From positions 62,001 through 126,000 of the forward strand of contig NW_003314398.1 in NCBI RefSeq assembly GCF_000143415.4: DNA of 64,000 nucleotides. The letters run 5' to 3'. Position 1 is the first letter of the stretch; each line of letters begins with the position of its first letter. Source of the stretch: Selaginella moellendorffii. Lineage: Eukaryota > Plantae > Lycopodiophyta. The translations under genes and the position numbers were made by a program. A model generated the notes under the pieces. That model was not told the origin of the DNA. It made no database searches and saw only the letters and a program-made list of their open reading frames with translations. Of this stretch, positions 1 to 64,000 are shown in pieces.

Positions 1-975
1 GCTAATTGTAAAGGACTATGCTAGAAAGTTTTTAGAAAAGTTTAAGTATGTTTATAATTTTTTAGCCTAAATATAAAATTTTGTTGAAAAATATATTTAT
101 AATTATTAAATATTTATTTCCAGGTTTTATAATTTTGAATTTTTTAAAATTTTCTCTAATTCTAATTTTAGGTTTTAGATTAGGAATGAAATAAACTAAA
201 TAAAGTTAATTACGTTTATGCACTTTAAACACTAAATAATTAAAATAAACAAAGTTATTATCATCTATAAAGATGTTATGTTATACCTAATCAAGAACAT
301 TCTATATTTATATATTCTTTTGTTAAACTTAACGTATTCACTTAAAAACTGTTGAAGTTTATTTTTTTCAAAAAGATTTTAATTTATTTTAAACTTACTA
401 TTTTAAAATAAAAATAACTTATTTATTTTATAATTAATTAATTTTTCTAAAAATTTAAATGCCAAAGTAAAATAAAATATATAAATATTTTTAAACTTAT
501 ATAAAGTATTTTGTTATTATATAATAATTTAAAATAGAATGAAAAAAGAAAGCATTGTGACACATGTTATATACATTGTATTGACCGTGACTGCACTTGT
601 ATTATATAGGATAAATTACATTTAGACTGAGGTATATTGTACCCAATCAAAAACTAAAAATACTATCAATAAAGGTCTTAAATTACACAATTGATTAGAT
701 TAAATTTAATTAATAACAAATTGGGTAGAATACAAAACTAAAAATTTAAAATTAATTTATATTTATATTGTAAATATCTGGTATTACTATATTACATATA
801 TAAAATAAAAATATTAAATTATTCCTTACAATAAAACCTCATCTTTAAATTAAAAACATTATTTACCTTAGGTCAACAATTTTTTTAATAATCATTTGCC
901 CACACAAAATAAATGTTGAAATTTAATTTAATTTAACCTGGAATTAAATTAAAAATTTATATTTTAATTTTATTT

Positions 976-1150
976 TGTAAGGGCCAAGTGTACGCTACGA
1001 TGCCATATACTAATATTAGCGTAGTGAGATTTTGGTAACCATCAGATTGGTTTCAATATGAACCACTTGCTCATGTATATAAGCTAAGGTTTTTAGGCTA
1101 ATTGATATGCACTTTTTTTGTATTCCCTTTTCATATTCCAAGCATTCACA
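976..1150 (+). repeat. 5' LTR (175 bp)
   Basis: TGTAAG...TTCACA; aligns to 7379-7554 at roughly 85-88% identity by eye. Confidence 0.93.
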
Positions 1151-1151
1151 T

Positions 1152-1167
1152 TGGTGGAGGTGAGGGG
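1152..1167 (+). promoter_or_regulatory. Primer-binding site, probably tRNA-Ala
   Basis: TGGTGGAGGTGAGGGG starts 1 nt after the LTR and is complementary to a ...CCTCCACCA tRNA-Ala-type 3' end. Confidence 0.7.
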
Positions 1168-1380
1168 TACCTTTGATTGTCCCTAAAAAGTGCTTGAATT
1201 TGGGATTTTGGTTTAGATGTAACTTTTGCATCATCTAGATCTAGCTTTTTCCATTTCCTTTTTTTTATTCTTCTTTTTTAGGATTTTAGTTTATATCTAG
1301 CTTTTTGCATTGTTTAGATCTCCCATTTCCTTTTTGCTTTTTGTCGTTTCTCTTCTTTTGCTCTTTCTTCGTCCATCTTC

Positions 1381-2313
1381 ATGGCAGATCAGCAATCTCC
1401 TCCTTTGACTTTGGAGCAACAGTTGGTACAATTACTTAATGCTATATGCTTGCAATTGAACAACCAAACTCAGTTCATGGCAGCATTCACGGCACGTGGT
1501 ACAACTCCTCCTGCTTTTGGTGATAATCCTCACATTCAGCCAGAGTTCTTTCGCAGGAATCTTAGGGATGATGTATACCATTGGTTCGATCACTTCAAGG
1601 TGATTGCCACATATCATTCTTGGGATGATGCTCGACGTTTATGTGAGTTTCCCATGTGTTTCCAAGGGACTGTGTTACAATGGTACAATGGTCTAAGCAT
1701 AGCCACTCATGGGGATTAGAGTGTTCTCCCGGACATCTTCAAATGCGCCTTCAAACATGCCGATGACTGTGATAATGCCTTCTAACAACTGCATCGTCTT
1801 TGTCAAGGGCCATCTGAGTCAGTGATGCAATTTAGCGTTTGTTTCCGAAGTCTTTTGCTTCGTGCGGAGCTAAATATCTCGGAACGGATCAAGCTAGGAA
1901 TGTTGTGGCCAACACTTCGTCAAAATCTTGTTGGACTTGTGCATGCACTTGCTCCCACCACCCTTGACGATGTTCTTTGCTTGGCACAACATTATGAGAT
2001 GTCACCTCTTCCACTTCTCGCTGCCCGTCCTTCAACTCCCCTTCTTATGGGTGATGGTCTTGTTCCAATGGAGGTTGATGCTGTTGCTGCTCGAGTCCAA
2101 GGACAAGGGCAAGGATGTGGTCATGGCCATGATGTTCGCTGTTGGGCATGTGATGAGGTTGGTCATACTTATTAGCGCTGTCGGTGTTTTCCAAATTGGC
2201 GACCTCCATTTCCTGGGTGGAGACCTTGGCGTCAGCAATGTCCTATTAGTGTTGCTGCAGTGGAAGGTTTGGACACTGAGATGCATCCGGGAAACGAGGA
2301 GTCACACGAGTAA
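1381..2313 (+). pseudogene. gag (retrotransposon Gag + CCHC zinc knuckle), interrupted by stops
   Basis: ORFs 1381-1719 and 1822-2175 share a frame that continues to TAA at about 2311-2313. Confidence 0.85.
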
Positions 2314-2987
2314 CGAAGGGACCTTGCGTGAATAAGTTAGTGACCCCTTCATCTTTCTTTCAGGAGTATCATCAAGGGGTTCACTCGGCACCAGTTCATC
2401 CAGTGTTTACTTTCCAAACTCGTTTTATAACAAGAGGTCTCATATTATTCTCTCCGTGTTGGTTGATACAAGTTCGAGTTTATCTTCTATTATTTGACCT
2501 ATTGCCACACGTTGCCGTCTACACTTACGTCGTGCAGTGGAATCAGTTTTCATTCTTTATGGCAACGGCTGTACACATGAATGTGCATGGGATGAGGCGG
2601 ATCTGGTTGTGCGTGTGGGCGATCTCGAGTTTGAGTTGTAGTCATTACAGGTGGTGCCGAGTTAAGCTTTTGACCTTATTCTTGATATGGATTGGTTGCA
2701 GCGCAATCATGCCAAGTGTGATTTTGAGGCTTTTCCCCCTTGTCCCATACTTCCTTATGTTTCATCCATTCCTCTTACTTCCATACCTCTTCGTCTCTTT
2801 ACTTCTATCTCTGCTTCCATTACTTTTGTTCCCCCACTATTTCCTCCTATATTTCCATTTTGTTTTGCTCTTTCCTTTTCCGATCCCTCCGACAGTTTTT
2901 GTTTTGCAGCGGTTGATCGGCTAATGAAAGAGTATTCTGATATCTTTGAATTTGACCTATCGTCTGGGGCCAAGATTGCCACATGTC

Positions 2988-4771
2988 TGTGAGACACAAA
3001 ATCCCTAGACCCCAAAGTGGAGCCGGAAGGGTGCCACGTGGTAGTGGCCGAAGTGAAAGCCAAACGAGCGTAACACGTTTGGACTAAAAGCTCCGACTTA
3101 AAAGGTCGAGAACGGGAGTGGAACTCCCAACAAAGTGCTCAAGGAGCGAGCACGAAGCGAGCAATAAGCAAGGCTCCAAAAAGGGACCCAAAAAGGACCA
3201 ACACATGACACGTGGAAGTGTCCAAGATGGAGTCCGAGATGGACCCGAAGTGGAGTCCGAGATGGAGTCCGAGATGGACCCAAAGTGGAGTCCGATATGG
3301 AGTCCAAGATGGAGTCCGAGATGGAGTCCGATATGGAGTCCGAGATGGAGTCTGAGATGGAGTCCGATATGGAGTCCGATATGGAGTCCGAGATGGAGTC
3401 CGATATGGAGTCCGAGATGGAGTCCAAGATGGACCGAGATGGAGTCTGAGATGGACCTGAGATGGAGTCCGAGATGGACCCGAGATGGAGTCCGAGATGG
3501 ACCCGAGATGGAGTCCGAGATGGACCCGAGATGGAGTCCGAGATGAAGTCCGAGATGGAGTCCAAGATGGACCCGAGATGGAGTCCGAGATGGACCCGAG
3601 ATGGAGTCCGAGATGGAGTCCGAGATGGACCCAAGATGGAGTCCGAAGTCGAGACCGAGACCGGGACCAAGACCGGGACCGAGACCGAGACCGAGATCGG
3701 GACTGAGACCAAGACCGAGGCTGAGGCCGAGACCGAGCCCGAGCCCGAGTCCGAGTCCGAGTCCAAGTCCGAGTCCAAGTCCGAGTCCGAGTCCGAGTTC
3801 GAGTCTAAGAGGGTGAAAGCCCAAAGCGTTCGTCTCCCAGACCCTGGGGGGTTTGGTGAGCTCCAAAAGTATAGTAGGGGGAGGACGGCAATGGAGCCAG
3901 TTTGGCCAAGAAAGGCCAGTTTGGCCCAGGAAGGCCGGACCCAGTGTTGGGTGATGAGCTGCCCATTGGGAAGTCCAAGACTAGAGTGAACACGGACCGA
4001 CAAGCGGGGTAGCTTGGTGAAGTGTTCAAGAGCCGGCTCTAGTTCCCCCGGGAGATCGACTGGCCGATGCTCCCAGTCCAAGTGTGGGTGGCACTACCTA
4101 CTTGGATACCTGTCGTGGCTCAATGGAACCTCGCTCTAAGCCCATGGCTAGAGCACCTAAAGGCGGAAGGCGGGGAGAGTACCCAGGTGGCTCGCGTAAG
4201 GCTACGGTGTTTCGAAATGTTGTCCCAAAGGCCCAGACTGTGGAAAAGAAGAGGAGCAGTCCTCTGGGGTAGTGACCAAAGACACAGTCGTGTGGTGAGG
4301 AAGTCCCAGAGGACTGTGGGACTTAGTGGTCGGGCCTGTGGGCCTCGATCCAGTGGCAATGTCGGCAAACACGGCCAGGGGCAGAAAGGGACTTAGTGGG
4401 GACTGATAGAGGGATATTGGGGAAGGCTATTCCCCTTGTCGGTGGGCATCCTAAGGATGCTAAGGAGTGGATCTGAGATGACCACTCACGGATGGTTTAC
4501 CTAGTCTTGGAGAGCCAAGACTGTGATGCAAGTGGTATTGGACTACCAGTGTGGCAAAGGTGATTGGGTATGGCCTTAGCGTAACAGGCTGCCATGTCGG
4601 TGGTACCTTTGAGTGTCGGTCGTGGGATCGGACACGTGGAGCACTTGGACCAAGTGCAAATGTTGAGTGGCATGGATGCCATTCTCGGGGCTAGTAAGTC
4701 CCAAGTCCTGAATTGGACTTATGGAGGTTGTGATTGAAACTCCTTCAAGTGGTCGGAGGTGTGGTTAAGTG
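2988..4771 (+). mobile_element. Nested, 3'-truncated LTR-like element inserted into gypsy pol
   Basis: Starts TGTGAGACA and is colinear with the reverse complement of 47447-48865. It interrupts pol between protease and RT; PWA resumes at about 4773. Confidence 0.85.
3224..3806. repeat. Tandem arrays: 11-12-mer GAGATGGA(GT/C)CC followed by hexamer CCGAGA/CCGAGT
   Basis: Directly visible; it produces the low-complexity spurious ORFs (MESE, WSPR, DSDS). Confidence 0.95.
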
Positions 4772-7260
4772 TCCTTGGGCATGTGAACCTCATCTTGTGA
4801 CGAAGCCTGATTGGAGTATTCATTTTTGCATTGACTATTGTCCGTTAAATAAAATGACGATCCCAGATGTGTACCCTCTTCCTCACACTACTGATCTTTT
4901 GGATCGTTTGGGGTAAAATTGTTGGTTCACCAAGCTAGATCTTGCTTCTGGGTATTGATAAGTACCGATGGCTGAAGAAGATATTCGTAAGATTGCTTTT
5001 CATACACCGTTTGGTTTGTATGAGTTTTTGGTGATACCGTTTGGTTTGAACAATGCTCCAACAACTTTTCAGCGGATGATAGACATGGTTCTTTGCGATA
5101 TTCCAGAGGTGACTGCTGATTTCATTAATGATGTCTTGATCCACTCGGAGGGGACGTGGGAGAAGCACGTGTGTGATGTTTGTAAAGTGTTGGATCAGCT
5201 ACGCGACATTGGTTTAAAGTTGAAGTGGTCGAAGTGCGTGTTTGGGTCCAATGACACAATTTATCTTGGGTACCGTATTTCTCGTGAGGGTTTGCAATTT
5301 GATCTTGACAAACTTGTGGCTATTCTAAAGTTCCCTACTCCGAAGTGTGTGAGTGATGTGCAGCGCTTCTTGGGCAAAGTACAATATCTCAGTCATTTTG
5401 TGGATCATATTTCTGATCGCACTGCACTATTGCAAGTGTTGCTGAAGTCATCAACATCATCTTTCATCTAGTCTCTAGATTGTGAGCAGGCGTTCGTGGA
5501 TCTCAAAGAGCTATTGACAACTCCTCCAGTTTTGGCATATCCTGACTACACTTGACCTTTTATTTTGCGCGTGGATGCTTTTGACATTGGTCTTAGAGGT
5601 GTGTTGATGCAAGAGAGCTCGAGTGTGCCTGATCAGTGCCATCCTATTGCGTATATAAGCCATACATTACAAATAGCAGAGATGAACTACTCCACGACAG
5701 AGAAAAAGTGTTTAGCATTAGTCTGGGGTTTTGAGAAATTTCATGCATATCTATATGGTTCTTGGATGTTACTTGAAGGTGATAATGCTGCTGTTACTTC
5801 ATTATTGAAACAGAAGAACCTGGTTGGTCGTACTGTTCGATGGGCTTTGAAACTTCAGATATATGATTTTGATATTGTTCATCGCCCAGGGAGTTCTATG
5901 GCTGATGCTAATGCCCTTTCTCGAGCTCCTCTTCCTTCTCCACTCTCTTTTCATGTTTCTGACGAGTTTGTTATTCTAGCCTTTGTGGATTTTCTAGACG
6001 AGGATTCTGTGTTGTTAGCGGTTGTTGTACTTAACGTTCAGTGTCCACAAGGCACAGAGCAAGATTTACCTTCTCTTGATGAGGTTCACGAGGCTCAAAA
6101 GATTGAGCCGTAGATTCAAAGGCTTCGAGATGGGTTTAAGAATCTTGCATCACTTGCTGATGATTTGCCTTTCCGGCATTTACATTCTCAATATCGCCTT
6201 GAAGATGACCTTTATTTTGTGGGGACGAATCCTAATGATCATTTACGGCTAGTGGTGCCCTTTATCTTTATTCCACAGTTTCTTGATGCCTATCATGATT
6301 CTCCTATTCTAAGTGGGCATATGGGACATCGTTGTGTAACCGAGAAGCTGCACAGGTCTTTCTATTGGCCAGAGATGCGATGTGATTATTATCTGGTATG
6401 TGCATAGCTGTGTTTGGTGCCAAGCTCGTAATACTCCCCCTCAGGCTACAGAAGGACGGTTGGAGTTAATTGCAGTTTCCCGTCTGTTTGAGTTGGTGGC
6501 GTTTGATTTTATGGGACCTTTTCCATGGTTGATTGCTAGCAATGAGTATGTTATTATTGTTTCTGACTACTTGACTCGTTGGGTGAAAGTTGGTGCTAGT
6601 GGATTCTTTCAGATAATAGTCCCGCATTTATGGCTGAGGCATTTCATGTTTTGACGTCTCAATTGGGGATACGCTACACTTTCACAAGTGCTTATCATCC
6701 ACAATCAGACGGTCTGGTGGAACAGCTCATTTGGACATTCAAAAGGATGATTGCGAAGTATATGAACTTTCAGCATTCGGATTGGGATTGTTATTTGCCA
6801 TCTCTTCAGTTTGCATATGTCACAGGGGTGCAGAGTTCTGTTGGTACTTCACTATATAAACTCCTATATGGTCATGATTCAATATTACCAACGGAGCTTT
6901 CGTGATTGCCACAAGTTGCCAATGCTAGGTCGTGGGATCAGTATTTGACAAGCATTCTTCCACTTGTTCAAGCAGAGTCTACCAAACACTTAGGCCAAGT
7001 ACAAGTGGGATAACAATAGCGTTACAACTCCCATCATAGTCCACCTGTGGAGTACAAAGTGGATGATTTAGTATTAGTCCATTTTCCCCATCTTATGGTA
7101 CGTGGTTTATCTAAGGGGCTCCTTGTGCAATGGAAAGGACCGTATTGCATGTTGCGGCAAGTTGGACCACAAGTTTATGAAGTTCGGTATGATGTCCAGT
7201 AGGTTGATCCTCTAAAGATTGTGCATATGCAGCGGTTAAAACGCTTCATACAAAGGGATC
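4772..7260 (+). pseudogene. pol remainder: RT, RNase H, integrase with GPY/F motif
   Basis: ORFs 4734-4916, 4968-5471, 5565-6113, 6165-6905. The YxDD motif has decayed to FIND. Confidence 0.92.
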
Positions 7261-7378
7261 ATGAGCAGTTAATACCATCTACAGATTCGCTGATGCCTCC
7301 TCTTAATGTTCGTCTAGATCCCAGCCCGTCTACGAGAGAACCCTGATGATCTTCCATTATTCCGAAAGGAGGGGATGA

Positions 7379-7554
7379 TGTGAAGGCTAAGTGTACGGCT
7401 ACGATGCTATATACTAATATTAGTGTAATGGGATTTTGGTAGCCGTCAGATTGGTTTCAATCTAGACCACTGACTCCTGTATATAAGCTAAGGTTTTTGG
7501 GTTAATTGATATGCATATTTTCTGTATTCCCTTTCTATATTCCAAGCACTCACA
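7379..7554 (+). repeat. 3' LTR preceded by polypurine tract
   Basis: AAAGGAGGGGATGA followed by TGTGAAGG...CTCACA. Confidence 0.93.
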
Positions 7555-8120
7555 ATTTATTTTTTAGAAAATGGAAACTTAAAACTAAAGTTTTTAATTA
7601 AAAAAGTCTATTTTGAATCACCAAAGTTTACAATGAAACCCTAATTGAAGGAGAGAGGAAAATTGAAATCCTTAAATGTTAACTCCAAGGGTATTACAAA
7701 TTATGTGCCTTATCAAGATCACTTTAGTGATTTCACTAGAGGAGCTGGATTACCTTGATATTCACTTCTTCAAAAGCCTTTGCTTTGGAGACCTGCCTTG
7801 ACTCGTCCACCAGAAACCCTTCAACGCTTACCAATAAGAAAGACTATCAAAATTATCCAGAAAGAAAACAAAAGAGAAAAAAAATTAACCTCTTTCGAAA
7901 CGAAAAGGGAATGGTTCAAGCCCACCGAGGAGATGGGAATCACTGTCGCTAAGACTCTCGGATCTCTCACAGCATTCTGGATCGAGCGAACAGAAGAAAA
8001 GAGTAGAGGGCCGGCCACAGCATCCAGACTCACTTGATCATTTAAAAACCAGGCAAAAAGCCCGCCCAGAAGCCCAATGAATGAGATGGAAAAACCTATC
8101 TTTCCAGAAAGCTCTTTCAC

Positions 8121-9959
8121 TCACAATCCCACCTTTGATGGCCTGGACAATCGACAATACGCGTTCGCGACGAGAGCCAATGCTGCTCCATGGTCCGCGG
8201 GGAAAAATCTTTGTGCTTGCAAGTCCGTGATCTCACGCCGGTTCTTACACGCAGCGAGCAAGCACAGCCACTCCACCGAGCTTGGAACGAATGGCATGGC
8301 ATGGAGGAGATCTTGGGCCTGGCGCAAATGCCCGGCTCGTGCGAGCACATCGGCCAGGCAGCAGTAATGCTGCTTTGTAGCCTCAATCCCATAGTCAGCG
8401 ATGGAGGACGCGAAGAACCGCATGGCCGATTGGAGCTCTCCCAGGCGACTACACGCGATGAGCGCGAGCGTGAAGCACACTTGATCAGGGTGGTCCACAA
8501 GCTTGAGCTCGCCAAACGTGTCGAAGATCTCGATGGACTGGCAAGAGTTTTGGGTGTGAGCAGCGAGCAGGGAGCTCCAAGACACGACATTTCTCTCGGG
8601 CATGGTGGCGAACACTCGCTTGGCAGCGGCGATATGCCCGATCCGGGCATACGCCCCCAGCAACGTGTTCCAAGAGACAAGATCTTTCTCGGGCATCTCC
8701 ACGAATATTGCTAGAGCCTCGCCGAGTTTTCCTCCAGAATCGACATTGCCATATGCACCCAGCATTGCATTCCACGCAACAAGGTCTCTCTCCGGCATCA
8801 CATCGAACAGGAGCTTGGATTGCTCTAGGTCGCGGCAATTCTCGGCGTGGGCAACTAGTATCGCTGTCCAGGCGATGAGATCCCGCTGCGGCATTGAGTC
8901 AAACACCGCCCTCGCGCTGGAGATATCGCCACTTCGAGCATACGCCGCCGCCATCGAGCTCCAGCAGATCAAATCCCTCTCGGGCATAGAATCAAACACA
9001 AGCTTTGCTTCTTCCACCTCTCCCCTTTCCGCATGAGCAACTAGAAGAGAGTTCCAAGCAATAACGCTCAACACCGGCAAAGAATCAAACAACTTTCGAG
9101 CGTCGTCAAGATGCCCCAAACGGGCATATGCTGTCAACATTGTGGTTACTGATACAAGGTTGATCTCTGGCATCTTTTTGAAAAGAAGTTCAGCCTCCAC
9201 GAGCTTCGAATCTTGCAGAAAAGCATCTAACATCAGCGTCCAAGTTACAATGTTTCTTTCGGGCATCTTGGCAAACACTTGTGTAGCCTCGTACATATGC
9301 CCAGATTGGGCATATGCTGAAAGCATGGCATTCCACGCCACAAGATCCCTCTCTGGCATCATATGAAAAACTAGTGTTGCGGTTTCCGGCCTATGCGATA
9401 GGCAATCCAGCATCGCCGTCCAGGACACAACGTTGCGTTCCGGCATGGCATCGAAAAGCCCTCTTGTTTCTTGCAAATCTCTAGTTTGGGCAAATGCTGC
9501 CAGGATGGCGTTCCAGGAAACAAGATCCCACTGTGGCATCTGATCAAACAGGGCCTTGGCTTCTTCCGTTCGCCCCTTGCTGCCATACGCAACGATCAGC
9601 GCTGTCCAGAGGATGATGTTCTTCTGGCCTGGCATTTGATCCAGGAGCTCTCTCGCGTCTTCCACCTCGCCGTTGCCCGTGCACGCCAGGAACATAGATG
9701 TCCAGGAGAAATCGTTCCTGCGGTCGCGCATCTCGTCGAAGATCGCCCTCGCGTGCTTCACGCTGCCGCAATTGCCATACATCTCGATGAGCCGGTTCGA
9801 GAGGAAGACATCGCCGGCGGGCACTCTCATGGAGGAATGGATCTTGATCGCCTGGGACAAGGCAGAGGTGCCCCGCATTTGCGCAAGACAGCGCTCTCGT
9901 TCCATCCATTCTTCTTTCTTTCTTGCCAAGGAAGAGCAAGTCCTCTTAGGGTTTGTCAA
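8121..9959 (-). CDS. PLS-class pentatricopeptide repeat protein with C-terminal E1/partial E2, no DYW
   Basis: Intronless 612 aa ORF with many 31-aa MPERxxVxWxxML repeats and an E-domain region (HYCCLADVLARAGHL...AMPFVP...WLCLLAAC). Confidence 0.93.
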   Translation of the reverse strand: MTNPKRTCSSLARKKEEWMERERCLAQMRGTSALSQAIKIHSSMRVPAGDVFLSNRLIEMYGNCGSVKHARAIFDEMRDRRNDFSWTSMFLACTGNGEVEDARELLDQMPGQKNIILWTALIVAYGSKGRTEEAKALFDQMPQWDLVSWNAILAAFAQTRDLQETRGLFDAMPERNVVSWTAMLDCLSHRPETATLVFHMMPERDLVAWNAMLSAYAQSGHMYEATQVFAKMPERNIVTWTLMLDAFLQDSKLVEAELLFKKMPEINLVSVTTMLTAYARLGHLDDARKLFDSLPVLSVIAWNSLLVAHAERGEVEEAKLVFDSMPERDLICWSSMAAAYARSGDISSARAVFDSMPQRDLIAWTAILVAHAENCRDLEQSKLLFDVMPERDLVAWNAMLGAYGNVDSGGKLGEALAIFVEMPEKDLVSWNTLLGAYARIGHIAAAKRVFATMPERNVVSWSSLLAAHTQNSCQSIEIFDTFGELKLVDHPDQVCFTLALIACSRLGELQSAMRFFASSIADYGIEATKQHYCCLADVLARAGHLRQAQDLLHAMPFVPSSVEWLCLLAACKNRREITDLQAQRFFPADHGAALALVANAYCRLSRPSKVGL

Positions 9960-10999
9960 GTCCTTCGTTCTTTAAGATCGAGGCGGCAGGGGATATCACA
10001 GCCACAGCACTTCGGGCTTTGAGGCGTGCCCAAATGATAAAATCATAATCTTTTGATATTTAAATTACAACTTACTACATTATATGTCTTGGCTATACAG
10101 TAATAAGAAGTTAATATTTATATTTTGTTATAACAAAAAACCTGATTAATGATAAAAAGCTCAGCTGATTTACGACGCTTTGTTTTTTGACCAAATTCGT
10201 TCCGGATATACTCACAAAAAATAAGTGTTGTTGAATGTTATATTCTCAAAAAGGCATTGAGAACTTTAGGGCTCCTCGAGATCAAGCTTTGACCTCAACA
10301 AGTACATGAACATTTACACAGAGGCTAAGAACTGAGGCCGCTATCTTTTTGCGCTGGCCATGAGGCGGGTGTATCATCTTGGTTACTTCCAAGGTAACAA
10401 ATGTGATCTATTTCTATTTTACACTTCAGCAAAGCTTTGTATTGGGCAAAGAATCAAACAACTTCAAGATGCCCAAAACGGGCATACATTGTCAACATTT
10501 TGAGCACTTCTAAAACTTAATGGCCGTGCAGGAATGAGCTTTCTTTCATCCTAATTTGAGATTCGTGACCAGGCCATCTTTCTTGGGTCTGGTTGTCTGC
10601 CGCGGAGGAAGTCATTCATCGTGAGCTATGATTTGTCTGTTCTCATTCTCCATCTTGTCTTGTTTCTTTCCCCTTTTTTATCTGGTTTTCCTTTTGCAGG
10701 TGAGCTCTTCCTACGTTTGATTACCTGCTAAATAAAAAAAGAGCCACCGAAACCCAAAACCCGAGAAGAATCTTTATATTTAATTCTTTCACGACTTATC
10801 CAACTCAAGAACTCAAAAAGATGAAACCTCACTGTTACAAAACCGTAGACTACGGGATAGATTTTGCTACTCGCACGCTTTTTCTCCCTAGTCTTGCTCT
10901 CCGAAAGTTATGTTATGGATTAACAACTTATTTGCCAATATTACCAGGGTTTTGGTTAGGGCTTAAACATCACGATTGTGCTAGGGCAGGAGCTTCGCG

Positions 11000-12065
11000 A
11001 TGGCGGCGGTGGATCTCGTCGCCTGGCTGCGGGGCCGCGCCGGCCGCTTCGACAACACGCTCTTGGCTTTCCGAAGGGATCTGGTAACGAAAGCAGTGGG
11101 AAATTGTTTTCTTTGCATTGAAGGTGAATCGCCTGTCTAGGAGGAAGGCGACTTGGATGACGAGCTGAAAGCCGCGCTGCATCTGATAGCCCGGGAAAGG
11201 TATGCTCTTGTGTACGTCAAGGATTTCTTTCCCCTTCGTTTCTTGCAGAGAGCCGGAGCCGGAGAGCGAGAAGGATGGTGGAGAGAGTGGCGGCGAGGAG
11301 AGGATCGTGGAGGAAAAGATCAGTGGCGAGGAGGCGACCAACAACGGCGACGCCACCGCCAGTGCCGCCGTCGCCGCTGCCAGTGCCGGTGGCAAGAAGA
11401 GCAAGAGGAAGAACAGGCACAAGAAGGAGACGCTGTCGGCGGCGGCGGTGGTGGAGTCGAAGGTGAACAAGAACAATCAGACGGAGACGGTGTCGACGGT
11501 GGTGGTGGAGTCGAAGACGAAGACTGTGACTTCCTTGGTGCCTCCAGAGGAGGAGGCCGCTGCCGCTGCCGCCGCCCCTGCTTCAAGGAGGAAGAAAAAC
11601 AAGAAGAACAAGAACACAAATACAGGGGACGAGAACAAGGATGCCGGGATGGAAGTTGACGCAAATGCTCCTCCGCCTCCTCCACCTCCCGCGGTGGCTG
11701 TTCCTGCTCTTCCCGCCGCTGCCGTCGCTGTTCCGGAGGGGGATCTCGCCACCAAGGCCAAGAAGAGAAAGAAGAAAAGCAAGGTGGTGGCGGCGAGCGA
11801 GGATGGAGGCGCAGCGCAGGGCCACGGCGATGGCGATGGCGAGGCCGGAAGCTCCAAGAAGGTCGAGGAACCCAAGGGCGAGGATGTAGGCGCGGCGCAG
11901 GGCCATGGCGATGGCGATGGCGAGGCCGAGAGCTCCATGATGGCCGAGGAGGCTGGAAGCTCCAAGAAGCGAGCGAAGCCCAAGGAGGAGGACACCGCTG
12001 AAGCCGCTGGAGATGCCGCTGCTACCTCCGCGAAGAAGAGGAAGAAGAAGAGCAAGGGCCAGTGA
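11000..12065 (+). CDS. LisH-motif, Lys/Ala/Glu-rich putative nucleolar protein (3 exons)
   Basis: Exon 1 MAAVDLVAWLRGRAGRFDNTLLAFRRDL is LisH-like. GT-AG introns join it in frame to ORF 11202-12065, which has several KKRKKK clusters. Confidence 0.65.
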
Positions 12066-12211
12066 TGATCGAATTGGTATAGAGTGATCGAATAGCTATA
12101 GAGCGATCGAGCGAGAACGTTTTGCGGGAATAAGATCTGTAGGAATCGGCCACGAGAAAGCATCTATTTTCAAAAAAGTGAATATCCTGTGCGTAGAATA
12201 TCCCAAGAATA

Positions 12212-13165
12212 TTAGGGCTCCTGAGCAACTCTCATGACGAGGGCCGTGAGGAGCTCCTCCCTCTTCTGCGACCTCAGCTCGTCCTGCGCCCGCCTCACCT
12301 CCTCGCGCTCCCACCACTCGTGCTCGCGCGCCCTCCTCTCCGCCTCGAGCCGCTCCATCCTCTGCCGCCACTCCGCCTCGCGATCCCGGCGCTCGCGATC
12401 GCGCCGCTCGAACACCTCCCGCCACTGCTCCTCCATCCGCTGCTGCTGCTGGAAGAACTCTTCCAGCACCTCCTGCATGTTGTTGGCGCGGTACTTCTCC
12501 GCCGTCGCGCGCTGCCGCTCCTTGTCCGCCTTCCTCTTCTTCTTCTGGACGGCGCGATCGTCCTCTCCGCCGCTCGGATCCTCCTCCTCCTGCTCCTCCT
12601 CCTCGTCGCTGTTGTCGAGATCGTCGGATAGATGCGGCTGCTGCTGCTGCTGCTGCTTGGTCCGCTTCTTTGGCCGGATCAATCCATCCGACTCGAGCAG
12701 GAGCTTGGAACCCGCGTTCTTGAGCCGGGCCTTGAAGATCGAGTCTAGCTCGTCGAAGAATGGGCACTGGCGGCCATTCTCTGGATCCGAGAGCTCCTTT
12801 CCCTAGAAAGATCGCGACCCACCGACCGATCAGATCGAATCTCCAGCTATCCTAGCACAAACCTTGTAGCGATTGACGAGATTCTTCCACTTGCACTTGC
12901 ACTGGTCGGCACTTCGCCGGTAGCCCCTGTCCTTCATCTTGCCCGCGATGAGCTCCCACAGCGTCTTGTTGCGCTTCGTCTGCGTGAAATCCTTCTCCAG
13001 CTCCGCGCGGATCCTAATCAGATCCCTCGTCTCGTTGAATCCCCACTGCGGGATGCGATCATCCTTCTTCCCGCCCTTCCTGCCCCCTCCCGAGAGATTT
13101 TCCAGCGCGCTAGACCCCCCAACCAGCGATTGGAGCGGCATTGCCAGGAACATCTCGTCCGCCAT
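12212..13165 (-). CDS. Trihelix (GT-1/GT-3-like) transcription factor, 2 exons
   Basis: QWGFNETRDLI...LWELIA...RSADQCKCKWKNLVNRYK, intron 12803-12862, then GKE...CPFFDELDSIF and a C-terminal coiled coil. Confidence 0.93.
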
Positions 13166-13447
13166 AGCCACGAAGAACCCTAAAAAGAGAGAGACAGACA
13201 CCCTTCTCTTTACATCCGGAGAAACCGAGAAAGGTATATATTTTATTCCAAAAAGAATCCAGTCACAGGGGAGGAGCTCTTCGGAGAAATCACACAACAC
13301 TACAAACAGAAAAACAAGCCAAAAAATTCCTCGCTACATAGATCAGTCGGTCGTCACAATCTTGCGGCCAGCGGCGGCGGCACCAAAATGTAGAGCGTAA
13401 TTCAAGAAGAAGAAGTCCCACCGCCATAGCCGCCGCTAGAAAGATCT

Positions 13448-13639
13448 TCACATCCTCGCGAACAAGAAGGAGAGGGCGCTCATCCCTGCGATCACCGCCA
13501 CCGCCGGAGCGAGCGCAAACCCTGCCCCCTCTTCTGGAGCTGGAGCTGGGCTGAGGGCTTGGGCCTGGGCGCAAGAAACCGCCGACGCCATCACCGCGGC
13601 CACGATCAGCGCCACCACTTCGGCAAATCTGTGCGCCAT
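13448..13639 (-). CDS. Arabinogalactan peptide (signal peptide, SPAPAP, GPI-like tail)
   Basis: MAHRFAEVVALIVAAVMASAVSCAQAQALSPAPAPEEGAGFALAPAVAVIAGMSALSFLFARM; upstream TATA at about 13733. Confidence 0.85.
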   Translation of the reverse strand: MAHRFAEVVALIVAAVMASAVSCAQAQALSPAPAPEEGAGFALAPAVAVIAGMSALSFLFARM

Positions 13640-14190
13640 CGCGATCGATCTAGCAGCTTTTGCGAGTGAGCAAGCGAAGCGACCAAGAAAGAAGCCTAGG
13701 AAACCTATGCCAACGAAAGCATGGGGGGCCCTTTTATATATAAACCCAGGAGCGCTCTGTATGGCGGTTTGCGGGGTATATTCCGCCAAAAATTGGCCCC
13801 TCCACGTGTGGTGACACGCTATCCGCCACATCGGATTCCCGCGTACGAGTGCACGCCACGATAGTTCTTAGGGCAATGCTGGTAAAGCCGGCTCTTGCCA
13901 CGTTGGTGGATCAGTGACGTGTAAAGCACGACGGCTCCACGTCGGCAATAAAGGTTAGGCCGTTATAGAGGCCGCGATTTGCGGCGAATGGACGGCCGCA
14001 CGCGATGCGATCCTCTCCGTCCATTCGGGACAAACGTGGTTGGCCAAGCTTTCCACACTATAAATTCAAAGCTCTCACACTCATTCGCCCAGAACAGCAT
14101 TCCACAATTCTTTCTTTCGATCGATCCATCCATCGCTGCTGGGGAATTAATTGATCTTCTGGGCGCGTTTGACGATCCAAGCCCCCGAAG

Positions 14191-14433
14191 ATGACCAAGT
14201 TCGCTCCAGCGACCCCACTGCTGCTGCTGCCGCTGGCGATCATGGCCAGTTTGGTGATGAATTCGTGGATCCTCGCTGCAAATGCTCTGGACGAGCCACT
14301 TGCCGAGGAGGATTCCATCGCTCCCGCTCCGAGCTTCCTCCCTGCGCTGGAGACCGGTGGCGACGCGAATTTTCTCGCAGTGCCAGCGCTGTTGATTGCC
14401 GCTTGCTTGGGGGTGTTCTTGGTTCCTCGCTAG
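14191..14433 (+). CDS. Arabinogalactan peptide-like protein
   Basis: Hydrophobic N-terminus, APAPS motif, hydrophobic C-terminal tail; TATAAAT at about 14059. Confidence 0.7.
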   Translation: MTKFAPATPLLLLPLAIMASLVMNSWILAANALDEPLAEEDSIAPAPSFLPALETGGDANFLAVPALLIAACLGVFLVPR

Positions 14434-14706
14434 GTAGCATATAAATGAATGTGGATTGACAAGCAAGGAGAGTCCGTACGAGACATATTCCAGGGGAATC
14501 GTTTGAAATGGCGACGCGAGCCCAAATTTTCAAACCAATTTCTCCGCGTGAGTTGAAAATCCTTCGCTCGATTGGACTCGGATTCTGGAATTATCGATCG
14601 ATGCTTTCTCGCTACAAGTTCTTCCATTTATTGAGAGATTAATGTGAGCTAGATCGAAGTTATACAGCACAATCTCTACGAAACAATTCTCTTCTACATC
14701 GCGTCT

Positions 14707-14931
14707 TCACAGGACCAACGCGAAGAATTCGATGAAGCTCGCGGCAAGCAGCGCTAGCAGCAGGGTCGCCGAGGGCGATGATCCAGTTGCATCCGAGATC
14801 GCTCTGCCCGGCGCGGGGCCATGGTGAGGATGAGGACCCGGGGCTGGAGCCGGCGTCGCCATCGCCACTCTCACCACGAGCACCACCAGCAGTAGCGCCG
14901 CGATTTCCACACGATTCGCCTTCATCTTCAT
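14707..14931 (-). CDS. His-containing arabinogalactan peptide
   Basis: Signal peptide, TPAPAPGPHPHHGPAPG, GPI-like tail. Confidence 0.82.
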   Translation of the reverse strand: MKMKANRVEIAALLLVVLVVRVAMATPAPAPGPHPHHGPAPGRAISDATGSSPSATLLLALLAASFIEFFALVL

Positions 14932-15007
14932 CCAAGCGAAACCAAGAAACTCGAAGAAGAAGAAGAAGAAGAAGAGAGAGGTTTTGGGTTTTTATAGAAA
15001 CCCAAGT

Positions 15008-15017
15008 GCCACGTGGC
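15008..15017. promoter_or_regulatory. Perfect palindromic G-box GCCACGTGGC between divergent AG-peptide genes
   Basis: Directly visible motif. Confidence 0.55.
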
Positions 15018-15275
15018 GCGGAGCTGGCAGTCCATGTGTCACCCCAGCCATGTTGCCCTAAAAAAGGAATGAGTCAACTTGGGGATGCACGATCCATTCG
15101 CTCCCCATAGATAAAACCCCTGGACGGGCTCTCCTTTGTGTGCATTGACATTTTAGTTGGTTCTAGGTAGAGCGTCCCTCCGCTAGTTCTCGCTTCTCGC
15201 TCCTCGATCGATCGATCAATCGCGCCTGGGAATTCCTCGAGGGACTTGTCGATCGATTCTTCTTCCCCTCACGCC

Positions 15276-15503
15276 ATGGCTGCTTCTTGGAGGATCAAGC
15301 TCGTGCTTTTCCAGCTCCTGTTGGTGATGGCGATGGTCTTGGCTCACGAAGGCCACAACCACGGCCCGGCAATGGCACCGGGGCCGGGCATGCACCACCA
15401 TGGTCCAGCTCCAGCCCCTAATTCTAGAGCCATCGCCAGCAGCACCACCACCGCCATAGGAGCTTTCGCGCTACTCCTTGTGGCCTTTCAGTTCCTGGTA
15501 TAG
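15276..15503 (+). CDS. His-rich arabinogalactan peptide (AGP24-like HEGH start)
   Basis: Signal peptide, then HEGHNHGPAMAPGPGMHHHGPAPAP and a hydrophobic GPI-like tail. Confidence 0.85.
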   Translation: MAASWRIKLVLFQLLLVMAMVLAHEGHNHGPAMAPGPGMHHHGPAPAPNSRAIASSTTTAIGAFALLLVAFQFLV

Positions 15504-16305
15504 ACAAGCTTGTGCTTGCAAGTACAAATTAAATAAACATTTACATGGTTTTAATATATAGAAGATTTTATCAAAAGCCAAGAGTGTTTACATCTAATAT
15601 CTAGGATTTTTGTATAAAAAAAGCCATGGTTTCTCTCCTTTGGCGTACTCTTTGATCCCAATTTCACGGATTCGTACGTGTTTTGACAGTTTGCATGTAC
15701 TACATTTTGGTACAGCTTTTGTACTACTGAAGTGCATGATGCAGCTTGTAATGTATAGTATACAAAGAAAAAGAAAAAGGATTTTAAGAATAGTTATTCC
15801 CCATGAAAGGAATTAGTAAAGAATAACAATATTGTTAAATAAAGCAGAAAAGAAAAGAAAAAAAAGAACGTTCCTGTTCTTTCTGCCCATCGCGTCGTGT
15901 TCTTCATAACACTGCGCTGTGTGCGCGTTCGCTTCTTTTCTCCGTGTTTCTACAGCTAGAAACGAACTGGAGACGACAAAAGATGGATCGTATTCGCAGC
16001 AGCCAATTTGACTCGATCCTGGAAGAACAAGCCCGAGCTGACTTTAGAAACAAAGCAAGAAAAAAGAGCGTACCTTGCAAAACAATTCGACTCAATTCTA
16101 CATGGACTATAAACTCGAGAGAGAAAAAAGGAGTCCCCTTTGACTTACAAAATTCTTTTTCTGCGATGTTGGTACTTCTGTACATCGAGTGTCGATCGTT
16201 TTTCGACTGAAAAGGAGTGTTGCTTTGTTCGCTCCTTCGTAAATAATTGTGTGTATGCGTGTGCTGTATCTCTATACACAAAGCTTTCGCCTTTGCTTCC
16301 TTCTT

Positions 16306-19300
16306 TTAGAAGTGTTCTTTGTGGAACTCAAATCTGGTGCTCGTCTGATACGTGTACTCGCGCGATATCTGGTCCAGCTCTTTGGCCAGAAGAGACGATC
16401 CGCAAAAGAATACACCTGGATTCGACAGAGAGCTCGATCTTTAGATCTTGGCTTTCTAACTATGAGAGAACTTTCAAAGCGAGAAACTCTTACCAATTCT
16501 AGAATCCGGATGCGTGCTTGCGAGCCTGGAGAATACTTTCCTCCAGTTTGGCTTGGCAAAGTGCGTGCGTACCTAGCACAAGAGAGCAAAACAATCATCA
16601 AAAACCATCACGAGAGAGGAAGCAAAGGGAAAAACTATTTACTCTGGTTCCCGAGACAATGTCCACACCATTCTTGGCATGGTGGAGAGCTTGGACCATG
16701 GTGATCAACGCAGACCTTGCGTCGCCCTCCTCGTAAACGCTCGTCAAATAGTTGTGCATCTCAATCACAGCCTGAAGAGAAAGATGATAATAGTGAGAAA
16801 CAAAGTCTCGAAAGAAAAAACCACCTTTTGATCGATCTCGGCAACTTCATTCATCACGCCTTTGAACCAGTCGAAAGATCCCTGCTCTCTCGTCACCCAG
16901 TAGAAGTAAGCGTTGGTCGGGCCTCGCCTCTTTCGCCTCCGCGGGCTCTCCATGGCCCGGATCATGTCAATGTGGACGGAGTCGCTTGGCGATGGGTGGT
17001 CGGAAGTTTTGATGTGGTTGAGCATGTCCCGGAGGATGCTGATGAACGGGGTGGCTCCAATGCCCAGTCCGACCAGTAGCAACACATCGTACTTCCGGTA
17101 GTCCTGCGCCGGAGCTCCGTAAGGCCCGTCGATCAACAGCTTTGGAAACTTGTTCCGCGACGCCGCGCCAACGATGTACTCGGCTCGGAGAAGGCCACTC
17201 TTGTTTCCAATCGGTGGCTCACACACCTGCAGTGAGACGAGAAAAAAGATGAAGCAAAGCTTGCATCAACTTAACGATGACTTTACCTCGGAGAAGATTC
17301 GCTTCATCTCCTGCGTCCAGTCGCCAAGAACTCGGATATGTACGCTCACGAAGTCGTCTCCAGGGGCGGAGGTTATGGAAAACGGATGCCTGGACGGACA
17401 ATAAATGCCCAGACAAGAAAAACACACAAGAGTCTTATGGAACTGGTGGGACGAGCAAGAAAAATAAAGGAAGGAGAAGAAATTTACCACTCGAACGGTG
17501 AGATTGCTGGGCATTTAAGGAAGAGATACATGCCGCTTTTATACTTGAACCCAGGTGGCTTCGTCATGTGCAAAGCCAATACGTTTCCAGTGTAGATCGC
17601 AGCCTGCAACCATAAAAAAAAGAAAAAAAGAGGAACACGGCTTGATCAATCTTTTCTTTCTCTACTCAAGTTACTCACGTACCTTGAGAATCTGTACAGA
17701 GTAATTCCCTGATCGAAAGTATCTCAAAGTTCGCTCCCCGGTGTAAAGAAGCAACGGCACGCTGAGGTACATCCAAGTCTGGGAGCTCAAAAAAGAAAGC
17801 ACACAACTGTAGTGAGTGGTGGAATCCGATGCAAGGAAGAATCCAACGCATTACGATCGAAATGACGAAGAAAAAAGAAGAAAAAAGAAAAAAGCGCGAG
17901 CGAATCAATGGAAACAAACGAGCAACCAAACACAAAAAACAACCAAAGCAGGAAGAAAGATGGATAGGATCGATGAAGTTCATCCACAAGCAGGAAGAAA
18001 GATGGACAAACTTACGGTTTTATCCTTGAACTTGAAGCTCAAGAAGAGCTTGAAGCTGTGGACGATGAGACAGACGTAGACGATGACAAAGAGGTGGTGC
18101 GAGTACCAAAAGGCGTTGAACCCAGTAAGGCGATGGAAGGGCCATGGTAACTTAACGAGGCTCCGGCGGAACCAGCGGGTGGCGAGCGTGAAGGCAATGA
18201 TCATGAGCACCACCATGATGATCCCGGTGATCCCCGTCACCGACTTGACAATGTCCATGTAGCTCGGCTTCTCGTAGTGCCAGCCGCGGCCAATCTTGGC
18301 GTTAAAATCCTCGTCCGAGGCTTGCACGATCCGGGGGAAGTCGCAGGCAAGGTGGACACCGCCATGGATGATAACTCCGAAAGCAATCCCGATAGTAATC
18401 GCCTGGTAAAACGTTGGAAGGTGTGAGAAAGAGCAGTTTGCGAAGAACGAAGGCAAGTTTCTCAAAAGCCTAGTTTGCGAAGAACGAAGGCAAAGTAAAA
18501 CTTTCGCAAAGAGATTGATCAAGCAGAGCGAAGGAAACGAGAGACTTTGCCAGTAACACACATGAAGAATGCGAAGAAAAACACTCAAAATCGGAACTTG
18601 CACGACAATGGAGAGAGGAGAGAAGAGAGGTTTGTGAAGAACAAAGGCAAAGAAAACTCGACGACCTCATGGAAGCAAATGCAGCCATGCAAAGAGATCG
18701 CTCAAAGCTTTCAGAGCGAGGAAAGAGAGTTTGCCACCCATGAAGAATGCAAAGTAAAACACACAAACTCTGGAAACTTGCGACGACCTTGAAGAACACA
18801 TCCGCAAAGGAGTCGCAAGAAAATGGAAAAATCTGGAAGCTTGCGAAGAACAGTAGACAAGCAAGAGCCCCAAGAAAATGGGAAGCAAGGACACGAAGGA
18901 TCGAGCAATCAAAGAAAGAACTTACGATGGGTGACTTACTTTGTGGAAGTTGATGTTGTCGTCGAAAGGGACGACGAGGCCCAGCCATGTCGATCGCAAG
19001 GTGGTGATGAGGTTCCTACAAACCGGGAGCAAGATGAGCGCCATGTTGAGCTTGAGCGTCTCCGCGGCTCCCTTGGCGGCGCACACGCAGTAGCCCATGA
19101 TCTCAAACGCGGCACGGTTCTTGTACTGCACGAACTTCCAGGTGAAGAGCGCCACCATGGCCGCCAGCCACACCGACACCACCCAGATCCTCTGCCAGTG
19201 CTCGCTCACGTAGTTCCTGGTGGTGCGCGACAAGGCGCGGATTGGATTCCGCCGCCGCGGCGCCACCAGCGTCTGGCTGTAGTTGAGCTGCTGGAGATCG

Positions 19301-20716
19301 CGGCTGTAGCCCCCGATCGGCGCTCCTCGCATCAGCTGTTCTAGCTGCCATAGCTGGAAGAAGGAAGAACAAGAAAACGATTGGTTCTTGGTACTTGGTT
19401 CTTGATCTATCGATCGATCCTGGGAGATTGCATGGATCGGATGGGATGGGCTGGATGGATTGCTCACCTCGATGTAGCCCAAGTTGTCGGGATCGAGCTC
19501 CTCCATGATCAGCGCGGCGTACTCCTCGGCTTGCTCCTTGAGCTTGGAGAGCTTGTTGGCGGAGGCGCTGAGCATGATCACCTGGATCGATGGAATCGTG
19601 AGAGAGCTCGCAATTGGGTCTCGTTAGCTTACCTCCTTGACTTCCTCCTCGGAGATCCGGCCATCGGCATTCTTGTCACACCTGGATAGAAGAACACATA
19701 AGAAAGAGCTCAAGAACAGCTGCGAGAAGAGAGATTTCCATCCTTACATGTCGAAAAAGATCTGCATTCGCGCATCGAAGCTCTGATCCGAGATCTGGAG
19801 CCAAAACTCGTAGAGATCCCTCTTGGAGATTTGCTCCGCGTTGGTCATCCCCTTCTTCCTCGCCAGCGCGTCGAAGAGCTCGCCCGCAAACTCCTTGGAG
19901 TCCTTCATCCCTGCAACCCATCTATCGATCAATCGATCCAAGAAGGAAGAAAGGAGAGAGGAGAAAGGAGAAGGAAGGATCTCTCTTACCAATGCATTGC
20001 CCGAAATCGCCGCGATTGAGCAGCCCCTCGGGCGACGCCAGCTTGTCGAATCGCTCCTCCACGCTCTTCCACAGCGCGGATCGATCGGCCGCGTTGGCGC
20101 CGGCCTTGGTGATGAATCGCAGCCCGTGGAGCGCGTTCTCGGCGCCCGACTTGGATCGCGAGAGGTACCTGGGCCGCGAAGAGCCAGCATGCGCACCACC
20201 GCTGCTCGAGGAGCTCGTCGCGGCGGCGGTGGCGGCGGCGATGGCGTCGGGGTTGAATCGCGAGGAGAGGACGCGCGCGGCCGCGTGCTTGAGCTCCTGG
20301 GACAGCTGCTTCATCCGGCTGGACGTGTTGGAGGCGGTGCGCTTGAGCGAGCTGCGCAGCGATCTCTTGTCCGCCCAGTGCTGCTGGTGATCCAGCGCAG
20401 CCACCGGCGCGGGCGCGAGGAGGTTCCTCTCGGGGTGCTCCTCGCCGCCGCCGCCGCTACACTGCACCGCGGCGGCGGCGATGGTGGGATTCACGCTCCT
20501 CAGCTTCACCGAGTCGTCGCGCACATCCAGCGTCACCTCCACGAAGTGGTGCTGGGCGATGGCGCCACCGCCACTGCTGTGATCCAGCGCCTGGTCCCAT
20601 CGCAGTGGCACTGTGGCGATGTGAGCTCCCCCTCCACCTCCTCCTCCTCCTCGGCCTCCATAGCTGGGATGAATCGAGAGCTCTTGTGCTTGGTGGCTGG
20701 ATCTTCCCTGTCTCAT
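16306..20716 (-). CDS. RBOH: Respiratory burst oxidase homologue (NADPH oxidase), multi-exon
   Basis: [15 protein letters not shown]-hand region, [64 protein letters not shown], terminal FEFHKEHF*. Confidence 0.97.
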
Positions 20717-22066
20717 TGCAATCAATCAAACCGGCCGCCAAAGAAAAATCCACGCTGTGGAAATTTCTTCCACTGGAAAGGTCGCAATCTACCAAGATCG
20801 ATCTATCGATCTATCTACCAAGAAAAGAAGAGTTTCTGCGCTACAGTCGTGGCTCCTCCTCCTTTTTTCTTCGTCTCATCACCACCCGGATGCTTCCCGT
20901 GCTCACACGGAGAGGAGGAAGAATGGAGAATGGTGGCCGTAAGTAGATACCAAAGCAAAGATAAAAGAAAGAATGTTAAGCAAAAGCGCGTAGCCGGGTG
21001 CCCGAGGTCGGTGCCCCCGGTGTCCGAGGTGGAGTCCGAGCTCCTCCACTCACTTCCTTTTGAGAGTCTAGCCTCCAATCCTTGGGAAAAGGGATCTGCC
21101 TAAAGCGCCCATGCAGTGGTGGAGGAGAATCGAGCTCGATCGCGAATTCGAGCTCCAGGAGTGGCGGAGAATTGAGCCCTCCGCTGGAACGCTCATAGAA
21201 ATAGGTTTTAGAAGAGGTGGAGAAGAGGAGGAGGGAAAAAAGAAAAGAAAAGCAACGCACCTTTGCTCTTGTGTGAAGAGGAACGCGCCGCTTTGACGGT
21301 GTTGGCTTCGTAAATGCCGCGAATATGCGGATTCTAGAATTGGCTGGTCGTTGACTTTGCCCGGTCAAACGTTTCTCCGGCTGTGGTCAAACCCCTAGGA
21401 ACTAGAGTGCTACTGGGCGATGCGCCGGAAGAGTTCCAGTCAACGCACCCTGGAATGGTCACTTGGCGAGTTGGCGTGGTCCACTCCATCCAGTGGCTCG
21501 AATTTTTTGCTCTCGATCGTGGCTCGCAGCTGGATTGGAGATGGAGATGGCGGTGTTGCGGTGGTGGCGTGGTGGTGTCCGGTCAATCTAGGAGGATCAA
21601 ACACACTGGCGTGCGCGGATGGATCTCGATCCCGATCGATCGATTGGAAGTGATTGATTTGTCCCTCCACCACCGAGAGGAAACGAAATCATTGAAATCA
21701 TTTCGAGACCCCGCCAAGATCTTTGCATCGCGCTTGCGTTTGTCTGACGAGCCAAGAACACGGCGGGGCGGGCGGGCGGGCGGGATGGACTAGAAGTTTA
21801 ACAAGGACGAAACAATGACTTTGGCAGTGTCGTCCCTGGCGATTTTCATCCCTCGAGGACTTCTAGAAGCGCAGCCCTTCAAGCCAAAGACCATGTACGC
21901 CAGCCAGCGATGATTTTAATAAAAGATAGATCATGTGTTTGTGTATGACAAAACTTTGATGATCCGCTACATTGAAGAAAAAAAAGCCAGCAATTCTTGG
22001 CTAAGGTACAAAGATTGGATCCAAAACTTTTATAAAAAAAACAAGGAAAAGAGGGAAAAAGCTATT

Positions 22067-22147
22067 TGTCAGGAATGGGATTCGAACCCATGCCCTTGCG
22101 GACTAGTACCTGAAACTAGCGCCTTAGACCAACTCGGCCATCCTGAC
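22067..22147 (-). tRNA. tRNA-Leu(CAG)
   Basis: GTCAGGATGGCCGAGTTGGTCTAAGGCGCTAGTTTCAGGTACTAG...GGTTCGAATCCCATTCCTGACA: anticodon CAG, long variable arm, T-run downstream. Confidence 0.96.
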
Positions 22148-22996
22148 TCCACTTGAAAAGCTTTGCCATTCCATCATTCCTATCGTGTATATCGTCCAAG
22201 AGAAACGGGCAACTTGACCACTTTCTTCTTCTTGGCCCCGAGAAAGAGCCATGAAGCTCTCCATAGTGCTCCATTTCGTCACACGCCGCATCCATTCTCT
22301 CTGTATGGCAGCTTAGCTCCAACGTCTTGTCCCACCCACAAAGGATGTATGATGCGAAGGAGCAAAGCTGAGAGTAATTCCTTCTTCTTGGTCTTCTCCT
22401 TTGCTCGGACCATCCTAGCGAAGATCACTTCGCTCGAAAGCGATTGCTAGCCAGCTTTACGCTGGAGAGCTTTTGGATCTTGCGCGACCGGAGCGAAACT
22501 CTTGTCAACGACACAGCTAGCTCTGGCAACCCACGGACGAGCGAACAGAAGAGAAAGGAGAAAAACAAAAGTGAGACATGTAAAGTCAAGTTAAGAAAAT
22601 AACTAAGAAATTCCAGAGAAGCTCGGCTTACACAGGGATGCGGTATCTCAACACTCCATAACAGCGTCCATCCATGATCCAGCACTTGAAAAGTACAAAT
22701 ACAGTTCTGCAAGCCAAGGACGACAAGCCGATTAAATCAAAGCACACGATGGAAAAGAATTAAAAAGAAATGGAGAATGCAAACGTACGGAGTTTGCAGC
22801 GCTTAGAGAAAGCACGTCTCCATTCGACGATCCATGCCTTGACGTGAAAAAGAGATTCAGCACCAGCGGGGAATAGGAGTCGCCATAGCTGCATGATTTG
22901 CCGGAACTTCTGAAAGGTTGGTGCAAGCCGGGCGGTCATTTAATACCGGCTTCTCGCGTCAAAATGTAGCTCTAGTGTGCCGAGATGTAGCAGTTT

Positions 22997-25941
22997 TTAG
23001 TCGCCTTCCGGGTGGGAATGCTTCTTGAAGTACCTCTGGCCCTCCCCCGGACTTCTAGCTCCAGGTGAATCATTGTCCATGGCGGCCGGAGGATCCGGAG
23101 AAATGTCTTGAGTGGAAGGAAAGCCCTCCAGCGGCTCGTGGTCCGATCCCTGCCTCTCGAGGTCGTCTTGAGACTCTTCTTCTTTGGCTCCTGCGACATC
23201 CGAGTCCATCGGAATCACGTCGTCAACATCTTGTGCGGCACCTCCATCGTCAACAGCTACACTCCCATTCTGCAATTAAATAAAGGTCGCTTCCATTCGT
23301 TTAAACTGAAGTATTGAAAGAACCTGATTTTCTTCCGAAGGAGGAACTGTTGCGGCGTCGTCACCTTTCTTTGCTGCCTTTTGCTTTGACTTGTCCGACT
23401 TCCCATGAACTTTAAGCCGAACTTCCTGGGTAAGTAGCTCAGGCGGCACAACACCTTCGATTCCTAGCTCAGTGAACTGACCAGGTAAAAGAGGAAGGAT
23501 TAGAGAGAAAAATAGAACATGCATACTGCATACCCTTGCAAATCCTTCCAAATCCTGCCTTGCCGAGAATCTTAAGCCTTTCCAACAGTAGACCTGAATA
23601 GAATGCCACTATTACGAAAGTTTCCTTCTTCACGGAGGTATACCTTATCGTTTTTGTGACTGTATTCCGCTTCAATACCAGACATAGGATCCATCTGCAG
23701 ATAGTCAGGCATTATCTAAACCCGGACAAAGTTTGAAAGCTGCTTACATCCTCAGCCAAAGCAGTCCAATACTCGTGAACTGGAGGCGTCTTCACTCGCT
23801 GTGGATCAGTCAGAGCATTCTGCAACATGCGTCAGAACTGTATATTAAACTCGAGTGACACATACAGGATTTTGATCCGCCCATTTCCACAGCTGTGAGA
23901 GTTCCTTGTTTCCCAACCTCCATCGCTGCTTCCTGTGGTAGAGTTTTATTTAGTGAGAGTAACAGGAACTTCTCGCAGACCTCTTTTTAGTCCCTTCAAT
24001 AGACGATTTGCGTTCAGAAACGTTTTTTTCAAATGGTGGGCAACCATCGCGTTTCCACCAGACCTAAGCAAAAACAGTGCATGAGCTGACTTTACTCGTA
24101 AACAATAACTTGCTTACCCAGTTTTTTTCACGTTCAAGTAAATGCTCAATGCTCTTCAAGAAATCTTTTCCTTTAGGAGGAGTAGATTCTAAAAGACGCT
24201 TCACGCGATCTTCCAAAACCTTTACTTCATCTTTCTGCGAGAAAAAAAATTGAATACCCATAATGACAAATTATAGAAATATACCAGACTTTCTCTTGCT
24301 GCTTCTTTTTCCGTTTTACCGGGTGTCTGTTTAAATCAAATTATTAGTCGGACAAGATGCATATTGTTTTGAGCTTACCTTCAAATAGTCAAAAACAATC
24401 AGGCACTGTACAAGTACATGTCTCCTAAAACTGGGATCTTTAAGCTGTTACCAAAGACTTTATAGCAGTACACGTATAAGCTGAATCTTACCTCGAGAGA
24501 CATCAAATTACAACTGGTAAGATACTTCGTATTAAAGGTCATGTCATCGCCCTCATCAAGCTGGTGGGAAGTGCTATCATCATCTCCCAAAGGCTGCGCA
24601 TCAAAGGCGCTCAAAACAATCTGCAAGAAAAATTTCGGTCACATTGCGCAAACTCATAGTCCAGAAAGAACTGACAGTTAAACTTGCAGAGAAGATATGC
24701 CATCTTGGGATCAGTGCTGCGGGGTTAGAGAAGTGTTCCTGAGAAGGAAAAATAAGAGGATATCAAAAAACTTTAACGAGAAATCTGCACCTGAAGTCCC
24801 CAAAAAGTCTTGTAAAAGTTGAAATCAATAGGCACATCTATGGAGAAAAAAGATAAAAAACAGAACATGAGGTTGGAACCATCAGTTGGCGTACCGTCAG
24901 GTTGGTCTTTCTCATAGTTTGTTTCGTTAGAGGTATTGAATACACCCTTAATATTTACAGCTGAAATCCACATTTAAGTAGCTGCGGCCTTAAGTTAAAA
25001 TTTTAAAAATCACCTGATCGTTCATAGAGAGGAAAAACGTGTGCAAGAAACATAAGGATTCGGCCGCAAAATACAACATCATTCGCCTGCAATATGTAAA
25101 TTAGCCTCACGAAGAAAAGAAAAACGCCCAGTCTGAACCTTTGAAAGTCGTCTTAGCAACTGATTGCAAGTTCTCAACATGACCAGTTTCCCCCGCCCAA
25201 ACAATTCTGTCTGGATCATCCACAACTTACTTACATAGTCGCACGAAGTAGAAAGCATACCTTTCCAAGAACTTCCTGTTTCCCCTCGATGTAGGCAAAA
25301 ACTTCCTTACAATCTTTGATAGTCGATACTTCTGTTAAGTCCTCTAGCAGCTGGAAAACCATGCCTCCCTCAACATGGGTCTTCTCGCAGAGATACAACA
25401 CGATGTCTGGGGGTATAAGAACAGTAAGTAAGGAGCACGAAAGAAAAGAGGAAGAGGATAACCGACCAAGGAGCCTGGTGATCAATCCACCGCTGTTGTC
25501 CGAGTCGTCTATAGAACGCCCATACTGCATTACGGGCTCCCCGGCATCCACAGCAGCGCCCTGCCAAGAAAAAAAACAGTACAAACATCAATGTAAGACG
25601 AAGATGCGTACCACAAGTTCTTGGAGCAGCAAGCGCAATGCGTTTTCCAGGAGCTGATTCTCGTCCTGGACCAACACGGCGTGCTTCTGGGGCTTCATCG
25701 CCTCCTGCATCGTCGCTAGCGCCACCGACGCAGCAGGCGACGAGTGCGAGATCGCTTGCTTGAAAACATCCTGGAAATATTTCCCACCGATTGGCCTGAG
25801 CTGAGATCGCGAAGAACTCACCAGAATCCTGTTGCGATCGGATTGGAGAGCCGAGAAGACTGGATCCGCGACGTGCTGGAGCTGGACTCGTAATCCCCCG
25901 CCCGCGTCCACCATCGCTTGACCTAGCCCTAAACCCTCCAT
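22997..25941 (-). CDS. THO1: THO complex subunit 1 (HPR1/THO1), many short introns; ends approximate
   Basis: KPQK..LVQDENQLLEN.LR.LLQEL, GGMVFQLLEDLTE, DVVFCGRILMFLAH, AVNIKGVFNTSNET, KYLTS.NLMSLE, HLLEREKNWV. Confidence 0.92.
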
Positions 25942-26051
25942 TTTCTTTTGAAATGTAGCATTGGTTGTATAAATGCGATCATAGTCATGGTGGCAGTGGT
26001 ATATTCTAGAAGCGACTCTAAAGGAGAAAAGATCTTTGGTTCTATCAGAGA

Positions 26052-29000
26052 CTAGCCAGTGCTCACGAGTAAACTTGCCGGAAGCTTGCCTTGCAAACAG
26101 GGACTGATATCCAAGGCCGCAAGCCACGAGCCATTAAACACGAGATTGACACCAGGGAGTGGAACTATCTCGTCTTCGTCTTGCTCCACAAACATCGTCA
26201 CTGCTCCCTTTGGAGATGGCGAGAATTGGTCCTCTCCAGCCGAAAGCGTATACGTCCTATAAGAGACCACGCATACAAGCTCTCATCTCTTAGACAAGAG
26301 AAAAACTTGCTAGTACCTCATAGTGTTCTCATCGATGCTTCCTTTCTCCGACTGGAGCCTTCTCATCAGCGGGGTGGAACTGGAACGCGAGGTAGTGCTC
26401 CTGGGACTCTCGCTTAAACTGGGCGTTTCCTGGACCGCGGAGTAAGCCAACCTCGACACTGGGCCATCGGCTTGGTAGTCGCTTATAAAGTCCTGGAGCT
26501 TGGAATGGAGCTGCCACATTTCCCTGTCGTGCCGAGCAAGAGCATCAGAGTCGAAGAGTCCGCACTTGACGACCCCCTCGCAGACGAGCTTGCACAGCGC
26601 GGTGTTGAATAGCGGAAGGCCAAACTCGATGCTCTGAGGAACCCACTGCCAGACCGGTGCTCCACTGCCGCTGGTGGTGGTCTCAGAAACTACACTAACC
26701 AGACGAACGTATCCCATGGTGTTGAGGTGGAGTTCCTTCACCGCTTGGCTTAGAGCTTGTCCGGCCGAGTCCGGTTTGTAGAGTGGCAGAGCGATGTCCT
26801 TTGTAACAAGTTCGGCCTTTTCACCACCCTGGAAGGACTCCTTCGAGTAAGGTTGGACGACCACTGCCGAGTGTTTGAGGAGAGTGTTCACTACGTGAAG
26901 GAGAACTCCACCTTCTACCAGAGTTCCCTCGAATTTACCACCTGGTCCTCCAGCAGCAGTCCCATCCCCCCAAGTCCACACCAGCGCCTTGTAACACCGC
27001 GAGAGAGACTCTGGAAGCATTCTAAGTCGCTGCCCCCGTATCAAAGCCACCGAGACAGGCCCGGCTCCCGCAACGCTGTACAGGAGTAACTTCATCCATG
27101 GTGTCGTCGCAGCTCGTGAAGGAGGTCCAAAGTGAACGGGTCCGCCTCCCTCTGATGAGATAACGGCAGGACGCGATGGTAGCGGTATCATTGAGACGAT
27201 GACGTCGTAGTCCCGGCGGAAGACTCGTTGGATGGTTGCCGCTGCCAACCCGGACAAGCTCTCACAGCGGACAACGTCGACTCGGACCTTCTTCGCGTTG
27301 TCAAAATTCTCCTTGTTAAACGAGACATCGTCCAGGATGCCCGAGCCGCCAGAACGGAGGCACTCCAGTGCATGCCGCAAGCTAAAGGCATGGTCTGCGA
27401 AATGCTGAAGTTCGCCTTCACACTCGGTCCCTTCAACTTTACGTAAATCTTCACACATTTCGATGACGTGTGAGTCTCCTAACTTTCCAGCTTCGTAAAG
27501 TGTTACTGCATGACCTTTCAGCCCTGCTTCGCGAGAGAAGTAAGTATCAACGTACCAAATTGACACTGATGCTTACGAGGCGAGAGAGATCCCATCATGA
27601 GGTAAGAGGTCAGGTCGGCATCCACCAAGAATGCGAAACGTACAACTCCAGGGAGTTCCGTGGGAGCGTCGCTGGTACTCGGTTCTCCCTGGTTCTCAGA
27701 AGGACGATGAACAGGGCTTAAAGCAACTGTAGGATCGTCGTCTCCAAAATCAGAAGATGGAGATCCTGGCTCGTTGGGATCACTTAGAAGAGCTGCGGGA
27801 TCAACTCTTTTCTTTGCCCAGCCAAGACGAGCGGCTAAAGACACGGCTGCTTCCAGCTTGGAAAAGTCAGCCTGTAATGTTGAAGCGAGCTCAGCAATAG
27901 TAGCATGCTCGCTTGAAGTGATGAAAACTGCGTAGAGAAGTCTGGAGTGAAAACCGCCATAAGTTTCAGTAATAAATAAGCAACAAGTTCTTACTCTTCA
28001 GTGGGATCCTCGTAATTTTGGTTCTGGTTTGAAACAAATCCCTCCAAAGTTAAGACTGCGGAAATTCAGATTACAACAGAAGAAAGAACTATGTGATTAA
28101 CAACCTTGGAAGTGATCGTCAGGAGATACCGGCACGTCAAAATACACAAAACCTCTACGATAGAGACCACGTACAATGAAAGGATCATGCTCTCCAAACC
28201 GAGCAACATCATCCTCGCACACTTTCTCTACCAGAATGCTCTCCTCTTCTGAGAGTTTCTGTTTGAATAGACGTACAATTCAAAGTTCCTAAAAGTAAGA
28301 TAGAGCGTCTGTAAATTTCATTAGCTGATTGGTGCAATCGAAGAACTTCACCCTTATCTCATCTTGCGAGAGGTTCACAACGTTGATAATCCACCAAGCT
28401 TCAATACAAATGTCGGCCGGCTCAGAAGGCAGTAAATCTTTAGCAAAAGACTTATTAATTCTCCACATAATTTTCTGGAAGCAAGGGACATTTAAAGTCT
28501 ATGCAAAACAATAAAAAGAATTACCTTTGCTCTGCATTTATTCAAGACATCTATGTACTCGTTGCGTCCAATTCCAGTCACCCGCAACGCATCAGCAGCA
28601 CTGAAGTTCGGAATAGAATCGTAAGGCCTTTCTGATGGAAATGACAAGAAGGTTATAAAGAAGATGACCTCGGCTGCAAACCATACCATCTTTCAAAGCT
28701 TCATAGAGCATATCACAGTAGTGTTGGAACGGAGAAACTCGAAGAATACGGCAGACGTAATCGGATAAATGATATGGAAAGAGCTGTCAAGAATCAAAAG
28801 TTAAAAACGAAATCGAGAAAAACGACGGAGATGTACCGCAGAATTTCGACGAAGATAGCGCATCAGCTCGTCGTAATAATCACTTTCCTTGCAAGTGTTT
28901 TTGGCAAGAGACTCGCTCCACCTCAAACGATTTTTGATGCAGTAGTCTTTTATCCTGAAAGCTAAGAATGTTAGTGAATCAAAGAATTAACGAGCTTACT

Positions 29001-29127
29001 TTTTGTGCCATTCTTCGCTAGATTGAAGATAGAGCTTGAGCCGCTTTGGAAGCTTGTCCCAGTTAGCCTCGTCTTCAATAGCCTTCGCGATCATCTGTTC
29101 CTCAACGTTGGAGTCCAGCCTTTGCAT
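26052..29127 (-). CDS. FAM91A1 family protein
   Basis: WDKLPKRLK, YDSIPNFSAADALRVTGIGRNEY, AFLVDADLTSYLMMGSLSP, GHAVTLYEAGKL, EGELQHFADHAFSLR. Confidence 0.9.
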
Positions 29128-29286
29128 CGTGGTCGACAACAGAAACCTAAATCCGAGCAATGTTATGACATGAGACTTCATACTGGGCTCCTTGTGCAAC
29201 TGCCAGTCGTTCGTTACGTAAAAAAATGCGCGTTAAGTAATAAAATGAAAAAGAGCCTCTTCACATTCTCACGAGAGGAACTTGTC

Positions 29287-31528
29287 TCAGGCTCGTTCCT
29301 CCCATTTGTCTCTCAGAAATGACCATGGTCCCGTTGCGAACGTTAGCCTGCATCGGTCAAAAACTTTAAACTGGTAGTAAGACCATCTAATTACCTCAAA
29401 AATCCAGCAGCAGCTCGCAAAGCCATGACAAGCGTCAGGCCCATCCAGACTCCTGGAAGTCCGAACCTCCTAGGAGCCAACAGTAAAACAGCTGAAGAAA
29501 CTAGTGCGTTTGACATCTGCCAAAAAGAGAATAGAAATGTAGACATAGCAAGTACAATCTTACCATTGCATATGTCGAGTATCTGAAATCGGAAGCACCA
29601 TAGTGAATCCCATCAAAAACAAAAGCAAGCGAATTGATCGGTTGCGTCAAAGCAACGAACTACAAAAATAGACAATGTATCTCTTGTAGGAAAAGAAGAA
29701 AAGCTTACTGGCATAATCGTAGACATCACTTTGAGCACCCCTATATCGCTGGTGAACAGCTTAGATAAAATACTGGACGATGTACCGAGGATTGTGGTCA
29801 TTAGAATTCCCAAAGAAAAGCCCATCTACGAAAGTGTAAGAAAAGAGAAAAGGTGAAAAAATATTTTAAAAAAAGCCAAGCAGATTGACATACTTGCAAG
29901 ACACGATAGGATACCAGTTTAGCCCGTCTATAATCTCTCTTTGCAAATGCACCAGCTAGAAGAGCCTGAAAAGCTACGGGTTAGCTACTTAGAAATTTTG
30001 AACTCCAATTGTTTCTACCTGGACAGCTATTGCCAACGAATCTGAAAGTAGCGACGCAGCAAGCCAAAGTTGCATACAAACTTGATGAGCTGCCATTGGT
30101 ATGGTGCCTTGACGGGTAGCCATCGACGTAGACNNNNNNNNNNNNNNNNNNNNNNNNNNNNNNNNNNNNNNNNNNNNNNNNNNNNNNNNNNNNNNNNNNN
30201 NNNNNNNNNNNNNNNNNNNNNNNNNNNNNNNNNTTTTGTTAAGGCACCACAGCAAATAAAACATCATCGCATATCTACAGCGACAAACGTAAATAGCTAA
30301 AAAAACGTAAGCGACAAAAATGTAAGCTTACTGTGATGCTCCATATGCAAATGCCGCACCCACTACGCCGAATTTTAGACCAAATATAAGAGTTGCCCCC
30401 AGGACAATGTTTGACAAACTTGCAATCGCTGAAGAGAGAATTAGTCGTAAACAAACTCATCGAGTGACATACCGGTTGCATAGAGAGGCGTCTTGGTGTC
30501 CTTCAATCCGCGAAAAATACCTTGCAATGTCAGTGAAAGCACGGCTGCTGGTGCCGCAAGAGCCCGAAAAACGAGATACTGTCTTGCGGGTGGTGCCATT
30601 ACTGAATCCTACAAACATTTAAATAATTCTTGCAAGCAGACTTAAAAACTCATGTTGTACCTTGGCGACGCCCATCAGTTTAAGCAATCTCCCACCTTGA
30701 AATCCCAGTAACAACGCTTCGATTAACCCGATTGCACAGCCGAGGACGAGAGCGGAAGAAACAGCAGGCAGGACTTGTTTGCCGTATCTTTTTGCGTCGG
30801 ACTGCTGCTCTGAAATCTAGCATCATATTCCCGCCTATGAAATATAACAGTAAAATCACCTGATCATCGGTGAGAACAGCAGCATCGTCCTCAGCTACGA
30901 ACGAAGTTGTCACGCTTAAAAGAGGAATGTTGAAGCACTTAGAGACGTAGTTGAAAGCCGAGATCGAAACTCCAACAGCAGCTAGCTCCACCGCTCCTGT
31001 AAACGTTTTTTCGGCTAAGGAACGAAAGAAGAGAGGAAAGAGAAAAAGGGAATAACGAAGGTACCTAGCCTTCCTACAAATGCTGTCTCCGTAAGAAGCG
31101 CCAGCGGCTCAATCGCCTGACCGAGCAGCGCTGGAAACGCCAAAACCGCGACTTCTTTCGCGAGGCCGTCCTTGGCCACAATATCCTCAAGCAAACTCCT
31201 ATCAATCAATCATACATCATCTCTACCTCAAATTCTTCTCACGATCATACCTGTCAGCTGGAGGATTTCCATCAGCTTTATCAGCGAAAAGGACCTCATC
31301 GGCGCTGAGGGAGCAAAATATCGATCGAGATCGCCTCCCGCGCGCCAAGAACAAGCAGCCCCCTCCACATCGAGCAAACGCGATGCCTGATTTGAGATTC
31401 CAATGCCGAAAAGAAACCGTGTTGCTCGGAATTCGCGACCTCCCAGCCGCATTGAGCCGGCTCTGCTCGCGATCGACAGCGCGAAAGGAGAGAGCGGCGG
31501 GCACGGCAGGAGGCGCCAGCGCACCCAT
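29287..31528 (-). CDS. MATE/DTX transporter (DTX42-47/FRD3-like clade), probable plastid transit peptide; spans an assembly gap
   Basis: LAFPALLGQAIEPLA..ETAFVGRLG, SKCFNIPLLSVTTSFVAEDD, MAAHQVCMQLWLAASLLSDSLA, GPWSFL. Confidence 0.92.
30134..30233. other. Assembly gap (100 N)
   Basis: Run of N. Confidence 1.
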
Positions 31529-31773
31529 ATCGCATTGAAATATAGAACCCTAAACCCCCATCGCTAGTACCAAATGGACAGATATTTACATTAACATAGA
31601 AGAGGTGCCACAAGTCGGCTTTCTTGCTCTTTCTTATTCATCCACGAATGCCTTGGATGATACGCCCGCGCACAAAAGAAGAAGAGTGAGCTCTCGGCCC
31701 AAAATTATATGAAACATGGAAAAGAGAGAAGAAGAAGAACCACCAAAATCCGCCAGTGATCTGAGAGAGAGAG

Positions 31774-35992
<4,219 letters not shown>

Positions 35993-36865
35993 TTCTTCGT
36001 CTTGAGCCCGACCTAGGAATTTTTTCGATTCTCGATCTATCCTGAATCTACAATCCTCATCCCAGAGCTCTTCTTGCCGCGCATTGAGCTATAGCCTAGG
36101 GCAGCACTCACCTCACGGCGCCATGGAATCCTCGTCCCCGCGCGGCCGATCTTTCTTCTTGGATCCACCTGCGGGAGCCTGCGCAGATCCGCGTCATCGC
36201 TGCTGCTGCTCCCAAGCCCTAAACCTAAAATCCGGAGGAAAAGAAGATCCCTGCTCTAAATCGGATGCTCCGGACGCCTGGATTCGCGCGACCTAGAATT
36301 TCCTCTTCTTTCCTCTGCGGTGCTTTCACTGAGCTCTTGGCCTTGGCTATGGTGGAGCCTTCTCCTTCTTAAAATTAAACCCCCATCCGACGGCCTCGAG
36401 AGCGCCAACGCGACACCGACGGCTGAGATCTTGCCCCTCGTAAATTTCAAAAATAAAAAGAAAGAAAGGGAGGATTTAGGTCGAGCGATCGAGCACCGCC
36501 ATTGCTCCAATGTCTCGATCGATCATCAGGTGAATCAGTGAAATATTTCCAGGAGCTGAGATCCTCCCAGGCATAGCAAGCGCTGCGATTTCGTCTTGTG
36601 CGCGATCAACTGCTGTCCCTACGCCGCATTCTCGCAAGAAATCGCTTGGCAGCGGAGCGATGTAGAACCGGGGCGCTCGATCGCTCCCTGGCGGTACGGT
36701 ATTTCGACCAATCGAGCTAGTTGCTACTTAGATCTCGTGAGTGCTTCCGAAAAAAAAAATCCTAGCTCCAAAAGAATTTCTTATTTCCTCCATCCAGCTT
36801 GTGCTTCCTTATTCGAAACCAATCATTTTTATTGTACACTATGTTTCTTCCTCTCACTCACTCAC

Positions 36866-38368
36866 TCACAACTGACGATTCAGCAGGATGGCAAGGACGA
36901 TCGCCGCGATCAACTTGGAGTGGACGAGGAACGAGCCAGCAGCACCACTACAGTCGGCTCTCTCGAATCCAACTCTCGATCTCTCGTTGTCATACTCCAC
37001 AAGGTAATTGCTCTGCTGGTAGTTTCCCAGTACGTTGATCTTGCCAAAACCACTTTTCTGGGAGCTTAGGATCGCCAGGCACACCGTAACTTCGTTGCCG
37101 GCAGCAGAGACCGGCACGAACAGATGCTCGAAGCGGAGCTCCAGCCTGACATTGTTCTGCAGCGACAGCCTCACCTCCGGCACGCCGGGAAGGCTCGAGC
37201 CAGCCGAGATGTTGTAGCAGTCGTCGAACCCCGCGGCCGCGCCAACTTTCTTCCGCAAGCCCGACCGGTTGGAGGCGGCGAAAGCGTTGCGGAAAGCCGT
37301 GTAGGCGTCGTCCACGACCCGAGTGAAGGTGGTGCCCGAGTCGAGGACTGTGCCTCCATCGCCGGTGCTCGGGTCAAGCTTGAAAGCCGACTCTGGAATG
37401 GCCAGAGTCTTGCCGTCGACGGAGATGGAAGTGAGGCCGACGTAGTAGAGCTGAGAGCGAGCAGGAGTGACCGGGTTATCCAGCAGCGGCGTGTAGCTAA
37501 CCTTGCTCTTGGATAGGCCCGAATCACCGAGAAAGATGACGCCGGTTGCGCGAGGCTGCCAAGGCTGCGATGGGAAACAGTAGCTGAACTTGCTGCCACC
37601 AAGCCGGTCCTTGAGCTGCGACGGCAGCGAGAGATTACCTCGGTTGAATCCCACGATGCCGAGGCTGCCGAGGTCGACGAGAAACCCCTGCGGGCTGTGA
37701 GCACAGCCAAAGGCAACGTCGCGGAACTGGACGGCTTGGCTGCTACTGTTGGTGCTGTTGAGGAAGATCACGTCCTGCGAAAAGTCCCCGGTGGAGTTTC
37801 GCGAGTCGCCATAGGAGAGCGAGTACGTGCAAGCGGCGGACGAGTTCACGCAGGGCTGGGACGAGCCATTGGAGGTTTGCTGCTGGACGGCCAGGCAGAG
37901 TTGCGAGATGCAAGGAACTTGGCGGTAGCTCTGGGAGGCTGCCGGGTCGAAGACAGGCCTGGAGCGGCTGCCGCACTGGACGAGCACGGCCTCGCTCCCC
38001 GTGTCGATGATGGCGCTTAAATTCTTCTGGAGTGAGCCGATTCCCAGCTGCATGGAGAAGAGCGCGTAGTCTTCGAGCGGCGTGACCACGGACCTCACTC
38101 CACTGGTTGGCCGATTCCCTCGCAAGTCAAGGTGATTGTTTTGGTTGTCTTGGACTTGAGACTGGATCCTGCTCAAGCTCTCACGGACTTGCTCCTGCAG
38201 GAAAGTTGGGAAGACTGGACGCCAAAAGGAGCTGAGAGGCCTGTCCTCTCCGGCGGCACGTACCACGAAGAAGCAAACGACGATGGAGAAAACGCTTTTG
38301 AGACGCTGACCATAGCTCTCGCTGGAGTTTGAGCGGAGATGGGAAAGAACTTCTCGCGATCGAGGCAT
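36866..38368 (-). CDS. A1B (nepenthesin/CDR1-like) aspartic protease with hydrophobic C-terminal tail
   Basis: Intronless; DTGS and DSGT catalytic motifs, FSYC, LGNYQQ. Confidence 0.95.
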   Translation of the reverse strand: MPRSREVLSHLRSNSSESYGQRLKSVFSIVVCFFVVRAAGEDRPLSSFWRPVFPTFLQEQVRESLSRIQSQVQDNQNNHLDLRGNRPTSGVRSVVTPLEDYALFSMQLGIGSLQKNLSAIIDTGSEAVLVQCGSRSRPVFDPAASQSYRQVPCISQLCLAVQQQTSNGSSQPCVNSSAACTYSLSYGDSRNSTGDFSQDVIFLNSTNSSSQAVQFRDVAFGCAHSPQGFLVDLGSLGIVGFNRGNLSLPSQLKDRLGGSKFSYCFPSQPWQPRATGVIFLGDSGLSKSKVSYTPLLDNPVTPARSQLYYVGLTSISVDGKTLAIPESAFKLDPSTGDGGTVLDSGTTFTRVVDDAYTAFRNAFAASNRSGLRKKVGAAAGFDDCYNISAGSSLPGVPEVRLSLQNNVRLELRFEHLFVPVSAAGNEVTVCLAILSSQKSGFGKINVLGNYQQSNYLVEYDNERSRVGFERADCSGAAGSFLVHSKLIAAIVLAILLNRQL

Positions 38369-38644
38369 GATCTTTCAGAGCAGTGAATGGTCGTCGAGCT
38401 TAAAGCAGGTTGCTCACTAGTGGGAGGTGATGACAGATGCAAGGAATCAGTCAGGCCACCGCGAAGTCAACTTTCCCGGAAGGAAAAAAAGATTTCTCGG
38501 CATAGTACGTCAACGAGGTACATGTTTTTCGTCTATTATCAGTGGCCTGCTGACGCTCTACGTGACTCTTGCATGCAAACGCAATCGCTCAAAAACATTT
38601 TCCGGAAAGCAGCAATCAATACCTTGAATGATTTGCGTCGTCTC

Positions 38645-40147
38645 TCAAATCTGCGCACCCCAGACATCTTGCCTGGCTTTTAGTCGCCAGCCTTTGAGCT
38701 CGCTGCCCTCGATGCTGCTGATGGATGGAGCGATGTCCGAGCCTTGGGGAACTCTCACCCGAGCAACGAGCTTCTGCCGGGCCTTGAAAAGCGACACGGG
38801 TTCTCTCACTCCGAGCTGCTTCAGGTGCTGCTGGAGCTCCTCCTCCGTGACCGTCGGGTTGAGCTCCGAGATGAAGATGGTGGGATCGCTGTCGGCGTCG
38901 TCGCGTTTCAGAGGTGGCGGCCGAGTTTGAGCCGGGGACAGCTTCACAAGCTTGCCAGTCTCCTTTTCAATCTTGTTCTTGACATCTCGCACGGCTCCCA
39001 GTTCGTAGAGCCGCTCTAGCGTTAGCTTGTCCCAAAGGATCTCTGGAATAGAAGTAGCGGTGAGGATCTTGTTCGTAAGTTTGTGGAGTTATAACACACC
39101 TGTTGGCTTTGGGAGGCTCGTTCCTGTGAAGATGATTCTTGTTGGCGTGCATATAACATCCACAGGAACGTCGTGTTTTGCCATGAGCTCGATTGGCATG
39201 TCACTTACGAGTTGCTTATCGTCCACTGCGAGCGAGAAAAGAGAGAAAGAAAAGAATAAGAACAAGCTCGCGATGAATGGAACTTAGTATTTACCTGTAG
39301 TCACCACCAGCGTTTTCTCGTTTATTTTCATGCGTCGAAGAAGCACGTATTCCATGTCTTCCAGGCCCTGTTATCCAATTCTCAGTATCAAGAACATTTC
39401 ACTTTCGAAAAAGCTTTCTTACGTCGCCTTTGCCAATCCTTGCACCAGTTTGAGGATCAACAGCAACGGAGCCCACCACAATGAAGTTGACAATGACGAA
39501 TTCATCCATTTTCATGTCCCTCCCGAAATTTACAAACTCTGGGAACACTCGGGTTAGAGCCGAGTCGATCACATTGCAAAAAAGGAAGCCTTACTTCCTT
39601 TCATGCACGCCTCTGCTATCTGCGTGGTAGTCATGGCCGCGGGGTTGATCATCCTGAAAGTACCAGTTTGCAAGTGAGGAATAAGAACACTCTTCTTTGC
39701 TGCGACGTAAATGTAAGTCTTCGAATGCCATGGTTTTCTACGAGCCCGGTACCTCGCAGTAGCATGGTTCTCACGGGCTTGAGAACCGTGTCGGATCCTA
39801 CGCAAACGCAAAAAGAATCACGATACTCGGGCAATTTCCTCGAGAGCTGTGAGCCAACAATCAAAGAAGAAAAACTAAGAGTTGAACGACGTAGAAACGA
39901 GGAAAGGATCGTCACTTACCGTGTACGCAGCCACATTTGCACCACGGAAGACGGGATATCGATTCCTTGGCACTGTGCTCACGCCCGATTCGCACAAGCT
40001 CCACACTTTCTTCCTCACAGCCCATTTCCAAGCGGCCTCACCGGATTCCGCCAATGCAGCTACATCGGAGCTCGATCGCGAGCTTGCCAGTCGATTCCAG
40101 CACGCCAACGCCGCCCGCCGAGCCCTGGAGCGCAGCGCAGCTTCCAT
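38645..40147 (-). CDS. COG0212/MTHFSD-like protein A with C-terminal RRM-like domain
   Basis: Spliced translation: [10 protein letters not shown]...[19 protein letters not shown]...[12 protein letters not shown]...PKP...ILWDKL, then [19 protein letters not shown]...LKGWRLKA. Confidence 0.88.
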
Positions 40148-40157
40148 CGCTCACCAT

Positions 40158-40187
40158 AAACCCTAGATACCCGCCATAAACCCTAAA
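40158..40187. promoter_or_regulatory. Two telo-box motifs (AAACCCTA) in the 48-bp gap between divergent ATGs
   Basis: CCATAAACCCTAG...CCATAAACCCTAA. Confidence 0.6.
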
Positions 40188-40195
40188 ATTTCCAA

Positions 40196-41759
40196 ATGCT
40201 GGGGAGGAAGCTCCGGGCGCCGCTCCCTCGCATTCTCTGGACGAGGAGCTCATCGTCCTCGAGCTCCTCCTCCTCGAGCTCCTCTTTCGAGCCCCATGAC
40301 GCTTGGAAATGGCTGATCCGGCAGCAAGTCTGGGACACATTCCGGATGAAACAGCGCCGATTTCCAGTGTTTGACGATCCCCAGGCGGCGGCGGAGAAGG
40401 TTTGTTCGTAGATTTTGATTTCTTTGCGGCTCATCTCTTCCATCCAGGTCCGAAAGCTCCCGGAATTTCAAGAAGCTCAGTGCGTGTATGTGAGCCCCGA
40501 TGCTCCACAAAGGCCAATGCGAGCGATGGTATTAACAAGTATTACGTGGGACTGCTCGATGGTTTCCTTTGTTCGCTCTCGCAGAGAGCAAAGCTTACGA
40601 AGCTCTCTCTTGGTTTGCAGACCAGAAAAAGCTTCTCGTCTCGCGATTGCCAAAGGGATTGTTCACGATGATGGATCCTGTTCACTTGTCCGATTTCGAC
40701 ACGATGAAAGCCTTGGAGCAACCAGGTGCGTGCTGCGATTTTCGGTGTGAGTTTGATCAAATGAGAAGTATGATCCTTTTATCCTGCAGAGTTTAAGATG
40801 GATGGCATCCCGATTGGACTCGACGCAAGAATGAGAGTCCAACTCTTGGTCACTGGCTCTGTTGCTGTTGATCCAAAAACTGGAGCTCGTCTCGGCAAAG
40901 GCGAGGTAAGCTACTATCCATGGATCTTCCAAAGGAAAAAAAATCTTTTCTTTCTCTTCAGGGCTACTTTGACATGGAATACGCAATTCTTCGTCATCTC
41001 AACATTGTCAACGAATCAACGTTAGTGGTTACTACAGGCGAGTGGCCGCTTTCCTTTCCTTGAAGTTTTTCAATCGATCTATCTAAAATTCCGATTTTTT
41101 TCCTTAGTGCACGATGACCAGCTTGTGATTGATCTTCCGGAAGACAAGCTCCTCAAGTACGATGTTCCAGTGGATGTTATATGCACCCCAAAGAGGACCA
41201 TCTACACCCAGACTAAAATCCCAAAGCCAAGTGATGGTAACGTGACAAATCTCCTCACTACCGTTGTCACTCTTTGATTTTTTTTCTGCAAGGTATTCTA
41301 TGGGAGTGTTTGCCACGCCATATGCTCAGCAAGATGCCCGTCCTGCGAGAGCTCAAAGACGCAGTCGAGAAGAAGCGAGAGGCCGCTGTGGAAATGGCTG
41401 CAAAGACAGATCCACCGCTCATTGCTCCCATCGAGACTGGACCCGCGATTTTCATCAAAAGCCTCAATCCCACTCTCACGGAGCAGGAGCTCAAGTCACA
41501 TTTGGAGCAGCATGGATTAGCGGCGGAGGAGCTGTCGCTCTACAGGACCGGAACCGGGAAAAACGTTGCTCGAGCAGTGATAGCCCAAGGCACGGACGTG
41601 GAGAAATGCGTCACCGCGATCGACAACACAAAGCTCAAAGGCTGGATCATGAGAGCCAGGAGGGATAAACACACCAAGGAAGAGGAGCCACCTCCAGACC
41701 CGGCTATGGTGGCTCGGCAAGCAGCGGCTCAAAGGATCCGAGGCACGCGTTTCTTCTAA
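40196..41759 (+). CDS. COG0212/MTHFSD-like protein B with C-terminal RRM-like domain
   Basis: [49 protein letters not shown], then [19 protein letters not shown]...LKGWIMRA. Intron positions match A; one GC donor. Confidence 0.88.
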
Positions 41760-41942
41760 GCAAGTCGAAGATATCTATTTGGATCGTCGTCCTCATCATC
41801 GCAGGGATTCACAGCGATCGGAGACGTGAAAGAATGGATGAGCTATGGAAGCTATCATGATCGTCCTCCTTGGTGGAAGGCGTTTCTTTTCGGCCTTGAT
41901 CTTGCTTGGCAGCGTGGTTTTCTTGTCCCAGCCGCTCTCCAA
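41756..41942 (-). pseudogene. Eroded copy of the small ORF at 55548-55766
   Basis: Colinear with 55548-55766 but with internal deletions and the ATG lost. Confidence 0.6.
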
Positions 41943-42079
41943 TTTTTTCTAACACTACAATGTGCTCCTCTTGCTTCTTCTCGGAGGAATTCTCCTTTTT
42001 GACACGCTTTTATACTTACAATCTCGCGGGGAAGACAGTCAAAATACGTTTTTTTTAAAACTAGGTCGGATAAATCTTA

Positions 42080-42226
42080 GGCGTGAGGATCTTGTCGCCG
42101 CGGGGAGAGATCAGGCGGGCGCTACCAGCATTGTTGTCTATTTCCAGAATTTTTGCCGTGAGCAGGCCTCGAGCGCTGGGGACGCCTGGAAGTGGACAAT
42201 AAGGAAGAAGGTTCTGGAATTGGTCG
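42080..42226 (+). pseudogene. Truncated 5' fragment of MTHFSD paralogue C
   Basis: [12 protein letters not shown]; close match to 55919-56078 and ends abruptly at the island junction. Confidence 0.85.
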
Positions 42227-42925
42227 TGCAATTGAACTACCATTGAACTACCAGCTTACGCTATTCATTTAGACACATTCTCTATCAGAAGTATGGAAGA
42301 TTTTTTCTTTAAAAACAGCATCCCTCTCATGGTTGTCACTTGCTCTCCTTCTCTAGTGTCTATTCTTGTCGCCATGAAAGCTGCAAATGCAGTGCCAATC
42401 ATAAATGCTCCAATGAACTTCTCCCTTGGATTCAACATCAGTTTGGCTGTGACATCGAAAAGAGAGTTATCAAGGCTAAAAGATCAATCATGTAAATCAT
42501 TTTCTCATTTTCTCTTCTTGCAGAGCTAATTTGTAACAAAGTGTTTATCTTTTTGCTCTTACTTCATTCTTTCTCTAATGGCAATAGAGCAAGATAGAGC
42601 AAAGGCAAAATCTGCCACTGTTCCTACCCTCTATATGACACTGCTTTAAATTGGTTTCTTCTTGCTCCTAAAAAGGTTTGGGGTGTGATTTCATCACTCT
42701 TTGCAAAAGAAGCATAACTCTTGAAGAACCCAAAAGTTTTTTGGCTAGCCCAATTTAACAAAATCGCAAATCTTGTGAATTGCTATATACGGGTCATGTA
42801 TCATTAATGTTATTTGAAGTAGATCTTGGTCCTTTTGCTTATTTAGACTCATTGCTTTATGTATTACTATAAATCTAAATATTGCTCTAGTATATGTTGC
42901 TATCGTCTAGATTGATGAGAATGCA

Positions 42926-44385
42926 GTGGATTTTTCAAGCAATCTACTGAGGGATATTCCCCATCGATGTGGACCTGCCATATGGTTCTTGGCCTTCGTA
43001 CTCATTTTTAGAGGATACAGCCTGATAGGTCTTATGGCCTTGGAGTCGGCGAGGCAAGAGCAAGTCAGCAGTATCAATGATGAGGACTCTTTGTGGGTAT
43101 GGACGCAGGAGCCTGTGATTCATCTGAATCAGCTGCATGGGATCCTTGTGCTGTGGTGCTCACCTGCCTATGCACCTCTGCCGCTGTTGAACATCATGTG
43201 TCCTGTTGATAGCTTCGTGGTGGTGAATTGGCAAGGATTTGAGACAGGTTTCCAAGAATGGTGGGCATCTCACCATACTGATCCTGTGAAAGGTGTAAAA
43301 GACGTGCAAGTGTTTAAGCATAAGTTGCTAAACATGTCTTTAAAGTATACTAACATAGTTTTATGAATTATTATTTATCCTTTCCTTCCATGGGAAAGGA
43401 TTTTTAGGATGTTTAATTGGGCATCCAGAATTATCCATCAATGATTCTTCAAATAAGCATATGCACTTCAAAGTTATTAAAGTTTTAAAACTTATTTTTG
43501 TTAGGCAATGGATGGGCTTACTCATCATTGAAAGTCCTATTCATCAGTGTTACAGGCAATGGCAACTGGAACACGTACCCATTCACTAAGCTCTAGGTTT
43601 ATATAATCTTTGGCAACATTGCCTTTAGTGTGGTAGCATTCAATGATAATTGGCTGGCCTTGTGCATGCAAGACGATACACTGCTCAAGGCTCATATCAC
43701 TTTTCGGGAGCATGCACAGATGCTATTGAAGCTGGGGTATCTCATCAAACTGGCCAGAAACAACATTCCTCCACTCGAAGCTCAACAAGCTCGAACACTG
43801 TGGAAGCCAGTTTGTGGCGGAGTTTCTCGTCTCAATGTGAGATGGGAGTTGCCAAGCTGAGACACATGGCCACGAAGTTCGAGTTTTTGGACGTGGGCAG
43901 CTTGCAGGGGATGGTAGCACTTCACTCCTCGTCCTGCATGGTTCGAGCAGCTTGGAAGGGCAAGCCAGTGGTGCTCAAGCTGAGAGACCTGACCCTGTCC
44001 GATCGCTTGGAGGAGGAGCTGCAAGACGATCTGGGAAGCATACATGTACATGAGACTGCAGAAGCTCCAAGGGTCGGTGCATCCCTGTGCTCTACTCTTC
44101 CATGGGGGGATGTTCTCCTTCCTCATGATGTCCGACGCTAGAGTTGGGGACGTGCTGCTCCCGGACCCTACGTGCCCACCAGAAGCTGCCATAGCTGCAG
44201 CGCAGAGATGCAGGGAAGCTGTGAGCGGTATGCACAACCGGGGAATTCTCCATGGGGACCTTGTGTTTACCAACGTGGCCGTCTTGCGGAGGCCCAGTGG
44301 AGGCTATGCTGGCATGCTGGTGGGATTCTCGCAGGCCAGGCTTGTTGGCCCGGGAGAGCAGCGGCATCTGCTGTCCAAGGAGTGA
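42926..44385 (+). pseudogene. Crinkler/CR-type REase + atypical kinase remnant
   Basis: WKGKPVVLK, RLQKLQG..P, MHNRGILHGDLVFTNV, degenerate (D)F motif. Upstream YIIFGNIAFSVVAFNDNWLAL...LKLGYLIKLA segment. Frameshifts present. Confidence 0.6.
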
Positions 44386-44611
44386 CTTCATCTGGAAAGC
44401 ATGCTCAGGGTTTTGCTACCAAAGGTGGAAGAGGACGTGGTGGTTTACTACAAATGAGGAGAAGGTGAGTACCATTCGCTGCTTCTCACTTTGCTTATTT
44501 TTTCTTTCGGAGACACGTCCAGATCGTCTATGACTAGTTGAAAGTACAAGTAGTAGCTACTTTGACGCATTGAATACATTGTAGCTGCAAATGCATTTCA
44601 TACAATAAGAA

Positions 44612-45925
44612 AGATATGCAACTTGTGTGCTTGTGTGATTCGAAGCAAGGAATAAACAATCCAAGTACCTAGTGCAGAAAACAATGAGCTACTTCACCAC
44701 CACTGTCCTCCCTCTATGCATCACTTGCAAACTTGGTGGCTTCAAAAGAAAGAAAGGTTTTTCTCTGGGATTGCATTGGAACTAATTTGGCAAGAAAGGG
44801 AGGCAAAATGGATGTTTCTGCATAGTGTTCAGGCCTTCTTTGCCCAACCACAAAGCCCCTTGTCATCTTTCTAGTAATATTTGTTGGCATAAGGTTTTTT
44901 ATATTTCTGATATTTCTTTTTTATCCTTTTCAGAAACCAAAACAATTAAACTCACGAGTTTAAAATATTTTAAATAGAAACTTAAAGAGAAAATATATAA
45001 AAACTCAACAAAACAAACTAAGCAGCATGTTTAGTTTGTTTGTTGATTTCTGGTTTGCTTAAGCGTGGATTGAGATGGTAGTGGATATACCTAGAATATT
45101 CTTGAACATTTTGGGATATTCTGGGAAATTCTACAATCTAATGGTTATTATTCATTTAGATTAATCTTGTATTTATAATTTATAAACTTTATTAAACACT
45201 TTCTAGTATATTCTAGTTTATTCTACCATCTAATGGTTCATAGGCAATAAGATAAATCTTATGTTTATAAATTATAAAGATGTTTATAATTATAAATTTC
45301 CATTTGATCAATTGGATTAATAAATAAGAATAACACTACTATTCAGAAAACTAAGCATTACTGCATGGAATGTGTAGAAAATTATTTATATATTTTCTCT
45401 TTTAAGTTCAAATTATTTATATATTTTCTTTTTTAAGTTCATCATCATCATCAGCATCATACTCATATCATTAAACAATAACTCTAATTTCGTCACATAT
45501 TCTCTATTTGAAAAGTTACAACCTTCCATAATTATATTAGATCTTGGCATATGCCCAGAATATTAATCTCCAGCATATAGAAGGTCCAGCTCTGCTGGAA
45601 AGCATATTTCTCACTCAGACCAAAGGTATGCAATTTGTATGTTTTTGTGATTCAAAGTGAGGAATAAGAAATCCAAGAACCTAGTGCAGAAAATAATGAG
45701 CTACTTTGCCACTGCTGTCCCCCCTCTATGCATCACTTGCATTCTTAGTTCTTACTTTGTTCTCCTACATAGATTATGAGTTGGATCTTATACAGCTTTA
45801 ATTGAAAGAAAGGTTTTTCTCTCAAGATGTTTATAGAATCTGGCATTCCATTCGAACTAATTTGGCAAGGGAGGCAAAATGGATTAAAAATGGCCTACTG
45901 TGTCTTTCTCCATAGGCCTTCTTTG
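44612..45925 (+). repeat. Diverged direct repeat (about 44612-44842 and 45624-45925)
   Basis: Shared ATCCAAG.ACCTAGTGCAGAAAA.AATGAGCTACTT...CTCTATGCATCACTTGCA and GAACTAATTTGGCAAG blocks. Confidence 0.85.
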
Positions 45926-46056
45926 TGGGGCACACTTAATGCGTATGCAGGTATTTTATTAGAAAGGAATTTAATATTTGAAAGCATCTCTATTGCATCT
46001 ATTTAAATTAAAGAATATTTCATAAAAGATTTAAAATAGCAAGGTCCAGGTTAATT

Positions 46057-46222
46057 TGGTTTTAATCTGGACCATTCATTTATATATATGGGCTAATTGA
46101 ATATGCATTTTTTGTATTCTATGCACTCACATTAGTAGAGGTTGGTAAAGGTCAAAGACAACTTTGATTGCTGTATTTGGATTTATGCTTTTGTTTAGAT
46201 TTAACTTTTATATTGTCTATAT
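46057..46222 (+). mobile_element. Eroded LTR+PBS+leader fragment of the 976-7554 gypsy family
   Basis: GGCTAATTGA.TATGCATTTTTTGTATTC...CACTCACATT.GT.GAGG...TTTAGAT matches 1048-1240. Confidence 0.7.
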
Positions 46223-46488
46223 CTTTTTTTGTTCTTGTATCTTTTCCACATGGCTAAGCAACCATGTAAGTTAATCTCAAGAGTATATTAAGGCATGAAT
46301 TTAGGGTAAGGGATTTAACCTACCTTAAAGGCTCAACCAGATTGTGAAAAACCTCAAGATGAGATGTAATATAGAGGCTAAAACTTTTTGTCTTTGTTAT
46401 TTAGTGCCACATCATAACATTTAATGTAGGCAAGTAGATTTCACTTCATCAATCTCACCCTCTTCTTGAAATTGCATCACCCTAGAAG

Positions 46489-46792
46489 GGTGCAATGAAC
46501 AAACTTGTCACTCAAACCACGTGACATGGAATCTTTAACATGTCAGCTTGGCAATGCTTCCCTGATCTCTCTTTGACATAGCTTGATTGCTCTCTACTTG
46601 CTAATGGCAGCCTCACAATGCAAAACAAACACTTGCACATGACCTAACCTTGCAACGCACTACAAATGCTAACACAAGATCTCCAAGCGCACTCACCCCA
46701 AGGTACTTGGGACATTAATAGAAAAACTCTTGCTATTCAAAAAAAAAATTGACGTCCACAGAACAAATGTGAGTACATTTCAATCCAAGCCA
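46489..46792. repeat. Inverted-repeat arm paired with 51127-51418
   Basis: TTGTCACTCAA.CCAC.TGA.ATGGAAT.TTTAACATGTCA...TTGCTCTCTACTTGCTAATGG is present as reverse complement at 51.3-51.4 kb. Confidence 0.85.
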
Positions 46793-46795
46793 CAC

Positions 46796-46914
46796 TCAAG
46801 ATGCTCATAAGCAACAAAGCACTCTGTACTCTAGAGCATGCTCTAGGAAACACTTCTAAACGCAAAATCCTCAAGGGGTGGGGTGATGCTTGGCTTAACC
46901 CTTGCTCCCTATTA
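46796..46914 (+). repeat. Direct repeat with 52846-52964 (PPT-like GGGGTGGGG, 16-bp palindrome)
   Basis: TCAAGATGCT.ATAAGCAA...CTCTAGAGCATG.TCTA.GAAACACT...GCTTAACC...CCCTATTA in both places. Confidence 0.85.
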
Positions 46915-47074
46915 TTTTTTGCTTTTATTCTCCAACTCCAAGATTCTACATCAGATCTTTTATATGTCTGGTTTGCCCTAACCCCATATATCTTGTCCCA
47001 AAGTCCCGGACTGTGGAAAGGAAGAGGAGTAGTCCTTTGGTATAGCAACCAAAGATATGGTCACACGGTGAAGA

Positions 47075-48865
47075 ACAAAATCCTCTACATCTCCACCACC
47101 TCATAAGCCCTAATCCACATCACCACCCTAACCACCTCTTTGATCATGAGTTTAATCCTTCACAAGTTTATACAATATAAATGTACCAGTCTTGACCCCA
47201 ATAAGAATGTAATTTGCATCCTTACATATTAGTGGATTCCCTTCTAGAATCTCCCCTAGTACACCTCCAACCTTGTCACCTAAAGTCTCGATAAAAGGAT
47301 TCCCCTCTAGAATCTCCCCTAGTACACCTCCAGTCCTGTTACCTAAAGTCTCAATAGAAGGATTCCCCTTTGGAATTTCCATTACTACACTAATCTCAGC
47401 TTTATGAACCCTGTGTAAGCGACTAAATTTTCCATTCTACTTTAGTCACTTAACCACACCTCTGACCACTTGGTCTTATTCACAACTTCCATAAGTCTTG
47501 TTCTGGAGACTTATTAGCCCTGTGAATGGCTCTATACCACTCAGCCTCTGCACTTGGTCCAAATGCTCCACATGTCCAATCCCCTAATTGACACCCAAAT
47601 GTACTACTGATATATTAGTCTGTTACGCTAAGGCCATGCCTATTCACCCTTGTCACATTGGTAGTCTAAGACCACCCGCATCACAGTCCCGTCTCTCAGA
47701 AATTGGGATATTTGTCCATGAGTGGTCATCCTTTGACCACACTTTAGCACCCTTAAAATGCTTAGAGACATAAGGAACACTTTTCCCTAATGTCCCTTCT
47801 TTCATTCCCATTAAATCCCTCTCCATCCATGGTTGGGCTCACTAACACTACCACTTGGTCAAAGCCAAAATGCTCAACCACTAAGTCTTATTGACCTTTG
47901 GGACTTCTTTACCATGTGATTGTATCCTTGGTCATTATATCAAAGGATTATTACTTTTCCTTTCCATAGTCTAGGACTTTGGGATGACATTTCAAAACAC
48001 CATTGCCCTATATAAGCTTTGTGGGTACTTTCTTCATCTTCCACCTTTAGATGCCTTAGCCATGTGGCTAAAACAAGGTTTTGATGAGCCACACAAGGTA
48101 TCCAAGTAGGTAGTGCCACCCACGTTTGGATTGGGAGTATCGACTATTCAATTTCCTGGGGGAGTTAGAGCTGGTTCTTGAATATTTCACCAAGTTACCC
48201 CACTTGTTTGTCCATATTCACTCTAACTTTAGACTCCTTAGTGGATATATCATCACCCAACACGTGGGTATAGATTTCCTTCGTCACACTAGCATTTCCT
48301 GGCCAAATTGGCTCCACTAAAGTCTTCCCCCTATTATACTTTTGGAGCTCACCAAACCCCCCAGGGTTTGGGAGATAATCGCTTTGGGCTTTCACCCTTA
48401 GACTTGGACTCAAACTTAGACTCAGACTTGGTCTTGGTCTCGGTTTCAATTTTGGTGCCGATGTCAGTCTCGACCTCAGACTCCATCTCAAGTCCATTTC
48501 GAACTCGACTTGGGACTCTATTTTGGGTCCATCTTGGACTCCATCTCGGGTCCATTTCAGACTCCAATCTCGGGCTCTTTCTCGGACTCTATCTCAGATT
48601 CTTTTTCGGACTCGTTCCTGACACTTCCATGTGTCACGACACTTGCCATGTATCAATCCTTCTTGTGTCTCTTTTTAGGGACTTATTCATTGATTGCTTC
48701 ATGTTCATCCCTTAAACACTTCATTCGAAGTTCCACTCCCACTTTTGACTTTCCAAGTCAGAGCCTTTGGTCCAAATATATTATGTTTGTTAGACTTCTG
48801 CTTTGACCACTATTATGTGGCATCTTTTTGGCTCCACTTTGGGGCTAAGGGATTTATGTCTCACA
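47075..48865 (-). mobile_element. Second, older copy of the VNTR-containing LTR-like element
   Basis: Reverse complement starts TGTGAGACA and is colinear with 2988-4771 down to 47447. It has an extra ~60-bp tandem repeat at about 47234-47375. Confidence 0.85.
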
Positions 48866-50380
48866 CCCTGGAACTAGTTCACAGGAAACCACCTTTGAAG
48901 GATTCTTCAGAATTGCATCCACAACTCTTGTTACTTGGACATGATCCCCTACTATGTTCTCTACTATTGCATGCTCGGTTTTTATCTTTGGCCCCTTGTG
49001 CACTAATCCTAGCCTCAATGGCCACCACTTAAAACCTATCCAAACTTCCCTCACTCATGGATTGTTCATTGGCATTTTCACCACTTGGCCCCTTATCATC
49101 TAATTAAGCATCAATCTCCTCAACCTGTGTCATAATCTTAGAAACAAAGAAGGTATAAGCATCAAGCAATGCCTTCTTAGTGCCTTCCATGGCTTTCTTC
49201 ATCTCTAGAAGCCTTCCTTAAGCATCTTCATTATTGATGCCAACACTCATTCTTAGTTACTTCCTTCCTTTTATTATACTTAATTTCTGCATAAATACCT
49301 AAAGAAGCATCTTTGTCTCTAATATTTGCCTCTCAAACTCCCATGTTCCCTTCACCAGTAGCTCAGTTTGATGCTCTGCAGTGAACACCTTCTCAATCTA
49401 GGCATCACATACTTGCCTAACTTTCTGAGATTCCCTCACTTGAACTGCTGATTCCTTGATCTTCTGCTCTAACTCACTAATGCATGCATGCAAGCGATCT
49501 TCATTATGAGCCTCTACCTGGTCAAGATGATTCTTCACCTGCCCATTTTCCACTAGTAACTCAAAGATGACATCTTTTTGGTATCTTATATTTGCATGAG
49601 ATGCTTCTACTAGCATATGGGTTCCATATATCCATGTAAGAGGGTAGTCCTTATCCATTCCCCACACCTATAATCTATACTTCTCTAAGATCTGTTGAAT
49701 TCTAGCTTTCACTAGCTTCTAGATAATTGCATCCTATGTCAAAATCCCAACATGTCCCATATTCCCCCACAATTGGGAAAACCACTTATCAAGGAACTCA
49801 AACTAGTTAACAATCTTTCATGCTATCTACTATAAGACATCTTGGCATACCCGATGGTAGAACTGCATAGTCAAAGGAATCCCTATCGTAGCTCCTCCAT
49901 GAGCATCCTCCCATAAAGACAACCATTGCCTTACATAACTTTTCCATCTCAAGGCTATTATAGCGATCACATACATCCACTACAAAAATCTTTTGACTCT
50001 ACCTGGGTGAAGATCTCCCTAACCTTGACTTTTAGTCCATCCTTAAAGGTAAGTGGTGTAACCTGGGTGAGTAGGGTTGCCATGATTATCAACCCTACAA
50101 CCTATGGCCAAATTTGGATCCCTCAGATGGGATATCAGCAAATCGCTGTGAGATTCTTATAAAGGATTTCACATTTTGCCAACAACCTTTGCAAAATCAT
50201 GATCTTCTACATAAAAGGATCCATCATTGAGTATTGCAAGATCAATAAGATCCCCATAGCCAATCACTAGTTTTGTGCTATATGTCATCTTTTTTTTCTC
50301 ACTTTTTTTCTCCTTATTTTTTTTCTCTCTCTCTCTCTTTCTCTCACTTTTTATTTTGCATCTATTTTAATAGAAAATTG

Positions 50381-50910
50381 CATTTTTCATGAAGAAATTA
50401 ATCGACTAAAGTGGTGGTGTCCGACGAAATAACAAATGCTTAAAATGTGATGGCAACCAATGGCCTTAAGATTATCCAATGAACCAACAACATCCGACCA
50501 TCAATCATGTTGTATATATTGAAGAAGGTAATGTAGAGCAAACTGAGACAACAATAGAAGATTTTACTCTAGGATCTTTAGATTTAGATGCTGGAGAAGA
50601 AAATGCTATTGAGATATCCAAATTGCAACAAAATAAATAAATAAGTGAAAGAAAGAGAGATTCTATTGCAATCTAGATATCCCAATAATATCTTCTTCTT
50701 TAGCATCCAAATCCAAAAATCTTGTAGTAGAATCTTCCATTGTTGTCTCAGTTTGCTCTACATTACCTTCTTCAATATATATAGTATGATTGGTGGCCAG
50801 ATGTTGGTTTATTAGACAATTTCGAGCCCATTAATTGCCATCACATTTTAAGCACTTGTTATTTCGTCGGACACCACCACCTTAGTCGGTTAATTTCCTC
50901 CCTAAAAATG
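50381..50910. repeat. Long foldback: ~250-bp arms and a 25-nt loop
   Basis: 50381-50634 is the reverse complement of 50660-50910, e.g. GTGGTGGTGTCCGACGAAATAACAA / TTGTTATTTCGTCGGACACCACCAC. Confidence 0.95.
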
Positions 50911-51539
50911 TGAGTTGATGATCTACCTTTGTGAATTGATTCTTCAATTCTTGTGCTAATGTTATTATAAATTCTTTTACATCTATCCATATATCATTTT
51001 TTACTTGCTCTTTCAATGCTCCATTCTTTTCATTAAGATTCAATATTATGAATCTCTACTGTATCCTCAAAGTGCAATATTGTAGTTCAAACTTATGTGC
51101 TTGGTGTATAAGATTAGGGTAGTTGATGGCTTGGATTGAAGTGTGCGCATGTTTGTTTTATGAATGTGGGTTCTTTTGTTTAAACAATAAATATGTTTCT
51201 ATCAATATCTCGAGTACCTTGGAGTGAGTGTGTCTGGAAATCTTATGTTGGCATTTATAGTGTATTGCGAGGCAAGGTCATGTGTAGCTTGTTTCACATC
51301 ATGAGGCCACCATTAGCAAGTAGAGAGCAACCAAAGAGAGATTAGGGAAGCATTATCAGGTTGACATGTTAAATATTCCATATCATGTGGCTTGAGTGAC
51401 AAATTTATTTATTGCACCTTTGTTATCAAAGGATTTTGTGTGACAATTCTTGTATATGGGGAGAGAATTAGATTTTAAAGTGTAAATTTCTTTTGTTGAT
51501 TTTTAACCCAATACCATTGTAGCATCTTCTTGAAAAGTT

Positions 51540-52800
51540 GAATGTAGGAAGATAGCCAATGGTGGATTTAGTTTAAAACCGGATGAATCTTTTGCAAAGG
51601 TTAAGAAGTGGAATTGGGTTGGTATTGTTAAGGAGGAGGAGTGCACCCAAGGAAAGACACAAGTGGTAGCATCTCCAGCTAATGCTAAAGGAAAAAATGC
51701 TCAAGAGGGTGGTGTGGGTATATCTGAAGTTCAAGAGCGAGGAGGACATGCCCAAGATCAAGAAAAAGGGAAAGAGCAAGTTTTCTTTGAGTATGAGATT
51801 TTGTAGGAGGATCAAAATTAGGATAGGCCAAGACTTGGGTGGTGAGGTGGTGGTGATAAATCTTTCTGAGATAGCTTCACATTTTTCTACTAAGGAAGAC
51901 CTTATTTCGGACGTAGGTGGGAAAGATTCTCACCATTCTTTAGAGGAGCTCAAGGTCAAGATGGCACCTTCAACATACTCGAAGTTCCTTTCAACTATGC
52001 CATGAATCTCGATGAAATGGTTTATCTCATGTGCAATCTATGAATGTCAGTGGATTCTGACAGTTTAGGTGAGAATCTTCACGATCCTCGCCACAAAGTG
52101 ATTTAACAAGTTCAAGAAATGAGGAAGAATGAGGTGGCTACTATCCAAGATTGACATATAGTGGTTTTGTAATTGCAGGAAGTATTGCATGAGCCTATGT
52201 TGATATGGAAGAAGGGGAGATACTATAAAGGTATCTCGAGGCAATGATGGAGGAACTAATGTTATGGTCAGACTATACTGAATAGGTATCTAAGTGTCTA
52301 CCAAGCCAAGGACTTGCATGTCTCTGCAATTTACAATAATATGTTTGGCTTGACTATAGCTCATAGGCTGACAATACCCCCACCTCAAATCTTCTGGGGA
52401 ATGCCCAATTTTCAACTTCCAAGGTAGAAAGATTCAAGCATTTCCAGGAAGTTTAAACTTCTAGCTTTCAAAGGAGATAACCTTGATGAGAATCAAGATT
52501 AGCTTGCCACATTGTTCACAAACAAAGAAGTAAATAGATGGATTGATTATGGTACTTTGCTTTGGGCTGGGATTACTATGGCACAAGGGTTTACTAGGTT
52601 TGATGGAACTTTAATAAGGAGGAATTCTTTATCAATTTAAAGGGACTTGTAGTAAGCTTAAATTGGTTTGAGGTGAAGTTTGGCAAAAGATTTTTAAGTC
52701 TAAATAGAAGTCAACTATTAAACAAGCTATGAGCTAGAAAGCAAAGAAAAAAACTTGCAATATAATTTAGACCTTCACTAGTGATGGATTGGCAATTGCA
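51540..52800 (+). mobile_element. Highly decayed gag-like retroelement remnant
   Basis: Broken frames such as KLLAFKGDNLDENQD..NRWID, lying between repeat segments that resemble retroelement UTR and PPT. Confidence 0.4.
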
Positions 52801-53580
52801 CAAGTATTTTTGCTAGGGCCTCAAAAACAATCAAATGAAGCATATTCAAGATGCTTATAAGCAATAAAACACTTTTTACTCTAGAGCATGTTCTAAGAAA
52901 CACTGTTAAATGTAGAATCCTTGAGGGGTGGGGTAAGGCTTAGCTTAACCATCATTCCCTATTACTTCCCATTCGTGTCCAGAACTGAAGAACAATTAAT
53001 AAAAGAAAAAAATGGCCAATCTTTTAATGAAGATATTAAGAAGTTGCAACATTTGCAGCATGAAGAACCTTAATAGAAGGCATAACATAATCTAGGAAAC
53101 TAAATCTTTGTCCTTTAGCGCCAGGTCATATAACTTATTTTCCAACTCTGAGACATGCCTACAACTCTGCCACCTCACAAGCCTTTAACAACCTCTTTGA
53201 TCGATCCTTCACAAGTTTGTGTGGTACACACTTCTACACCTACAGCCAGCGACCAATCTGGGAATTTAACATTCTCATTTAAGTTGTTACCACAACAAGT
53301 TCTTCCTCCATATCACCTCTAAACTCACATGTCCCTTCCATGTGGTTATTCAGCTCGAACTGATAAATCAAGTAAACCAGAACAACTCAAATTTTTTTGA
53401 TAAACAAATATTGACAAGTGATACCAACTCTGGCACACATCACACCCTTCAGACTGCCCACATTTTAGACAGGCTCCTTCCTCTTCTCCAAATACTGGTT
53501 GCCCCTGCTCTGCAGCAAGCCCCATATCTTCCATCACCTCCTCCAACTTCAGGCGATAATGATGAACAGCATCTGCTGTC

Positions 53581-54660
53581 TCAGGTCGAGGGAGAACCAG
53601 ATGATGCCAATGCTTCCAAGTTCTCCGTTGAATAAGAGACCCGCCCTTTAGGTGTACGCAAAACATTCCCACTTTCATCCTTCAAAGGTACCTTGAGCTT
53701 GATATACGGCATCTGAGAGCTGCCTTCTGGAGTGACTACTAGGAAGATAGGCTCCTTCCCACAAAGCAGTCTGCACTTGTAAGCCAACGAATCATAATCG
53801 GACTTCACATGAGCGACTTACTCTTGGAGGAAGTTACTTGAAGCAGATACTCAAACTCACCACCAAACGCATCCACGAGGGGATAGTTCTGGCTCGGAGT
53901 AAGAACATACTTGTCCATGTCCATGGTGGTAAAAGGGAAGCTGTTGCCATAGTGATGCTTGATTCTTGCTGGTGGAAGGGTGATCGTGCTACCATCGGCC
54001 AACGGGAACTTCCCTCCTCTACTTAGAATGGAATGAGCGAAGTCGTCAAAGACACCTCTAGCGGCTGCAGCAAGTGTTGGAATGAACTTGGTTTTGCTGA
54101 CGAGCTCCAGTCACTTATTCAGCTGGGACTGATAAAAGACCTCAGGCACCACGAGGAGACAAACTCCACTCCACAAATGTGCTTCATGTCATGGTCGGGT
54201 ACCTCGAAACACTTGCCACTAGGATCGAAATAATAGAAGTAGGAGTGTTCTAGTGCCACCAGCTGCACTACAACCCTTCTCGCGTAGCCGTGAAACAAAG
54301 TACCACAAACAACATGACTTGCCGATGCCCGGATTGCCAGAGATGTGAGTGAACGTGTACTCCGAGTTGAAAACCTTGTGAAACAAGGTTTTCAAGGGCG
54401 AATATAAATCGCCCTCTTGTCACTAAACTTACAGGGCACATTCAGGAGTCAGTCCCCCCCAAGGAATGAGCTTCGATAGCTCCTTCTCCAGTTCCATCTC
54501 CTTCAATAAGAGAAGCTTCTTCCTGCGCAGCAGCAGCTTGTACTTTCCCAGCTGGCTCCCTTTTTCCAGCAGAGTCTGCTGCTCCTTGGCATCCGTTGTT
54601 GACTAGTGCTTCTTGGGCTTCTTTGATCTTCCCTTCGACGATGGAAACCGGAGACGCCAT
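53581..54660 (-). pseudogene. Crinkler/CR-type coiled-coil header + P-loop NTPase + REase remnant
   Basis: Translated by hand: IYIRP..., ISGNPGIGKSCCLWYF (Walker A), GVFDDFAHSILSRGG, PSQNYPLVDAF...LLQVTSS. Frameshifts and an internal deletion. Confidence 0.75.
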
Positions 54661-54897
54661 ACCTTAGGAGCTCGTCTTCGACGACGATCCAAAACCAAAA
54701 AGGAAATCATCCAAAAATCTGTTGTGTAGCGCAGTAGCAAGAAGCTGCGATTGTAGGCTGGATCAACAGTATTTGATTCATCTAAAACATGAAAAATCGT
54801 AGCACGCATCCAAGGCTTTCATCGTCTCAAAGTGAACACACCATAGCCATGGCAACAACCAGAAGAAGACACATGAGGCTGATCCAGCCACAGAAAC

Positions 54898-55551
54898 GAG
54901 CTCGTCTTAGGTCCGTGGATCTTTCAAAGGGAAAAAATCTTTTCTGACATGGATCTTCGTCATGTCAACGACAAGCTCGATGTTCCAGTGGATGTTATAT
55001 GCACCCCAAAGAGGACCATCTACACCCAGACTAAAATCCCAAAGCCAAGTGATGATAACGTGACAACTCTTCTCACTACTGTTGTCACTCTTTGATTTTT
55101 TTTCTGCAAGGTATTCTATGGGAGTGTGCCACGCCTTATGCTCAGCAAGATGCCCGTCCTGCGAGAGCTCAATGACGCAGTCGAGAAGAAGCGAGAGGCC
55201 GCTGTGGAAATGGCTCCAAAGACAGATCCACCGCTCATAGCTCCCACCCGCGATTTTCATCAAAAGCCTCAATCCCGTTCTCACGGAGCAGGAGCTCAAG
55301 TCACTTGGAGCAGCATGGATTAGCGCCGGAGGAGCTGTCGCTCTACAGGACTGGAACCGGGTAAAACGTTGCTCGAGCAGTGATAGGACGTGGAGAAATG
55401 CGTCAACGCGATCGACAACACAAAGCTCAAAGGCTGGATCATGAAAGCCAGGAGGGATAAATACACCAAGGAAGAGGAGCCACCTCCAGACCCGTGTATG
55501 GTGGCTCAGCAAGTAGCGGCTCAAAGGATCCGAGGCACGCGTTTCTTCTAA
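54898..55551 (+). pseudogene. Deletion-riddled duplicate of the 3' half of MTHFSD-B
   Basis: Colinear with 40883-41759, with many short deletions. Confidence 0.92.
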
Positions 55552-55766
55552 GCAAGTCGAAGATATCTACTTGGATCGTCGTCCTCGTCCTCGCAGGGAT
55601 TCACAGCAGTGTTGCGGTGGTCGAAGACGTGAAAGAATGGATGAGCTATGGAAGCTATCAACGATACGAGAGCTTCCTTCTTGATCGTCCTCCTTGGTGG
55701 AAGGCGTTTCTTTTCGGCCTTGATCTTGCTTGGCAGCGTGGTTTTCTTGTCCCAGCCGCTCTCCAT
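55548..55766 (-). CDS. Small 72-aa protein with LPPRRxxKK motif
   Basis: Intact ORF with TATAAAAG about 75 bp upstream; resembles plant small proteins carrying LPPKRGxIK. Confidence 0.55.
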   Translation of the reverse strand: MESGWDKKTTLPSKIKAEKKRLPPRRTIKKEALVSLIASIAHPFFHVFDHRNTAVNPCEDEDDDPSRYLRLA

Positions 55767-55915
55767 TGGGAATTTTTTCTAGCACTCCAATGGGCTCCTC
55801 GTCCTTGCTTGGATTTCTCCTTAGAAATTTGACACTCTTTTATACTTCCAATAAGTCCCCGCGTTATTTTTTAAAACTAGGTCCCTTTAGGGCTTTAGGA
55901 AGGGTTCTTGGAGAG

Positions 55916-57432
55916 ATGCGCGTCAGGATCTCGTCGCCGCGCGGAGAGACTAGGCGGGCGCTACCGGCATTGTTGACGATTTCCAGAAATTTTTCCGGGA
56001 GGAGGCCAAGATCAGAGAGGCCGAGCGCCGAGGACGCCTGGAAGTGGACAATCCGGAAGAAGGTTTGGGATTTGGTCGCGGGCCAGAGGGTCGTCAAGAG
56101 TCCCAAGAACAGGACTCCAAACTTCGAAGGCGCAGCGATCGCAGCGCACAAGGTTTGTGAGTTGTGAATCGAGATGACTTGGTTCTCTTCTCTTATTTTT
56201 TTCCCCCCTTTGTGCTCTTGAGCTAGGAGAGCTATCTGCATTTCGCGATGCCAAAGTCGTCAACGTTGGCCCAGAGGTCGCGCAGGCACCCGTGAGGCTG
56301 ATGACTCTGAGAGGTAAGAATCTTACAACCATAGCAAACTAAAAGCCACTACTCCTTTTTATCCTTTGCAGAGAGGAAGAAGCTTATTGTTCCTTGTCTC
56401 AGAAGGCTTGTCAAGGAATTCCTGGCCGAGGTCGATCCAAACGACATGACTCAAGAAGAGTTGGATGCTCTCACAGACGAAGGTAGTCTCGCTCTTCTCT
56501 CGAAGATCTTTAACTGCGGTGCGTGTAGAGCTTGGACTTCCAACTAAACCTTTGCAGCTCAGTCCAAAGGCAGCATTTGAGGTGGACCTCGTTGTTCTGG
56601 GATCCGTGGCTGTCGATCCAAAAACTGGAGCTCGTATCGGTGACGGCCAGGTGAAAAAAAAAAAAAAACAGAAAGAGAGAAAATGCAATGTCAACTTTAC
56701 CTCTTTCAGGGCCTGGAGGACTTGAATTACGCATTGCTTCGCTACATGGAAGCCATAGACAGCTCAACCCCGGTGGTCACAACAGGTTTGCATTTGTGTT
56801 CGTTTTACGAAAAAGCAACTAGCATTTGTCCCAGTTCACGAGAAGCAGCTTGTGGATGATATCCCAGTGGAGAAGATGATGTGCTACGACGTTCCAGCGG
56901 ATATAATCTGCACGCCTGAGAGGACCATCTTCACCAGCAGAAGCTTTCTCAAGCCAGATGGTAACGAGAAACTCATTTCTCCTCGTTAGCAACTTTGCGA
57001 TCTACAGGAATTTTCTGGGAAAGCTTGCAACCAGAAAAGCTCAGCCGAATCCATGCTCTCCAAATGCTGAAAAAATCGCTCCAGAAGGAAATGCGACTCC
57101 CGATGGCTCCGTCACTCTCACTCGCAAAGCTCAAGCGCTCCTCCATCATCGACGAGCCTTGCATTTTCCTGTCGGAGCTCTGCCCGAGCGTCACCGAGAG
57201 GCAGCTCCAGCGGCACTTGGAGGACCTGGGGGTGAGAGCTCGCAAGGTTTTGGTGTTTAAAGCCAGCAGGAAGATCGTTGCTCGGGCTATGGTGGACGAG
57301 GAGAAGATTGATGCTTACGTGAAAGCTATCAACGCGAGCACGAGACAGCTCGATGGGTGGTCGATAAGAGCGAGAAGAGACTCCTCGGCGATTCGAACCA
57401 AAGCGCGAGAGAAAGAACCTCTTGGCGATTGA
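55916..57432 (+). CDS. COG0212/MTHFSD-like protein C with C-terminal RRM-like domain
   Basis: [56 protein letters not shown], then [19 protein letters not shown]...LDGWSIRA. Confidence 0.88.
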
Positions 57433-57769
57433 CCAAGATCCTTTCTTTAATGTATAGAGCTATATGCCGCCATGCATTTATACGAAAGTTCTCTCTTTGT
57501 TCTGGAATCTTTGATGAGAGGTGGTAGGGTTTTTCACTCGTCAACCATCGTTCGGCGTTCTTGGTGTCTGCTTTGCTTTGAGATCCTTCGGGATTCTTGT
57601 GTGTGATGAGGTTTATTTTTCTGTTAGCAGGAGAGCGTTAGTAGGAGTGAGACAAAACAATTTGTGATATCTGAATTTCCGGGACTTTTGGTTTTCGAGA
57701 AGGAAATTCTCTATCTAGCATGGCAGCTGAATTCTTTCAGAGCGGTTGATCGAGAGAAACCGCTCGCTT

Positions 57770-58580
57770 GCATTGTCCCAGATCACGAGAAGCAGATCCC
57801 AGCGGGGAAGCGACGACGTTCCAGTGGATATAATCTCCACGGCCTTCCATCCGCCGCCGCCGCTACGCCCGAGAGCTTTCTCAGTAGCGAGAAACATAGT
57901 TCTCTTCTCTACTTAGCTTCTTTGTGATCTACAGGGGGGAAACCTACAGAAACTTGCAACCAGTGAAGCTCAGCCGAATCCACGCACTCGAGCGTCACCC
58001 AGAGGCAGCTCCAGCAGCGCTTGGAGGATCTGGCAAAGTCTTCGTGTTCAAAGCCAGCAGGAAAATCGTTGCTCGGGCTATGGTGGACGCGATGCTTACG
58101 TGAAAGCCATCATAACCCCACTCTAATGTATAGAGTTACATGCTACCATATCCATTTATATGAAAGTTCTCACTTCGCGTTCCAGCGGATATAATCTGCA
58201 CGCGCGAGGGGACCATCTTCACCAACAAAAACTTTCTCAACCAGATGGTTAGTTCCCCTCTCTACCAGCTTCCGTGATCTACAGGAGGACTTTACTGGGA
58301 AAACTTGCGACCTCAGCCGAGTCCCCGCGCTCGAGCGTCACCGAGACGCAGAGCTCCAGCAGCACTTGGAGGATCCGGGGGCGAGAGCTCGCAAAGTTTT
58401 GGTGCTCAAACGCAGCAGGGGGATCGTTGCTCGGGCTATGGTGGACGTGAAAGCTATCAACGCGAGCACTAGACAGCTCCATGGGTGGTCGATAAGAGCG
58501 AGCTCGGCGATTCAACCTCTTGGCGATTGACCAAGATCCTTCCTTTAATGCCGCCATGCATTTATATGAAACTTGTCTCT
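57770..58580 (+). pseudogene. Two further eroded tandem copies of the MTHFSD-C 3' end (about 57770-58172 and 58177-58580)
   Basis: Repeats of CGTTCCAGCGGATATAATCTGCACGC, GAGCGTCACC..GAG..CTCCAGC, ATCGTTGCTCGGGCTATGGTGGACG and the 3' UTR. Confidence 0.9.
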
Positions 58581-58836
58581 GTTCTTTCTCGATAGCTAGG
58601 GTTTTGCGGTCTCGTCACGGCTCACCGGCGATCGCCATCGGCGCGCTACATTGCATCGATCTTCGCAGATTCTCGGCGCGATCTCTCTACGAAGTATAAA
58701 TCGGTGGTGCTCGCAGTGAGATTTTTTCTTGCGCGGAGGTATATCTCGTCTCTGCTTTCTCGATTCGCCGGCAGCTAGCTTGAATCAATGGTTTCTCGTT
58801 TCCCCCTCTCTTATCAGCGCTTTGATCTTCGCAGCG

Positions 58837-59811
58837 ATGTGGCCATCCGGAGAGGGCTTCACCGTTCTTCCTGTGCGGTGCAATCTCTGTGGAAGCCACA
58901 TGACTTACGACCATGTCCAAGAACACTTTCAAGTCTGCAATGTAAGAAGCTCTCTCTTTTTCTTGGAGTTCTTTCGCTCTCAAAACTTCGTTCTTTCTGT
59001 GCCTGAAGCTTTCGTCACGGCCGGTTGCGAAGCCGAGTCCTTTCTACTCCTCGCCACAGCCGTATAAGGAGCAGCTTTTCCATCCATCGCAACCATTGCA
59101 GCAAGAGCTTTCCCCTGACCGGTATCGCTGCCCGCATTCCCACCAGCATCGAAATGGCGTCGCCGCCGAGCGGAATGGAGCTCCTTCTCGTCGAGAGCTT
59201 CCGCCACAGCTTTGTCCTCAGATCGACGATACTTTCTCCGGAAGCGTCTCGGGCTCCGTTTCTCTTCCGAGGCAGCAGCACGTCTGTTGTCGACACCCCA
59301 GTCCCCCGACGATCCCACCCAGTCAAGATCGTGTCTTCGAGCATTCCCCTGGTAGCTCTGCTTGCACGAAACGATGTTCGCCGCACGAAGCTCTTCGCGG
59401 CTGCAAAGTTTCGGTGCCAGCATCGCCTCACGGGCGAAGGAAGGTGATCAGTGATCCCGAGCTTTGGAGGCGCTTAAACTCGCCCTTGGAGTCCGAGCCA
59501 GCGCCGCGTAGAACCAAGAAGTCGAGAACAGCAAAGCTCTCAACTTCGTCCGTGGAATACCACGAGCCTGTAAGTGTTCTTAGTGCTTTCACGACTTGGT
59601 GATGTGTGGCGATGTGTGATGAGGCTTGTTGCTTTGTTAACAGGAGCGCGGGAGGAACTCTATCAGCCCAGCTTGGTGCCGGTTATGTGAGATCGATTGC
59701 TTCACAGTGGAAGGTCTCAAGCACCATAGCAAGACTCGCGATCATATGGACAGATCGCTCGACATAGTTTCGTCCATCAAGAGCAGAAGTTGGCGAGCTC
59801 GCAGAAGCTAA
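58837..59811 (+). CDS. Protein with an N-terminal C2HC finger and a C-terminal U1/matrin-type C2H2 finger (3 exons)
   Basis: CNLC..HFQVC, intron, low-complexity exon, intron, WCRLCEIDCFTVEGLKHHSKTRDH. GT-AG junctions keep the frame. Confidence 0.7.
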
Positions 59812-60002
59812 AGCTAAATATTTTCGTGAGCTCTTTCTACTCGATCTACTACTAACTTTGCCTTTTTTGATCCAGATGTAGCTTTTGGTCTCGGACTTTA
59901 TATATTATACGTATTCAAAGATCCCCAAAAGTCTTGATTCTCCCGGGACTTTTGGATTGTCTTGTTTTCGAGAGGGAGGAAGTTCTCTAGGGCCTATTGG
60001 TT

Positions 60003-62451
<2,449 letters not shown>

Positions 62452-62612
62452 TACGAAGGAAGAACAACACACCAAGTACGTAATTCTTTGTATGATTTTT
62501 CATTTCTTTCCAGGAGAAGTTTGTGATTGAAGTTCAAGAATAAGCTCGCTCGGCACCAAGTACGTATATACTGTTTGTTTCATACTTGTTCTTAATGGGA
62601 AAGCCACACTTT

Positions 62613-62701
62613 AATGAAAGCTTTCTTGAGCTCACAGCTTCCACGTACGTATAAAGTTGATGATGAAAGCTTTTCTGAGCTCACAGCTTCCAAGTACGTA
62701 T
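62613..62701. repeat. Two-copy ~40-bp tandem repeat
   Basis: ATGAAAGCTTT..TGAGCTCACAGCTTCCA.GTACGTAT occurs twice. Confidence 0.85.
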
Positions 62702-62704
62702 CGT

Positions 62705-63000
62705 TTAGTTTTGCTTCTGTCGTCCATCTCGCAGGGGCTCCTCCATGGGACGGACGTTCTTCAGCTTCCCTGGGTTGAGCATGACGAGCACGTCCTTCGT
62801 GGAGGGGCGGTCCTGTGGATTCAACTTGGTGCACAAGCAAGCGATTCGCATCGCCCGCTTCATCTCGGTTATCTCGTCCAGATTGGCAAATGCCGGGTTT
62901 TGGCCGAGAGTATCATCGCCGCCACCTTCTTCCCCTCCTCGCGCTGCTGGCTTGAGCAGTGTCGGGTCGATCCCCTTGAGCTCCTGTGGATCGGTCGAAA
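62705..63000 (-). pseudogene. Orphan C-terminal fragment of a receptor-like kinase (subdomain XI)
   Basis: IDPTLL...EMKRAMRIACLCTKLNPQDRPSTKDVLVML; no upstream kinase subdomains before the NPF gene. Confidence 0.75.
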
Positions 63001-63253
63001 GGCGCCAATGCCGTGGGCGAGACTCCGGAGTCTGGATCGCGGGTTTGACCCGGGAGAGGACTTTTGGACTATTGGAGCCACAGGAGAGGATTAAAAGACG
63101 CATCACCATCTCATCGTCGCCATACGGCGCCAAATGTGTCGTCCGGTTCGCCAGATGAGCGATCGAGAAAACTTTAGACCAGAATCGAGGCTGGAAACTC
63201 TGGTTCTAAAGCTCCCTTGAAAGTTCCAAATTTTCGTGTGTGAGTGGAAAGGG

Positions 63254-64000
63254 ATGGGAGCCATGGAGGAGAGCACCGTCGCCGACGCTAGCACTACCAA
63301 GGTGAGGAATTTCTCTTGGAAGAAATTAAGGAGAATGGAAGACACATTGGTGCTTTCGCCTTTGTAAGGATCTTGAAAATGGCGAAGATCTGGAGAAAGA
63401 GAGCTTCATCACAAAGGACGGCACTGTGGATTGGAAGAACAATCCTGCTGATAGGAGAACTACCGGCGGCTGGAAAGCGTGTCCTTATATCTTGGGTGAG
63501 CAACAAAAAAACGAAACTTTTTGATATCTTGCTTGATCTTGCCTTGAACAGGAAACGAATGCTGTGAGAGGCTTGCCTACTATGGAATGTCCATAAACTT
63601 GGTGGTGTTTCTGACCGACAAACTCCATCAGCACAACGCGACTGCATCGACCAATGTGACGAACTGGTCTGGAACTTGTGACATCACTCCTCTCATAGGA
63701 GCTTTCTTGGCCGATGCCTACCTCGGTCGCTACTGGACGATCGCTGCCTTCTCTTCTGTATACTTTGTGGTAAGTTCTTCTTTCTCGACTTTCATAGCTT
63801 CGCAGCTAAAAGTTCGTTTTTCTTACAGGGAATGGTTCTGCTCACGTTATCAGCGTCAGTTCCATCGTTAAAACCACCATCTTGTGTGGGGGACGTTTGT
63901 CCTGGGGCCTCGCCTGGTCAGATCGGATCATTCTATCTGGCTCTCTATCTGGTAGCGCTGGGCACTGGTGGAATCAAGCCTTGCGTTTCAACCTTTGGAG
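63254..64000 (+). CDS. NPF8/PTR-type peptide transporter, 5' part (runs off the window)
   Basis: [33 protein letters not shown] (ExxER), [30 protein letters not shown]. Confidence 0.95.

What the first reader, a model, noticed from the sequence alone, without database searches (positions are those of the whole stretch)
38645..57432. Expanded family of putative mitochondrial COG0212/MTHFSD-RRM proteins with eroded enzyme motifs
Seen: three intact paralogues with shared intron positions but strong divergence. Each has an Arg/Ser/Leu/Ala-rich, acid-poor N-terminus ([11 protein letters not shown].., [19 protein letters not shown].., [13 protein letters not shown]) and a ~75-aa RRM-like tail (IFIxxLxPxxTExELxxHL...ARxx...LxGWxxxA). 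Family motifs are altered: KVNPDxPQ becomes [16 protein letters not shown] or NVGPEVAQ, and GKGEGF/Y becomes GKGDGL or GDGQGL. Known: Arabidopsis COG0212 is a single, plastid-targeted 5-FCL paralogue without an RRM, while animal MTHFSD carries a C-terminal RRM and binds RNA. Inference: a lineage-specific set of organellar RNA-binding pseudo-enzymes, possibly acting together in editing, splicing or translation in a heavily edited mitochondrion.
Basis: partly seen in the sequence, partly recalled or inferred. Interest (0 to 1): 0.78.

Follow-up and report, generated by a model that had tools for sequence, protein, structure and literature searches.

The report
Fast-evolving spikemoss MTHFSD/COG0212 gene cluster
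Three intact neighbouring Selaginella genes, at least two of them expressed, are fast-evolving copies of the poorly understood COG0212/MTHFSD protein; they kept its ancient RNA-binding-type tail, while a separate well-conserved copy lost it, so this is an ordinary gene-family expansion with a neat split of domains and not a new kind of protein.

Summary
The window (Selaginella moellendorffii) carries three intact 7-exon genes: A (minus strand, 379 aa), B and C (plus strand, 395 aa each). Each has a 5-formyltetrahydrofolate-cycloligase-like domain (PF01812), a helical linker and a C-terminal RRM. Intron phases are identical. All 12 introns of A and B are spliced exactly as modelled in RNA-derived contigs from four studies. 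NCBI already names the A, C and allelic B products 'COG0212'.

- **RRM not new:** long RRM-bearing forms occur in Chara, mosses, ferns and Diphasiastrum, and the two-domain layout matches animal MTHFSD.
- **Other copies:** Selaginella also has a canonical copy E, which keeps 99% of family-conserved positions and has no RRM. A fourth divergent RRM copy, D, lies about 860 kb away on the other haplotype's scaffold.
- **Origin:** A-D form one clade sister to E, on branches roughly ten times longer. They keep only 63-69% of conserved positions.
- **Still constrained:** the WKW..R helix, the G-R-G-G-G loop and the DVPVD-CTP motif stay invariant, and allelic dN/dS is 0.39. 'Pseudo-enzyme' is therefore not shown.

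Mitochondrial targeting and a role in RNA editing remain untested. The scan noted the same family on the other haplotype (s1-431214).

The parts
38645..40147 (-). Gene A: COG0212/MTHFSD-like paralogue, 379 aa. Exons 40147-39920, 39846-39753, 39699-39595, 39538-39423, 39367-39295, 39225-39100, 39042-38645. The RRM lies in the last exon.
   Evidence: Model. Product identical to XP_024521984.1. All 6 introns spliced in contigs of 4 runs. On the allelic product P0002: PF01812 5e-19, RRM_1 20.1 bits.
38568..38622 (-). 55-nt GT-AG intron in the 3' UTR of gene A, starting 22 nt after the stop codon.
   Evidence: Loose ends at 38623 in all four runs match window 38542-38567 when read against the sequence.
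40148..40195 (.). 48-bp spacer between the divergently transcribed start codons of A and B, holding two AAACCCTA (telo-box-like) motifs at 40158 and 40178.
   Evidence: RNA contigs of A reach 40166 and those of B start by 40206.
40196..41759 (+). Gene B: paralogue, 395 aa. Exons 40196-40399, 40448-40538, 40621-40725, 40790-40905, 40962-41037, 41108-41236, 41293-41759. Intron 5 is GC-AG. B keeps GKGEGY.
   Evidence: Model. All 6 introns spliced in RNA contigs. The allele on the other haplotype is XP_024533234.1. On that allelic product P0001: PF01812 1.2e-21, RRM_1 22.9 bits.
41154..42226 (+). Copy 1 of a duplicated 1.1-kb B-3'/C-5' junction: intact B exons 6-7 followed by a decayed C-like exon 1 (about 42070-42246).
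   Evidence: 83% identical to 54972-56078. Compared with the other haplotype, its B part is 99-100% identical and its C part 69-86%.
42227..54971 (.). 12.7-kb block between B and C that is absent from the other haplotype, where B and C lie about 356 bp apart.
   Evidence: No informative Pfam hit apart from a P-loop fragment.
54972..56078 (+). Copy 2 of the duplicated junction: decayed B-like exons 6-7 (54949-55551, with frameshifts) followed by the intact start of C.
55916..57432 (+). Gene C: paralogue, 395 aa. Exons 55916-56152, 56223-56313, 56372-56482, 56529-56650, 56710-56785, 56835-56960, 57008-57432. It is the most altered in the glycine loop (GDGQGL).
   Evidence: Model. Product identical to XP_024521970.1. 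PF01812 3.6e-21. AF2 pLDDT 83.6 with 5-FCL fold matches. Tail is an RRM fold. Expression not tested here.
57773..58585 (+). Two decayed C-like exon 6-7 fragments downstream of C (about 57773-58112 and 58178-58585).
   Evidence: Self-blastn and tblastn; ORF fragments.

Best explanation
A, B and C, together with a fourth copy D about 860 kb away on the other haplotype's scaffold, are functional, fast-evolving paralogues of the eukaryotic COG0212/MTHFSD family. That family combines a 5-FCL-fold domain, a helical linker and a C-terminal RRM. The copies arose by DNA-level duplications within the Selaginella lineage from an ancestor that already carried the RRM. After the first duplication the two lines split the ancestral parts. 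The canonical copy E kept the long plastid-type N-terminal region with the ERLRLD segment and the near-invariant pocket motifs, but its last exon now stops before the RRM. The A-D line kept the RRM, replaced the N-terminal region by a 34-41-residue basic presequence, and evolved roughly ten times faster. It still holds invariant the putative nucleotide/phosphate-binding core: the WKW..R helix, the G-x-R-x-G-x-G-x-G loop and DVPVDxICTP. Shown here: gene structures, expression and splicing of A and B, both folds, the phylogeny and ongoing purifying selection. Inferred: these proteins still bind a nucleotide-like ligand but have a remodelled substrate pocket. Also inferred: they carry the RRM-linked (RNA- or partner-binding) half of the ancestral function, probably inside an organelle and more likely the mitochondrion. 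What that function is remains unknown for the whole family.
For: Gene models, identical phases and exon lengths across A-E. RNA splicing of all introns of A and B in four studies. PF01812 at 1e-19 to 1e-21. The 5-FCL crystal structures 2jcb, 1ydm, 1sou, 1wkc and 3hxt are the top fold matches for C. RRM fold for C's tail and RRM profile hits down to 5e-12. The tails align with those of Chara, mosses, ferns and Diphasiastrum. The full model aligns over residues 38-385 with a chordate MTHFSD cluster. Tree: A-D form a clade (100/97) sister to Selaginella E (100/97), with end branches of 1.8-2.1 against 0.26; each copy alone is still sister to E. Of 134 family-conserved columns, A-D keep 63-69% and E keeps 99%, yet the glycine loop and the WKW and CTP motifs are invariant. 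Allelic dN/dS is 0.39 pooled, exon divergence is lower than intron divergence (p=7e-5), and allelic indels are whole codons. There is no RRM remnant downstream of E.
Against: RNP1 of the RRM lacks the usual aromatic residues (KxVARxxV), so RNA binding may be atypical or absent. Pfam does not detect the RRM in C by sequence. Allelic dN/dS of 0.45-0.60 for B and C rests on few changes and allows considerable relaxation. Long branches make the internal order of A-D unsafe. Expression of C and D was not tested. No orthologues from other Selaginella species were recovered, so the age of the expansion rests only on saturated dS (1.4-2.6).
Confidence: 0.7

Rival explanations
1. One reading: A, B and C are mitochondrial RNA-binding pseudo-enzymes that lost catalysis and act together in RNA editing, splicing or translation of the heavily edited Selaginella mitochondrion.
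For: Short Arg/Ser-rich, acid-poor N-termini; C (SRNF|S) and D (SRGF|C) resemble R-3 processing sites. RRM fold. Strong loss of family-conserved residues. Organelle RRM proteins are known editing factors in flowering plants (PMC4402546).
Against: No localisation predictor or experiment was available. The RRM is the ancestral MTHFSD tail and not an ORRM-type domain. The nucleotide-binding core is invariant. The parent family has no known catalysis to lose (PMC3223725, PMC4120688). Nothing links the genes to editing. Ferns and Diphasiastrum made similar duplicates independently.
Confidence: 0.12
2. A-D are still small-molecule enzymes or ligand-binding proteins of the COG0212 type (thiamin- or folate-related damage control) with shifted substrate specificity. 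In this reading the RRM serves as a regulatory or protein-docking module and not as an RNA binder.
For: Invariant WKW..R, glycine loop and DVPVDxICTP. Changes concentrate in motifs outside that core (KVNPDxPQ, HHRIPNF, PQPRLRTGFFS). RNP1 lacks aromatic residues in the whole plant family. COG0212 is associated with thiamin metabolism (PMC3223725, PMC4120688).
Against: The assignment of core versus pocket residues rests on recalled 5-FCL structures and was not tested here. Human MTHFSD is reported as an RNA-binding stress-granule protein (cited in PMC5773659). Replacement of about a third of near-invariant positions would be unusual for a conserved enzyme.
Confidence: 0.2
3. A-D are redundant duplicates under relaxed constraint that are drifting towards pseudogenes, as the neighbouring B-like and C-like fragments already have.
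For: Branches roughly ten times longer than E's. Allelic dN/dS 0.45-0.60 for B and C. Several decayed fragments in the same locus.
Against: Open reading frames and splice sites are intact in both haplotypes, and indels are whole codons. A and B are transcribed and correctly spliced in four studies. Pooled dN/dS is 0.39 and exons are less diverged than introns. Paralogue dS is saturated while the frames stay intact. The core motifs are invariant.
Confidence: 0.06

Closest known systems
Plant COG0212 (5-formyltetrahydrofolate cycloligase-like protein; Arabidopsis At1g76730)
   Same: Same Pfam domain PF01812 and the same 5-FCL fold. A-D sit inside the plant COG0212 clade. They share the 7-exon structure of Selaginella's canonical copy. 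NCBI already gives them this name.
   Different: A-D keep only 63-69% of positions that are at least 93% conserved from Chlamydomonas to angiosperms. They lack the long N-terminal region with the AERLRLDAEAR segment. They carry an RRM, which the seed-plant proteins sampled and Selaginella's canonical copy lack.
Animal MTHFSD (methenyltetrahydrofolate synthetase domain containing)
   Same: Same two-domain layout: 5-FCL-like domain, helical linker and C-terminal RRM. The nearest Atlas clusters by sequence features and by shape are chordate MTHFSD.
   Different: A-D branch within streptophyte COG0212, so the shared layout is ancestral and not a special link to animals. They have basic N-terminal presequences. 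RNP1 has no aromatic residues. No animal sequence was placed in the tree here.
RRM-bearing long COG0212 forms of Chara, mosses, ferns and Diphasiastrum
   Same: Homologous linker and RRM tail, with the shared pattern IF.W/S.L ... H ... G ... AR ... L.G..R... Independent duplications producing one more divergent copy also occurred in ferns and Diphasiastrum.
   Different: Nearly all of those proteins keep the canonical motifs (GKGEGFA[ED]LEY in nearly all). In Selaginella the canonical motifs and the RRM have been separated onto different genes, and the RRM line expanded to four very divergent copies.
5-formyltetrahydrofolate cycloligase proper (MTHFS/YgfA, EC 6.3.3.2)
   Same: Same fold (TM by target 0.60-0.73 to 2jcb, 1ydm, 1sou, 1wkc and 3hxt) and a glycine-rich loop in the equivalent place.
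   Different: 15-20% identity only. No PDB 5-FCL chain was reached by sequence profile. The COG0212 branch is reported to lack 5-FCL activity (PMC3223725).

Membership tests
COG0212/MTHFSD family | PF01812 (5-FTHF_cyc-lig) domain above Pfam's gathering score | tested here: met
   69.4, 77.9 and 76.4 bits for the A allele (P0002), the B allele (P0001) and C (P0003), against a cut-off of 27.
COG0212/MTHFSD family | 5-FCL fold of the N-terminal domain | tested here: met
   AF2 model of C (pLDDT 83.6). The top 12 Foldseek PDB hits are 5-FCL/MTHFS structures, probability 1.0. Only C was modelled.
COG0212/MTHFSD family | Placement inside the family in a phylogeny | tested here: met
   A-D form a clade sister to Selaginella's canonical COG0212, nested among land-plant sequences.
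COG0212/MTHFSD family | Family signature motifs KVNPDxPQ and GKGEGFAELEY | tested here: not met
   A has CVGSDTVL / GKGDGLEDMEY, B has YVSPDAPQ / GKGEGYFDMEY, C has NVGPEVAQ / [11 protein letters not shown]. The glycine and arginine skeleton G-R-G-G-G is kept. These are conserved features of the family, not a formal definition.
COG0212/MTHFSD family | C-terminal RRM (long or MTHFSD-type form) | tested here: met
   RRM_1 22.9 bits for the B allele (P0001), 20.1 bits for the A allele (P0002; just under the 20.7 cut-off), none for C by Pfam. C's tail model matches only RRMs in PDB. The family tail profile hits RRM chains at 5e-12.
5-formyltetrahydrofolate cycloligase (EC 6.3.3.2) | ATP-dependent conversion of 5-formyl-THF to 5,10-methenyl-THF | not testable with these tools
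   The Arabidopsis COG0212 protein lacks this activity (PMC3223725). Nothing was measured for the Selaginella proteins.
Organelle RRM (ORRM) editing factors | RRM belonging to the ORRM clade and a demonstrated effect on organellar editing | not tested
   The tail aligns with MTHFSD/COG0212 tails of other plants. No comparison with ORRM proteins and no functional data.
Mitochondrial presequence proteins | Cleavable N-terminal targeting peptide and import into mitochondria | not testable with these tools
   Only composition is available: 34-41 aa before WKW, 5-8 Arg+Lys and 0-2 Asp+Glu in the first 30 residues, R-x-F motifs in C and D. No predictor was available.

The most novel reading that the evidence does not exclude
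After duplication in the Selaginella lineage, an ancestral two-function protein (small-molecule domain plus RRM) was split between genes. E kept the metabolite-facing pocket without the RRM. A-D became a small family of organelle-targeted, nucleotide-binding RRM proteins with a new RNA-linked role. That role could, for example, lie in handling the exceptionally heavily edited organellar transcripts. If so, this would be a natural separation-of-function experiment for the enigmatic MTHFSD family.
Probability: 0.15. Interest if true: 0.7.

Novelty: new member of a known kind. Interest (0 to 1): 0.36.

Why it matters
COG0212/MTHFSD is conserved across eukaryotes, yet no biochemical function is known for it. 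Plant work links it to thiamin metabolism, and human work reports an RNA-binding stress-granule protein. This locus adds two points. First, the RRM is ancestral in the green lineage: it is kept in Chara, mosses, ferns and lycophytes, and is missing from the seed-plant and liverwort proteins sampled. I found no paper stating this. Second, Selaginella has placed the near-invariant pocket motifs and the RRM on different genes. The RRM-bearing copies tolerated replacement of about a third of otherwise near-invariant residues, while a small core stayed fixed. That pattern tells experimenters which residues matter for the RRM-linked role and which for the other role. It also provides ready-made natural variants to test. 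Beyond that, this is an ordinary tandem gene-family expansion that public annotation already names.

Tried and rejected
- **Homology searches:** the word-indexed search with a profile of the divergent copies found no further divergent members and no orthologues from other Selaginella species. It did not even list A, C or D, so this blank is uninformative.
- **Tail-profile search:** the search of 1.84 billion representatives found only about 15 full tail relatives among 141 hits; the rest were generic RRM proteins.
- **PDB by sequence:** profiles reached only RRM chains. They did not reach 5-FCL structures or the human MTHFSD RRM entry.
- **Literature:** Pribat et al. 2011, the primary COG0212 paper, is not held. 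Its conclusions are cited second-hand from PMC3223725 and PMC4120688.
- **Paralogue dN/dS:** dS is saturated (1.4-2.6, with one undefined value). I do not rely on the resulting ratios of about 0.2-0.4.
- **The 12.7-kb inserted block:** a Pfam scan of its ORFs gave nothing but a weak P-loop fragment.
- **Rejected, long-branch attraction:** I considered that the A-D clade was such an artefact. Each copy alone still falls beside Selaginella E.
- **Rejected, hidden RRM isoform of E:** there is no RRM-like sequence downstream of E's stop, and the next gene starts about 140 bp later.
- **Not done:** mapping the diverged residues onto 5-FCL active-site residues. No reference sequence or coordinates could be handled by the tools, so the 'core versus pocket' assignment rests on recalled 5-FCL structures.
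Full report
**What is there**

The window comes from Selaginella moellendorffii, from a 352,132-bp scaffold. My models of A and C are letter-identical to XP_024521984.1 and XP_024521970.1. Starting from the ORF list and the raw sequence, I built three gene models and checked them by script.
- A lies on the minus strand, 40147-38645, and encodes 379 aa.
- B lies on the plus strand, 40196-41759, and encodes 395 aa.
- C lies on the plus strand, 55916-57432, and encodes 395 aa.

Each gene has seven exons with intron phases 0,1,1,0,1,1 and almost identical internal exon lengths (91-94, 105-111, 116-122, 73-76 and 126-129 nt). Introns are 46-82 nt long. Eleven of the twelve introns of A and B are GT-AG, and intron 5 of B is GC-AG.

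Contigs from four public runs belonging to four studies lack exactly these twelve introns, including the GC-AG one. A and B are therefore transcribed and spliced as modelled. The same contigs reveal a 55-nt intron in A's 3' UTR (38568-38622).

**Domains**

Exon pieces gave only weak Pfam hits. The full-length proteins scanned were the allelic A and B products (P0002, P0001) and C itself (P0003). They give PF01812 at 5e-19, 1.2e-21 and 3.6e-21. RRM_1 scores 20.1 bits for the A allele, just under the 20.7 cut-off, and 22.9 bits for the B allele. C gives no RRM_1 hit.

An AlphaFold model of C built on a 36-sequence alignment has a mean pLDDT of 83.6.
- Its N-terminal domain matches the crystal and NMR structures of 5-formyltetrahydrofolate cycloligases (2jcb, 1ydm, 1sou, 1wkc, 3hxt) with probability 1.0 and TM by target of 0.60-0.73.
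- Residues 306-378 form a beta-alpha-beta-beta-alpha-beta unit.
- A tail-only model (pLDDT 81) finds only RRM domains among its 50 best PDB matches.
- Family profiles hit RRM chains by sequence down to 5e-12.

One caveat applies. RNP1 reads K-x-V-A-R-x-x-V without the usual aromatic residues, as it does in most of the plant family. Canonical RNA binding should not be assumed.

**Relatives**

A profile of the three last exons, searched against 1.84 billion representatives, found the genes themselves and about 15 proteins that match over the whole linker plus tail. Cluster look-ups name them. They are Selaginella COG0212 paralogues, Ceratodon purpureus, Psilotum, Ceratopteris and Diphasiastrum.

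A search with the Psilotum protein shows a clear split.
- Ferns, mosses (Sphagnum, Ceratodon) and Chara braunii carry long forms that cover 85-92% of the query, including the tail.
- The seed-plant proteins listed (angiosperms and the conifers Wollemia and Araucaria) and the liverworts Marchantia and Riccia cover about 60-70%. The proteins examined end shortly after LPPTAQRR.

The tails of A-D align column by column with those of Chara, mosses, ferns and Diphasiastrum. The whole-protein model aligns over residues 38-385 with a chordate MTHFSD cluster.

The RRM is thus the ancestral state of the green-lineage family and the normal state in non-seed plants.

**The rest of the Selaginella family**

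There is a fourth divergent RRM-bearing copy, D (XP_024533035.1, 382 aa). It lies about 860 kb from the allelic A-C cluster on the other haplotype's scaffold.

There is also a canonical copy, E (P0278/P0279), on another scaffold. E has KVNPDTPQ and GKGEGFAELEYGM, a long N-terminal region with the conserved ERKRLDSEAR segment, and no RRM.

D and E have the same seven-exon, same-phase structure as A-C. The family therefore grew by DNA duplication. The RRM lies in the last exon, which in E simply ends early. No RRM remnant follows E's stop codon, and the next gene starts about 140 bp later.

**Phylogeny and rates**

In a maximum-likelihood tree of 38 sequences, A-D form a clade (100/97) that is sister to Selaginella E (100/97). 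It does not group with Diphasiastrum or with a fern paralogue. End branches are 1.8-2.1 changes per site for A-D against 0.26 for E. Because long branches attract, I rebuilt the tree with each of A-D alone; each again fell beside E.

Ferns and Diphasiastrum show their own independent duplications.

I then took the 134 alignment columns that are at least 93% identical in 30 canonical sequences from Chlamydomonas to angiosperms. The share of these columns retained is:

| Protein | Conserved columns kept |
|---|---|
| Selaginella E | 99% |
| Ceratopteris chr10 | 84% |
| Diphasiastrum chr17 | 76% |
| D | 69% |
| C | 65% |
| A | 63% |
| B | 63% |

However, the columns that stay invariant across all 36 aligned sequences are concentrated in three places: the WKW..R helix, GSVAVDP-TGAR-G-G-G...Y..LR, and D-P-D..CTP...KP..W. 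From what I recall of 5-FCL structures, these correspond to the ATP/phosphate site. I did not test that mapping.

**Selection**

The other haplotype (GL377584.1) carries alleles of A, B and C.

| Gene | Synonymous changes | Non-synonymous changes | Allelic dN/dS (NG86) |
|---|---|---|---|
| A | 5 | 3 | 0.19 |
| B | 3 | 6 | 0.60 |
| C | 5 | 10 | 0.45 |
| Pooled | 13 | 19 | 0.39 |

B and C each also carry one indel of a whole codon (three bases). Exons differ by 0.7-1.5% and introns by 1.9-5.2% (Fisher p = 7e-5). Between paralogues, dN is 0.43-0.59 and dS is saturated at 1.4-2.6. The duplications are therefore old, and the frames have been kept open for a long time.

Together with the expression data, this rules out simple decay. 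It does allow partly relaxed constraint.

**N-termini**

A-D have only 34-41 residues before the conserved WKW, against 50-300 in the other plant proteins examined (75 or more wherever the conserved ERLRLD-type segment is present). Their first 30 residues hold 5-8 Arg+Lys and 0-2 Asp+Glu. They lack the AERLRLDAEAR-type segment. C (SRNF|S) and D (SRGF|C) resemble R-3 processing sites.

This is compatible with a mitochondrial or dual-targeting presequence, but no predictor or experiment was available. One fern paralogue clade shows similar Arg-rich N-termini.

**Interpretation**

The best-supported account is a Selaginella-lineage duplication of an RRM-bearing COG0212/MTHFSD gene, followed by a partition of its parts.
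- E retains the strongly conserved pocket and the plastid-type N-terminal region, and has lost the RRM.
- The A-D line retains the RRM and the small invariant core, acquired a short basic presequence, and evolved roughly ten times faster.
- That line then expanded to four genes, three of them in this cluster.

What these proteins do is unknown, as it is for the whole family. The held literature says only three things. Arabidopsis COG0212 is not a 5-FCL and is associated with thiamin metabolism (PMC3223725, PMC4120688). Human MTHFSD is reported as an RNA-binding stress-granule protein (cited in PMC5773659). A survey of plant folate genes saw no domain besides PF01812 in 5-FCL proteins (PMC6451014). 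I found no paper describing RRM-bearing plant COG0212 proteins or the Selaginella expansion.

'Pseudo-enzyme' and 'editing factor' are therefore speculation. An organellar, nucleotide-binding, RRM-linked role is my preferred inference, at low confidence.

**Locus architecture**

A and B are head-to-head, with start codons 48 bp apart. Two AAACCCTA motifs lie in that spacer; the window holds 6 such motifs against 1.7 expected by chance.

On the other haplotype, B and C are about 356 bp apart. In the window, a 12.7-kb block lies between them. It is flanked by a duplicated 1.1-kb B-3'/C-5' junction whose redundant halves have decayed. The other haplotype's junction looks like copy 1 in its B part and like copy 2 in its C part. 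That is what a deletion by recombination between the two repeats would leave.

Two more decayed C-tail fragments follow C. An old gene model (SELMODRAFT_448813) fuses B's tail to unrelated sequence from this block.

**Verdict**

The genes are already annotated members of a known family. The modest new content is the ancestral status of the RRM in the green lineage and the domain partition between Selaginella paralogues. The scan's note s1-431214 describes the same family on the other haplotype.

Noticed in passing
window 41154-42226, 42227-54971, 54972-56078: Structural difference between haplotypes. A 12.7-kb block flanked by a duplicated 1.1-kb B-3'/C-5' junction (83% identical) separates B and C here, whereas on GL377584.1 B and C are about 356 bp apart. 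Each repeat copy keeps one intact half and one decayed half (69-96% identity to the other haplotype). The other haplotype's junction is a mosaic of the two intact halves, as expected from a deletion by recombination between the repeats.
   Followed up: partly
window 40148-40195: A and B are transcribed divergently with start codons only 48 bp apart. The spacer holds two AAACCCTA (telo-box-like) motifs. RNA contigs of A reach 40166 and those of B begin by 40206, so the two 5' ends nearly touch.
   Followed up: partly
window 38568-38622 (minus strand): A 55-nt GT-AG intron in the 3' UTR of gene A, 22 nt after the stop codon, spliced out in contigs of all four runs laid.
   Followed up: partly
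window 57773-58112 and 58178-58585: Two further decayed copies of C's exons 6-7 in tandem just downstream of C.
   Followed up: no
window 41293-44385 (protein P0004, SELMODRAFT_448813): An old public gene model fuses the RRM exon of B to unrelated sequence from the inserted block. No record gives the correct 395-aa B product on this scaffold.
   Followed up: partly
window 40509-40650: One contig of run X6 runs unspliced through intron 2 of B. This is intron retention, pre-mRNA or DNA carry-over.
   Followed up: no
L003:6001-7403 (canonical copy E): Isoform X1 of the canonical Selaginella COG0212 retains the 57-nt intron 2 in frame, adding 19 residues inside the 5-FCL-like domain (P0279 against P0278).
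   Followed up: no
L002:878-2884 and L003:1-170: PPR genes lie next to paralogue D and near canonical copy E. PPR genes are very numerous in this genome, so this is probably coincidence.
   Followed up: no
proteins P0168, P0019 (ferns) and P0157 (Diphasiastrum): Ferns and Diphasiastrum independently duplicated the RRM-bearing gene. One fern clade has Arg-rich, mitochondrial-looking N-termini, and Ceratopteris chr10 and Diphasiastrum chr17 also have altered GKGEG motifs (GTGKGF, GEGEGL). This parallels the Selaginella pattern in milder form.
   Followed up: partly
window 36866-38368 (minus strand): An intronless 500-aa aspartyl-protease (TAXi/Asp-type) gene lies directly downstream of A. One RNA contig (run X7) runs on about 1 kb beyond A's 3' end, towards this gene.
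   Followed up: no
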